A stretch of 64,000 nt of DNA, taken from NCBI RefSeq assembly GCF_902713615.1, contig NC_052157.1, positions 140,779,171 to 140,843,170 on the forward strand, written 5' to 3'. Of the stretch, positions 1 through 64,000 are shown one piece after another. Positions within the stretch are counted from its first letter, which is position 1; every line of letters starts with the position of its first letter. The stretch is from Scyliorhinus canicula (lineage: Eukaryota). The notes beneath the pieces are model-generated. The model saw only the letters and a list, made by a program, of their open reading frames with translations, did no database searches and was not told the DNA's origin. Both the position numbers and the translations under genes were made by a program.

Positions 1-44
1 CCACCCCCAACCCCTTTATCCTTATAAACTATTGCCCCATCTCA

Positions 45-270
45 AATAAAAGCAAAATACTGCAGATGCTGGAAATCTGAAATACAAACCGGAAATGCTG
101 TAAAAACCCAGCAGGTGTGACAGCATCTGTGGAGAAAGAAACAGTTAACGTTTTGGGTCCAATATTCCTCTTCTCATACGGACTCAAAATGTTAACTCCG
201 TTAATGTTTCTCTCTCTCCACAAATGCTGTCCGACCTGCTGGATTTTCCAGCACTTCCTGCTTTTATGCC
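45..270. repeat. Old palindromic Penelope-derived repeat (related pieces at about 27380-27440, 27980-28087, 28365-28420, 58730-58815)
   Basis: CAGCATCTGTGGAGA..GTTAACGTTTTGGGTCC versus GGACTCAAAATGTTAAC..CTCCACAAATGCTG inverted arms. Confidence 0.55.
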
Positions 271-329
271 CCATATCAAACTTCTCTTTCCTCGCTGAAG
301 GCCTTAAACATGTGGCTCCGCCCAAACTT

Positions 330-1260
330 ATGCCTTTCTTTCTGCCAACTCCATGTTTGTATCTCTCCAATAAGACGTTCACCCCATAACTGCCCTGAAA
401 TAACCCAAAGTCACAAATGACATCCTCTATTATTCAGGTGGATTATCTCTGCTCAGTTCTGCAGCCTCTGACATTGTCAACTACAGCATCTTCCTCCTAT
501 ACCGTTTCCCATCATCCCGCTCAATGGAATTCTTATTGCAGGGTTTAACTATCATTATCCAACTGTTGCCAGAGAAACTCCAAAAATCTTTCAACCTCTG
601 GACCATTCCCTCAAGAGTCCTTCCAGGATTGAATCTCAGGCCCTCCAATTCATCAACATTCTGCCCCTGAAAAACATCATCTGAAAACATGGAGTTAGCT
701 TTTTCACATCTGCTGGTGACATCCAGCTCATCCTCTCCATTATTGCTTCTGTGTTGTCAGACTGATACTCTGATAGTGCCAGATATGCCACAACTTCCTT
801 CAAGCTAAACAAAGGGAAGGCCAAAGCCATCATTATGTGGCCCAGCTACAAATCCTATTCCTGTGCCATTGATTCCACTCTTCTTGCCAGTTTCCATCTC
901 TGTTGAACCAGAGTGTTTGCAACTAGTCATTTTTGACCCAGAGCTGAACTTCGAACCTTGTATTCTGCCAATCAAAAATACAACCAACTTGTACCTTTGA
1001 AATATTGTCTATCTCAGTCCTTGCTTTGGTCCATCTACTGCCAAAACCCTTTGGCCACATCCTAAGCTCAATTGGTCCAAAGCGCTCCTGGCCAGCATCC
1101 CTTTTTCTCTATTTCGACTCAGCCAAAACTCTACTGCCCATAACTTATTCTGACCGAGTCCCACTCGCCCATTACCCCTTTGCTTGCTGGCTGACATTAG
1201 CTCTTGGTTGTTTTAATTGGTAAGTATTCATGTTATAATCATATTGGAAAGAGAATGAGT
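330..1260 (+). repeat. Highly decayed L2/CR1-type LINE RT fragment
   Basis: Remnants resembling S.AFD, GVPQG and ADD.QL motifs. Confidence 0.4.
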
Positions 1261-2207
1261 CATTTGAAGAGCGCAACAGTGCCAGATGTGTTCAGGGGAC
1301 AAGGAGTTGGTATGCAACTAACCCCACGTTGCCTTGAACATTGTGGTAGAGGAAGACCTCAAGACACACAGCTGCTAGTTTATGAAGAAATGCCTGGTGG
1401 AGAATCCGCAACCTCAGTACAAGGAACAAATAGTGAATTGACAGCATTGAACATCGTTATCCTTCACTTAGTTTGGAATAAAGGTTCAAAACTAGCATTA
1501 TACAGAAACCACCCCCAAAATAATCCCTTTGTGGATGAAGTTATTTTGATCACATGTTGAGCCATCAGAATATATGTGTTCATTACAAAGACGGTAATTG
1601 TTATGTATTACATGATCCACATAAGAAACTAAATAAACACACAAGGAAGAAAATAATAGGTTGTGCTGTTGAGTTAGATGAATAAGGATGGAGATAGGCT
1701 CATGTGGAACATAAATGTGAGCATGAGCCCGTGGTGTTCAATGACCTGTTTCTGTGGTGTATATTAGATTCAGGTTTTAAAATCATTATCATCTTCCTTT
1801 ACCCTCCAACGACTCTGCATTCTCCCAACTCCGGCCTTCCTCCACTAAAAAAACCATAGCTCCAGCTGCACTAACTGTTGGAATTCCCGCTTGAAAGTCT
1901 TTCTCCTTTCCACCTCCCACTTGTCCTCGAAGGCTCTCCTTAAATCTAACTTTTAGCCAAAATATTGATTGTTACCTGGTTATACCTCTGTGCACCACAC
2001 CGGATCATTTTTCTATGATAAAGGTGCTGTATATTCTTGCTGAAGCCTCACAGAAACGTTTTGCAGACGTTCAGTTGGTAAGCATTCAGGTCAGGCAAGC
2101 TGGCCATTTTCCAACAACCTAACCTACAGCACTGAACCCAATTGTAAGACTGTAACATTAGTCCAGCTACTCATGTTATAATGCCAATTTATAGCACTCG
2201 ATATAGC

Positions 2208-2757
2208 ATTGCGTACAGTTCTGGTCGCCTCATTATATTGCGTACAGTTCTGGTCGCCTCATTATAGGAAGGACGTGGAAGCTTTGGAACGGGTGCAGAG
2301 GAGATTTACCAGGATGTTGCCTGGCATGGAGGGAAAATCTTATGAGGAAAGGCTGATGGACTTGAGGTTGTTTTCGTTAGAGAGAAGAAGGTTAAGAGGT
2401 GACTTAATAGAGGCATACAAAATGATCAGAGGGTTAGATAGGGTGGACAGCGAGAGCCTTCTCCCACGGATGGAGGTGGCTAGCACGAGGGGACATAGCC
2501 TTAAATTGAGGGGTAATAGATATAGGACAGAGGTCAGAGGTGGGTTTTTTACGCAAAGAGTGGTGAGGCCGTGGAATGTCCTACCTGCAACAGTAGTGAA
2601 CTCGCCAACATTGAGGGCATTTAAAAATTTATTGGATAAGCATATGGATGATAAGGGCATAGTGTAGGTTAGATGGCCTTTAGATTTTTTCCATGTCGGT
2701 GCAACATCGAGGGCCGAAGGGCCTGTACTGCGCTGTATCGTTCTATGTTCTATGTTC
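2208..2757 (+). mobile_element. Young 5'-truncated CR1-clade (HER1-like) LINE 3' end
   Basis: YCVQFWSPHYRKDVEALERVQRRFTRM..LERRRLRGDLI..TRGH..FFTQRVV, (TTCTATG)n tail. Confidence 0.9.
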
Positions 2758-3159
2758 GACTCTTTTTTTGACTTTTTCCTATATTTTTTAGCCTGTCAAC
2801 TAAACTCCTAAAGGTCTACCTTCCGAATGAATCCTTGAAAAGGCATTCTCAACATGGGAGTTTCATGTTTCTAAATGCCATTATTAAGCTGCACGATGCA
2901 TGTGATATGTGCTGCAGATCAGGATCTCATTTAATACATGCATCTAGTGGCAATAACCGGCAAGTAACAATTTCAGGTTAGCTCTGATGTTACATCCTCA
3001 TACTAAGTAAGTATTGCGTGCAATCAACTTCACAATGTTTGTTTTTTCATTCTCTAATTATCCTCATCCAATTTTACCCTCCTTTCCTGGTTGGATGGTA
3101 TTCCGGGGGTTTGATACAGCAGGTGCTTACTATTCTCCAGGAGTTTACAGACATAACCA

Positions 3160-4660
3160 TTCTGTGCGCGAGATCTTCTGACTGTTCATGTCGGCGGGAT
3201 ATTTTGGTCCAGCCAACGGCACAACTCCATCACGGGATTCCTGGCGGCATGGGGGTGATTTGAATGGGACATCCAATTGACAGCAGCAGGACCAGAGGAT
3301 CACGCCACCGGTCAACGACGGGCCACCTCCAGCTGCTGAGAAACATGCTGTGGGGAGGCCAGAGAACTAACAGCCTACCCAGCGAAGCCTGGACTGGGCT
3401 CTATGTAGTATTGGTTCGCACAAACGTGGACAAGGCCTCATGCCACCTGGGGGTTTAGCAGGCCATTGGAGACCCGGGGAGGTTGGAGATGGGGCAGGGT
3501 TACCCCCTGGCCCTCCCTCTGATGGTGCCTGGATGGCACTGCCAGGCTGGCAGGGGCAGTGCCAGGGTGCAACTGCCAAAGGACGAGGCCTGAGGGGGGG
3601 CCATGCCCATGAAAGGGGCAGTGAGGAGGGTATGAAGGTGGGGACTGAAGAGCTGGTATGAAGGGGCCTCATTAAGGTTGGGGGGGTTTTAAGGGTGGGG
3701 GTCCTGAAGGAAGGCCCCAAAAGTGTGGGGGGTGGGTAAGGCTGCAAAGGGGAGCCCTCAGTGACCCCATAGCAGGGTGTCCTGACAGCCTACCCATTGT
3801 GCGTGGGTTGGGGGACCCTGAAGCCCATCTTTTCAAAATGGCGACTCGATCTGTGAGGAGCCGATCTCTCCAGCGAGTTCACCTCCCCAGTGTTGAAAAA
3901 CCTGACCAAAATGACACTTTGGGGCACCACTCCTGGGATCTACCCGGCTCGCAGCGCTTTACGAGATTCAATGATCTTACGAGGCGTTGCAAGGGGAATC
4001 CTGCCCACAATGGGTGGGATCACTTATTAGCAAATCTACATATTAGAGCACGACCTTAAGCCTCACTCTCATGTGCAGATTCCCGAAATACCTGAGGCTT
4101 TAGTATTCAAACCCTTTGCCTCAGAGACCTCGGGCGAACGCTGTTCAGCACTGGTATGGGGACCAGACGGAACGGCATTCATGCGGTTTCCTAGGTGCTC
4201 CGGGGCCCCCAGCTGCATGCCCTTTGGGCAGGGTGACGCCCTGGCACTGCTGGTGTACCTGGTACCCTGGCAATGCCGCTTGGGTGCCAGCCTGGCACTG
4301 CCACAGTGCCCAGGTGACACTGCCAGGTTGGCACTGCCAAGGTGCCAAGCAGGCATTTTGCGTGCGCGATCGGGCTGGGGTTGCCTAGCATGCGTGTTCG
4401 GTGGGTGCAGTGGACCTTCCCATATTGCATTCGGACTGGGGGGGGGATTGATTCGAGAGCCTCGGAGATCGGGACGCCACCGATCTCTCATTACAATGGG
4501 GAGTTTCGGCGAGCAGAGCTCCCCACTGTGCAAAACGAGGCTATGTCTGGCCTCGGCCGCACGTTCCCCATTCAGACCCCTTGTTCAACGCTTGCTAGGG
4601 GACTTTGTTCCTTTTTGGGAGAATCGCGCCCTTAGAAATTTTTTGGGAGAATTGCGCCCG
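3160..4660. repeat. GC-rich cluster of non-autonomous Harbinger-type MITEs
   Basis: Two stacked right TIRs GGGAGAAT(C/T)GCGCCC at about 4617-4631 and 4645-4659; internal TGGCACTGCCA repeats. Confidence 0.6.
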
Positions 4661-5823
4661 CTGACTTTGAACCAGGCAGAGTAGGTTGCGAATCACTTTA
4701 GACACACCAGTAGGAAAAAAGGCACGCAGCTGAAACCCAGCGGAATCTAGTAACCCTGTACATAGTCAACAAAATGCCTTGTGGGTCGCACTCAGAACCC
4801 AGATGTAGCCCATGGGCCACGGGTTGCCCACCACTGATCTAGTGCATACGTATCACAAATGCATGTTCTTCCAAGTGTTATAATGTCAATTCTATTCGTG
4901 AGATACTGAGTACAGCAAAGCTTCAGGGAGAAGAGGCAATTCGGACAGCAACTTCCTGATTTCCACCTTTAAATGCACACGTGCCATCACCGGAAGTTGA
5001 AGTCCAAATTATACTTTATTAGTGACTAACACTGTTAGCTTCACCATTATTTTTTACCTTCATTAAAACAAGGTTATTTCTAATTGAATTGAAATTGCTA
5101 ACATCATTATGATAGCTAACCGATTGCTTATTTACATCAATACAAACCCTAATACTTCAGTGTTTGAGGAGATTATAAAATACCTCTAGTGCAATGAGTT
5201 AAATATTGTTGTATAGTATGTTGACTTGGGATTTCATAAATTTACAAATTGTGTAGATTCCAGACTCTTGAAACCTATTGTCAGGGGCAGAATTCTATGC
5301 ATGTGTGTGTTCTAATTATATTAAATAATATATAAGTACATACAGCCTTAGCTACTCAGTCAAAATCCAAGCCCCTAATTTTATGCGTTATTCCTTTTCA
5401 AGTATATTAGTCATGGTACAATCGCAGTCAAAGAACTATCCATTTTCGCCTGATATTCCTACCTCTGCTATATATTACTGACATCAATAACTAAATGGGA
5501 TAAGTGAAATAGCAGAGAGATTTTCAAACAAATGTTAGCAATCGTTTGTTAGCACCCCCATGGTATAATTTCAATGTCATTCTTTTCAAATAAAATTTTG
5601 TTCAGAGCTTTTTTCCCCATTAACAAACAGTACATTTTTGGCCAAAGGTTATTCACGCATACACCGGACATGCAGATTTTAATCTTTCTGCTCCTACCCC
5701 GCACAGAGTTGGAACAGAAATCCATGGGATCAGTCACAAACAATGAGATGTTGGCGTTCGCTATCTGCTCACTGGACCACGAATCAGACTCGCTCACTTC
5801 TCACTTTCTATTGAATGGTTGAC

Positions 5824-5830
5824 TATAAAT
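5824..5830 (+). promoter_or_regulatory. TATA box of CRYBA1, with nearby SOX-like motifs (AACAATG 5739-5745, ATTGAAT 5810-5816)
   Basis: TATAAAT about 60 nt upstream of a strong donor (G|GTAAGT at 5891/5892). SOX sites are motif matches only. Confidence 0.65.
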
Positions 5831-5850
5831 AGCAGAGGTGAAGCTGAACA

Positions 5851-5891
5851 CAGAATCGCTTTTGGAACCTACCCCATACAGCTCTGCTCTG
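5851..5891 (+). other. CRYBA1: CRYBA1 non-coding exon 1 (start approximate)
   Basis: Lies between the TATA box and the GTAAGT donor at 5892 and contains no ATG. Next acceptor is TTTTTTAG at 6118. Confidence 0.6.
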
Positions 5892-6142
5892 GTAAGTTGG
5901 ATGTTTCTCGTTTTTATTTCATCCCATTTTAACCTCAAATTCTTCTAATTGGTCTCGACCTGTTTTATGTTTATTCCTGCTTTGTAATTCAGTCCGTAGT
6001 ACCAATTTAGCCAGATACAATGTCACATTGCACAGATTTTAATGCATTGAGTATAGATAAATTTCGAAAAGCTGCTGCCTTGTGAAGAGAAATGATGCCA
6101 TTTGATTCTTTTTTTTAGGATCATAACCTCCAAACTATAAAC

Positions 6143-6175
6143 ATGGCACAAACAAACCCAGCAGGAGTTTTCAAG
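6143..6175 (+). CDS. CRYBA1: CRYBA1 exon 2 coding part (exon begins 6119): [11 protein letters not shown]
   Basis: Acceptor at 6117-6118, AACATGG Kozak, donor GTACT at 6176. Confidence 0.9.
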
Positions 6176-9100
6176 GTACTGTCTATTTCTCCAGGATAAT
6201 TAATCAGAATTGAAATCTTAGCTATGATTCACTGCTCTTTTTTTTTTACAAAACTGAATATCACAGAAAGAGTAATAATATTTATCATTGCAGATCACTG
6301 TTTATGATCAAGAAAATTTCCAGGGCAAGAGGATGGAATTTACTGCATCCTGCAAGAATATTATGGATTGTGGTTTTGACAATATTCGATCCTTCAAAGT
6401 TGATTGTGGAGCGTGAGTCGAACAGCCTTTACATATTTTCTTTAAATTAAGCACAGCCCTTACCATTGCTGTCTAACATATTCCAATTAAACCGTGCCAG
6501 GCTTAATTAAAATGCAATTATTGATTTATTTTAAATTCCATTGTCACTTGTAAATCAAAGTAATCATTTCACTGGAATGTATTATTTTACCCTTGTGCAC
6601 ATTCGTACAAATCAGCATTGCTGTTATTTTCTCAAAACACAGCTTGGTTGATTTAGACACTTATAACATAAGAGGGAATTATATCTGTTAGTTGTGCACA
6701 TGTATTATTGATCTAAAGCAAGTATTAATATATTTAGGGTGCAGTTCCACTGTTACTTTTGGTCCAATGCAAAGTAGCTTCCACACGGCAGTGGGACAGA
6801 AAAGTCAGGGGGATTAAAAACCTCGGGTTGGTGTTTCACGCTCATTCTGCAATGGTCAGGTGACAATATAGCTCTAGCTAGTTTGGGATTATAGTTGGAC
6901 AATAGGAATTCCAAAAATCAATTTACTTCCCGTGACTTGTTTTTTGCCGTCTGTATGAAGTACATCAGATTTTCAAACCCCTCTGCATAAACCGCACACA
7001 TCTACTGTAGGTGATATGTGTTGGAGCCTAAAACTGGTTTTCTAATGTCCAAATAAATGTAATCGAGTAAAGTGGCAGTTGACTCTGTTCTCGCAACTCG
7101 CTGAACACACACTTGTCTTGAACTCAGGATAGGATGGCCTAGAATTTCCTACTTGGGTACAACCCAAAAGATAGACACGAAACCGTGTCCCGTGTTGTAC
7201 CCATTTTGCCAACATCAGGTTACCCCCCACTAGAATGCTCCCAATTTCATTAGAGCAGGGGTGGGCAAACTACGGCCCGCGGGCCGCATGTGGCCCGCCA
7301 AAGGTCTTTATGCGGCCCACCAAGATCAAGTCATTAAAAAAAAAATAATTAAAAAAAATTTATTTTTTATTTTTTTATTTTAAGGTTAATATGGGGGGGC
7401 TGTTGGATTACTGGTATAGGGTGGATACGTTGACTTGAGTAGGGTGATCATTGCTCGGCACAACATGTGTTTCACGTGAAGTTTCTACTTTAAAATATTA
7501 ATTAATAAAAATTAATTGCTTTTTTTTTTCTTTAAAAACCTTTTATTTTGGCTATTAAAAATATTAATTATTTTACTTAATATACTATGCGGCCCTTTAA
7601 AATTGTGAATTTCTGAATGTGGCCCTTGTTCGGAAAAGTTTGCCCACCCCTGCGTGTGTTCAAATTTCCATGACTTGGCATAAAACATCAGAAACAATTG
7701 AGACCCAAGGCAATGTTAAACTCACATCAGGGTATTTTAATTTGTTGAACCATTATTCAAGCACATCAAGCTCAGCCTAAAACCTGAATTGAGGAATTTT
7801 TGAAATTATTTATACTTGGTCATAAATATACAACAAAACAGAAAATATGGATCAGGTCTCAGTGAGGATATTTTTTTCTTAAAGTATTCAAGAATTGCAA
7901 TGAAACAAATGACTTTTGTTTCTGCTGTGATTCAAAATGTGGTCCGCCATGCTGGAATCCCCTCCTGCCATCAAACAGGTTACTTGCATTTGAGAGTTGG
8001 GGGCGCAGCCAATTTTGTGGGGCGAAATTTGTACAGATGTAGGATTTGATGGAAAGAAGGAAATTTATGCATATTGTATTTTCTGCAGTATTATTACTGT
8101 CACATTACTGGGCAGGTCTTGATCATTACAACTGTCAGGCTAAATTGGGTAATGTTTTCAGCAGCACAGTCGTTAGCACTGCTGCCTCACAGCGCCAGGG
8201 ACCCAGGTTCAATTCCGACCTCGGGTAACTGTCTGTGCGGAGTTTGCACGTTCTCCCCGGGTCTGCATGGGTGTCTTCCGGGTGCTCCGGTTTCCTCCCA
8301 CAGTCCAAAGATGTGCAGGTTAGGTGAATTGACCATGATAAATTGCCCTTAAGTGTCCAGGCATGTGCAGGTTAGGCTACAAGTTTGGAGGTATAGGACG
8401 GGGTGGTTCGGTGCACTCAATGGGCCGAATGGCCTCCTTCTGCACTGTTGGGATTCTATATAGGGATTCTATAAGGCAGAAGCAGGTGATTCATATTCTG
8501 GATAGCAGGGAGCACTGGCCGTCACACAAGATTCAAGACTGCAAATTCAAGTATTTTTAAGGAATTTTTGGGGAACAAGTTTGTAACCCTGAAGTTATTC
8601 ATCAAGGGAAAACCCCATCAGTTTTGGATAGTTTAAAGGTCTCATTTTACCTATTGCTGCAGAGATAGAAGTTGGACTGCACCTTGCTTATATTTGCTGC
8701 TGTGTTATGTAGGTGCAGTGGCTGTTCTGATATTGCTGATAGATAATAAGTTGGGAGTTAAGTTTCTCTATTTTAAACCAGGACAGAGCGTATCTATTGT
8801 AAAAGCTGATCAAGGGCAGCACGCTGGCACAGTGGGTTAGCCCTGCTGCCTCACGGCGCCAAGGTCCCAGCGTCAATCCCGGCTCTGGGTCGCTGTCCGT
8901 GTGGAGTTTGCAAATTCTCCCCGTGCTTGCGTGGGTTTCGCCCCCCACAACCCAAAAGATGTGCAGGGTAGGTGGATTGTCCACGCTAAATTGCCCCTTA
9001 ATTGGAAAAAATGAATTGGGTACTCCAAATTTAGAAAGAAAAAAAAAAGTAAAACCTGATCTGAGAGCAATTTTCTTCTTGTAGGTGGGCCGGTTATGAA

Positions 9101-11083
9101 CATTCCAGCTTCTTCGGGCAACAATTTATCCTGGAGAAAGGAGAGTACCCTCGCTGGGATGCCTGGAGCGGCAGTAATGCTTACCACACTGAGAGACTCA
9201 TGTCCTTCCGCCCTCTTTGCTCTGCTGTAAGTCAGTTCACCGTTAAATATCTGTCGGGCTTGAAACTAGCTCAGCATATGCTCCACAGTGCAACATATGT
9301 CACCAAATAAGGTCACATTACACAGTACGGCTTCTATGATTAATCTCTTTGAGGCTATTTTTTTAATAAACTGCATTAACATAAATTCATAGACTGGTAA
9401 CAGCACAGAAGTCCGTTCAGCCCATCGTGTCCATGTGGTTCTCTGCAAGAGCATTTCAGCTTGTCTTGCTCCCCAGCCCTGTCCCTGTAGCTCGGCAATA
9501 TTTCTCTCTTCAGGCGCTTATTTCATTCCCTTTTGAAAGCCACAACTGTCAGTGCTCTCCAGAACCTAACCACCCACTGCGTTAAAAAACGTTTCTCCCC
9601 CATATTGGTTCTTTCCCCGATCATCTCAAATCAATCTGGTTCGAGATGCATTCGCAAACATGAATGACATTCTCCCCATATAACTCCATTATAGTGTCCA
9701 AATGGTTAGGTCGGGTTTTGGAGATAGGATGGAGACTGTGGGCTTAGATAGGGTGCTCGTTCCAAGGACTGGTACAGACTCAATGGGCCTAATGGTGTCC
9801 TTCTGCACTGTAAGTTCTATGAATTTCCTCTCAACCTTCTCTCCTCTAATCCCAGCTTCTCCAATCTATCTTTGTGCTTCAGCTGGATGAGGTCGAACCA
9901 GTGCTTTGTAAAGGTCCATCCCACTTCCTTGTTTGTGCACTCTGTGTCTCCCACTTAAAAAGCTGAGAATCCTAAATGCCTCTGTGTCCATCAGCACAAA
10001 GAGATATGGAAAGTGATCAGGGAGCAATGTAGAGTCACAGCATTGTCAATATCTGGACTTGCAACTCAACTCAAAAACTGAAAACTCCTCCTTGTGCTGA
10101 AAAAACATCGATAACAAAAGTCTGTGACAATTATGTTAAAGCTTTACAAAGCACTTCTTGGACCACAAAAGCAAAATTGTATTTGGAGGCAGTCACCGTG
10201 TTCCAAAAAGATATAATTACATTTTAACGGGCAAAGGGACAAGTTTAATCCCAGATTTAAAGTGAAGCAGTACAAGGACAGGTACAGAAGTGTAAGTTTC
10301 ACACTCTTTATAATAAATACAAGATGTTAAATGGTAGAGATATACTCCCATTAATTCTCCAATACAGACTTTGTTTTGTTCACTCACAAATGTATTGCAG
10401 CATCTACAAACATACTCAATTTTTCCTTCAGCACCATAAAGAATCCAAAATCGTAATTTTTGAGAAGGAAAACTTCATTGGAAGACAGTGGGAGATGTGT
10501 GATGACTATCCCTCTTTGCAAGCTATGGGCTGGTGCAACAACGAAGTTGGATCCATGAAGATTCAAGCTGGCGCGTAAGTTGTGCTTTTTCATGTTTAAA
10601 AAACAATGAAGTTGTGTTGTTGCAGTTTAAGGAAGAAAACTTAGCTGGATCCAGCAAAGTCTTGCCCATCTGAGGATGTTGATCAGTTGCCACTCCTAAA
10701 ATAATAGTTTACCCGAGGACTGAAAATAACCTATTTGACCAATTCCAACTAGTTCACAAGTAACCAAAGTGGGATGTCCAAGCTGGGCCACCTATAGTTC
10801 CTGAGACTTTGCAATTCAGTCCTGGAAGGCCTGGCACTTGATCCCATTTACAGCGATATGCCCCGATTCATATTTATGAAACTTAACACGTATTCAAAGT
10901 TAATTTACATAAGGCATGCTCTTTTTCAACCCCAGGTGGGTGTGTTACCAGTACCCAGGATACCGTGGCTTCCAGTACATCATGGAATGTGATCGTCATG
11001 CTGGAGAATACAAGCACTGGAGAGAGTGGGGATCTCATGCTCAGACCTTCCAGATCCAGTCACTCCGCCGCATTCAGGAGTAA
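6143..11083 (+). CDS. CRYBA1: beta-crystallin A1, 5 coding exons: 6143-6175, 6294-6412, 9085-9226, 10432-10574, 10936-11083 (194 aa)
   Basis: Spliced translation [194 protein letters not shown]. All introns are GT-AG and phases are consistent, with one Greek key per exon. Confidence 0.97.
6294..6412 (+). CDS. CRYBA1: CRYBA1 exon 3 (Greek key 1)
   Basis: TTGCAG acceptor, 119 nt, GTGAGT donor. Confidence 0.97.
7256..7652. mobile_element. hAT (Charlie-like) MITE in CRYBA1 intron 3
   Basis: TIR CAGGGGTGGGCAAAC / GTTTGCCCACCCCTG; subterminal GGCCCGC repeats; no TSD seen. Confidence 0.8.
8161..8470 (+). mobile_element. HE1/V-SINE-type tRNA-derived SINE
   Basis: A/B boxes, core GGGTGCTCCGGTTTCCTCCCACAGTCCAAAGATGTGC, CR1-like tail. 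Confidence 0.85.
8814..9049 (+). mobile_element. HE1-type SINE, A-tailed variant
   Basis: Same head and shortened core; A-rich tail; TSD-like GTAAAA(G/C)CTGATC. Confidence 0.85.
9085..9226 (+). CDS. CRYBA1: CRYBA1 exon 4 (Greek key 2)
   Basis: TTGTAG acceptor, 142 nt, GTAAGT donor; [16 protein letters not shown]. Confidence 0.97.
10432..10574 (+). CDS. CRYBA1: CRYBA1 exon 5 (Greek key 3)
   Basis: CTTCAG acceptor, 143 nt, GTAAGT donor; [11 protein letters not shown]. Confidence 0.97.
10936..11083 (+). CDS. CRYBA1: CRYBA1 exon 6 (Greek key 4) to TAA
   Basis: CCCCAG acceptor; [11 protein letters not shown]...[10 protein letters not shown]. Confidence 0.97.
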
Positions 11084-11230
11084 AGCACAACATCAATAGA
11101 GCATCGGAGGGGGGGCCACAGAGGAAATCTATAGGTATAATTGGTACTGCATTCTGTTGTAGAACAACAACTTCTGTACTGTGATCGATTTAACATCTCA
11201 TCACGATTACTTGGTCTATTGAAATATTCA

Positions 11231-11236
11231 AATAAA
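11231..11236 (+). terminator. CRYBA1 polyadenylation signal
   Basis: AATAAA 148 nt after the stop, followed by a T/GT-rich tract. Confidence 0.75.
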
Positions 11237-11582
11237 GTTATAAAAATGTTTCTTTCCCTTTGTCTCAAGTTGCACATGAGCAGACAAGCACAGCAGTCTG
11301 TTGAATTCTGGGAAACCACAGAGAGAGAAATGAGGCTCAGAGCACATCAACCCACGAGTGGGCTGTGTTCATTCTCACAAACACCTGAGTCAGCCTGTAT
11401 TCGATTTATGTTTTGCTTTTCGGTAAGAGTCCAACTAAAAGTTTTATACATCCATCTGCTTCAAAGTAAATCAAAATGGCAGCTTAAACGTTACTATTTT
11501 GTCATCCATTGAACTGAACTCCATGAGAAATGGCATTTCTCAGGTGGGGCTGATTCATGGACTAAATTATCTAAAACAAACA

Positions 11583-11875
11583 CTATAAATACACTCTGCA
11601 CTTAGTGTTTACATAATGAAAATTTGCTCCATCGCACACAACCGGTTGAGCGCTCTTTCTTTTCCACATGGTTAAGGAGTCTAAGTGGCCTGGCCAGTTT
11701 GGTAGTTTAATTCTGCTCAGACAGCAGAACTCTTCAGCGAGTGCCAGCTGGAAACTACGTGATGTTGACTGTCCCCAGTGATTGGCTGACAATGTTTCAC
11801 CCAGCAACTCCCCAACATGAAGGATGATATCTCCTTTGAAATCGCTCAAGCAATCAAGAGAAAACGTTGAAGACT
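11583..11875 (-). CDS. Methyltransferase-like gene, last coding exon to TAG
   Basis: GTTCTGCAG acceptor; phase matches exon 3 (G|AG = Glu); same frame as ORF 11583..11849. Confidence 0.9.
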
Positions 11876-14800
11876 CTGCAGAACATAAACAATGTTATCA
11901 AATGTTCATTAAAAATGCAGAACAGTTTCCTGTACTTACAAAAGTGGTCACGACCTTCAACTATTCTAGTAATTTACTGCCGTTAAATATTTTTCTGCCC
12001 AAATTACAGGCAATTGCGCTGTTACTTTAATAATTTGCGACAATGCGAAATGTTAAAAGCAATGCAATTGGACGTATTAAACAAATTACAACCTTTACTT
12101 TCAGATAATCTTGTTGTGCATTTAAAGTTAAATAAATTGTGCAACTAAAGATATAATCTCACTGCTAAACTTCTTGATTAGTAAAATGCGTATTGCAAAG
12201 ACGTTCCATCTAGCTATTTTCTAAATCTTTTAACTTCAATTAAGCTATGAATTCCAGCAATGTACCAACCAAATCCCACTTGAACTTTGTTTAAATTTTG
12301 TACATAAAGTTATGTCACTTTTCTAAGCGTGCCATTGGGAAAGCATAATAATTACTTTGAGCCAGAGAAAGTTTTCCCCAGAATGCGAGTGTAAGCCCTA
12401 CTTTCTTACCGTCTATGTCGGGCCAGGCCAGAAAAAGCACTCTGTCAGGAAACTGCTCCAGGATTTCAGGGCCACTGGTCTAAAGTTACAAAAAGAAAAT
12501 GTAGCAATCAATACTTTCTGCCCTATCTTAGATTTAAGTCAACTATTTGTAAAGACTTTGGTCACCTGGCAACAATTTAAAAAAACATCTATAATTTTGA
12601 TCAATACTGTCAAATTAGTCAAACGATAGTTGGTGATCCAACACATCAGCAGCAGCAGAATTGTACTCAATCACAATCTGTAACCTCCTGGCCCGGATTA
12701 TCCCCCACTCTACCATAACCATCAACGCTGGTTCAATGAAGCATGAAAGAGGGCATGTCAGGAGAAGTACCAGGCTTACCTAAAAATGAGGTGCCAATCT
12801 GGTGAAGATAGAACACAGGACTACTTGCGTGCCAAAGAATAGAAGCAGCATGTGATAAGACAGAACTAAGCTATCCCACAACCAACGGATCACACCTAAG
12901 TTATGCAGTCCTGCCACATCCAGTCGTGAATGGTGGTGGACAATTAAATAACTAACAGGAGAAGGAAGCTTCACAAATATCCCCATCCTCAGCCCATCAC
13001 ATCAGAATAAAAGATGAGGTTGGAGCATTTGCAATCACCTTCACCGAAAAGGGCCGATTGAATGGTCCATCGTGACCGCCTCTTCAGGTCCCCAGCATCA
13101 CAGGTGTCAGTCTTCAGCCAATCCAATTCACTCCTCGTGATATCAAGTGCTGAAGGCACTGGATATTGCAAACGTTTTAGGCCCTGACAATACTCTGGCA
13201 GTAGTACTGAAGACTGGTGCTCCAGAACTAGCCATGTCCCTAGCCAAGCTGTTCCAGTACAGCTACCCACTGGTATCTACCCGCAATGTGGGAAATTATC
13301 CAGGTATGGCCTGCCGCAAAAAAAGGCAAATCCAACCCGACAAATTAAGACTCCACAAGTCTACTCTCGATCATTAGCAAAATGGTGGAAGGTGACATCA
13401 ACGGTGCTACCACGCAGCACTTACTCAGGAATAACGTGCCCACTGATGCTCAGTTTGGGTTCCGCCAGAGCCACTCTGCTCCTGGCCTTATTACAGCTTT
13501 AGTCCAAACACGTACAAAAGAGCTGAATCCAGAGGTGAAGTGGGAGTGACTGTCCTTGTCATCAAGGTAGTACCAGACCGAGTGTAGCACCAAGGAGCCC
13601 TAGCAAACTTCTCAGGGGAGAATTCTCCACTGGTTGGAGTCATTTCAAGGTAGGAACATACAAACATATGAATTAGGACCAGGAGGAGGCCATTCAGCCC
13701 CTCAAGCCTGCTTCGTCATTTGGTAAGATTATGGCTGATCTGAATATGGCCTCAACTCAACTCTCCTGCCTATCCCCTACACCTTTTGACAACAATCTAT
13801 CTGTCTCTGCCTTAAAAATAGTCAATGACTGTGCCTCCACAGCTCTGTGGGGAAGAAAATTCCTGATTCATGACCCTCTATGAGAAAACATTTCTGCTCA
13901 TCTTGGACTTTAATGGGAGACCAGTTATTCTTAAACTGTGCCCCTAGTTCTAGTGTCGCCCCCCAAAGAGAAATATCCTCTTGGCATCCACATGCATCAC
14001 CTTTAAGGATGTTTCAATAAGATCACCTCTCATTCTTCTAATCTCCAAAATATACAGGCTCAACCTGTCCAACCTTTCCTCATAAGATCCTTATCCCAGA
14101 ATCAGTCAAGTAACCATATTCTGTATAGGTTCTAATGAAATTAATTCTTAAATAAGGAGACCAAAACTATATTCAGTAATCTAGATGTGGTGTCACCAAT
14201 CCTTGTAGCAGGACTTCCCTACATTATATTCCATTCCCCTTCAATAAACATCAACATTCCATTGGCCTTCCTACTGACTAGCTGCATGTGTCTCTGTGTA
14301 CCAGGGATATAAGATCCCTGTGTACTGCAGAGTTCTGCAATCTCTCTCCATCTAATTAATATTCTGCATTTCCATCCTTCCTATAAAAATGGACAAGCTC
14401 ACATTTTCCCACTTGATATCCATTTGCCAAATATTTGCCCATCCACTTAACCTGTCTATATCCCTTTGCAGACTCACGTGCTCTTCACAAGTTAGTTTCC
14501 TACCCATCTCGTGTCAACAGAAAAGGTTTTTTTAACTTTAAAGTACTCAATTTGTTTTCCAATTAAGGGGCAATTTAGCATGGCCAATCCACCTACCCTG
14601 CATATTGTTGGGTTGTGAGGGTAAGACCCAAGCAGACACGGGGAGAATGCACAAACTTCATACAATGACCCAGGGCCGGGATCAAACCCAGGTCCTCAGT
14701 GCCGTGAGGCTGCAGCGCTAACCACAGTTCCATCTGTGAACAGAAAAGTTAACAAGCACGCATTTGGTCCCTTCATCAAAGTCATTGATATAGATTATAA

Positions 14801-17800
14801 TTAGTTTAGGCCCCATCATTGATCCTTGTGGCACTCCACTTGTTAACACCTTGCCAACCATTAAATGACCTATTTATGCCTAATCTCTGTTTCCTGTTAG
14901 CTGGTCAATCCTATATCTACGCTAATATGTTGCGCTCTACACCATGAGCTCTTGTTTTGTAGTAACCTTTGATGTGGCACCCTGTTAAATGTCTTATTGA
15001 AATCCACGTACACCACATCTACAAGTCTTCCTCTATCCTCATTGCTTGTTACTTCTTCAAAGTACAAAGGATGACTGATCTGGTGGTTGGAGTTTCAGGA
15101 TATCACTGCAGGGATTCCGCAGGGTATAATGTCCTAGATGCAAGCAACTGCAGCTGCTTCCTCAATGACCTTCCCTCCAACTTAGGTCAAAAATGGAGAG
15201 GTTCAATGATGATTGCACAATGTTCAGCACCATTTGCAACTCCTCAGATATTGAAGCAATCCGCGTCCATATGCAGTAAGATCTGGGCAATAATCTTGGG
15301 CTGATAAATAGCAAGTACAACTTGTGCCGCTTAAGTGTCAGGCAATGACCATCTCCACCAGGAGAGAATCTAACCATGTCCTCGATGTTCCATGGCATTG
15401 CCATTGCTGAATGGTAATGGCACTATCAACACCCTGGGAATTTCCATTGACCTGAAATTAAACTTTACCAGCCATATAACTACTTTGACTGCAGGAACAA
15501 GTCAGAGACTGGGAATTCTACAGCAAGTAACCCACCCCCTGACTCCCCAAAGCCTGTCCACCATCTACAAGGTACAAGTCAGGTGTGTGATGGGATACTC
15601 CACTTACCATTTGGATGGGTGAGCTCCAACAATACTCGAGAAGCTCGACACCATTCAGGACAACGTATCTGCCTTGAATGGCAACTCATCCACCACCTTC
15701 AACATCCACTCCCCCCACCACTGGTGCACAGTGACAGCAGTGTTTACCATCAACAAGACGCACTACAGAAACTCACCAAGGCTTCTTCAACAGCACCTTC
15801 CAAACCTGTGGCCTCTACCACTGAGAAGAACAATGGCAGCGGATGCATGGAAACACCACCACGTGCAAGTTCCCCTGAAAACCACACACCATCCTAACGT
15901 GGAACTATAGTGCAGTTCCTTCACTGTTGCTTCATCAAAATCCTAGAACTCCCTTCCTAACAGCACTCTGAGTGTACATATGAACTGCAACGGTTCAAGC
16001 TGACTCCTCACCACCACTTTCACGGGAGCAATTAGGGATGGCCACATCCCGTGAACAAATAAGAAGAGTATGTAATTTGTACAGTTCAACTCCATTTAAT
16101 ATGGAGTATTGAATATCCATATTGATTGAAATTTAATATAAACTACATATTTACTTATTCAGATGATCATAATTCATGTTCATACATTGCTTTTTTCCCC
16201 CATTTCTACGGGATGTGGGCTTCGCCGGGTAGGTCAGCGTTTGTTCCCCATCCCTAATTACCCTTGAGAAGGTGGGGATGAGCTGCCTTATTGAACTGCT
16301 GCAGTCCATGTGGTGTAGGTACATCCACTGTGCTTTTAGGGAGGGAGCTCCAGGATTTTGGAGGAAATAAATTTGAACTGTAACGCTGAATTTGCACCAT
16401 TCATGTTCTTAGGGCATCTCAAAGCAATGAATCACACTTTGGAGTGTACTCGTTTTTTGGAAAATGATGTTAATCGCTCATCTCATCTTGCTTATGTGTA
16501 AGATAGCTCTCGAGCTTGTTACAATGTTAGTTTCTACTGCTCATTATTCATGAGAGCTTCAGCTTCAATTTGACTGTGCAAAATACTTGTATTTTGCCCC
16601 GTTTTAGAATTCAACACCATGCTCTGCTCAGAGCCAGTTATATTCCAGTTGAGAAAAGGGGTGTGACTTAAATAGTGCTGTTAATAAGAATGTCTGCATA
16701 CATTAGCTGCAGAAAGGTTTCTGTGAAAATTCAGTGAGGCCAGAACAGTAGATTTAGAAGTAACTGAAAACAAACAACAAACTTTATTAATATACAATTT
16801 TATGCAACATTTCAATGGTCAGCAATCCTATTTCCCCCAATTAAAATTTGGATCGAGCTGCAAGGGGGTATATGGTTCAAGTTGCACGCGTCAAAGATAA
16901 CAGCGAGCAATCAGCCATGTGGAACCTGAACATAAGAAGCAGATACAAGAATAGGTCAGACACCCACTTGATCCCAACTCATCTCCTGCCTCAGCTCCAC
17001 TTTCCCGCCCACTTCACCTATCCCTTGATTCTCTGAGACACTAAGATTTTGTCTATCTCAGCATTAAACACTCTCAACAATGGAGTATCGACATCCTTCT
17101 CGGTAACACAAGTCCAAACTTTCACAACACTTTGAGAGAAGAAATTTCTCATCGCCCCAATCTCAAATGATCGACCTCTTATTCTAAAACCATCCCCATA
17201 TGTTCTAGATTTTCCAACCAGGGGAAACGTCTTCTCCATGCTTACCTTGTCAAGCCCTTCACACCCTTCTATGTTTCAAAGAGATCACCTCTCATTTTTC
17301 TGAATTTCAGGGAGAATATATCCAATTTACTCAGTCTCTTATTGTAGGCCAAGCCTCTGTCCCAAGAAACAATCAAGTGAACTATCATAATCCCACCTCA
17401 ATTACACCACCCATCCTACTCCTGACTTGTGCCTCATAGATGGCAGAAAACTTTGGGAAATCAGGAGGTGGGTTACCTGCTGGGTGGCACAATGGTTAGC
17501 ACTGCTACCTCACAGCCCCAGGGAGTCAGGTTCAATTCCAGCCTTGCGTAATTGTCCGTGTGGAGTTTACACATTCTCCCCGTGTCCGTGTGGGTTTCCT
17601 ACGGGTGCTCCGATTTCGTCCCACAGTCCAAAGATGTGCAGATTAGGTGGATTAGCCATGATCAATGTGTGGGTTTAGGGAAAAGGGCGGGGGACTGGGC
17701 CTAGGAAGAGTGCTCTTAGGGTTTGTGTAGACCCGATAGGCCACACGGCCTCCTTCTGCACTGTTGGGATTCTATGGTGTGGAAGCATATCTTTCTTTGG

Positions 17801-20800
17801 AGATGGAGAGCAAAACTGTACACAACATTGTGTGTTTTCACCAAAGCCCTATACAAAGGTAGCAATAGCTCCTTATTCTTGTACCCCAACTTGTTGGAAC
17901 GCTCTAAGGCTGAACATTGAGTCCCTTGTTAAAGATTTGACAGGGAGTTTGCTCCAAGAACAGAACTTACCCATTTTCTGGGTGATTTTATTACTGAACT
18001 TTCATTTTACTGTATTTACTATTACAAGGTGTGCAAAAAAAAGTGTTTGCGGCCTCTGTTGATTCTCGAAGTCACGCTTCATTCCAAAGAGAATGCCCCC
18101 TAATCTAGCCAAGCTTGAGAACAGAGCGTTGGCTAATAGCCTTAAAGTCAGCAAACCGTCTTGCATCATCCTATCATACTATTCCATGTAGACCGTTGCA
18201 ACTTGAAACAACTACAGAAAGTAGCAGACACTTGTAAAATTGTCGCAACCAGCAGGAGAAGTCAACCAGGAACTAACCTGATGATCCTTTCAAATAGTGG
18301 TGTGGGACAGGAGGCTGGAATGGCCTTGGTCCTTTTGCTCATCTTCAGTAAGATAGGATGCTGGCGAGAGTGTTGAGCTCTGAAATGGCAGATACTGGCG
18401 TCAAACCAGCATTACATGCCAACTGATGATGTGATCTACCTATTCTTCATACTTATACAAACATTCAATGCACATGCTATTGCCTGCACCAATATGGCAT
18501 CTGGTGCAATTCACATTACACTATTCACACATACCACAGATGCGATCTTGGAGATCCAGGGGAACTTGTGAAGCCTAACTTCTCATCCATTTACTATTGG
18601 ATACAAATTAAGAATTTAGAAGGAAGGGAAAAAGATTTGTTGACTATACATGGGGAAAAAAAGTGTAAATATATCCTAGAAAGCTAGTGGTCTTTAGACT
18701 GATGTAGCTGCTTTGTTATTTACCAATCGAAAACTTGTTGACCGTATCCTGTTACCACCGGCGCACAGTGGCAGTCATGTGTTCCATCTATAAGATGCAC
18801 TGCAGCAACACACCAAGGCACCTTAGGCAGCACTTACAAATCCACGACCACTACCTCCTAGCAGGACAAGGGCAGCAGTAACCTGGCAAACCCACCACCT
18901 GGAGGTTCTCCTCCAAGTCACTCACCATCCTGACTTGGACAAATTTCACCGTTCCTCCACTGTCGCTGGGTCAAAACCCTGTATTTCCTTCCTAGCAGCA
19001 CTGTGGGTGTACCCACACACTATGGACTGCAGCGGTTCAAGAAGGCACCTCGACACCACCTTCTCAAGGGTAATTCATAGTGGGCAATAAATGCTGGATT
19101 ATTCAGTGACACCCACAATGAATGAATTTTTAAAAAATGTCACATTCCTCTATCATCACTGTCATCACAGGACTCGAATGGCTCATGTCATACATAATGG
19201 AGAAAGGGTCTTCATTCCATAATTCATTTCCCTGACTTATCCCTTGCCAATGCTGTAACCTCTTCCAAATCCTTGCTCTTTTGACTCTGGCCCTCTTTCG
19301 ATACTTCCCTGCTGCTTCACCTTCAATAGCACAGTCTTGGGCTGTCTAAAACCCCGAACTGTAAAATTCTCCCTCACACCTTAAGGCATGCCATTTTTGC
19401 AAGCCTCTGTTCCTCTCCTAAACTCTTCTACCATTGCTTGGCCTTTGAAAGCACGTCAAGATAGTGTACTACATGAAAGGTGCTAGGTAAATGCAGATTG
19501 TTGTTATGTGCAGAATTTGAGTCTATCATTTCGTTGAAGTAGATCTGCATCGACCTTCGATTTATTTTTTTCAAAGCTGAGTTATTGCAAAATCAGCTCT
19601 TTTCTTTTGAACTAAATTAAAGGTAAAACAAAGGTAGAGTTGTTGCAGTTTTAAAGTTTAAGGCAAATGAAGCAAAATAGAAAAGAAAATGCAAAGTTTT
19701 CTATAAGTCACTCCGAACATGTTATTTAGTGGAACCACACGCAAAGTGACAGACAGAAGTCCCCACCTCACACATGACTCAAGTTACTCTGTAAAAGTCT
19801 TGTACGTACCACAATCTCTGAATATCGCATTTCTGGCGGATAAACAATATTTTTGTCAAATGCTATCAGATCTACTCCTTGGCTCTTCAGCAGATACTCC
19901 CAATATCCTGTTCCCTAACATCAAAAAAGAAGCAAGATTAAACATGGTATGTTAGAATCACAACTGATGATCAATTATTTGATGTAATCCTTTCTGACTA
20001 CATTGTTACCAGTATCCTGACCATAGCCATCATTCCCAGCACGCTGATCTAACAGTCAACCACCCTCTGTCAAGAACTGCTGAAACATTTGCTGACATCT
20101 TGCCATTTACAGTTCTGGATCTGTGGTGTCCTGCCCTGAAAGTATTGTCTGGACTTACTTACTCTATTCTATGCGTCCTATTGGTCTATAAAATTCCCTC
20201 TTAGTCTTCACTTTTCATGGCTGAAGAGCTCAAGATTATCAAGGTCTCCTCCATACTCCCCTCGAAAACATCACAGATTTGCTACTTTGCGCAGCTCGGT
20301 GTTAATTCCCAAGGCTGGTTGGAGCCCTTATTTCAAAGTGATCATGAGTGTAGCAGTAATCCGGATTACAGCCTGTGCCCAGGGCAATGTACTACCTCAG
20401 CATGACTTTGCGACCGTACAAATCAGGAGCTGAAGTAGGCCATTCGGCCCCACCAGCCTGCTCCGCCATTCAATAAGATCACGGCTGGTCCATTTGAGTT
20501 TCGAATTGCACATTCGCATCTATCCTGATAACCTTTGATTCCCTCGTCTAACAGGAATCTACCTACCTCCACCTTAAAAGTATTTACCGACCTCCATCTC
20601 CACTGCCTTCTGAGGCAGAGAGTGCCAAAGTTGCAAAACTCTCGGATAGAGAGTTCCTCCTCAACTCCCGTCTTAAAATCCCCTCATTTTAAAACAGTGC
20701 CCCCCACCGCCGCCCCCCCCCCCCCGAGTACTATACTAACCCACAAGAGGAAACATCCTTTCCAAGTCCGCCTTGTCAAGACTGTTCAAGATCTTCTATA

Positions 20801-23800
20801 CTTCAATTAAGTCACACCTCACTCTTCTTTTTTTTTTAAATAATTTTTATTCAAATTTTTCAACTACAATTTTCTCCCAAAATAAAATAAACAGAGTATA
20901 AAAATAAACAGAACCCCCCCAATACAAAGCAATAAATTAATAACAATACAAAAAAACAAGAAAGTAGCAAACAAACAGTCGCAAAAACAAACCCCCTTAA
21001 CAGATCCCTAACCCCCCCCCCCCCCCCCCCCCCCGGGTTGCTGCTGAGATTGACCACCCTCTAACCCTCCGCCAGAACATCGAGAAAGGGCTGCCACTGC
21101 CGGATGAACCCTTGTACCGACCCCCTCAGGGCAAACTTGATATTCTCCAGCCTGATGAACCCGGCCATGTCATTAACCCAGGCCTCTGGGCTCGGGGGCT
21201 TCGCGTCCCTCCACTGTAAAAGAATCCTACGCCGGGCTACTAGAGACGCAAAGGCCAGAATGCCGGCCTCTTTCACCTCCTGCACTCCCGGCTCCGATGC
21301 TACCCCAAAGACCGCGAGCCCCCAGCCAGGTTCCACCCTGGAGCCGACCACCTTGGACAAGGTCCCCGCCACCCTCTTCCAGAACCCCTCCAATGCCGGA
21401 CACGCCCAGAACATGTGGGTATGGTTCGTCGGGCCCCCCGAGCACCTCCCACATCTGTCCTCTCCCCCAAAGAACCGGCTCATCCTGGAACCAGTCATGT
21501 GCGCCCTATGCAGCACTTTCAACTGAATCAACACACCTCACTCTTCTAAACTTCTTTTCCAAACTCCAATTGAAACAAAGCCTTTCCTCATAAGACAACC
21601 CGCTCATTCCTGATATCAATCTAGTAAACCTCCTCTGAACCACCTTCAATTTTGGATGATCTGGACTCAACTGACTTTAAACCGTGTTTTTCTAGTTACT
21701 TATTTGTTTTTGCCGCACTTTCTTCAGCCATCTTGAACACCTACCTAAACATTAAACATTCCCCTTGGAAAGTTTTTGTCCACACATGAAAAACTTTTGG
21801 CTCCAAATTTTAATTCCAAACACAGCACCTTTTCATCCATACTGCTTTACATCAGGAAATACCACTCCATCTGTAAACTCTATTGATTCTTTGCAGTCCC
21901 AATCCCCTTTCCCGGCATGGCTCATCCACAAGTCTAACTACCTTGTATAATGACTGTAATTCCAGAGCATTAATAAACAGGACATCAAATCGAGAACCCT
22001 CTGGGCAGCCTGTTCCCATTGAAACGTGCAAAAATCTTACTGGGCTCAACAAGGTAGATGCAGGAAGATGTTCCCCCTGTCTGGGGTGTGGTGCCATCTG
22101 GATCCAGGGGACACAGTCTCAGAAAAAAGGATACATCATATCGAACTGAGATGAGGAGTAATTTCTGCACTCTGAGGGTGGTAAATCCTTGGAATTCTCT
22201 ACCCCACAGGGTTGTGGAGGCTCTGTCATTGAGTATGTTCAAGATAGATCAATAGATTTCATAGATGCATAAAATTTACAGTGCAGAAGGAGGCCATTCG
22301 GCCCATCGAGTCTGCACGGGCCCCTACAAAGAGCACCCTACTCAAGCCCACTCCTCCACCCTAGCCCCACAACCCAGCAACCCCACCTAACCTCTTTTGG
22401 ACATCAAGGGCAATTTATCATGGCCAATCCACCTAGCCCGCACATCTTTGGACTGTGGGAGGAAACCGGAGCACCCGGAGGAAACCCATGCAGACACAGG
22501 GAGAACGTGCAGACTCCGCACAGACAGTGACCCAAGCCGGGAAATGAACCTGGGACCCTAGAGCTGTGAAGCAACTGTGCTAACCACAATGCTACCATGC
22601 TGCATTTCTAGATAGAAAAATAAGGGATATGGGGATAGTGCAGGAAAATGGCGTTGAGGGAGAAGATCAGCCATGCTCCAACTGAAGAGCAGAGCTGCCT
22701 TGAGGAGCCAAATGTCGAACTCCTGCTCTCATTTACTCAGTTCAATTCAGTTCAATCCAAATCCGTGACTCACCTGGGTTTGTAACAGACACAGGCGGTA
22801 CATTATCATTTTGGAGGTTTAGCTAGATGCTGTCAAATGCATTTCTTCCTAATTTGCGATATTATCTTCTCAAAATGTTATATCGTTGAAAAGGGACATG
22901 GGAGATGTATTTCAGGTTTTTTTTAAATTCTAGAATTCCTGTAGTGCAGGGGAGGCCATTCGGCCCATCGGGTCTACACTGACCCTCTGAAAGATCACCT
23001 AACTGAAGCATACTCCCCCATCCTAACCCCATCACCCCACCTAACCAAGACATTTTTGGACATTAAGCTGCAATTTTGCATGGCCAATCCACCTAACCTG
23101 CACATCTTTGAATTATGAAGAGCATTTATAAATTGAATTTGGGGAAACTATTTACTTTCATTGGGGGTCTGTGACAAGGGATCATCAAGTTAGAATTGTC
23201 ACTTTTCTCAGAGTGAGAGGCAGTAGAAATGTCTTTACACAGATTGCCCCATGGGTTAATTGGGGCAGAGAACATTGCTCCATGGAATTGGTAAGAAGTC
23301 TTACAACACCAGGTTAAAGTCCAACAGGTTTGTTTCAAACACGAGCTTTCGGAGCACTGCTCCTTCCTCAGGTGAATGATTTGGTGAATGATTCACCTGA
23401 GGAAGGAGCAGTGCTCTGAAAGCTCGTGTTTGAAACAAACCTGTTGGACTTTAACCTGGTGTTGTAAGACTTCTTACTGTGCTCACCCCAGTCCAACGCC
23501 GGCATCTCCACATCATGGAATTGGTGGCAGCGAGGCATGGTGGTGGTGGTGGAACTGGAAGTCATTGATTCTCCCGGGAAGAGGTCAATGGGAGCGTGCT
23601 CAGTACACAGTACACTGCAAAAGATAATAATGGCATTTTCAAGTGCCCCAGGATGGTATGACTTTCTTCGGCTGGAAAAGGTCAAATACGAATTAAGGGG
23701 TTTGGCGGAGGGCTTCGAGGCAAGGTGGGTGAATATTCGTAGCCACGTTTGAGGAGCTGTCAATTGTGGAGTATGGAGTAAAGCACAGGGTAAATGGGAC

Positions 23801-26585
23801 CTCCTCTTGTGCAAGAATGAGCCAGATACAGTTTAAAGTGGTGGGGCGAGAATGAGTGGGTTCTTTCAGGAGGCAGCAGATGAGTGTGAGAGGTGTGGAG
23901 GGGGGGGGGGGGGGGGGGGGGCAGCGAATCACGCGCACATGTTTTGGGATTGGGAAAAATTGGGAAGATTCTGGGTGGGAGTGTTCGTGGCCTTAGCCAG
24001 GATAGTGGAGGAGGACGTGGACCCAGACCCTTTGGTGGCGATATTTAGGGTTTCAGCGAAGCCAGAGCTCATGGAGAGGAGGAAGGCCGATGTCGTGGCC
24101 TTCGCCTCTCGGATTGCACGGCGGTGGATTTTGCTTGATTGGCGGTCGGCATTGCCACCTGGGATAGCGACTTGGTTGGGTGACCTGTACGACTTCCTGC
24201 GGTTAGAGAAGATAAAGTATGAGTTAAGGGGCTCTGCAGAGGGGGCTTGAGGAAAGGTTGAGGATATTTGTGACCGTATTTGAGGAGCTGTTCGTCGCAA
24301 AGGGACCGTACGGACCGTATAGATGATTGTTGGGAAGTATGTTTCATAGAATAGAACAGTACAGCACAGAACAGGCCCTTCGGCCCTCGATGTTGTGCCG
24401 AGCCATGATCACCCTACTTAAACCCACGTAACCCGTATACCCGTAACCCAACAATCCCCCCATTAACCTTACACTACGGGCAATTTAGCATGGCCAATCC
24501 ACCTAACCCGCACATCTTTGGACTGTGGGAGGAAACCGGAGCACCCGGAGGAAACCCACGCACACACGGGGAGGACGTGCAGACTCCACACTGACAGTGA
24601 CCCAGCCGGGAATCGAACCTGGGACCCTGGAGCTGTGAAGCATTGATGCTAACCACCATGCTACCGTGAGGTGTTTATTTGCTGTAACCTGTTTTGATAC
24701 ATATTTGTAATAAAATATATATATTTTAAATGTTTGAGGAGCTGTTCGTCGCGCGGGGTGGGGGGGGGGGGGGGGGGGGGGGGAGGAGGGGGGTGAAAAA
24801 GGGAACATTTGTACAAACTGTATCGTTGTGTGTTGGGGAGCTTTGCTCCGCGAATTGCTCATGTTTTGTAACCATTTATAGAAGTTTGGAATAAAATATA
24901 TTTAAAAGAAGAGATTGTAACTTTTTGCCAGTCAACTTTTAGTGCCACCTAGGTTTTTTTTATTTGTTCATGGGACGTGTACATCGCAGGCTGTGTCAGC
25001 ATTTATTACCCATCCCTAATTGCCCTTGAGGGGCAGTCAAGAGTCAACCACATTGCTGTGAGTCTGGAGTCACATATAGGCCAGACTTGGTGAGGCCGGC
25101 AGATTTCCTTCTCTAAGGGCCATTAGCGAACCAGATGGGCTTTTAGGACAATCGACAACGGTTTCATGGTCATCTTTAGACTTTTAATTTCATCAGCAGT
25201 AGTCTGGGTCTCTGGATTACTAGTCCAGGTACAATACCACTACGCCACCGCCTCCCCTTGACATGCCTTTCACCTGAGCCTGCTTTCAGCTGACATGCGT
25301 TTACAGGACAATCAACAGATTTGGAAAGCGAGCAAATAATCTGGATATTGTACATGAGGTGACAGGGAGGGGACTGTAGCCATCTGAGATGGCAACCTGC
25401 AAAGGACCATGGGAATTGTGGCCAACCCAGGACTCAGACAGATACAGAGCTTGTGTGAATTTGCAACCCAGATAGCTAGACCTGATCGAAACCCCCGCTC
25501 GTTTGCATTCTAATGGCCCATTTCCCCAGAACAATAGGACTGCACTCAAAACCGATACAGACACAGACTAATCGGCACCAACCCCCAACCACCAAAGGTC
25601 AATGGCCGCTAAGGACCCGCCCAGCCACCAAGGCAACCCCCCTTTATTGGACAAAATCGAAAGCAGTGATCAAAGCCTGTCGAATTATTGGGTCCAAGAT
25701 TAAGGACCGCCCCAAAGAGCGCAAAACCCTAGAGGGATAAAAAGAGACACAGCCATGTGTTCGGTCTCTTTTTGACCCGGCCTGTGCCAGCCCAACTGCA
25801 GCATAACGACCAGACAGCCAAGTTCAAGACCAACGATCGCTACCTGACAGATGAGCTCAACAGAGACAGAGTCACTTATTCAAACCAGCCACGTGAGATC
25901 AAGATAAAGCCCTTATCAATCTGCACAGCGCCGGTCACCCTGAAGTTAGGCATAGGTTATTGTAGCTGATAGGTGTAGTTTAACTTGTAGTATATTGTGC
26001 TTGCATGTCAAAGTAACCCTTGTGTGTAAATAAACCATCTTTGAACTTCAACTGACTAACTGGTTGTGTGTGTGGTCATTTGACCGATATATGGGAAAGC
26101 CTTGTGGATCAGTAAGAGAAACAGAAACACCCACAGTACTGGCCACACTGTTGGGACATAACATCAGATCATTAATAGAGCCTCATCACATTATTGACAA
26201 CAGGACCTACATCACTGAGCCCAGACCCTTGTTGATGTCCCAGCAGGAGTGGCAAACAATGCGATCATGTTGCAATTCGGGCGTTACTTACAGCACCAGC
26301 TGAGACCACTGGCTGGTTTAAATCTGAAATAAAGGTGATTGCCTCCGCGTTCGGAACTGAAAAAGAAAATAATATTTGCAGCTTTTGGCAACTCAGTTCG
26401 TCAACATTCCTCAGTAGCCGGACCAGCTCTCTCCTTCGCCCATGCTGCAACTCTGGGTCACAAAACCGGTGGACGTCTGCCGGAAACTGCTCCATTTTGG
26501 CGCGATACATTTTGTAATACAAGTTCTCCCCCCCGCACTTTCTCAGTTCGACTGTCTCCCACTGCATTTCGCCATCTGCCTCCAT
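11583..26585 (-). CDS. Uncharacterised class I SAM-dependent methyltransferase-like protein, 4 coding exons: 26585-26292, 19914-19810, 12479-12410, 11875-11583 (253 aa)
   Basis: Exons join in frame (phases 0,0,1) at canonical GT-AG sites. Junction 1 reconstitutes the Gly-rich motif I VVSAGA|GTGYW, followed by VDLIAFD, PDRVLFLAWP, IILHVGE and LPNWPGHLDSLTMWKR. Confidence 0.9.
12410..12479 (-). CDS. Methyltransferase-like gene, exon 3: TSGPEILEQFPDRVLFLAWPDID
   Basis: TTTTGTAACTTTAG acceptor, 70 nt, GTAAGA donor (phase 1). Confidence 0.9.
12690..16060. repeat. Decayed CR1-group LINE (plus, about 12690-13650 and 15060-16060) interrupted by an opposite-strand CR1 (about 13655-15055)
   Basis: RT remnants (GPDN, PLAKLFQ, QFGFR) and CR1 3' tails. 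Confidence 0.65.
14527..14728 (-). mobile_element. HE1-type SINE, A-tailed variant, inserted in CR1
   Basis: Reverse complement of the 8814 type; flanking AACAGAAAAG duplication. Confidence 0.8.
17482..17775 (+). mobile_element. HE1-type SINE
   Basis: Head, core and tail match the other copies. Confidence 0.85.
19810..19914 (-). CDS. Methyltransferase-like gene, exon 2: GTGYWEYLLKSQGVDLIAFDKNIVYPPEMRYSEIV
   Basis: TTTTTTGATGTTAG acceptor, 105 nt, GTACGT donor. Confidence 0.9.
20829..21531 (-). mobile_element. 5'-truncated L1-clade LINE (ORF2 C-terminal Cys-rich region, G-rich 3'UTR, AATAAA and A tail) inserted in an older CR1
   Basis: QLKVLHRAH..RCGRC..HTHMFWACP; perfect 16-bp TSD CACACCTCACTCTTCT (20813-20828 and 21532-21547). 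Confidence 0.92.
22258..22604 (-). mobile_element. HE1-type SINE
   Basis: Reverse-complement core GGACTGTGGGAGGAAACCGGAGCACCC. Confidence 0.85.
22930..23110 (-). mobile_element. HE1-type SINE 3' half
   Basis: Tail and partial core. Confidence 0.7.
23291..23515. mobile_element. Penelope-like element remnant: inverted pseudo-LTR palindrome (about 87-bp arms)
   Basis: 23291-23377 is the near-perfect reverse complement of 23391-23477. Confidence 0.8.
23391..23428 (+). ncRNA. Minimal type I hammerhead ribozyme motif (mirror copy on minus at 23340-23377)
   Basis: CAC-CTGAGGA-A-GGAGC AGT GCTC(C/T)-GAAA-GCTC-GTG: CUGANGA/GAAA core, stem II hairpin, palindromic AGCT stem III. Confidence 0.65.
23650..24910 (+). 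mobile_element. Tandem 3' fragments of L1-clade LINEs with an inserted SINE
   Basis: CERC..HAHMFW, LYDFLRLEK.KYELRG present twice, TTTGAGGAGCTGT three times, two AATAAAATATAT tails. Confidence 0.8.
24346..24668 (-). mobile_element. Young HE1-type SINE inserted into an L1 3'UTR
   Basis: Complete core; TTCTATTCTATG tail shared with the CR1 at 2208. Confidence 0.9.
25355..26135 (+). mobile_element. Solo LTR (about 780 bp) in intron 1 of the methyltransferase-like gene
   Basis: TG..CA ends, GATAAAAA TATA-like motif at about 25736, AATAAA at about 26029, flanks GTACA/GTACT. Confidence 0.55.
26292..26585 (-). CDS. Methyltransferase-like gene, coding exon 1 (98 aa)
   Basis: GCAATGG Kozak in a CpG-rich patch; ends ...PVVSAGA then GTAAGT donor. 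Confidence 0.88.
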
Positions 26586-26720
26586 TGCTGCCTCCCCCTG
26601 CGGGAACTGTCGCTCGCTCTGACGGTGGAGGAAGTCAGCACAACATTAAAGCGGCGCAGCACCTCCCCGCGGCAAAACAAATCACTGCAGGCAAGATGCC
26701 GACGAAGAAGTTTCCTTCAA
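26330..26720. promoter_or_regulatory. CpG-rich patch over the first exon/promoter of the methyltransferase-like gene
   Basis: Local CpG enrichment in non-repeat sequence within an AT-rich background. Confidence 0.5.
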
Positions 26721-28087
26721 GCTCAAGATTTGGGATCACAACTGCAATTGCATCAAAAAAAAGGCTAACAGGTCGTTTTGTGTTCAATTTGGTGAAAGCA
26801 GTTTTTAAAAAAAATAAATAAACCTTTGTATTATTTTATGAATGAACAATGAGGATTAGCAATGAAGAGTGGGATTGATGATGATGGCAGATTTGTGAAG
26901 ATTGTTTAGTTTAACTAAAGGCATCCAAGAGGGGCTGTGAAACAAGTGACTTTTTAAACAAAAATGAATATTAATTCAAATAGTGGAAACGCATTTGCTT
27001 TTTGAAATGACTGGAAGTAATTCTTAAAATGTGCTCACCATTTGTATGCACTGAATAGCTCAAAGAATGGGCACTAACATTTTCTTGGTGTTGAAATCTG
27101 CACCATTTCCCAATTGAAGTTTATTAAAGACAAGCTGGTTTGAAGGGAGAGGTCCTGAGGAAAAGCTCGAGACAGCAGTTTACTGTAACATCTCCAGACT
27201 AATTCGCAATCCTGCTATCCATAGAGACCTTAGCCACTTTAATAACTTTGAAAACCATAGTTTTCCTAGTCTGGAATACTCAGAATTCGGATATTGTGAA
27301 AGTGACACAACATAAACCGGACAGACAGACAGGACGTTTAAAATATCGCTGTTGGTGAAAATCTTCGACTAAAATTGTAAACCCTGGAGATACTCAGTAG
27401 GCCAGGCAAGAACTGTGGAGAGAACTGATGTTTGAGGCACAGATCCTGATCTAAAATTTAAAGATATGAGAGAAATGCGTTTTAAAATGGGGACAGAAGA
27501 AAGGGAAGAGGAAAGCAAATGGGTGTAAATTGAGAGAGGTAGATACTTAGTGAGACCTTGGTTTCCTCGTGCATCAGTCCCTGAAAGTAAATGTGCAGGT
27601 AAGTACAGCAGGCAGTAAAGGCGGCAAATGGTACGTTAACCTTCATTGCGAGAGGGTTTGAGTATAGGAATAGGGATTCTTTACTGCATTTGTTTTTTTT
27701 TTATATTTTTATTCAAAATCTAAATTTATAACAAATACATCATCAAAACCAGAAAGAGAATATTACATAGTACAATATCATAAAAAAGAAAAGACACACA
27801 CCCAATCATATAGATCCCACCCAATTCCCGTGTCTGAATGGGTCTCACGTCCCACAACCCAAAGGTGTGCAGGACGGCACAGTGGTGAACACTGCTGCAT
27901 CAAGCGCCAGGGACCTGGGTTCAATTCTGCCCTGTGACTGTCTGTGTGGAGTTTGTTTGTTCTCATTGTGTCTGTGACGGAAATCTGAAATTGAAAAATA
28001 AATACTCAGCAGGGCCAAGGGGCATCTGTGGAGAGAAAATTAGCTAACGTTTCTGACCGTCATTGGCCTGAGGTTAATTTTGTTCCT

Positions 28088-28355
28088 TGTTATAATCCAC
28101 ACGGGTCTTAATGGGTAGGGATGATTCACTACCTCATGGAATATGCAGAATACGTGCTCCCCAGATAAGGGGGAAGGGGATCCTTAACACAGTTCATGTG
28201 CTTTTGTATAAATAGAGCAGGCTTGTCAGGCACCGACTAGAGATGACCCTGTAGGGAACTAATGGAGCTATACATAATCATTAACGTCTTAAATAAAAGA
28301 TGTTTTGTTTTTCTCCACAACTTGGTGTGGACTCCTCTTGTTGCCCCGTGCAAAA
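28088..28355 (+). mobile_element. Short solo LTR splitting a Penelope-type palindromic repeat
   Basis: TGTT start, TATAAATAGAG, AATAAA; similar to 62841-63047. Confidence 0.55.
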
Positions 28356-28419
28356 CCTATATTATGATAAATGCTGCTAGACCTGGGCGTTTGTGACATC
28401 TTTTTTGATTTATTTCCAG

Positions 28420-28680
28420 TATCCAGTCTGCACGTCCTCCCCGTGTGTGCGTGGGTTTCCTCCGGGTGCTCCGGTTTCTTCCCACAGTCCAAAGATGTGC
28501 GGGTTAGGTAGATTGGCCATGCTAAATTGCCCGTAGTGTCCTAAAAAGTAAGGTTAAGGGGGGAGTTGTTGGGTTACGGGTATAGGGTGGATACGTGGGT
28601 TTGAGTAGGGTGATCATGGCTCGGCACAACATCGAGGGCCGAAGGGCCTGTTCTGTGCTGTACTGTCCTATGTTCTATGT
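28420..28680 (+). mobile_element. 5'-truncated HE1-type SINE (head fragment at about 27872-27975)
   Basis: Core plus TTCTATG tail. Confidence 0.8.
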
Positions 28681-31291
28681 GGTATTTTGCTTCTGTTCTT
28701 CATTATGGTGCTGCTATGTGCACAAGCAATGTAATCAGATTTGCCCTAGTAGGAAATTATAGACCTGTTAGTCTAACATCTGCTGTGGGGATATGTTCCT
28801 GGAATCTATAATTAAGGACTGAGAGACTGAAAACTTGGAGAAATTTGAGCTGATTAGAGAGAACCAACATAGATTTGTGAATGACAGGTCACGTTCAACA
28901 AACTTAATTGAATATTTTGAGCATGTAACTAAAGTAGTAGACAACAAAGTGCCTATAGACATAATTTATGTGGACTTCCAAAGGCATTGATTTGATTCCA
29001 CATTAGTGATTATTAGCTAAAACTTAAGCTCCGTAATTGAAGGCAAATTATTGACCTGTTTAGGAGATTGGATAGGTCACAGCAGACAGAGAGTAGGGAT
29101 AATAGTTAAGTATTTGAATTGGAAGGAAGTGACTTTTTAAGTGCCATAAAGACCTGTGCTGGAGTCTCAAATATTTTTAATGTTTTCAGAGCACAATAGA
29201 AACCCATTTATTGATGTTTTCCAATGACATAAAGGTTGGTGCAATGGTACATGGTGTAGATTACAAAGACACATTGATAGTCAATTGGGTGGGAAAAACT
29301 GTGGTGGGTCGATTCTGACACAGGTACATATGAAACCGTCCATTCTGGTCCACCAAAGGATAGATTAGGATATTTCTGAAATAAATAAAATAAAATAAAT
29401 AATCTTTATTGTCACAAGTAGGCTTGCATTAACACTGCAATGAAGTTACTGTGAAAAGCCCCTAGTTGCCATATTGCGGCACCTGTTCGGGTACACAGAG
29501 GGTGAATTCAGAATTCTTAGCTGGTACGTGCTGCTGACCTTGTTCTGCATCACAAACCAGCCGTCTAGCCCACTGAGCTACGGTGAAAAACAAGGAACAA
29601 CGAAGAGATGAGAGGCACAATTCAATGGAAACATTTCTAAGTGTCATTTTGGGCGCGTTTGGCGGGAGTTTCTCGGCAGTAGCGTTGGCAAGATCACGGC
29701 ACGTAGTGACAATATGAGCCCCCATGTGAATCTCGCCATTACTGGTTGTCTTGCCGTCTGATTCACTCATGCCTCAGCGTCTTGTCACTAACAAGGAGGA
29801 GCTGCTCTTAAGCACTCCCCTCATCTCTCACTCCGAGTCAACACAAAAGCATGGCAACATGCAGACGTGCTCCTCGCTTTGTGGATGCCAAACTAGCAAG
29901 GCCTCTTACGCTGTCAATGCAAGATGGGACATCCTGTTCCCCTGAGGTGGATGGAGGTCCAGCAGTAGAATCAGCAACGCCACCTGTGTGGCAGTGGCTA
30001 TCGGTGCAGGCAGCATGATCAGGACCACCCCGTCCAATGTCGGAATGACCTCCATTGGGCTGCAAGAGTGTTACCGCCTCTCTCCTGGCATCAGTTCCAC
30101 CTGCCACCCATCAAATTCCCAACCCCCCCCCCCCCCCCCCCACAGCTCACTGGCTGACACCTCGCACCCTCTACAAATCCGATCCTTGCGCTTGTCCTCA
30201 GACCCCACTGGCACACACCAGCACAACCCCTTCATGTCCAGTTGCGGTGCCCACACATGCCACCTAGTATGGATCCCCCGACCCTTCAAGCATGCAGATC
30301 ACAGTGCCCTTTCTTTGTCCCCACAGTAGAAGATAGCCCATAATAAGCGAGAAAGGGCCAAGACAGGGGGCGGAGTCCCAGAGACCCAGGTCCTTACATT
30401 GCATTGGAACTGCATTTTGAGGAGTCTGATGCACTGCTCAATGACAGCACTGGTGGCAGCGTGGGTGTCATGATATCGGGTCTCCGCCTCGACAGCATCA
30501 TCAGCTAGAACCTCGGCAGGTACTCCTTATCTCCCAAGAGCCAACCGTCATCCTGGGTGGTCCTCAAAGACGCCAGGGATCTCCGAGTGCCCCAGGATTT
30601 GGCTGTAATGCGTGCTCCCTGGGTAGTGTGCTTACTCGTGCAAGATACGGACACAATCCGAACATTCAGGGGATGGGACTATTTCCTGTTAATATAGGAT
30701 ACTCCCTGTTGCCCTGATGCATGCAAAGCGACATGTGTGCCATCTATTGCCCCCTGGACCTGGGGCACCCGGGTGATGGCGGAGAATCCTACATCCTGGA
30801 TATAATATGAATAATCGCTTATTGTCACGAGAAGGCTTCAATTAAGTTACTGTGAAAAGCCCCTAGTCGCCACATTCCAGCACCTGTTCGGGGAGGCCAG
30901 TACGGGAATTGAACCCGCGCTGCTGGCATTGTTCTGCATTACAAGCCAGCTGTTTAGCCCACTGTGCTAACCAGCCCCATCTGGGTGAGTCTGGGCTAGC
31001 TCAAAGTTGATGGATGCCTGGGCATACAGGGTATCCGTGACCTCCCAGATGGACCTGTGCACTATAGCTTGAGAAATGCTGCAAAGGATCCAGCTCAAAC
31101 CCTGGAATGAGCTGGTTGTATACAGGTTCAGGGCTGAGGTCACCTTCATGGCCACTGAGAGTGGGTGTCCTCCTCCAGAGGGTGCCATGACCGCGAGGAT
31201 CTGGCACAGATGTGGCACTGTCTCTTTGTTGAGACAGAGTCTCCTACGGCACATGTTGTCTGTCATCTCATCAAAAGACCAAAGACATCTG

Positions 31292-31770
31292 TGTGGTGAT
31301 ATATGCATCACTGTAGGTACACAAGGGGTTAATGTAAATACATGTAGACTAGCTAGACACTAGAGGGAGCACCAGAGACATGACACACAGACACTCAACC
31401 AATAGGTCAGTTAGATAGGACACGACCAATGGGCAATCGCGATACACACAGAGGTGACACTAACACAGGAGGGTATTACACCAACCCATATATAAAGGAC
31501 ACAACACACATGATCTTCCTCTTTCCAGTGGAGACACTCAGTGAGTTCAGACACAGGGTTGATTCAATATCACACCCACCACGTGGATTGTAGCAGACTG
31601 GTTTGTCAGTCTGAGTAGCTATGGAAGGATTAACAGCAGTGGCGAACCCAAGTAGGAGAATTATAAATAGTTCAATAAACGTGTTGAAGTTATCTCCACG
31701 TCTGAACCTTCCTTTGTCAGAGTGCACATCAAGGAAGCCGTTTATGCTACGCCAAGAGGATTACAAGACA
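31292..31770 (+). mobile_element. Solo LTR inserted in the Harbinger transposase
   Basis: TG..CA ends, CCAAT, TATATAAA (about 31490), AATAAA (about 31675); interrupts transposase sequence; TSD unresolved. Confidence 0.6.
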
Positions 31771-32821
31771 GCTTGTACACCTTGAATCGTCGCTGGCCTC
31801 CCCCTCTGGGTTCCTCCTTGGCCTGATGGAGGGGGGCAGGGTCTTCAGGGTGTGCAGCGGCTCCCTGCAGGTGGGGTGCTGCCCCAGCCAGTGTTGCTGC
31901 TGCTACCGTCTTCTCTGGTGTTTGCCTGCCTCGGCTGCCACCAACAACAGGAGGGCAGCCTCTGAGGGATCTACATCAGCAAACATGTTTTAATCTGGAA
32001 GGCATTGAAGAAGAAGAGACACCGACAATCTGTTAAGGCATCCATCACGGGACACTCAAATCCCACAAGCCCCACCCTTACCATGACTGTCCCACCTTAT
32101 CTCAGAGTGCCATCCAGTGAGCCAGTTGTGCTGGCAAACCTTGCTCTGCACACTCACCCCAGCCACATCAGGAGCCCCTAGACCCCAGACCTCTGCCGGG
32201 AACATTAGAGAGACCGTGCTCAGGTGCTCTCCCCTGATCCATACACTTACCCTTTGGCCACGAGAGGATCCCCAGTGCTGAAGCCCAGCTCTTTCGTGTT
32301 TGATTGTTGGCAGCTGCCTCTATGGTGCTGACGCTCCAAGAGTTCAGACACAGTGTTAAGGCCTCAAAGATTCCTTCAGATGCTATGCACTAATCATCCT
32401 CTGAGGCATGACACATGTATCCTGGAGTAGGCACGTTAGAGTTGAGAATATTTTGTTTATTAAATGGTCAATAGTAACAATGATCAGAAAATCAACTGCG
32501 TAACATTCTGCACATCACTCTAACCATTAAACAATAAGGAAACATCACTGTTCCATATTGCTACACTGTCTCACCCCTCACAGGCTTCTCAACAGAAATG
32601 GGGGCTAAGCCTGAGGACGCATTATCATATCCAGAATTTCATCATAGAAATGATCTGTCCATCAATATGTTACTTGTTCCACATTTCAGTGTCATTCGCC
32701 GTCCAGGAGTGCAGCTGTGCAGGCCCTCCCACACGGCCTAATCTAACCGGAACCAAATCCTGGTATCCACATATTCCACTGGCGCTCAAGGTGCAGTGGA
32801 ACATCCTTAACTTGACATTGT

Positions 32822-33130
32822 GGGAGGCAGTGGCATAGTGGTATTGTCGCTGGACTAGTAATCCAGAGATTTAGGATAATAATCTGGGGATCTGTGTTCA
32901 AATCCCACGATGGCAGGTGATGGAATTTAAATATCTGGAATTAATGACCATGAAACCATTGGCAATTGCCAGAAAAACCTATCTGTCATCCTTACCTGGT
33001 CTAGCCTACATGTGACTCCAGACCCACAGCAACGTGGTTGACTCTTTACTGCCCCTCAAGGGCAATTTGGGATGGGCAATAAATGCTGGCGCAGTCTGCG
33101 ATGCCCACATCCCATGAACGATTTTTTTAA
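32822..33130 (+). mobile_element. Third tRNA-SINE family with CR1-like tail (others at about 62332-62607 plus and 24960-25258 minus)
   Basis: GGAGGCAGTGGCATAGTGGTATT head, GTTCAAATCC B box, GGGCAATAAATGC..CCCACATCCC tail. Confidence 0.7.
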
Positions 33131-35553
33131 AAAACTTCCAACGTGTTTAACCAGCCAGTTACATGCAGCACTCACCACATCCGCAACAAAGGCATCAGCA
33201 ACCTGTGAAAGCATTTCTTTAACAATGTCAACAGCTGACCCATTAGGAACAATATTTCACACCAGGTCCCGCAGCATCTTCTTGCTTCAACCCGGATTGC
33301 CTTCAGAACTCATAACCTGGTGTTCCAGGAGCCAGGTATTTTAGGAAAAATTGTCTTTCTTTCCGGCTACAGAAAAGGAAGGAAACAGCGACAGCAGCCT
33401 CCAGGCATCTGCAGCCACCAGCAGGAGCAAGCAGCAAGCACAACTTGCAACTGTGAAGTGCTCTCACAACTAACAAAGTTAATTCATCATTTGCAGTAGC
33501 CTTCAGCTGTGCGGCTGGAGGCTGGTCAAAGGGAGTGAAATTGAATGTCAGCATTGAAGGCATGGCAAGGCTCAATCCTGGAAGTGTTTGGTGGGATAGA
33601 CAGGCTGCAGCTTGCTCCTGTTATGGGTTTTAATAATAGTTAGAGATGGTTTGAAGTCCTCACAGACGCAAAGCCCGTCACTCCCACCCCTCGCCCACGC
33701 CCAGTCCGGGGCAACCCCCGATCTCGAACGCTTCAGCCCCCGGCCATGCCCAACCCCCCTGAGGGGTCCCTCCCCCTCCCCCCAGACACTGGGGCAGCAG
33801 CTCCAGTGCTCTTGAGCTGCATGCTGGAAAATGGAAATGGCTACTCACCCTCCTCACTTCCCCTCAGCAGCCATTGTGCCAGCTTCACGTTTTAAAAAGG
33901 AGTACTAAACGACGCCCGTGTGGATTCTCGCTGGTGGGTCGGGTAATTCCCGGGACGGCGCTGCATTCGACTTCAATCTCGCTAATGAGATTGAAATGAA
34001 TGCAAATGAGTGTTAACGATATGCTTGCCACCTTTGAGCGAGATCCGGAACTCGCCATTGAGAGCCGGCCGGGTGAATTGCAAACTGGTTTGCGTCTGGC
34101 GCAAATCTTGATTTTGGCCTTTCCCGCTATTTACCCGCTGGGCTCAGATCAGCGTCAGGCTCAGCGCGGTGGTTGAATCGCACCCGAGATGTAGGAGTTC
34201 ATGCACATAGATACTAAAATGTAGTAGTCAGGTGCAAAAAATAATCAAAAAGACCTAAAGCAATGTTAACCTTTTAACTAAGATCTAAGTGGGACATGAT
34301 GGGTCAAAGAGCCTCTTCTTGTGCGGTAAAACTCTATGACTCTATAAGGGACGATTATATAAAGCCATAGTTAGACCATATCTGGATAACTATGCATTAG
34401 AATAGTTATTATGACCATGGAAGAATTGCAGTGCAGATTCACCAGCATGTTACCAGAGCTTGAAGGGAGATTATAGACATGTGCATCATGGAATATAGAA
34501 GATGATTTGACTTAAGTTTCTAGAATTTTGGAAGGAATTGATCGGGTAGATGGACAAAAACTTTACTCAACATCTCCAAATTCTTTCCCACCAATGAAGT
34601 ACCTTTTGAAGTATAGTCACTGTGTTAACACAGCAGACATAGCAGGCAATTTTAAAGTCCCCACAAACAGCAATGTGTGCTGGTTGGAGGTCATTCATCT
34701 CAGTTCCAGGACATCACTGCAGGAGTTCCTCAGGGCAGTGTCCTCGGCCCAACCACCTTCCATTGCTTCATCAAGACCTTCCTTCCATCATGAGGTCAAA
34801 AATGGGGATGTTTGCTGATGACTACACAATATCCAGCACCATTCGCGATTCCTGAAACATCTCCAATTACAGCAAGACCTGGACAATATACAGTATTGGG
34901 CTGACAAATGGCAAGTAACATTCATGTCACAAAAGTGCCGTACAGTGACCATCTCAAACAAGTGAGAATCTGACTATCAATCTTGACATTCAATGGTATT
35001 ACCATAACTGAATCCCCCCATTATCAATATCCTGGGCATTACCATTGACCAGAATCTGAATAGGGGGGACAATGTGGTACGGTGCGGGAATAGCAACTTT
35101 TCCATGACCTCTGGCACCACTCTGAATGTAATCCTTCTTTCATCCTGTTTGCATGGCAACATGCTTGCCTAATCCAGGAGTTAATGCTCTGTAGTATGCT
35201 CCTAGAAGATGTTTGGATGAGTGTTGCAGAAAAAAGGCAAGGAATTCAAGAAATTGGGCAATAAAGGGAGCAGACAGCAGCAATAGGGTTGCTGCCATCT
35301 ATACAATATGGTGGACTGATCCTCAAACAGGATGTTGATCCGGCAATTTCTAAGATGCTGCAAATGATGACTGCAAACATTATCAACGATATCGGAGTAC
35401 TTGATGATAAACTCGGCTTGTTGACACAGAATCCAAGTGTACATGAGCCGCAGAACACTAATAAAAGGCTTGAGGAAATGGTAGAAAGAATCCTGAATGT
35501 CGAAAATGTTGCTTCCTTGGCTGAAGCTCACATTCATTCGTTGGGAAACCAGC

Positions 35554-38500
35554 TGATGGAACCATCAATTCACCAGACACGTGTTTCCGATATGAATCTA
35601 GGCTTTAATCGACTTACTTCAGAGCCAGCCTGTTACCCATTGATGAACTCTTAGTGAACTCAGGCTGACTCTGGACAAGGGTATTTATACAGCTGCACTA
35701 GGGGGAGGAGTCGTGGGCGGAGCCAAGGGTGGAGCCCAGTACAAGTTCCTGAGTACTCCCAGAGTTACTCCCCCTAGTGGTAGGATAGCGCTACTATGCT
35801 TACAAAGACAGTGTGAATTATCATATATATATATATTACATTCACCACATTCACCCCCTGCAAAAAAAATCAAGTCCGCGGGGGGTGGTGGCCAACAGCG
35901 TCAGTCTGTCCGGTGGTCGAATTGTCCGCTGTGATCTGCGGAGCACCGGGGTTGCAGCCTCTTGCGGTGGCTGGATGGGTGTTGTGTGCTGGGGTACGAT
36001 GGCGGACTCCAGGGAGGGTTGTATCCGAGCTTCATACTCTCCTGGTTCGACCGGGGACTGGGGGCGCTGGCTGCTGGCCGGCGCTGGTGCGGAACTGGTG
36101 GAGCGAGCTCGTGGGCTCGGGAGCGCGAGGGGGCGGCGGCATGGGGTGTAGGGTGAGAGGTCCTTCTGTGGGGGTAGAGGGGGCGCTGGATCCGGCGGGT
36201 GCCAGATCCCGGAGGGATACCGTGTCCTGACGGCCGTCAGGGAACTCGACGAATGCGTACTGGGGGTTGGAGTGGAGCAGGCGCACCTTTTCAACAAGGG
36301 GGTCGGTTTTGTGCGCCCTGACGTGTTTCCTCAGAAGTACGGGGCCTCAGCCATGCCGGCAGTGAGACCCCCGTGGTAGTGCCCTGGAAAAATGAAGATC
36401 CTCTCGTGAGGGATCTGATTGGTCGCCATGCACAAAAGGGACCTAATAGCGTGGAGCGCATCTGGGAGGACTTCCTGCCACTGGGAGACTTGGAGCTTCT
36501 AGACCGGAGGGTCAGTAGGACGGTCTTCCAGGACCGTCGCGTTCTCCCTCTCCACCTGCCCGTTCCCCCTGGGGTTGTAGCTGGTAGTCCCTGCTCGAGG
36601 CAATGCCCTTGTCGAGGAGGTACTGACGCAGCTCGTCGCTCATGTGGGATGAACCCCGGTCGCTGTGTACATAGCTGGGGAAACCAAACAGGGTGAAGAT
36701 GCTATGCAGGGCCCTAATGACTGTGTGGGAGGTCATGTCGGGGCACGGGATAGCGAATGGGAAACGGCAGGAACTCGTCTACGACGTTTAAAAATAAACA
36801 TTCTTTTTAGTTGAGGGGGAGTGGTCCTTTGAAATCAATCGCGAGGCGTTCAAAGGGCCTAGAAGCCTTGACCAGGTGGGCCCTGTCTGGTCTATAGAAG
36901 TGCGGTTTGCACTCTGCACAGATCGGGCAGTCCCTGGTGACCACTTTTATCTCCTCAGTGGAGAAAGGCAGGTTTCGGGCCCTGATGTAGTGTGCGAGCC
37001 GGGTGACCCCCGGGTGGCAGAGGTCATTGTGGATGACTTTTAATCGGTCGTCTGCACGCTGGCGCATGTCCCGCGGGATAGGGCATCCGGAGGCTCGTTG
37101 AGCTTCCCGGGTCGATATTTAATATCGTAATTGTAGGTGGAGAGTTCGATCCTCCACCTCAGAATTTTATCGTTTTTAATTTTGCCCCTTTGCCAGTTGT
37201 CGAACATGAAGGCAAACGATCTTGGTCGGTGATGAGGGTGAACCTCCTACCTGCGAGGTAGTGCTCCAGTGACGGATAGCCTCCACAATGGCTTGTGCTT
37301 CTTTTTTCGACTGGGGAGTGTTGGAGTTCTGAAGCGGAGAGAGTACGGGCAAAAAAATGCGACTGGTCTCCCTGCCTGATTTAAAAGTGGCTGCAAGAGC
37401 TACCTCTGAGACATCGACTCTCACTTGAATGAGTGGATTCAACAACCGCCCGCATGGCGCTTTGGCGATGTCCTCCTTGATGCCGTCGAAGGCCTGGCGT
37501 GCCTCGGCTGACAGGGGAAATCGTGTGGCCCTAAAGAGTGGGCGGGCTTTGTCCGCATATTGAGGGACCCACTGGGCGTAGTAGGGAAAGAAGCTCAAGC
37601 ACCATTTGAGGGCCTTGGGACAATGGGGGAGGGGGAGTTCTAAGAGGGGGCACATACGGTCCGGGTCTGGGCCCACGACATAGCCGAGGATGGCTAGTCT
37701 GGTTGTGCGGAAAACGCATTTCTCCTTGTTGTACGTGAGATTCAGTTTCTGTGCCGTCTGGAGAAAGCGGTGGAGGTTGGCGTTGTGGTCCTGCTGGTCA
37801 TAGCCGCAGATGGTGACATTGTCCAAGTACGGAAACGTGGCCCGCAGCCCGTATTGGTCCACCATTTGGACCATTGCTCGTTGGAACACCGAGACCCAAT
37901 TAGTGACGCCGAAAGGGACCCGGAGGAAATGGAAGAGGCGGCCATCGGCCTAGAATGCCATGTAGTGGCGGTCCTCCGGGCGGATTGGGAGATGGTGGTA
38001 TGCTGACTTCAGATCCACTGTAGAAAAGAGCTGGTACTGGGCGATCTGGTTTACCATGTCTGCAATCCTGGAGAGGGGATACGCTTCAAGGAGCATAAAT
38101 CTATTCATGGTCTGACTGTAGTCGACCACCATACCGAATTTTTCCCCGGTCTTAACGACCACCACCTGAGCTCTCCAGGAACTATTGCTGGCCTCTATAA
38201 CCCCCTCACTGAGTAGCCTTCGGACCTCTGCTCTGATAAATACCCTATCCTGCAGGCTGTATCGCCTGCTACGAGTGGCTACGGGTTTACAGTCCTTAGT
38301 GAGATTGACGAAGAGGAGGGAGTGAGATTTGCAGCGTAGCGAGGCTGCAGATCGTGAGTGGGGGCAGGGGCCCTCCGAAGCTGAGGGTGAGGCTCTTGAG
38401 GTTACATTGGAAGTTTAGGCCTAATAAGAGTGGCGCGCAGAGTTCGGGCAAAACGTAGAGTTTGAATTTCGAGTAGCTAGCGCCTCGGATTGTGAGTGTC

Positions 38501-40133
38501 GCGGCGGTGCGCCCCTGGATCTGGACCGAATGGGAGCCTGAAGCGAGTGAGATAGTTTGCTGCACGGGGAAAACGGGGAGCGAGCAGCGTCTTACCAGGT
38601 CTGGATGTATGAAGCCCTCTGTGCTCCCGGAGTCGAAGAGGCATGGCGTTTTGTACCCGTTGATATGGACCTCTGCCATCGAGTTTCGTAGATTCTTTGG
38701 TCGTGATTGGTCCAGGGTGACCGCGCTGAGTTGCGGGTAGTTGGCGGTTCGATCAGCTGTGCTGGAGTGGCCACGTGATGACTGCCCTCTGAGTTCATAG
38801 TCGAATTCTTCTGCAGAGTTGTCCAAGCGCGGAGATGCAGGTCGGGCCCGTGGTTCGCACGTGGCAGGCGGCGAGGAGGATGGCGTCCTAGATGGCGGCC
38901 CCCATGGATCGCACGTGGCTGGAGGGGGCGGAGTTGGGGCATAGGCCGCAGCGTTTCGGGCCCCGCGGGCCTGCGAGTGAGGGGAGCGATTACTTCTAGT
39001 AGCTGGGGAGTTGGAAGCTGGGGCCCTTCTAGCAGGCACGCTCTTGTGTAATGGCCTTTTCGCTCGCAGCTGCTGCAGGTCGCGTTGCGGGCCGGGCATT
39101 GCTGCCGCGGGTGCTGGTTCTGGCCGGAGAAATGGGAGGCTGGAGCAGCATAATGGCTGGCTGGAGCAGCATAGTGGCTGGCTGGGACAGCATGGTGGCT
39201 GGGCGGCCGCGTAGCACAGGCCTGGGGGAGTCGCTGGTCGGGGGCCCATGATTGGGTCGCGGGGTCCGCGGGGAACGAGTTAAGGCTGCGGAAGGAGACC
39301 TCCATCGTGGTCGCAGCTTCTACAGTCGTTTCTAAGTCCTGGGCCACCTTTTCCAGCAGTTGTTGGCGCACATAGTTAGACCTGAGGCCCGCTACAAAAA
39401 CATTGCGTACAGCAAGTTCCCTGTGTTCAGCCGCGGTAACCGCTTGATAATTACAGTCATTGGACAAATTATTGAGTTCCCTTAGAAATTCGGCGAGTGA
39501 TTCTGTAGCCGCTGGCGGCGAGTCGTGAACACATGGCGAGCGTAAACTTCATTAATAGGCCTTACATAAATTTTATCGAGAACTGCTAGCGCCGCAGTAT
39601 ATGAACTGGCCCAGTTTAGTTGCGTAGAGATTCTGTGGCTCACCCTTGCGTGCAGTAGACTTAGCTTCTGATCATCTGTCGTTTCGGCTGTGCTCGCTTC
39701 TGCCAGGTAGGCCTTGAAGCACCGCATCCAGTGGGAGAAGATTTCTTTAGTCTCTGCATCCTGCGGGTCTAGTTCCAGGCGTCCAGGCTTGAGGGCCGAT
39801 TCCATAATCGATCTTTACTGTTCTTAAGTCGATTAAATTGATGGAACCATCAATTCACCAGACACGTGTTTCCGATATGAATCTAGGCTTTAATCGACTT
39901 ACTTCAGAGCCAGCCTGTTACCCGTTGATGAACTCTTAGTGAACTCAGGCTGACTCTGGACAAGGGTATTTATACAGCAGCACTAGGGGGAGGAGTTGTG
40001 GGCGGAGCCAAGGGTGGAGCCCAGTACAAGTTCCTGAGTATTCCCAGAGTTACTCCCCTAGTGGTAGGATAGCGCTACTGCGCTTACAAAGACAGTTTGA
40101 ATTATCATATATATATATATTACATTCACCACA
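35554..40133 (-). mobile_element. Full-length Gypsy/Ty3 LTR retrotransposon A (LTRs 39839-40133 and 35554-35849), frameshifted gag-PR-RT-RH-IN
   Basis: TG..CA LTRs with about 8 differences by eye; 5-bp TSD CCAGC; PPT CAGGGGGTGAA; protease LFDSGST; RT FPYLDN; integrase HPGVTR/CPICAEC/HSDRG. Confidence 0.95.
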
Positions 40134-41107
40134 CCAGCGATGTGGTACATCACCAATCCTGGAAGATTTGGAGAACGAAAGGAAGAATGTCGACGGTCGT
40201 TGGTCTGCCAGAAGCAGTGGAGAGTAAGGCTCCTGTTAAGTTTTTTGAAAGCTGGTTACCACTTTTCCTGGAGCTGGATGCGAAGGCTGGGTGTTTCAAG
40301 TTGGAAATGGCACATCATATCCAGCCGACCCTCAGCGGATGGGCGCATTCCAGCGCAACCAGTGCCATCTTATTGGCTGGGATGAGTGGGTGTGTGGATT
40401 GGAATGTCTAAGCGCGGCTGCATCTTGTCAGCCTCCCGAGTGTCAATCATGGGCCCGGCAAATCCCGCACCGTTTCTCATTGGGAATTGATTGTGTTCCA
40501 CGTGACGCCAGTGCTAGCCCCTCCACAGTTGCTGAATCGGTCCAGATACGCTGACAGTTTTGCTGTCGTGGAAGTCCACAAAATCTGCCCCGGTGTCAAC
40601 ACTTTGTCTCAGGGAATCCCGCCTGCTGACTTTTCTTAGGAAGGAGAAAGCGGATATAACCTTGTTGCAAGAGACTCATTTGGATGACAGAGAGCACTCA
40701 AGTTAAAAGCAGGAATGGCTGGGGCAGGTCTTCTTCACTTCGTTTTCCACCAGCTGAAGGGGAATAGCAAAAGTGGTCAACAAAAATGTTCACTTCAAGG
40801 TGGAGAATTATGTGAAGGATAGGGGGTGAGACATATCATTATTACGCGGCTTGTGCAGAGAATCTGTCCCTATAATGAATGTGTATGACCCTCCAAATCA
40901 CTTCCCACACTTTGTTATGGACTTTGCAGAGCTGGCTTCGGCCAATTCATTTGTGGACAGAGACTTTAATTGTCATTTGACTCCCTTGATGGTTAAGCTT
41001 CCAGTAACCAGAAATCCCCCATCCGACAGGCGAGTGCATTGGTGTCAGTGTGCGAGGAGGTGGGATATCTAGGATGTGTGGAGGACTTCATATCTCAGAG
41101 ATAAAGA

Positions 41108-41943
41108 GCTGGATTCTCCCTCCGTTCCTGAGTCTAAATGCTGACGCCCATGGAGGATCCATGGAGCTCCACGTCGGAACAATCGCGCCACATCCGCACC
41201 TATTCCGCTACCAGTGAGGGGCTAGCACAGGTGCCGTGGGGAACACCAGTAGAACTGACAAAACATTGTGGAGGAATCGCCGGGTCCGTGATGGACACTC
41301 GCAGGGTTGACAAGCTGCAGCCACACTTAGACTATACACCCCCCGCATACACAATGATTGTGGCCAGAAAGATGCCACTGCATGTGCTAGACTGCCCATA
41401 CAGCTAATGGGTTGGCTTGGGATTTAGGGCACCCGGGGGTGCCCCAGGTGGGTCACCTATATGAACCAAGGCACCAGGTTTATAGCGGGCTGTCAGCAGC
41501 ATGCGCAGCTGAATGGGTGCCTTGCCGACTGCGATAATGGTGTTGCATACCCATCGACCCCGACTCCACAGCCCACCTCCTGGTCACCCCCCACTACTAT
41601 ACCCCCCCCCCCCCCCCCCCCCAGCCCTGGCAGAGGGCCCTAGCCAGTGGCACGACTGTCGGCAAAGTATTGGTGGTGGTGCTGGACATTGTCTGTACGT
41701 CCTCTCTCTCTCTCAGCAGCGACCACGCCAGGTTCATGGCCCTTGAGAGCACACGTGGACTGCGCCATCGGGAAAACGCCCCACCGGAGGTGGAGCTTCG
41801 CGGGTGAGTCCACCAATGAAATGCGAGCGGGGTTGCAACTGTGCGTGGCGTGCATTGCAATGACGCTGATTTCGCCACCGGGTGCCATTCTCCACCCGAT
41901 CACATGCCCTGATTTTGACATCAGCCAACAGAGAATTCCGCGC
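41108..41943. mobile_element. Harbinger-type MITE inside the L1 endonuclease region (smaller relative at about 40395-40625)
   Basis: GCTGGATTCTC..GAGAATTCCGC ends; interrupts L1 sequence. Confidence 0.55.
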
Positions 41944-41997
41944 AAAGAATTAACATTTTCCTCAGATCCTCATCAATGTCATATTAGAATTGCCTAT

Positions 41998-44900
41998 TGT
42001 GGTAGTCACCACAGTTTGTATAATCCATGTATTAGAGGTAATACGGTAAGGCTCCTGGACTACAGGTATGGGGGTTCCGCCCAGTAGGCGGAGTATAAAT
42101 GTGTGTGCACACCGAGCTGCTACCATTTCTAGAAGCAGCTGCAGGAGGCAACACATCTCTGCTTATTTAAGCCTCGATTACTCTTTACTCTCGTCTTGTA
42201 TTATTGATAGTGCATCAATTTATTAAGCAGAGATATTACAGCGATGGAACTACACATCAAGCCAGTTCGCCTACAGTTGCACCCTCAAGCAGACAACGCC
42301 GCGTCAGCCTTCGACCACTGGCTAGCTTGCTTCAAAAGCTACCTCAGATCAGTAACTGAACAGCCATTGGACGCAGAGAAGCTTCAGATCCTGGACTCAT
42401 GGGTGAGCTCCGAGATTTTGCCCCTTATCCGGGATGCGCCCACTTACCCGGAAGCTATGGAGCTTCTGAAAGGACACTATATCCGGCCGGTCAACAAACT
42501 CTACGCTAGGCACCTCCTATCCACGAGGCAGCAACTCCCCGGTGAGTCATTAGATGATTTCTGGCGTGCCCTGCACATCCTGGCGAGGATCTGCGATTGC
42601 CAGGCAATTTCGGCTGTGGAACATATAGAACTCTTAATCAGGGATGCTTTCGTTACGGGCCGCCACCGACCAGCCCGGGGCCTACCAAAACAACCACAAC
42701 TCGCCTCCAACACGCTCGACTAGTCCCGTCCGCACAACCTCACAACAGCAATGACGACGGTGAAAGTTGACGGGCACAAGACATCCTGCCTTCTTGACTC
42801 TGGGAGCACGGAGAGCTTCATCCACCCCTCCACGGTAAGCCGCTGCTGCCTCGTGGTACACCCTGTTACCCAGAGAATCTCCATGGCCTCCGGAGCCCAT
42901 TCCGTGGAAATCCGGGGTACTGCATCGTCACCCTCCTGTCCAGGGCATAGAGTTCACAACTTCCGGCTCTACGTCCTCCCCAACCTCTGCGCTGCCCCTG
43001 TTACGCGGCCTGAACTTCCAGTGCAACCTCCAAGCCTAACTCTAAAATTCGTCTGCCCCCTACCACCCCCTCACCCTATGTGGCCTCACGACCGTAAGGT
43101 CGACCCACCTCCCTGTTTGCAAACCTCACCCCGGATTGCAAACCCATCGCCACCAGAAGCAGACAGTACAGTGCCTAGGACAGGACTTCATCAGATCGGA
43201 GATCCAGCGGCTCCTGCTGGAAGGCATTATTGAGGCCAGCAACAGCCCCTGGAGAGCCCAAGTGGTAGTGGTAAAGACTGGAGAGAAACAGAGGATGGTC
43301 ATTGACTACAGTCAGACCATCATTGGGTACCCGCAGATGTGGTGAATGAGATTCACACGGTGTTATAAGCTACCAAGTCACTCTGTTCCCATTATATATA
43401 TGTACCGATATGTGCAAGTGCAGTGCACTACTGACCACCAGTGGGGAGTAGCCTGGAGTACTCGAGAGTTTGTACTGGGCTCCCCCTTGGCTCCACCCAG
43501 AACTCCTCCCCCTGGAGCTGCTGTACAAAGATCCGTGCCACAGGGCCAGCCAGCCAGTTTCACCGAAAGTTCAACAGCTAACAGGCTGCCTGTTGTAAAG
43601 TATATTAAAACCGCTATTCTAATTCTACAATCACGTATCCGTAGAATTGATGGTTCCATCAATTTATATACTTACGAAACAGTCGAAGTAAATCATGGAA
43701 GCAGCCCTCAAGCCCGGACGCCTAGAACTCGACCCGCAGGATGCAGAGGCTAAAGACATTTTTCCCACAGGCTGAGATTTTTAAGGCCTACCGGCAGAAG
43801 CCAGCAGCCGCTGAACAACGGAGGAACAAAAAACGGAGGGTAAGCCACAGAATCTCCACACAGCGTAATCCTGCCGGTTCTTACACCGCAGCGCTGGCGA
43901 TATTGGCAAAGTACTGTATGGCCCATTATGCACGCTACGTGTTTACGACTCGCCGTCAGCAGCCTACAGAAACGCTAGCCGAATTTGTACGTGAACTGAA
44001 CAATCCCTCTAATGACTGTAATTATCAAGCCGTTACCGTGGCTGAACCATAGGGAGCTTGCTGTGCGGGACGTTTTCGTAGCGGGCCTTAGATCGAACTA
44101 TGTGCGCCAAAGACTGCTAGAAAAGGGGGCCCAGGACTTAGATACTACTGTGGAGGCTGCTACCACAATGGAAGTTTCCTTCCGCAGCCTCACCTCATTT
44201 CCCGCGGACCCCGCGACCTCATTGTGTGCCCTGCCCAACAACCCCCCCAGGCCTGTGCCGCACGGCCCCCCAGCTACCGCGCTGCCAAAGCCAGTTACTC
44301 TGCTGCCCCAGCCAGCTACTCAGCTGCTCCAGCCAGCTACTCAGCTGCCCCAGCCTGTCATTTCTGTGGCCAAAGCCAGCACCCGCGGTAGCACTGCCCA
44401 GCCCGATCCGCAACCTGCAGCAGCTGCGGGAAGAAAGGCCACTATGCCAGAGTGTGCCTCGCGAAAAGAGCCCCAGTTTCTAACTCCCCAGTAGAGAGAA
44501 CAAATCGCTCCCAACACCGAAACGCTGCGGCCTGCGCCCCGACTCCGCCCCCTCCCACCACGTGCGATCCATGGGGGCCGCCATCTTGGCAAACCCCCAC
44601 CATGCGGCCGGCCACGTGCGACTCATGTGGGCCGCCATCTTGGACGCCATCTTCCTCGTCGCGCACCACGTGCGATCCACGGGCCCCATCTGCATCTCCA
44701 TGCTCAGATAGCTCATCAGAAGACTACGACTTCCCCGGGCACTCATCACGCGGCCCGCAACTCAGCGCAGCGATCCTGCATCAAGCTCGCCAGAACGTAC
44801 CGGCATCTACTCGACCGGACGCCCACTCAGAAGACTACGACTACCCCGGGCACCCATCACGCGGCCCGCAACTCAATGCGGTCACCCTAGATCAATCCCA

Positions 44901-47900
44901 CCCCAAGCACCTACGAAGTTCGATGGCGGAGGTCCAGATCAACGGGTACAGCACACCATGCCTTTTTGACTCCGGGTGCACCGAGAGCTTCATACACCCA
45001 GAGCTGGTAAGACGCTGTTCGCTTCCTATTTTTCCTGTTAGCAAAACTATCGCCCTCGCTTCGGGCTCTCACTCAGTCCAAATCCAAGGACGCACCGTCG
45101 CTACGCTCACAATTCGAGGCGCTAGTTATTCAAAATTTTAACTTTATGTCCTGCCTGACTTCTGCGCGCCACTCTTATTAGGCCTGGATTTCCAGTTCAA
45201 CCTCAAGAGCCTCACCCTCAGCTTCGGCGGGCCCCTGCCCCCACTCACTATCTGCAGCCTAGCCACGCTGCGCATCTCCCCCTCCCCTCCTCCCTTCGCC
45301 AATCTCATTCCAGATTGCAAACCAGTAGCTACTCGCAGCAGGCGATACAGCCTACAGGATAGGGTCTTTATCCGATCGGATGTCCGACGGCTGCTCAGTG
45401 AGGGGATCATAGAGGCCAGTAATAGTCCCTGGAGAGCTCAGGTGGTGGTCGTCAAGACCAGGGAAAAATATTGCATGGTCGTCGACTATAGTCAGACCAT
45501 AAATCGTTTTACGCTCCTAGACGCGTATCCCCTCCCCAGAATTGCAGACATGGTTAACCAGATCGCCCAATATCGGCTATCTTCCACGGTGGATCTGAAG
45601 TCTGCATACCATCAGCTCCCAATCCGCCCGGAGGACCGCCACTACACGGTGTTCGAGGCCGATGGCCGCCTCTTCCATTTCCTCCGGGTCCCTTTCGGCG
45701 TCACTAACGGGGTTTCGGTGTTCCAACGAGCAATGGACCGAATGGCAGACCAGTACGGGCTGCGGGCCACATTTCCGTATCTGGACAATGTTACCATCTG
45801 CGGCTATGACCAGCAGGACCACGACGCCAACCTCCACTGTTTTCTCCAAACGGCTCAGAAAGTAAACCTCATTTATAACAAGGAGAAATGTTTTTTCCGC
45901 ACAAACAGACTGGCCATCCTCGGCTACGTGATGGAGAATGGAGTCCTGGGCCCAGACCCTTCTTAGAACTCCCCCTCCCTCATTGCCCCAAGGCCCTCAA
46001 ATGGTGCTTGGGGTTCTTTTCATACTACGCCCAGTGGGTCCATCAATATGCGGACAAAGCCCGCCCACTCTTTAAGGCCACACAATTTCCCCTGTCAGCT
46101 GAGGCGCGCCAGGCCTTCAGCTGCATCAAGGATGAATCCACTCCCTTTCAGGTTGAGAGCGACGCCTCAGAGGTAGCTCTAGCAGCCACTTTAAATCAGG
46201 CAGGGAGGCCCGTTGCATTTGTCTCCCGTACCCTATCCGCTTCAGAACTCCGACACTCCTCAGTCGCACAAGTCATCGTGGAGGCTGTTCGTCACTGGAG
46301 GCACTACCTCACAGGTAGGAGGTTCACCCTCATCACCGACGAACGATCGGTTGCCTTTATGTTTGACAACTCGCAAAGGGGCAAAATAAAAAACGATAAA
46401 ATCCTTCGGTGGAGGATTGAACTCTCCACCTATAGTTACGATATTAAATATCGACCGGGGAAGCTCAACGAGCCCTCGGATGCCCTATCCCGCGGGACAT
46501 GCGCCAGCCCGCAGATCAGCCATCCACGATGACCTCTGCCATCCAAGGTCACCCGGCTCGCCCACTACGTCAGAGCCCGAAACCTGCCTTTCTCCAACGA
46601 GGAGGTAAAAGCCGTCACCACGGACTGCCCGATCTGTGCGGAGTGCAAACCGCACTTCTATAGACCAGACAGGGCCCACCTGGTCAAGGCTTCTAGGCCC
46701 TTTGAACGCCTTGCGATCGATTTCAAAAGGCCACTCCCCTCCACTAACAAGAACATTTATTTTCTCAACATCATAGACGAATTCTCCCAATTCCCTTTTG
46801 CCATTCCGTGCCCCGACATGACCTCCCACACAGTCATTAGGGCCCTCCATAGTGTCTTCACCCTGTTTGGGTTCCCCAGCTACGTGCACAGCGACCGGGG
46901 TTCATCCTTCATGAGCGACGAGCTGCGTCAGTACCTGCTCGACAAGGGCATCGCCTCGAACAGGACTACCAGCTACAACCCCAGGGGGAACGGGCAGGTG
47001 GAGAGGGAGAACGCGACGGTCTGGAAGGCCATCCTACTGACCCTCCAGTCTAGAAAACTCCAAGTCCCCCAATGGCAAGAAGTCCTCCCAGACGCGCTCC
47101 ACGCAATTAGATCCCTTCTCTGTACAGCTACAAATCAAACCCCTCACGAGCGGCTCTTCATTTTTTCTGGGGGCACTACCACGGGGGTCTCACTTCCGGC
47201 GTGGCTGAGGACACCAGGCCCGGTTCTCCTGAGGAAGCACGTCAGGGCGCACAAAACCGACCCCCTTGTTGAAAAGGTGCGCCTCCTCCATTCCAACCCC
47301 CAGTATGCATTCGTGGAGTTCCCGGACGGTCGCCAGGACACAGTATCCCTTCGGGACCTGGCACCCGCTGGATCCAGCCCCCCCTACCCCCACTGAGGAA
47401 CCCCTTACCCCGTTCCCTATGCTGCCGCCCTCTCGCACCCCCGATCCCGCAAGCTCGTCCCACCTGTTCCACGCGCCAGCACCAGCCCGCCCCCAGTGCC
47501 CCCAGTCGCTGGTCGAGCCAGAGGTATATGAAGTTTGGACGAGACCCGCCCCAGAGTCTGCCATCGTACCCCAGCTCTCAACACCTACCCAGCCACCGCA
47601 CGGGGCTGCAACCCGGTGCTCTCGCATGGTCGCAACGAACAATTCGTCCACCGGACAGACTAACTCTGTGAGCCACCACCCCCGCCGGACTTGATTATTT
47701 TCACAGGGGGTGAATGTGGTGAATGAGATTCACACGGTGTTATAAGCTACCAATGTCACTCTGTTCCCATTATATATATGTACAGATATTGTAAGTGCAG
47801 TTGCACTACCTGATCACCAGGGGAGTAGCTCTGGGAGTATTCGAGAGTTTGTACTGGCTCCCCCTTGGCTCCGCCCAGAACTCCTCCCCCTGGAGCTGCT

Positions 47901-50535
47901 GTATAAAGATCCGTGCCACAGGGCCAGCCAGCCAGTTCACCGAAAGTTCAACGGCTAACAGGCTGGCTCTGTTGTAAGTATATTAAAACTGCTATTCTAA
48001 TCCCACAATCACGTGTCCGTAGAATTGATGGTTCCATCACTCAGCTCAACGTGTACCCCCTCCCACGCATATCTGATATGGTCAATCAGATTGCTCAGTA
48101 CCAGGTCTTTTCGACAGTGGACCTGAAATCTACCTACCACCAGCTCCCCATCCACAAAGCGGACCGCAAATATATTGCGTTCAAAGCAGATGGCCGCCTC
48201 TATCATTTCCCTCATTAGGGTTCCCTTCAGGGTCACTAACGGGGTCTCGGTCTTCCAACAAGAGATGGACCCAATGGTTGACCGGTATGGGCTGCGGGCC
48301 ACCTTCCCGTACCTAGATAACGTCACCATCTGCGGCCACGACCAGCAGGACCATGACACTAACCTTCTCAAATTTCTCCAAACCGCCAAACTCCTTAGCC
48401 TCACGTGAAATAAGGAGAAGTGCGTGTTCCGTACCAACCGCTTAGCCATCCTTGGCTACATTGTGGAAAACGGAGTCCAAGGGCCCGACCGCATGCGTCC
48501 CCTCATGGAACTCCCCCTCTTCCACTGCTCCAAGGCCCTGAATCGATGCCTGGGATTTTTCTCCTATTATGCCCAGTGGGTCACCTAACTATGCGGACAA
48601 AGCCCGCTGACTCATTCAATCCACTGTTTGTCCTCTGACGGCCGTGGCTCACCAGGCCTTCAACCGTATCAAGGCCGACATTGCCAAGGCCGCGATGCAC
48701 GAGGTCGACGAGACGTTACCATTCCAAGTGGAGAACGATGCATCGGACTTCGCTCTGGCCGCCACCCTCAACCAGGCAAGCAGGCCCGTGGCATTCTTTT
48801 CCCGCACCCTCCATGCCTCCAATATTCGGCACACCTCTGTCGAAAAGGAGGCCCAAGCCATCGTAGAAGCTGTGCGGCATTGGAGGCATTACCTGGCCGG
48901 CAGGAGATTCACTCTCCTCACTGACCAATGGTCGGTTGCCTTCATGTTTAATAATCCACAGCGGGGCAAGATCAAAAATGATAAAATCTTGAGTTGGAGG
49001 ATTGAGCTCTCCACCTACAATTACGAGATTTTGTATCTTCTCGGGAAGCTCAACGAGCACCCGATGCCCTATCCTGAGGTACATGTGCCAGCGCACAAGT
49101 CGACCGACTCCGGGCCCTACACGATGCCTCTCCTGGTTCTTTCACTTCAGAAAGGCCCGCAACCATTGTGGAGGTCAGAGCTATCACCAGGGACTGCCAG
49201 GTCTGCGCTGAGTGCAAGCCGAACTTCTATTGGCCAGACCAAACGCACCTGGCGAAGGCCTCCCGCCCCTTTGAACGTCTCAGCATGGACTTCAAGGAGC
49301 CCCTCCCCTCCACTGACCAAAACACGTACTTCCTGAACGTGGTCGATGAATACTCCAAAATACCCTTCGCCATCCCATGCCCTGATATGACATCTGCCAC
49401 GCTCATTAAAGCACTCACACCATCTTCGCCCTGTGTCGGTTTTCCCCCGCTTACGTCCACAGCGAGCCGGGGACCCTCCTTTATGAGTGATGAGCTGCGC
49501 CAGTTCCTGCTCAGCAAGGGCATTGCCTTGAGCAGTAGATCAGGTACAACTCCCGGGGAAACGGGCAGGTGGAGCGGTGAGAACGGGATGGTCTGGAAGG
49601 CCGTCCTACTGGCCCTGCGGTCTAAAACTCTCCCGGTCTCCCGCTGGCAGGAGGTCCTCCCCGATGCGCCTCCACTCCATCTGATCGCCACTTTGCACTG
49701 CAACTAATGAAACCCCCCCCCCCCCCCAATGAACGGTCTCCTTGCTTCCCTAGGAAGTCCACCTCCGGGGTTTCGCTCCCACGTGGCTGCAGCTCCAGGA
49801 CCCGTCCTCCTCCGCAAACTCGTGCGGTTCCACAAGGCAGACCCATTGGTTGAAAGGGTATAGCTGCTGCATGCAAGCCCGCAGTACACCTACGAGTCGT
49901 ACCCTGACGGCCGCCAGGACACAGTCTCCCTCAGGGACCTGGCACCAGCTGGATCCCCACCCATGACCCACACAACACAGCACCCCCCCCCCTCCGATTG
50001 CCCCGGCGCCACCCACCCTCCCCCCAGCGCACCTCACTACAGCCCCCACCCCAGGACGATCCGTCCTCCCACTGGTTCCAACCCGGGGATGAAGATGAGG
50101 ACAACACGCTCCCGGAGTCACAGGCGACCAAACCGGCGCCTGCATCACCACCGGGACTGCGGCGCTCACAGCGGAGGATCAAGGCACCCGACTGGCTAAA
50201 TTTGTGAATTTTTCAAAAGACTGTAAACCTTAAATTCTCACATAATAGTAAATAGTTTTTTCCACCACCCCCGCTGGACTTCCTTTTAACAGGGGGTGAA
50301 TGTGGTAGTCACCACTGTTTGTATAATACGTGTATTAGAGGTAATATGGTACGGCTCCTGTACTACAGGTACCGGGGTAGATCCCTGCCTGCTGGCTCCG
50401 CCCAGTAGGCGGAAGTATAAATGTGTGTGCACACCGAGCTGCTATCATTTCTCGTAACAGCTGTAGGAGGCAATACATCTCTGCTTAATAAAGCCTCGAT
50501 TACTCTCTACTCTCGTCATAATTGGTGGTGCATTA
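41998..50535 (+). mobile_element. Gypsy LTR retrotransposon C (LTRs 41998-42217 and 50301-50535), gag partly deleted, RT interrupted by element B
   Basis: Perfect 5-bp TSD CCTAT; PPT at 50284-50300; RT reads ...IDYSQTI (about 43320) and resumes QLNVYPLPRI (48042). Confidence 0.93.
43338..48039 (+). mobile_element. Gypsy LTR retrotransposon B (LTRs 43338-43661 and 47715-48039) nested in the RT of element C
   Basis: TG..CA LTR pair; PPT before 47715; degenerate TSD CGCAG/CTCAG; gag Zn knuckles, LFDSG, YLDN, RNase H VESDAS, IN VHSDRG..NGQVER. Confidence 0.95.
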
Positions 50536-51399
50536 CCTATTTAATTATCTTTATTGTCACAAGTGGGCTTACATTAACACAGCAATGAAGTTTGTCTGAA
50601 AATCCCTTAGCCGCCACATTCCAGCGCCTGTTCGGGTACAACTGAGGGAAAATTCCGAATGTCCCATTCACCTAACACGTTGGTATCCTCCTGCTTTATA
50701 GATAGCATCTTGATCTCTGACCATGCTCCTGTGTTCCTTGAGTTTATTCTAGGGGCAGCCCCCGCCGATCTAGGTCATGACATTTCAACGCTTCTCTGCT
50801 TCGGGATAAATGCTTCACTATGAATTTTAAGAAAGTGTTTGAGCTTTTTTACTCAGTCAATTTCCTTTCTAATGTGACCGCCTCTATTTTGTGGGAGACC
50901 TACAAGGTTCATGCTAGAGGGTTGGTTACTTCTTATACAGTAACAAAAGATGCAGAATGCTAGAATGCCAGTGCCGGTTAGAGACTAGATTGGCTGAAGT
51001 GGAGGAAGAATGCATGTGGAACCCTAATTGGCAATTATCGAGGGAGTTTAATGCTGACCCAGCAGGCCGAGAAGAGTTTTAAGTTTGCAAAGCAAGAATT
51101 GTGTGAGTTTTGGAGCAAGCCGAGTAATACTTGGCTCTTCTGACTACGAAGAGGGCTGATTCTAAGGTGCCCCTTTCATGCGTGATTCTCGAGGTAATAG
51201 ACAAACTAAATATTACTCCGCATTTAGGAATATTTGTGCTGAACTGTCAGGCCAGTCTGGAGATGTATTGACACGTTTGGAATTCTTCTTCTCTTCCCTC
51301 GAGCTTCCACTGCCTTCAGAGGATCAATGATTGGTCCTAAATGCTCCTATCTCTAAAGAGAGTTGTCAATGGCTATTCGGGAGCTCCAACTTGGCTAGG

Positions 51400-52045
51400 C
51401 AGGGCCGGTTCAAGGTACCGGCAACTCGGGCAGTCGCCCGGGGCGCCATGTGCTAGGGGGCGCCATCAAGGAGTGCGTGACAAATTATTTCATAATTTTT
51501 ATGACGTATTTATCTGACTGTTTTTAATTTATTTTACAACGCAGTGTCTATTTTTACGTGACCGTAAATCATTTTCTGTTGGCTATTTTTACTTGAATTT
51601 CGGTCAAGTCAAGTGCGGGACCCACGTAAAAATACAGCCCCTGGGCTAGGAAGCTATTTTTTACGTACCACAGACGATTTTACAAACAGATATGATCTCG
51701 ATGTGAATATAGCTATTAGGTACACTTCAACCATTAAGTCGATGTTAGTAAGAAATAATATTTCAGAAAAACCAAATGCTGGTGTAAACCGTGTAATATA
51801 GACGAAACTGGGAATATTTAGTTATTAGATTAAAAGAACATAAACGTGACATGCCTAACTGCAACACAAATAATGCTAACTTTGTTCATGCTTATGATAA
51901 TGATTAATGACCATCAAACCTACCGGAGCTCTAGTGAAATGATTGTCAAATGTAATGATTACAAAATACGAAGAATTTTAGAGTATGTATAAGGGCGCCG
52001 AAGTTCAGCTTGCCCGGGGCGCCAGCAACCCTAGGGCAATTTCTG
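51400..52045. mobile_element. hAT non-autonomous element inserted in L1 ORF2
   Basis: Perfect 8-bp TSD TGGCTAGG; CAG..CTG ends; GCCCGGGGCGCCA subterminal repeats. Confidence 0.8.
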
Positions 52046-54054
52046 TGGCTAGGCCCCTGGGGCGGATGGTTTTAGGTGTAAGTTTTATAGGGAATTTAAT
52101 GACTTGTTAATAGATCCTTTAATGCGCATGTACTATCATTCATTTGAGGCAGGTCTGTTACCATCGAAGCTCCGGGAAGCAAATATTTCCCTGGTTTTGA
52201 AGGCAGGCAAGAACCCGTTGGAGTGTGCTTCCTAAAGGCCAGTTTCACTTCTGAATGTTGATTTGAAATTATTGCCTAAAGTATTGGTGCGACGTTTAAG
52301 AGGGAATTCGCCCATTGATCATTTGGAGGGACCAGACTGCATTCATAAAAGGTCAGTTTTCCACCAATAATGTCAGATGTTCACTGAATGTGATCCAAGT
52401 TTTCCAAAAACGGGTGCTGGATAGGTTAGTTGTTTCCCTGGATACAGAGAAAGCTTTTGACAGGGTGGAATGGAATGACTTGGTTTATAAGTTGCGGCGA
52501 TTTGGGCTGGGTGAGGAATATGTTCAATGGATTCAGGTGTTGTATCACAGGCCATTGGTGGCGGTGCTCACGGATAGTTGTAGATCTGAGAATTTTGGCC
52601 TTCAGTTGGGGCCTAGACAGGGGTGCCTTATCCCCCTTGCTGTTTGTGTTGTGGGGGGAACCTATTTACAAGACTGTATCGCGAAAAAAACAGAAGCCTT
52701 CTGCTTCACAGGGCACAGTGCTAACAATTGAGCTACAGATGCCACTTAACAAAGCCTAATCTGAAAATCGGAGCCTTGTCATTCAGCAGAGCAATCAGGA
52801 AATGCTTATTTGCTCAGAAGTGTGAAGCATGCTCGTACAAAAGTGCAAATTATAATTTTAAATCCAAGTTCAGATTTTTGGTAGTCAAAATGTTAAGAAG
52901 GGTTATTAATGAAGATTTGATGGGAAACATGTCAGCCACAATCTCATTGAATTAACGGAAAAGGCTTGAAGGACGAAATGGCCACCTCCTATTTCCAAGT
53001 TCCAATGCAGTCATATTACATAACCACATCACTTGGCAACATTTTGACTAATGATTGATTAAGGGAACCCATAGGACTCTAATTGTAACAATTTTTGAAA
53101 TGGGAGTGGCCCTTTAAGAGGTCAGTTTGATGAACTGCCACAGGAATGTCAATTACTGATTGCCAAAGGAGTGGTTGGACATTTTATTGCTATATTGAGC
53201 ACGCATTTTTGGATAAGCGTGATGCAAACCATTCTTAAAGGGCCGCCCCCATTTGGCTATTTTCTATTTCCATGGGGAATTTTAAAAAATATATATTATG
53301 GGCTGTGTTTCTGTTTTGCATATCTAATTTTCTTTGCAATAAATTAACGTAAAATTGTATTTATTTTCATCAGGTGAAGATATTACTAATCGCTCTGCAT
53401 TTTGAAAGATTCACAGATGTTCATTTTTGATTAAATCTGGGTAAGAAATTTTAAATTCAGATAGTCAGGAACCTTACAAAATAGTGCATGAGATTTTCAT
53501 TGTAAATCCATTGTAATTTGATCGCTAATTTTATTTCTGTACTGTCTCAGAAGTGCAAATATATCCATTAAATATTTAATGTTAAACTGCAAAGACCGTA
53601 ATAATTAAAAGTCTTAAATCTAGTGCCCATTTATAGTGTCACAACTCCTAAGGGATTCACACTGCAAAGGCTATGTAAATGAATTAGGCAAAAATTCTGA
53701 TTGACTCAAACAGGCAATAACTTTCTTTTGGCCTTAACATTAATGTGAATGGAAACAAAATATTACCTTATGCATTTTTAAGAAAATTATTTGGAGAATT
53801 TGATAAATCAGATTTGCGGTCTTTAGTGAATTATTAATTTTGATTTATGAAACAATTGAACAATTGAATTGATTAATTTTAGAATGACGGCTGATTGTTG
53901 ATAGTTTTTCCAACAGTGAAAGATTTTTTGTTTCTCTGTAGTATTTGAGTTGCTGATTGGTTCAAATCTAATCAATGATTAGTTAAGTTGAACAAAAATC
54001 TGTCTGGATTCAAATGAGCTGCAGTCAGTAAGTAGTATCCCTTTTTATATACAA

Positions 54055-54262
54055 GGGTTTTCTCCAGGTGCTCCGGTTTCATCCCACAGTCTAAAGATAT
54101 GCAGGGTTAGGTGGATTGGCCATGCTAAATTCCACTTAGTGTCCTAAGATCTGGGGTTACAAGGACAGGGTGGGGGATTAAGCCTCGGTAGGGTGCTTTT
54201 TCAGAGGGTCGGTAAAGATTCGATGCTCCGGATGGCTTCCTTCTGCATTGCAGGAATTCTAT
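54055..54262 (+). mobile_element. HE1-type SINE 3' part
   Basis: Core and tail. Confidence 0.75.
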
Positions 54263-55237
54263 TCCAGGCCTGTAGGGCTCGAGTGTGGCTGCGCTCTGTT
54301 ATAGTCTGATTGGCAAAGCACAGATGCATCACATGTTGCTCCTTGGTGAAATTGAGATATATGGGGTGCTTCCAGAAGATCCCCTGTGGGTAAACCCTCC
54401 TGTATGTCTTAATATGTTCATGAATACTCTGCAAGAGAACATGTTACCTGTTATCAATTTGGAGGGCTCCTTCTTTGAAATCAAAATTCATGCTATTTCT
54501 AGCCACTTATTATTTCAGTTCGCTAATTTAGAGAAACGTGCATGCAAAAAGGTGGTTCAGTTGAATTCAGGAATTAAGAGATTTCTCCTCATGCCCCTAT
54601 CTGGAAGATAAACACCATTTAATATCTCCGATTTGCACCTTTTTCAGTTTCATAAAAGTTACATTTTGAGATGTTTATAAGGGAATTTATAAGTATGTTC
54701 CTTTTATGTTTTATTCTAGATGTCTTAGTTTATTCTAGATGCCATTCCCGTGGTTACTTATGTTCCTCTTCAGATTAAGTAAGTGGAAATTGTCCTTCAA
54801 GAGAAGTGGCCTCAAAGGATAAATTAGCTGTCCCTCAATCCAAGCTTTTTATGCTGCTCATTCAAGGCTTTTAATGTTTAATCAGCCAATTGGTGAAAGT
54901 CAATTTAGTTCCACATTCTTTAATATATGATTGAAATGTCTATAATTTTCATTCTGAGACGACTCTTTTAGTTATATATAGGGAGTCCAGTTTCTGTTTA
55001 GTCATGTAATCCATATCCTCAAGATTTTATTAATTGCTTAAAAGGTCTTCCAGTAATTAAAAAGGTAACCACATGCATCATCATTAATTGCTTCCAGCTA
55101 AAGGAATTCACATGCTTTGTTTTGAAGGGAGACAGCAGCAGATGTTAGTACAAATAAAAACTTCAACATTTTATTGATAGGTCACGTTATCACTTTCAGT
55201 GACAATTTCACCTCACCAAAATAAATGTATCTGTGTC

Positions 55238-56195
55238 ATAAGAACATAAGAACTAGGAGCAGGAGTAGGTCATCTGGCCCTTCGAGCCTGCTCCGCCATT
55301 CAATAAGATCATAGCTCCACTTTCCCGCCCGAACACCATAAGCCCTTTTCTCCTTTATTCTTCAAAAAACTATCTATCTTTACCTTGAAAACATTTAATG
55401 AAGGAGCCTCAACTGCTTCACTGTGAGGGAATTCCATAGATTCACAACCCTTTGGGTGAAGAAGCTCCTCCTAAACTCAGTCCTAAATCTACTTCCCTTT
55501 ATTTTGAGGCTGTGCCCCTTAGTTCTGCTTTCACTTGGCAGTGGAAACATCCTCCCCCATCTTCCTATCTATTCCCTTCATAATTTTATATGTTTCTGTA
55601 AGATCCCCCCACATCCTTCTAAATTCCGAGTACAGTTCCAGTCTACTCAACCTCTCCTGGTAATCCAACCCCTTCAGCTCTGGGATTAACCTAGTGAATT
55701 TTCTCTGCACACCTTCCAGCGCCAGTATGTCATTTTCATGTAAGGAGACCAAAAACTGAACACAATACTCCAGGTGTGGCCTCACTAACACCTTAAACAG
55801 TTGCCGCATAACCTCCCTAGTCTTAATCTCCATCTCTCTAGCAATGAAGGACAAACTCCATTCGCCTTCTTAATCACCTGTTGCACCTGTAAACCAACTT
55901 TTTGCGACTCATGCACTCGGACACCCAGGTCCCTCTGCACAGCAGCATGTTTTAATATTTTATCATTTAATAATAATCTATTTTGCTGTTATTCCTACCA
56001 AAATGGATAAACTTACATTTGTCAACGTTGCATTCCATCTGCCAGACCCTAGCCCATTCACTTAACCTACCCAAATCCCTCTGCAGACTTCCAGTATCCT
56101 CTACACTTTTTGCTTCACAACTCATCTTAGTGTCGTCTGCAAACTTGAACACATTGCATTTGGTCCCCAACTCCAAATCATCTATGTAAATCATC
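55238..56195 (-). mobile_element. CR1-clade LINE 3' portion
   Basis: KFADDTK, LQRDL.RL.EWA..WQM, LVRPHLEYCVQF, (TTCTTATG) tail. Confidence 0.88.
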
Positions 56196-56600
56196 TATGT
56201 GTCTTTCCAATATCACATTGAAAACCTTGGTTAGTCTGATTATAGGTAAACTTAATGACCTTGCTCAATGGTTAACATTTACTGACTCTCACTTATAAAA
56301 ACTTTGCAATTCAAATGTACTTTACTGATGCTATAAAAATTCATCAATAAACATTTATGTTGAAGGATTATCTATTAACTTTGAAGATGAAAGCATCAGA
56401 TCATGCTGTTAAAAGCTATATCTGATGTCATAATGTACAGTGTTGCTGAGATATTACTCTGTTTGCACATATGCTGAGGAAAAACTGTCAGTTCAACAAC
56501 TAAAGTGATTCTTCAGAGATTCACTTCTTTTTTGCGGGATCCTTGTTCATCTTTGGAATTTCTTCAGGAATTTTACTAATTCTTCATTTATCCCTGAAAT

Positions 56601-56679
56601 ATGGCGCAATGTATTTTTGAGAATCTAATTTTTGGGCTAAGTTTTATCGTGCCATTGTGTTTTGTTCCTGGATGTACAG
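56601..56679 (+). CDS. TMIGD1: TMIGD1 signal-peptide exon (MAQCIFENLIFGLSFIVPLCFVPGCT-G); exon probably begins 56568
   Basis: AATATGG start, hydrophobic leader, phase-1 donor CAG|GTATGT matching the phase of the Ig exon; upstream acceptor TTTCTTCAG at 56567. Confidence 0.75.
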
Positions 56680-57149
56680 GTATGTATGCTATATATTAAT
56701 TTGTTTTAATTGACCAGAATGTATAATGGAAATATCCGAACCTCATCTGAACCAGGTGAATAAGTTTATTTATTTCAATATATGTTCATTTGGTGCTCAT
56801 CATCTTTTGGATTAACGTTATCAGCACAGTTTGATAAAGTCAGTGTTAAACCCGATGTTAAACTTGATATAAGCTTTGAATGTATCGTAGTCATATCACA
56901 TTAAATAGAATTTATTACAATAATTTTGCTTCTGTTATTGGTTTGAATATATGTTAAGAGAGCACCAACTCCTTTTTGCTTGCAGAAAGTCAACAAAGTC
57001 AGCTTTGAAAAGTCGACATGTAACAAATATACACTTTCAGTAACTTAATGACTTATCAAGAGCTTGATTAATATGTTTATTGAAACTGTGAATTTCTGTC
57101 ACTTCTTCTCCCCCAAACTATTGATTAAAATCAATAAGTACAGTGATAC

Positions 57150-57792
57150 GGCATGATGGCACAGTGGTTAGCACTGCTCCCTCACAGCACCAGGAACCCG
57201 GGTTCAATTCCAGCCTTGGGAAACTGTCTGTGTGGAGTTTGCATGTTCTCCCCATGTCTGCGTGGGTTTCCTTTGAGTCCTCCGGTTTCTTCCCACAGTC
57301 CAAAGTTGTCCAGGTCAGGTGGTTTGGCCATGCTAAAATTGTCCCTTAGTGTCCAGGGATGAGCAAATTATGTGGGGTTACAGGGAGAGGGCAGGGGAGT
57401 GGGCATAGGTGGGGTGCTCTTTCAGAGGATCAGTGCAGACCCGAATGGCCGAATCGCCTACTTATAAGGGCTGCACTATGGCACAGTGGTTAGCACTGCT
57501 GTCTCACAGCGCCAGGATTCTAGTCTAGCCTTGGGTAACTGTTGACTGTGTGGAGTTTGCACTTTCTCCCAATGTCTGCGAGGGGTTCCTCCAGGTGCTC
57601 CGGACTCCTCCCACAGCCCCAAAGATCTGAAGGTTAGGTGGATTAGCCATGCTAAATTGCACTTAGTGTCCAAAGGTTAGATGGGGTTATTGGTTTGTGG
57701 GTGAATGGACCTTGGTTGGATGCTTTTTCAGAGGGTTGGTGCAGACTTGAGGGACTGAATGGCCTCTTTCTGCACTCTGGGGATTCTATAAT
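57150..57792 (+). mobile_element. Two tandem HE1-type SINEs (about 57150-57460 and 57478-57792)
   Basis: Two GGCACAGTGGTTAGCACTGCT heads, each with a core. Confidence 0.85.
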
Positions 57793-57828
57793 TCTATGAT
57801 GTTGTTAGTTGCTTACAAGTTATATATT

Positions 57829-58508
57829 GGTTCGAGATTCTCCCATCGGGCAGCAAAGTGCCGATGCAGGCGTAAAAACGGGAGTGTTTTACTCTGGCGT
57901 CGGTGCCCGTTCCGGGCCCTGTTCTGCAGCCCACAGGGGGCTAGCACAGTGTTGGAGCGCCCCATGCCGCTCCAGCTGCCGATCCCTGCCTGAACCTGGT
58001 GTCGTGGGGTCCGCGCATGCGCAGTTGGGCCGGCGCCAACTAGCGCATGCGCAGTGGCCTTCTTTCCCACGCCGGCCCTGACGCCAAATGGCGCAGGGCT
58101 ACAGGAGCCGGCTCAGAGGAAAGGAGGCTGGGGAACAGAAAGGCTGGCCCGCTGATCAGTGGGTCCTGATCGTGGGCCCGGCCACTACGGAGGGCGCCCC
58201 CCCCCCGGGGTCGGAGCCCCCTCCCCCTCCAACAGGCCGCCCCCCGGACTCTTCAACGCCAAGGTCCCGCCGGCTCAGAGGATGTTAGAACGGCGCTGGT
58301 GGAATTCGGCTTTTGGGTGACGGCCACTTGGCCCATTTGGGCTGGAGAATCGGCGCATACCTCGACCGGCGCCGCGCCGACCACACCGGCCTCAGTGGTA
58401 TCGATTCTCCACTCTGCGGAGAATCACGTCCTGGCATCGGGGCGGTGTGGCGCGATTGACGCGCCCCGCCGGCAATTCTCCGATCCGGCAGGGGATCGGA
58501 GAATTCCG
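57829..58508. mobile_element. Harbinger-type MITE
   Basis: GAGATTCTCC..GGAGAATTCCG ends; GC-rich body. Confidence 0.6.
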
Positions 58509-59526
58509 TATATTTGTATGCAACAATGCTACATTACAGCAAATGCATGACTTCAGATCAGGTTGCTAATCACTGAGAAACATCTCTGGCTAACAGACTA
58601 GCAACACAAAATTTACTTGTGCAGAAATGTGTTGATATTTTTATGATATAAACAGAATATTGAAGAAACACCTAGAAATCTATGACTTTTACAATGACTA
58701 GAACAACTCAGCTCTGAGAACATATGAAAAATTCAACGGTGAAAAAGTCGATTCATCCATGAAACTGATAATTCCAGCATCTATACTCAGCCAGCCTGAG
58801 CTCCAGCTGCATTTTGAATGCCCAAATGCTTTTGATTCCGTTCCCTCACCTTGTAGATTGTACTAAATAATTATCGGGCTTCAAGTAAAGACTTTTTCTC
58901 CAACTTTCTGAGCGTTTTTGTTCCTCCCGAATTAAACAGTCAAGCAAATTAATCACTGAGTATTAATGTCCCATGGTTTGCCAATGTAGCTCATCAACCT
59001 GTGCCCCAAATGAAATTATATTTTGTCTGAAATATATTGGCAGACATCACATCTGTCAAACGTAAGATCTGGATGCAGAACATTTTAACGAAAGATTAGA
59101 CCTAACCATTCAGGAATGAAATCAGCAAACACATTTTCACTCAATTGTTATTAGGAATCTAGAATGCCTCCCTTCCAAAAGGCTGCGAATGCTGTAAACA
59201 ACATTGCGATTGTCAGATTTTTGTGAGGAAATGGAATTGACGGATATCGATAAAAGGTGGCTAAATGGAATAGAGATCCAGATCAGCCATGATTGAATTG
59301 AATGATGGAACATGCTTGAGGGGTTGAATGACCTTTACTTGTTCTGATGGTCCAATGACTGAAATTGACTAGTTTGCGCAATGAAATTTGTAGACACATT
59401 CTGAAACTTGCCAGTCATATTACATTCCAATTTATAGACATTTTAAATTTGATTTTTTAAAAATCCCATATCCTTCCTCCTGATTTTTTTGTTTGCACCC
59501 TTCAAAATAGCTGTTCCGAATTACAT

Positions 59527-60212
59527 GGGCGCAATTCTCCGCACTCACGACGGTGCGGAGAATAGCGTGGCTCGTAAAATTTTACGGCCACGCTCGTCCG
59601 ACGCCCTCCCGCTATTCTCCCCCCCCCCACGCCCGACTCCCGATACGAATCGCTGCCGCCGTTTTTTTACGGCCAGCAGCGATTCTCAGCTGTCCGATGG
59701 GCCGAGTTCCCAGCCCTTTACGGCTGTTTTTATGAACGGCAAACACACCTGGTCTGGCCGTTCGTAAAAACGGCCGTAAAGTGCCGATTTTTAAAACCAT
59801 GGCACCGATTGGCACGGCAGTACCACGGCCGTGCCAAGGGTGCCATGGGCCCGCGATCGGTGCCCACCGATCGCGGGCAGCGGGTCCGATGCCCGCGCAC
59901 TCTTTGTCCCTCCGCCGCCCCGCTGTATCACTTCGCGGGGCGGCTGAGGGGCATCCCGGCCCGCGCATGCGCGGGTTTCGCGCAAATGCGCGATGACGTC
60001 ATCCGCGCATGACGCGTCAGCCGGCGCAAACTCTGGCAGGCGGGCTTAACGAAATTCGTTAAGCCCGCGATGCCGGAGTTTACGGCGGCGGCATGCTAGC
60101 CCCGACCGGGGACCAGAATCGGTTCCCGGTCGGGGAGCGGGGTGCTGCCGTCAAACCCGCCCGGATTTGACACCAGCCTTACGATTTCTCCCCCTCTGGG
60201 AGAATCGCGCCC
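59527..60212. mobile_element. Young CpG-rich Harbinger-type MITE
   Basis: TIR GGGCGCAATTCTCC / GGAGAATCGCGCCC. Confidence 0.8.
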
Positions 60213-60439
60213 ATATCTTTTTTCGGTAGTGAAGTGGAGCACCAATTCAAAAACCTCCCTGTGCTGTCCAAAACCAGCTACATGTCTTGTTCACCTGGTA
60301 CTTGTCAGCTATTAGATAAAAGAAGTGTTTCATTAGTGGAGGCAGAAACTCTTCACTTCAGTCTCACAACTAAAGGGAAGTGATGAGTAGATTAAACATT
60401 ATTCAGTAGGAGTTATGGATACAGCACGAGTAATTTAAT

Positions 60440-61520
60440 TAGACTTCTGCTCCAGAATTAGCTGTGCCACTAGCTGAGCTGTTCCAGAACAGCTACATCA
60501 CAGGCATCCACCCAACAATGTGTGAAAAATTATCCAGTTATATCCTGCCCGCAAAAAGGCAGGACAAATCAAACCTGGCCATATACCGCCTCATCAGCCT
60601 CCTCTCGTCTCCATTATCAGCAAAGTGATGGAAGGTGTTGTCGAAGTTTGGCTGTCAAGTCGCAATTATACGTCAATAACCTTCTCACTGACGCTCAGTT
60701 TAGGCTCTGCCAGAGTCACTCGGCTCATTACAGCCTTGCTCCCAACATGGACAAAAGAGCTGAATGCCAGATATGAGGTGAGAGTGATTGTCCTTGACAT
60801 CAAAGCCGCATTTCACTGAGTTTGACATCAAGGAGCCCTGGCAAAGTTGAAGTCAATAGGAACTGGGGAAAACTCTCCACTGGTTGGAATCATACCTAGC
60901 ACAAAGGAAGATGGATGTGGTTGTTGGAGATCAATCATCTTCATTCTGGAGTTCCTCAGGGTAGTAGCCCCAGCCCACCCTCTTCAGCTGCATCATCAAT
61001 AACCTTCCCTTCATCATAAGGTCAGACATTCACTGATGATTGCACAATGTTCAGCACCGTTTGTCATTACTCAGATACTGAAGCAGTCTGTTCCCATGTG
61101 CAGCCAGACTTGATCAACATATAGACTTAGGTTGATAAGTAACAAGTGACATTGGCACCACAAAGAGATTCAGTGGCATTACAATTGTTTAATTTCCCAC
61201 TTTTGACATCCTGAGTGTGACCAGAAATTGATCTGGACTACAGTATAAATAGTGTGGCTACAAGAGCGGGTCAAAGGCTGGCTATTCTGGGGGGCATAAT
61301 TCACGTCCTGACTCGCCAAAGCTTGCCCACTATCTAAAAGGACAAATCAGGAGTGTGATGAAATACTCTCCACCTGCCTGGATGAATGCAGCCCCAACCA
61401 CACTCAAAATGTTCGACGCCATTCAAGCCACCTGACACCCCATCCATCAGGTTAAACATTTACCCTCTCCATTAGGGACGGGCAATAAAGGCCGGCCAAA
61501 CCAGCGGCGCCACAATTTGG
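60440..61520 (+). repeat. Decayed CR1-group LINE RT fragment (others at about 16930-17385, 18770-19130, 20420-21650, 27540-27690, 28750-29375, 34200-35060, 59090-59350)
   Basis: LDIKAAF, GVPQG, DD motifs with stops and frameshifts. Confidence 0.6.
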
Positions 61521-61803
61521 AAAAGAATAAATAAAAACAACCAAGTAGATGTTTTTCCTTTTGAAGATGTTCTGATTGATTTGAGTTATCAAAATAACAA
61601 CATTTTTTTGTCCTGTCACAAAAATCTAGACTTTCATAGTACTCTACGTGGCAGAAATCTTATTCTGTATTCACCTCGAGAGACAGTTTGTATTCTACAA
61701 TGCAAATGTGATAACGTACAATTTTGGCTGTTGTGCTTACTATTTCCTAAATTGACTCTTCTTGTGACATGTATGCAAAGTAATGCTATTCTTCCTTATC
61801 CAG

Positions 61804-62082
61804 GTGTAGGTATCGCTATTAATGGTATCACGACTAACTACGGAATCATCATGAATCTCTCGGATTCTCTTACGTTAAAGTGCACAGCAGTCAACAACAC
61901 CCAGGATGAAGAGTTAGTTTGGATTCGTGACGACAGAGTAATTAACTTGAAGTCCCTGAATCGGATCAATGTTAGCACTGTCTGTGTTGACCCAATTACA
62001 GTAAATGACGATGAAGTTACTTTCAGCTGCCGTTTAAATAAAGATTCTAACATTAATACAACTGTGCAATTGGACATCAAGT
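61804..62082 (+). CDS. TMIGD1: TMIGD1 first Ig-like domain exon (gene continues beyond the window)
   Basis: Phase 1-1 exon of 279 nt; LKCTAVNNTQDEELVWIRDDRVINLKSLNRINVSTVCV...FSCRL resembles TMIGD1 Ig1 (LICAVQNHTREEELLWYRE...NKINSSSVCV...FTCRL). TMIGD1 and CRYBA1 are both on human 17q11.2. Confidence 0.88.
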
Positions 62083-62607
62083 GTGAGTAACCTACCGATC
62101 TTGGCTGAAAAGACCAAATTGTTAAGAGGAACCTAGGAGAGAAAGGGATAAGCCTAATGAAGAAATTGAAAAGTTTCTAATTTTCATCCGGTCACAGTAT
62201 TAATTAGTAGCAAATGAATGCCAAAATGAAGTATGCCATTAAAGAGCATGCAGCAAGGAAACAATTTGGAGTTGACTAAACGTTGATACAGGCAGTGCTG
62301 TTGGATTATGTGACAGCAGTTGTTAGCGTAAGGAGGCAGTGGCATAGTGGTATTGCCCCTGAATTAGTAATCCAGGCACCCAGCTTTGGGGACCTGGCTT
62401 CAAATCCCATCACGGCGGATGGTGAAATTTGAATTCAATAAAAATCTGGAATTTAAAAAGTCTAATTGTTGATTGTCATAAAAACCCATCTGGTTCACTA
62501 ATGTCCTTTAGTGGAAAGAAATCTTCCATCCTTACCTAGCCTGGCCAACATGTGACTCCAAACCCACAGCAATGTGGTTAACTCTTAACTGCCCTCAGAA
62601 ATGGCTA

Positions 62608-62785
62608 CTCAGTTTAGCTCACCAGGCTAAATCGCTGGCTTTTAAAGCAGACCAAGCAGGCCAGCAGCACGGTTCGATTCCCGTACCAGCCTCCCCGGAC
62701 AGGCGCCGGAATGTGGCGACTAGGGGCTTTTCACAGTAACTTCATTGAAGCCTACTCGTGACAATAAGCGATTTTCATTTTCATA
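62608..62785 (+). mobile_element. Second tRNA-derived SINE family (minus-strand copies at about 29395-29580, 30810-30975, 50545-50680)
   Basis: B box GGTTCGATTCC; shared GGCGACTAGGGGCTTTTCACAGTAACTTCATTG..GTGACAATAA. Confidence 0.75.
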
Positions 62786-62840
62786 ATGCCAGTGCTTCCA
62801 CATCCCATAAACCAATAAAGAAAAAAAATCCAATGGCATG

Positions 62841-63047
62841 TGTTGCAACTCACAAGGGTCTCTTATAGGGTGGGAATGATTAATGACCCTGTGGACCTTA
62901 CAGAATACAAGTTCCCCGATAACGGGGATATGGCTATGTATAAATAGAGTAGGGAACTACTGGAGATGTATATAATAGTTGTTGTAAAATAAAGTAAGTT
63001 TGCGTTTCTACAAACTCGATGTGGACTCTTCGTGGTCTTTATCAAAT
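62841..63047 (+). mobile_element. Short solo LTR
   Basis: TGTT start, TATAAATAGAG, AATAAA, flanked by CATG duplication. Confidence 0.55.
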
Positions 63048-64000
63048 CATGATAAATCAGTAAACCAATAGATTGAAAATTCAATGAAACAATCATGATA
63101 TCACGTACGCAATAGCGAGATTAGACTGGAGGACACTTTTGGTATTTACTATTAAAAACTGAGATTGGCAAGGTACAAAAATAGCCAACAGGAATGAGAT
63201 CTGGTCTTAGCTGTGATCGATAAGTAGTTGAGTAAAATTTACTTTCATTGAAAAGAGAACTGGGGGAAAGGGAGAAGATATAACCTAAAGGTTTCTCTAG
63301 ATGTGAGTAAAATTGTTAGGCAGAATAGCGAGAGAATATTTTCTCAAACCATTAGAAAAAGTAACAGCTTGGGGACTAATAGGTGAAGGTAAGGATATTT
63401 TGAGCTAATCATACGTTATGCAACAACAAACCATGAGTGGAAATTAGTTCTAAATCCGATAGATTTTGACTAGAGGTTTTGGAGGAGATAACACGTTTTG
63501 GTCATGGCAGTACTTCACGGCCCCAGGGGCCTACCTAGGGTTCAATCTACATTGCAGGTACGGTGGGAAGCAAATGTCTGTGATAGGTACAGTGTGATGG
63601 TGCCAGCTCTCCCAATTTGGGACATCCTAATAGGTCCGTGCAGCCGTCTAGGACCTTTGAGCCTCCTCAACAATTAACTCAGAGTGACCAAATGAATTGC
63701 CCTGAAATTAAATTCTGTTTTAAAATAGCTTATGAAGTTGCTCATCCTGAAATCAATTGTGCAGGCTAGTTTCACCTTTTAAAAATTGCCCCACATTGGT
63801 GTTGATGCTTTGCTGGTTTGAGATGGTAAAGAGAGAGGGCCACCAATTTTTTTGTCACTGGCAATGATGCCAGAAGTGTTTATGGATATTCTTCGCCTTG
63901 ATATTGTACGGGCACAAATGACAGGAAATACTTTGGATTATATGTTCCCCTTATTTACATGTCACTAAATTACAACCACCAAAATTCCAGAATTAGTGTA

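What the first reader, a model, noticed from the sequence alone, without database searches (positions are those of the whole stretch)
11583..26585. Hidden intact 4-exon gene for an uncharacterised SAM-dependent methyltransferase-like protein between CRYBA1 and TMIGD1
Seen: four minus-strand exons spread over 15 kb of repeats splice in frame at canonical sites into a 253-aa ORF with no stops. The Gly-rich SAM-binding motif I is split exactly across intron 1 (VVSAGA|GTGYW), so ORF tracks miss it. Downstream motifs (DLIAFD; PDRVLFLAWP; GDIILHVGE; LPNWPG..D.LT.WKR) and the upstream FSVPN.EAI..I match my recollection of a hypothetical methyltransferase family from bacteria, fungi, algae and invertebrates. 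I know of no human orthologue (it is not a METTL that I recognise). Motif I has Ser where class I MTases usually have Asp/Glu. Inference: an ancient enzyme of unknown substrate retained in cartilaginous fish and lost in some other vertebrate lineages, or an old horizontally acquired gene that later gained introns.
Basis: partly seen in the sequence, partly recalled or inferred. Interest (0 to 1): 0.85.

Follow-up and report, generated by a model that had tools for sequence, protein, structure and literature searches.

The report
Expressed orphan methyltransferase-fold gene, already annotated
The four exons are a real, transcribed catshark gene, already in RefSeq as "uncharacterized LOC119974936", for a 253-residue methyltransferase-fold protein of an unstudied family that animals inherited from their single-celled ancestors and that was not found in mammals, other amniotes or ray-finned fishes.

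Summary
Minus-strand exons 26585-26292, 19914-19810, 12479-12410 and 11875-11583 join at GT-AG sites into an intact 253-aa ORF. RNA contigs from five runs in at least four studies show all three junctions.

The gene is not hidden. The protein is 100% identical to NCBI [quoted passage not shown].

The AlphaFold model (pLDDT 94) matches only class I SAM-dependent methyltransferases (Z up to 11.8), with no closest subfamily. The shark protein and five relatives match no Pfam family above threshold.

Orthologues turned up in sharks, rays, coelacanth, lungfish, amphibians, amphioxus, acorn worms, cnidarians and choanoflagellates. More distant members occur in diatoms, oomycetes and haloarchaeal viruses. 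None turned up in amniotes, ray-finned fishes, cyclostomes or protostomes. All are unnamed.

Vertical descent is supported and late horizontal transfer is not:
- All three introns, including the one splitting GA|G of motif I, sit at identical positions and phases in amphioxus and Nematostella.
- The gene tree follows the species tree.
- Shark-skate dN/dS is 0.10-0.18.

The Ser in motif I belongs to the animal/choanoflagellate clade; the diatom/oomycete-type sequences keep Glu.

The substrate is unknown. This is a new, uncharacterised family within a known superfamily, of moderate interest. The scan's earlier notes hold nothing on this gene.

The parts
26292..26627 (-). Exon 1: about 42 nt of 5' UTR plus CDS from the ATG at 26585 (aa 1-98). 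Encodes the N-terminal helices, the FSFSVP motif, strand beta1 and the first half of the Gly loop (VVSAGA).
   Evidence: RNA contigs cover 26291-26627. Donor GT at 26291-26290.
19915..26291 (-). Intron 1 (6377 nt, phase 0). It splits motif I between A98 and G99.
   Evidence: Same position and phase in skate, Xenopus, amphioxus, Saccoglossus and Nematostella. Loose ends at 26291 read exon 2.
19810..19914 (-). Exon 2 (105 nt, aa 99-133). Encodes GTGYW, helix A, strand beta2 and the invariant D118. It is skipped in a minor in-frame isoform.
   Evidence: Exon1-to-exon3 contigs in X3 and X4. RefSeq isoform X2 has 218 aa.
12480..19809 (-). Intron 2 (7330 nt, phase 0).
   Evidence: Loose ends at 12480 read the end of exon 2 in X1-X4. 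Same position in skate, amphioxus and Nematostella.
12410..12479 (-). Exon 3 (70 nt, aa 134-156 plus 1 nt). Encodes strand beta4 and the LAWPD motif.
11876..12409 (-). Intron 3 (534 nt, phase 1).
   Evidence: The 11875/12410 joint is seen directly in contigs of X1-X4. Partly retained in one X4 contig.
11583..11875 (-). Exon 4 coding part (aa 157-253, TAG at 11585-11583). Encodes HVGE, the WGQSTS loop and LPNWPG..D.LT.WKR.
10665..11582 (-). 3' UTR, at least this long. It is continuous with exon 4 in RNA contigs and overlaps the last exon of the convergent crystallin gene in antisense. The poly(A) site is not determined; the only ATTAAA on this strand within 10001-11583 is at 10249.
   Evidence: Contig lengths: the X3 record of 1281 nt runs 635 nt past 11300. 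Signal scan. The 3' end itself is inferred.
6282..11083 (+). Neighbouring convergent beta-crystallin gene (194 aa, CRYBA1-like). Not part of the gene but defines the conserved synteny.
   Evidence: The same arrangement is seen in Chiloscyllium and Rhinoraja.
61788..62087 (+). Ig-domain exon of the divergent upstream neighbour (TMIGD1-like; orthology to TMIGD1 itself not tested).
   Evidence: Pfam ig, E 3.8e-6. 52% identical, E 6e-33, to an exon of the skate's head-to-head Ig gene.

Best explanation
This is LOC119974936 of the small-spotted catshark. It is a four-exon, normally spliced gene for a soluble, single-domain 253-aa enzyme of the class I (Rossmann-fold) S-adenosylmethionine-dependent methyltransferase (MTase) superfamily. 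It belongs to a distinct family that has no Pfam model and no characterised member.

Shown:
- The gene is intact, transcribed and spliced.
- It is under purifying selection.
- It was inherited vertically since before the cnidarian-bilaterian split.
- It is predicted with high confidence to adopt the MTase fold.

Inferred mechanism: SAM (S-adenosylmethionine) binds at the C-terminal edge of the sheet. The Gly loop G97-x-G99-x-G101 after beta1 and the invariant D118 at the end of beta2 (ribose hydroxyls) would hold it. The methyl group is passed to a substrate held in a pocket lined by family-invariant aromatic and acidic residues: Y102, W103, W152-P153-D154 after beta4, H176-x-G178-E179 after beta5, the W190-G191 loop, W217, D222, W227 and R229. 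The five N-terminal helices would act as a lid.

The substrate is unknown. My ranking, by inference only, is a small molecule (about 45%), a protein (about 30%), then tRNA or DNA (about 25%).

A minor isoform skipping exon 2 removes half of the SAM site and should be catalytically dead.
For: Gene and expression:
- Intact ORF with canonical splice sites.
- All junctions seen in RNA contigs of five runs.
- 100% identity to the RefSeq model.

Fold:
- AlphaFold2 pLDDT 94.2, pTM 0.91, with beta-alpha order typical of class I MTases.
- In the Foldseek search of the PDB, at least 500 hits pass E 0.001 and the 50 listed are nearly all SAM methyltransferases.
- The unbiased PDB-wide VIA search gave top-50 hits that are nearly all class I MTases or close derivatives, Z 9.7-11.6.
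- COMT scores Z 11.8 over residues 6-234.
- Weak sequence matches to MTases lie exactly at motif I to beta2.
- 16 of 105 longer relatives hit Pfam Methyltransf_23 at E 1e-4 or better.

Conservation:
- D118, Y102, G178 and G191 are invariant, and about 20 more columns are at least 90% conserved, in 78 sequences.
- dN/dS between shark and skate is 0.10-0.18.

Descent:
- Intron positions and phases are shared with skate, frog, amphioxus, acorn worm and sea anemone.
- The tree is congruent with the species tree.
Against: - No experiment on any member. SAM binding and catalysis are inferred from fold and motifs only.
- The motif I acidic residue is Ser in the animal clade.
- The shark protein and five relatives reach no Pfam MTase model. 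Sequence-level E-values against solved MTases are weak, best 0.019.
- The structural ranking is flat, so no subfamily or substrate class can be assigned.
- Context clues conflict. Halovirus homologues sit beside DNA MTases or inside a tRNA array. Some protist relatives are fused to SET/LSMT or MYND modules. No fusion recurs in a scan of 105 members.
Confidence: 0.75

Rival explanations
1. It is a non-catalytic methyltransferase-fold protein: a SAM sensor, scaffold or pseudoenzyme. The fold is kept but no methyl group is transferred.
For: Ser replaces the canonical acidic residue of motif I in the whole animal/choanoflagellate clade. An exon-2-skipped, SAM-site-less isoform is annotated from coral to newt and is seen in catshark RNA. 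No Pfam MTase model is reached.
Against: The Gly loop and D118 are intact and invariant. The residues where class I enzymes place their active site (after beta4 and beta5) are among the best conserved, which is unusual for pseudoenzymes. The diatom/oomycete-type sequences keep the canonical Glu. From general knowledge, not tested here, some active class I enzymes lack the motif I acid.
Confidence: 0.17
2. It is a horizontally acquired gene, from a bacterium, virus or alga, that later gained introns in vertebrates.
For: The distribution among eukaryotes is patchy. Homologues occur in haloarchaeal viruses and, as Atlas or structure leads, in bacteria.
Against: All three shark introns are at identical positions and phases in amphioxus and Nematostella, and intron 1 also in frog and acorn worm. 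The tree recovers vertebrates (100/99), chondrichthyans (99/97), animals (94/90) and an animal-plus-choanoflagellate clade (100/99). Synteny with the crystallin and Ig genes is conserved between shark and skate. Any transfer would have to predate animals.
Confidence: 0.03
3. It has a well-characterised one-to-one mammalian orthologue under another name, which would remove the novelty.
For: None found. The possibility rests only on the limits of the searches.
Against: Protein searches with frog, shark and profile queries returned no amniote protein. The structure search of all reviewed UniProt models, which include the human proteome, gave only bacterial MTases at TM 0.45 or less. A full-text search for six locus or accession names found no paper.
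Confidence: 0.02
4. The real product is the read-through fusion with a beta-crystallin, in which exons 1-3 are spliced to a downstream crystallin gene.
For: One catshark contig joins exon 3 to a sequence encoding AVATMSHSGT. That is the junction in RefSeq fused models of Carcharodon and Amblyraja, and Narcine has a similar fusion.
Against: It appears in one run at low depth, whereas exon 3-to-exon 4 joints appear in all four runs. The fusion truncates the fold after beta4. Exon 4 is as conserved as the rest from cnidarians to sharks, and species with no adjacent crystallin within 10 kb (Nematostella, amphioxus, Saccoglossus, Xenopus) keep the full gene.
Confidence: 0.03

Closest known systems
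Class I SAM-dependent methyltransferase (MTase) superfamily, e.g. catechol O-methyltransferase (COMT), METTL21A/D, KsgA and TcaB9
   Same: Predicted seven-stranded Rossmann-like fold with helices on both sides. GxGxG loop after beta1. Acidic residue at the end of beta2. N-terminal helical cap as in COMT. Z 10-11.8 over about 150-170 residues.
   Different: Only 9-16% identity. Flat ranking with no closest subfamily. No Pfam MTase model reached by the shark protein. Ser instead of Asp/Glu in motif I. Its own signature motifs ([FW]-[SA]-[VI]-P, GYW, [WY]PD, HVGE, PWG[QR][ST][TS]S, LP.WP...D.L[TS]VW[KR]R) are not those of any named family checked here.
PHROG 19090 and halovirus proteins (PhiCh1 ORF83, phiH1 PhiH1_425, HGTV-1 gp67 'AdoMet-MTase')
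   Same: Significant sequence similarity over the whole catalytic core: E 6.5e-13 for the shark protein, down to 9e-19 for the oomycete relative, and 26-29% identity by tblastn.
   Different: The viral proteins are shorter (about 190-215 aa) and also uncharacterised (PMC6210493). Their context is viral DNA methylase genes or a tRNA gene array. No such context exists in animals.
RefSeq 'uncharacterized protein LOC...' orthologues (Chiloscyllium LOC122564008, Protopterus LOC122788362, Xenopus tropicalis XENTR_v10005090, Saccoglossus LOC100378907, Nematostella LOC116603372)
   Same: True orthologues: 52-87% identity over the full length, same introns, same length.
   Different: Nothing material. 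None has a name, a Pfam domain or a paper.

Membership tests
Class I SAM-dependent methyltransferase superfamily | Rossmann-like alpha/beta fold with a seven-stranded sheet | tested here: met
   High-confidence model with alternating strand and helix elements, beta1 to beta7 at 93-96, 114-117, about 133, 147-151, 173-178, 206-213 and 223-229. Top hits of the Foldseek and PDB-wide VIA searches are nearly all class I MTases or close derivatives. This rests on a predicted structure, not a solved one.
Class I SAM-dependent methyltransferase superfamily | Gly-rich motif I (GxGxG) directly after beta1 | tested here: met
   G97-A-G99-T-G101. G97 is conserved in 75/78, G99 in 77/78 and G101 in 59/78 with Ala in 18.
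Class I SAM-dependent methyltransferase superfamily | Acidic residue at the end of beta2 that binds the SAM ribose | tested here: met
   D118 follows strand 114-117 and is invariant in 78/78 sequences. Its contact with SAM is inferred.
Class I SAM-dependent methyltransferase superfamily | Acidic residue inside motif I (hh[D/E]hGxGxG); common but not universal | tested here: not met
   S95 in the shark and in 35/78 relatives. E in 42/78, the diatom/oomycete-type sequences.
Class I SAM-dependent methyltransferase superfamily | Binds SAM and transfers a methyl group | not testable with these tools
   Needs a binding assay and an activity assay on recombinant protein.
Pfam Methyltransf_23 (PF13489) and other Pfam MTase families | Score above the family's gathering threshold | tested here: not met
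   No hit for the shark exons or for a frog orthologue. Sub-threshold hits of 12-16 bits against a cut-off of 27 for three relatives. 16 of 105 longer relatives match at E 1e-4 or better.
Cation-dependent O-methyltransferases (COMT type) | Sequence membership and a metal-binding Asp/Asp/Asn triad after beta4 and beta5 | tested here: inconclusive
   Best structural Z (11.8) but only 10-14% identity, and other MTases score within 1 Z unit. D154 and E179 lie after beta4 and beta5, but their equivalence to the COMT triad could not be checked without coordinates.
PHROG 19090 (viral, function unknown) | Significant match to the family profile over most of its length | tested here: met
   E 6.5e-13, residues 68-229 on profile positions 37-191 of 191.

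The most novel reading that the evidence does not exclude
The family is a new functional class of methyltransferase. Its substrate, a metabolite or a macromolecular mark, would exist in cnidarians, basal deuterostomes, sharks, lobe-finned fishes and amphibians but not in amniotes or ray-finned fishes. The exon-2-skipped isoform, annotated from coral to newt and lacking the SAM site, would be a deliberately made non-catalytic regulator and not splicing noise.
Probability: 0.2. Interest if true: 0.65.

Novelty: new member of a known kind. Interest (0 to 1): 0.4.

Why it matters
The gene model is not new, since RefSeq already lists it. What remains open is the function of a strongly constrained enzyme family. 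It has about 290 clusters at 50% identity and spans choanoflagellates to amphibians, plus diatoms, oomycetes and haloviruses. It has no Pfam model, no name and no paper found here.

It was not found in mammals, birds or ray-finned fishes, which include zebrafish, nor in protostomes, which include flies and worms. That may explain why it has escaped study. It is present in Xenopus tropicalis and Nematostella, where knock-outs are routine.

Identifying its substrate could reveal a methylated metabolite or mark that was dropped independently by amniotes and ray-finned fishes. The locus is also a clean example of intron positions conserved since before the cnidarian-bilaterian split, including one that splits the cofactor-binding loop.

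Tried and rejected
- Pfam on single exons and on six full-length relatives gave nothing above threshold. NCBIfam gave nothing.
- Profile searches of PDB sequences with alignments A1 and A2 gave only weak motif I matches, best E 0.019.
- Domain fusions seen in AlphaFold DB clusters (SET/LSMT, MYND, GIY-YIG) were tested as a functional clue. A Pfam scan of 105 long members found no recurrent partner, so the clue was dropped.
- Literature searches by locus names and by lineage-loss terms found nothing. The phiH1 genome paper lists the viral homologue as uncharacterised.
- The sequence spliced to exon 3 in the chimeric contig is not in the window.
- The Ig-like neighbour of the Saccoglossus orthologue shows no detectable similarity to the window, so deep synteny with the Ig gene is not supported.
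- Ten intronic stop-to-stop ORFs have no Pfam domain.
- DNA of other sharks could not be fetched because the files were too large or the protein was not on record. dN/dS was therefore computed against a skate, where dS is near saturation.
Full report
**1. The observation.**
Reading the four stated stretches on the minus strand and joining them gives 294 + 105 + 70 + 293 = 762 nt. That is 253 codons and a TAG stop. Each intron has a polypyrimidine tract and AG before the next exon and GT(A/R)AG-like donors after the previous one. Phases are 0, 0 and 1. The Gly-rich loop is split as VVSAGA|GTGYW.

RNA data support every junction. Contigs of four runs carry the 11875/12410 joint. Their loose ends at 12480 read the last 30 nt of exon 2. 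Loose ends at 26291 in X1, X2, X4 and X8 read the first 30 nt of exon 2. Parts of the introns next to the exons have zero depth, so this is spliced RNA. Transcripts start near 26627.

**2. Identity.**
A whole-library phmmer search with the exon 4 peptide found 291 family representatives. A search with the best full-length hit returned named proteins. One of them is 253/253 identical to the spliced product. It is NCBI [quoted passage not shown]. The gene is therefore annotated, not hidden. Its CDS range on the assembly is 15,003 bp, equal to 26585-11583.

Isoform X2 (218 aa) lacks exactly exon 2. Catshark contigs joining exon 1 to exon 3 were seen in X3 and X4.

**3. Fold.**
With a 78-sequence alignment, AlphaFold2 gives pLDDT 94.2 and pTM 0.91. 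The model has five N-terminal helices followed by a beta-alpha core.

| Search | Result |
|---|---|
| Foldseek, PDB | at least 500 hits pass E 0.001; the 50 listed are nearly all SAM methyltransferases (MTases), best E 3e-6, TM 0.35-0.45 |
| VIA re-alignment | Z up to 11.8 (COMT, residues 6-234) |
| VIA, 48,161 PDB representatives, independent of Foldseek | top 50 nearly all class I MTases or close derivatives, Z 9.7-11.6 |
| AlphaFold DB, Swiss-Prot | only distant bacterial MTases |

The ranking is flat, so the superfamily is clear but no subfamily is. The Swiss-Prot result shows no human counterpart.

At sequence level the link to MTases is confined to motif I and beta2. Among 105 longer relatives, 16 match Pfam Methyltransf_23. 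PHROG 19090, of unknown function, matches at E 6.5e-13.

**4. Conservation and the cofactor site.**
In the 78-sequence alignment, Y102, D118, G178 and G191 are invariant. The following are at least 90% conserved: P78, G97, G99, W103, L148, L150, P153, D154, C165, G171, E179, Q199, L214, P215, W217, D222, W227 and R229.

D118 follows the second strand, which is the position of the ribose-binding acid of class I enzymes. This placement comes from established knowledge of the fold; the contact itself is inferred.

Position 95, where most class I enzymes have Asp or Glu, is Ser in 35 sequences and Glu in 42. The shark, frog, amphioxus, acorn worm and sea anemone orthologues carry Ser, and the family consensus carries Glu.

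**5. Distribution and descent.**

| Found in | Not found in |
|---|---|
| sharks, skates, an electric ray | amniotes |
| coelacanth, lungfish | ray-finned fishes |
| frogs, salamanders, caecilians | cyclostomes |
| amphioxus, hemichordates | chimaeras |
| corals, octocorals and Nematostella | tunicates |
| choanoflagellates | echinoderms |
| diatoms, oomycetes | protostomes |
| haloarchaeal viruses | |

These absences depend on annotation and on the word prefilter of the search. No TBLASTN of genomes was possible.

Exon structures were recovered from fetched loci. All three shark introns are at the same codon and phase in amphioxus and Nematostella. The skate shares all three, and intron 1 also in Xenopus and Saccoglossus. 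Exons 2 and 3 are 105 and 70 nt in shark, skate, amphioxus and Nematostella.

A maximum-likelihood tree of 50 sequences recovers vertebrates (100/99), chondrichthyans (99/97), amphibians (99/97), animals (94/90) and an animal-plus-choanoflagellate clade (100/99). That clade is separate from the diatom and oomycete clade.

Shark-skate dN/dS is 0.10-0.18 (dN 0.18, dS 1.0-1.9, near saturation), and 0.12 for the catalytic core. The one coding variant seen in RNA, 26396 G>A, turns CTG into TTG at Leu64 and is synonymous by my reading of the codon.

Together these results support vertical inheritance with several losses. They argue against a late horizontal transfer followed by intron gain.

**6. 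Surroundings.**
About 500 bp past the stop lies the end of a convergent 194-aa beta-crystallin gene, with + strand exons at 6282-11083. Its C-terminal peptide looks like CRYBA1; that is from memory and was not tested. The same tail-to-tail pair exists in Chiloscyllium and Rhinoraja.

In the skate the upstream neighbour is a head-to-head Ig-domain gene. One of its exons matches window 61788-62087 (+) at E 6e-33. The order Ig gene / this gene / crystallin is therefore conserved in elasmobranchs. In the catshark the gap to the Ig exon is about 35 kb. It contains long ORFs at 37-50 kb, where earlier notes describe Gypsy elements, and a reverse-transcriptase fragment at 52300-52728.

The gene's 3' UTR runs at least to 10665 in one contig. 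It therefore overlaps the crystallin's last exon in antisense.

**7. What it most likely does.**
Fold, Gly loop, invariant D118 and strong conservation of the loops after beta4 and beta5 point to an active SAM-dependent methyltransferase (confidence about 0.75). The main rival is a non-catalytic SAM-binding or scaffold protein (about 0.17).

The substrate cannot be assigned, and the clues conflict:
- The best structural scores and the small single-domain format resemble small-molecule O- and N-methyltransferases.
- The pattern of repeated lineage losses is more typical of accessory metabolism than of core RNA or protein modification. This is inference.
- Halovirus homologues lie right after an N4/N6 DNA methylase gene, with a 4-nt overlap, or inside a tRNA gene array.
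- Some protist relatives in AlphaFold DB are fused to SET/LSMT or MYND modules, but no fusion recurs.

I rank small molecule above protein above nucleic acid, with low confidence.

**8. Novelty.**
The locus is already annotated. The family is uncharacterised everywhere it was found. It has no Pfam family. Six locus or accession names appear in none of the searched full texts. It is a new family within a known superfamily. It is moderately interesting, and it is testable in Xenopus and Nematostella.

Noticed in passing
window 19810-19914 (exon 2) with junction 26292/12479: An in-frame isoform skips exon 2 and so removes G99-V133: half of the Gly loop, helix A, strand beta2 and D118. Catshark RNA shows it, at roughly a fifth of the exon-2-containing form in X3. 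The same 35-residue deletion is annotated as an isoform in Heterodontus, Rhinoraja, Bufo gargarizans, Ascaphus, Lissotriton and the coral Stylophora.
   Followed up: partly
window 12410 (exon 3 donor) to a target outside the window: One X2 contig (432 nt, depth 5.6) splices exon 3 to a sequence encoding AVATMSHSGT. That is the junction of RefSeq 'beta-crystallin B3-like/B1-like isoform X1' fusion models in Carcharodon and Amblyraja, and Narcine has a similar fusion. The target exon is not in the window, so a read-through would have to cross the antisense crystallin gene.
   Followed up: partly
window 10665-11583: Convergent overlap. The crystallin CDS ends near 11083 and has an AATAAA at 11231 (+). 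The methyltransferase gene's 3' UTR runs the other way through the crystallin's last exon. Several strandless contigs stop exactly at 10936, the crystallin exon boundary, probably because the assembly graph branches there.
   Followed up: partly
L003:10001-11871 and L003:13893-15672: Branchiostoma belcheri carries a tandem duplicate of the gene. Its exons are 94-97% identical at protein level to the first copy.
   Followed up: no
L001:10192-10596: The Nematostella orthologue has one extra intron (phase 2, after residue 63) that is absent from the shark, skate and amphioxus genes.
   Followed up: no
L004:3929-4504 and L005:3929-4573: Haloarchaeal virus homologues. PhiCh1 ORF83 overlaps by 4 nt the end of a putative N4-cytosine DNA methylase gene. 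HGTV-1 gp67 ('AdoMet-MTase') lies inside the virus's large tRNA gene array and overlaps a tRNA-Leu annotation.
   Followed up: partly
window 11847-12179: One X4 contig (333 nt, depth 9.7) runs from exon 4 into intron 3, so the intron is partly retained in that run.
   Followed up: no
window 26396 and 11388: Two variants appear in RNA contigs. 26396 G>A (X8) is synonymous at Leu64. 11388 A>G (X1, X4) lies in the 3' UTR.
   Followed up: partly
window 8150-8360, 17480-17760, 22400-22600, 24480-24600, 28410-28630, 57140-57640: Translated ORFs from non-coding parts of the skate locus match these repeated window segments at 35-90% identity. This points to an interspersed repeat family shared by skate and catshark. 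It also accounts for the short 95-99% identical RNA contigs at 25900-26115 and 12616-12700.
   Followed up: no
window 52300-52728: A stop-to-stop ORF matches Pfam RVT_1 (E 5e-8). It is a reverse-transcriptase fragment outside the Gypsy elements noted earlier at 37.8-50.5 kb.
   Followed up: no
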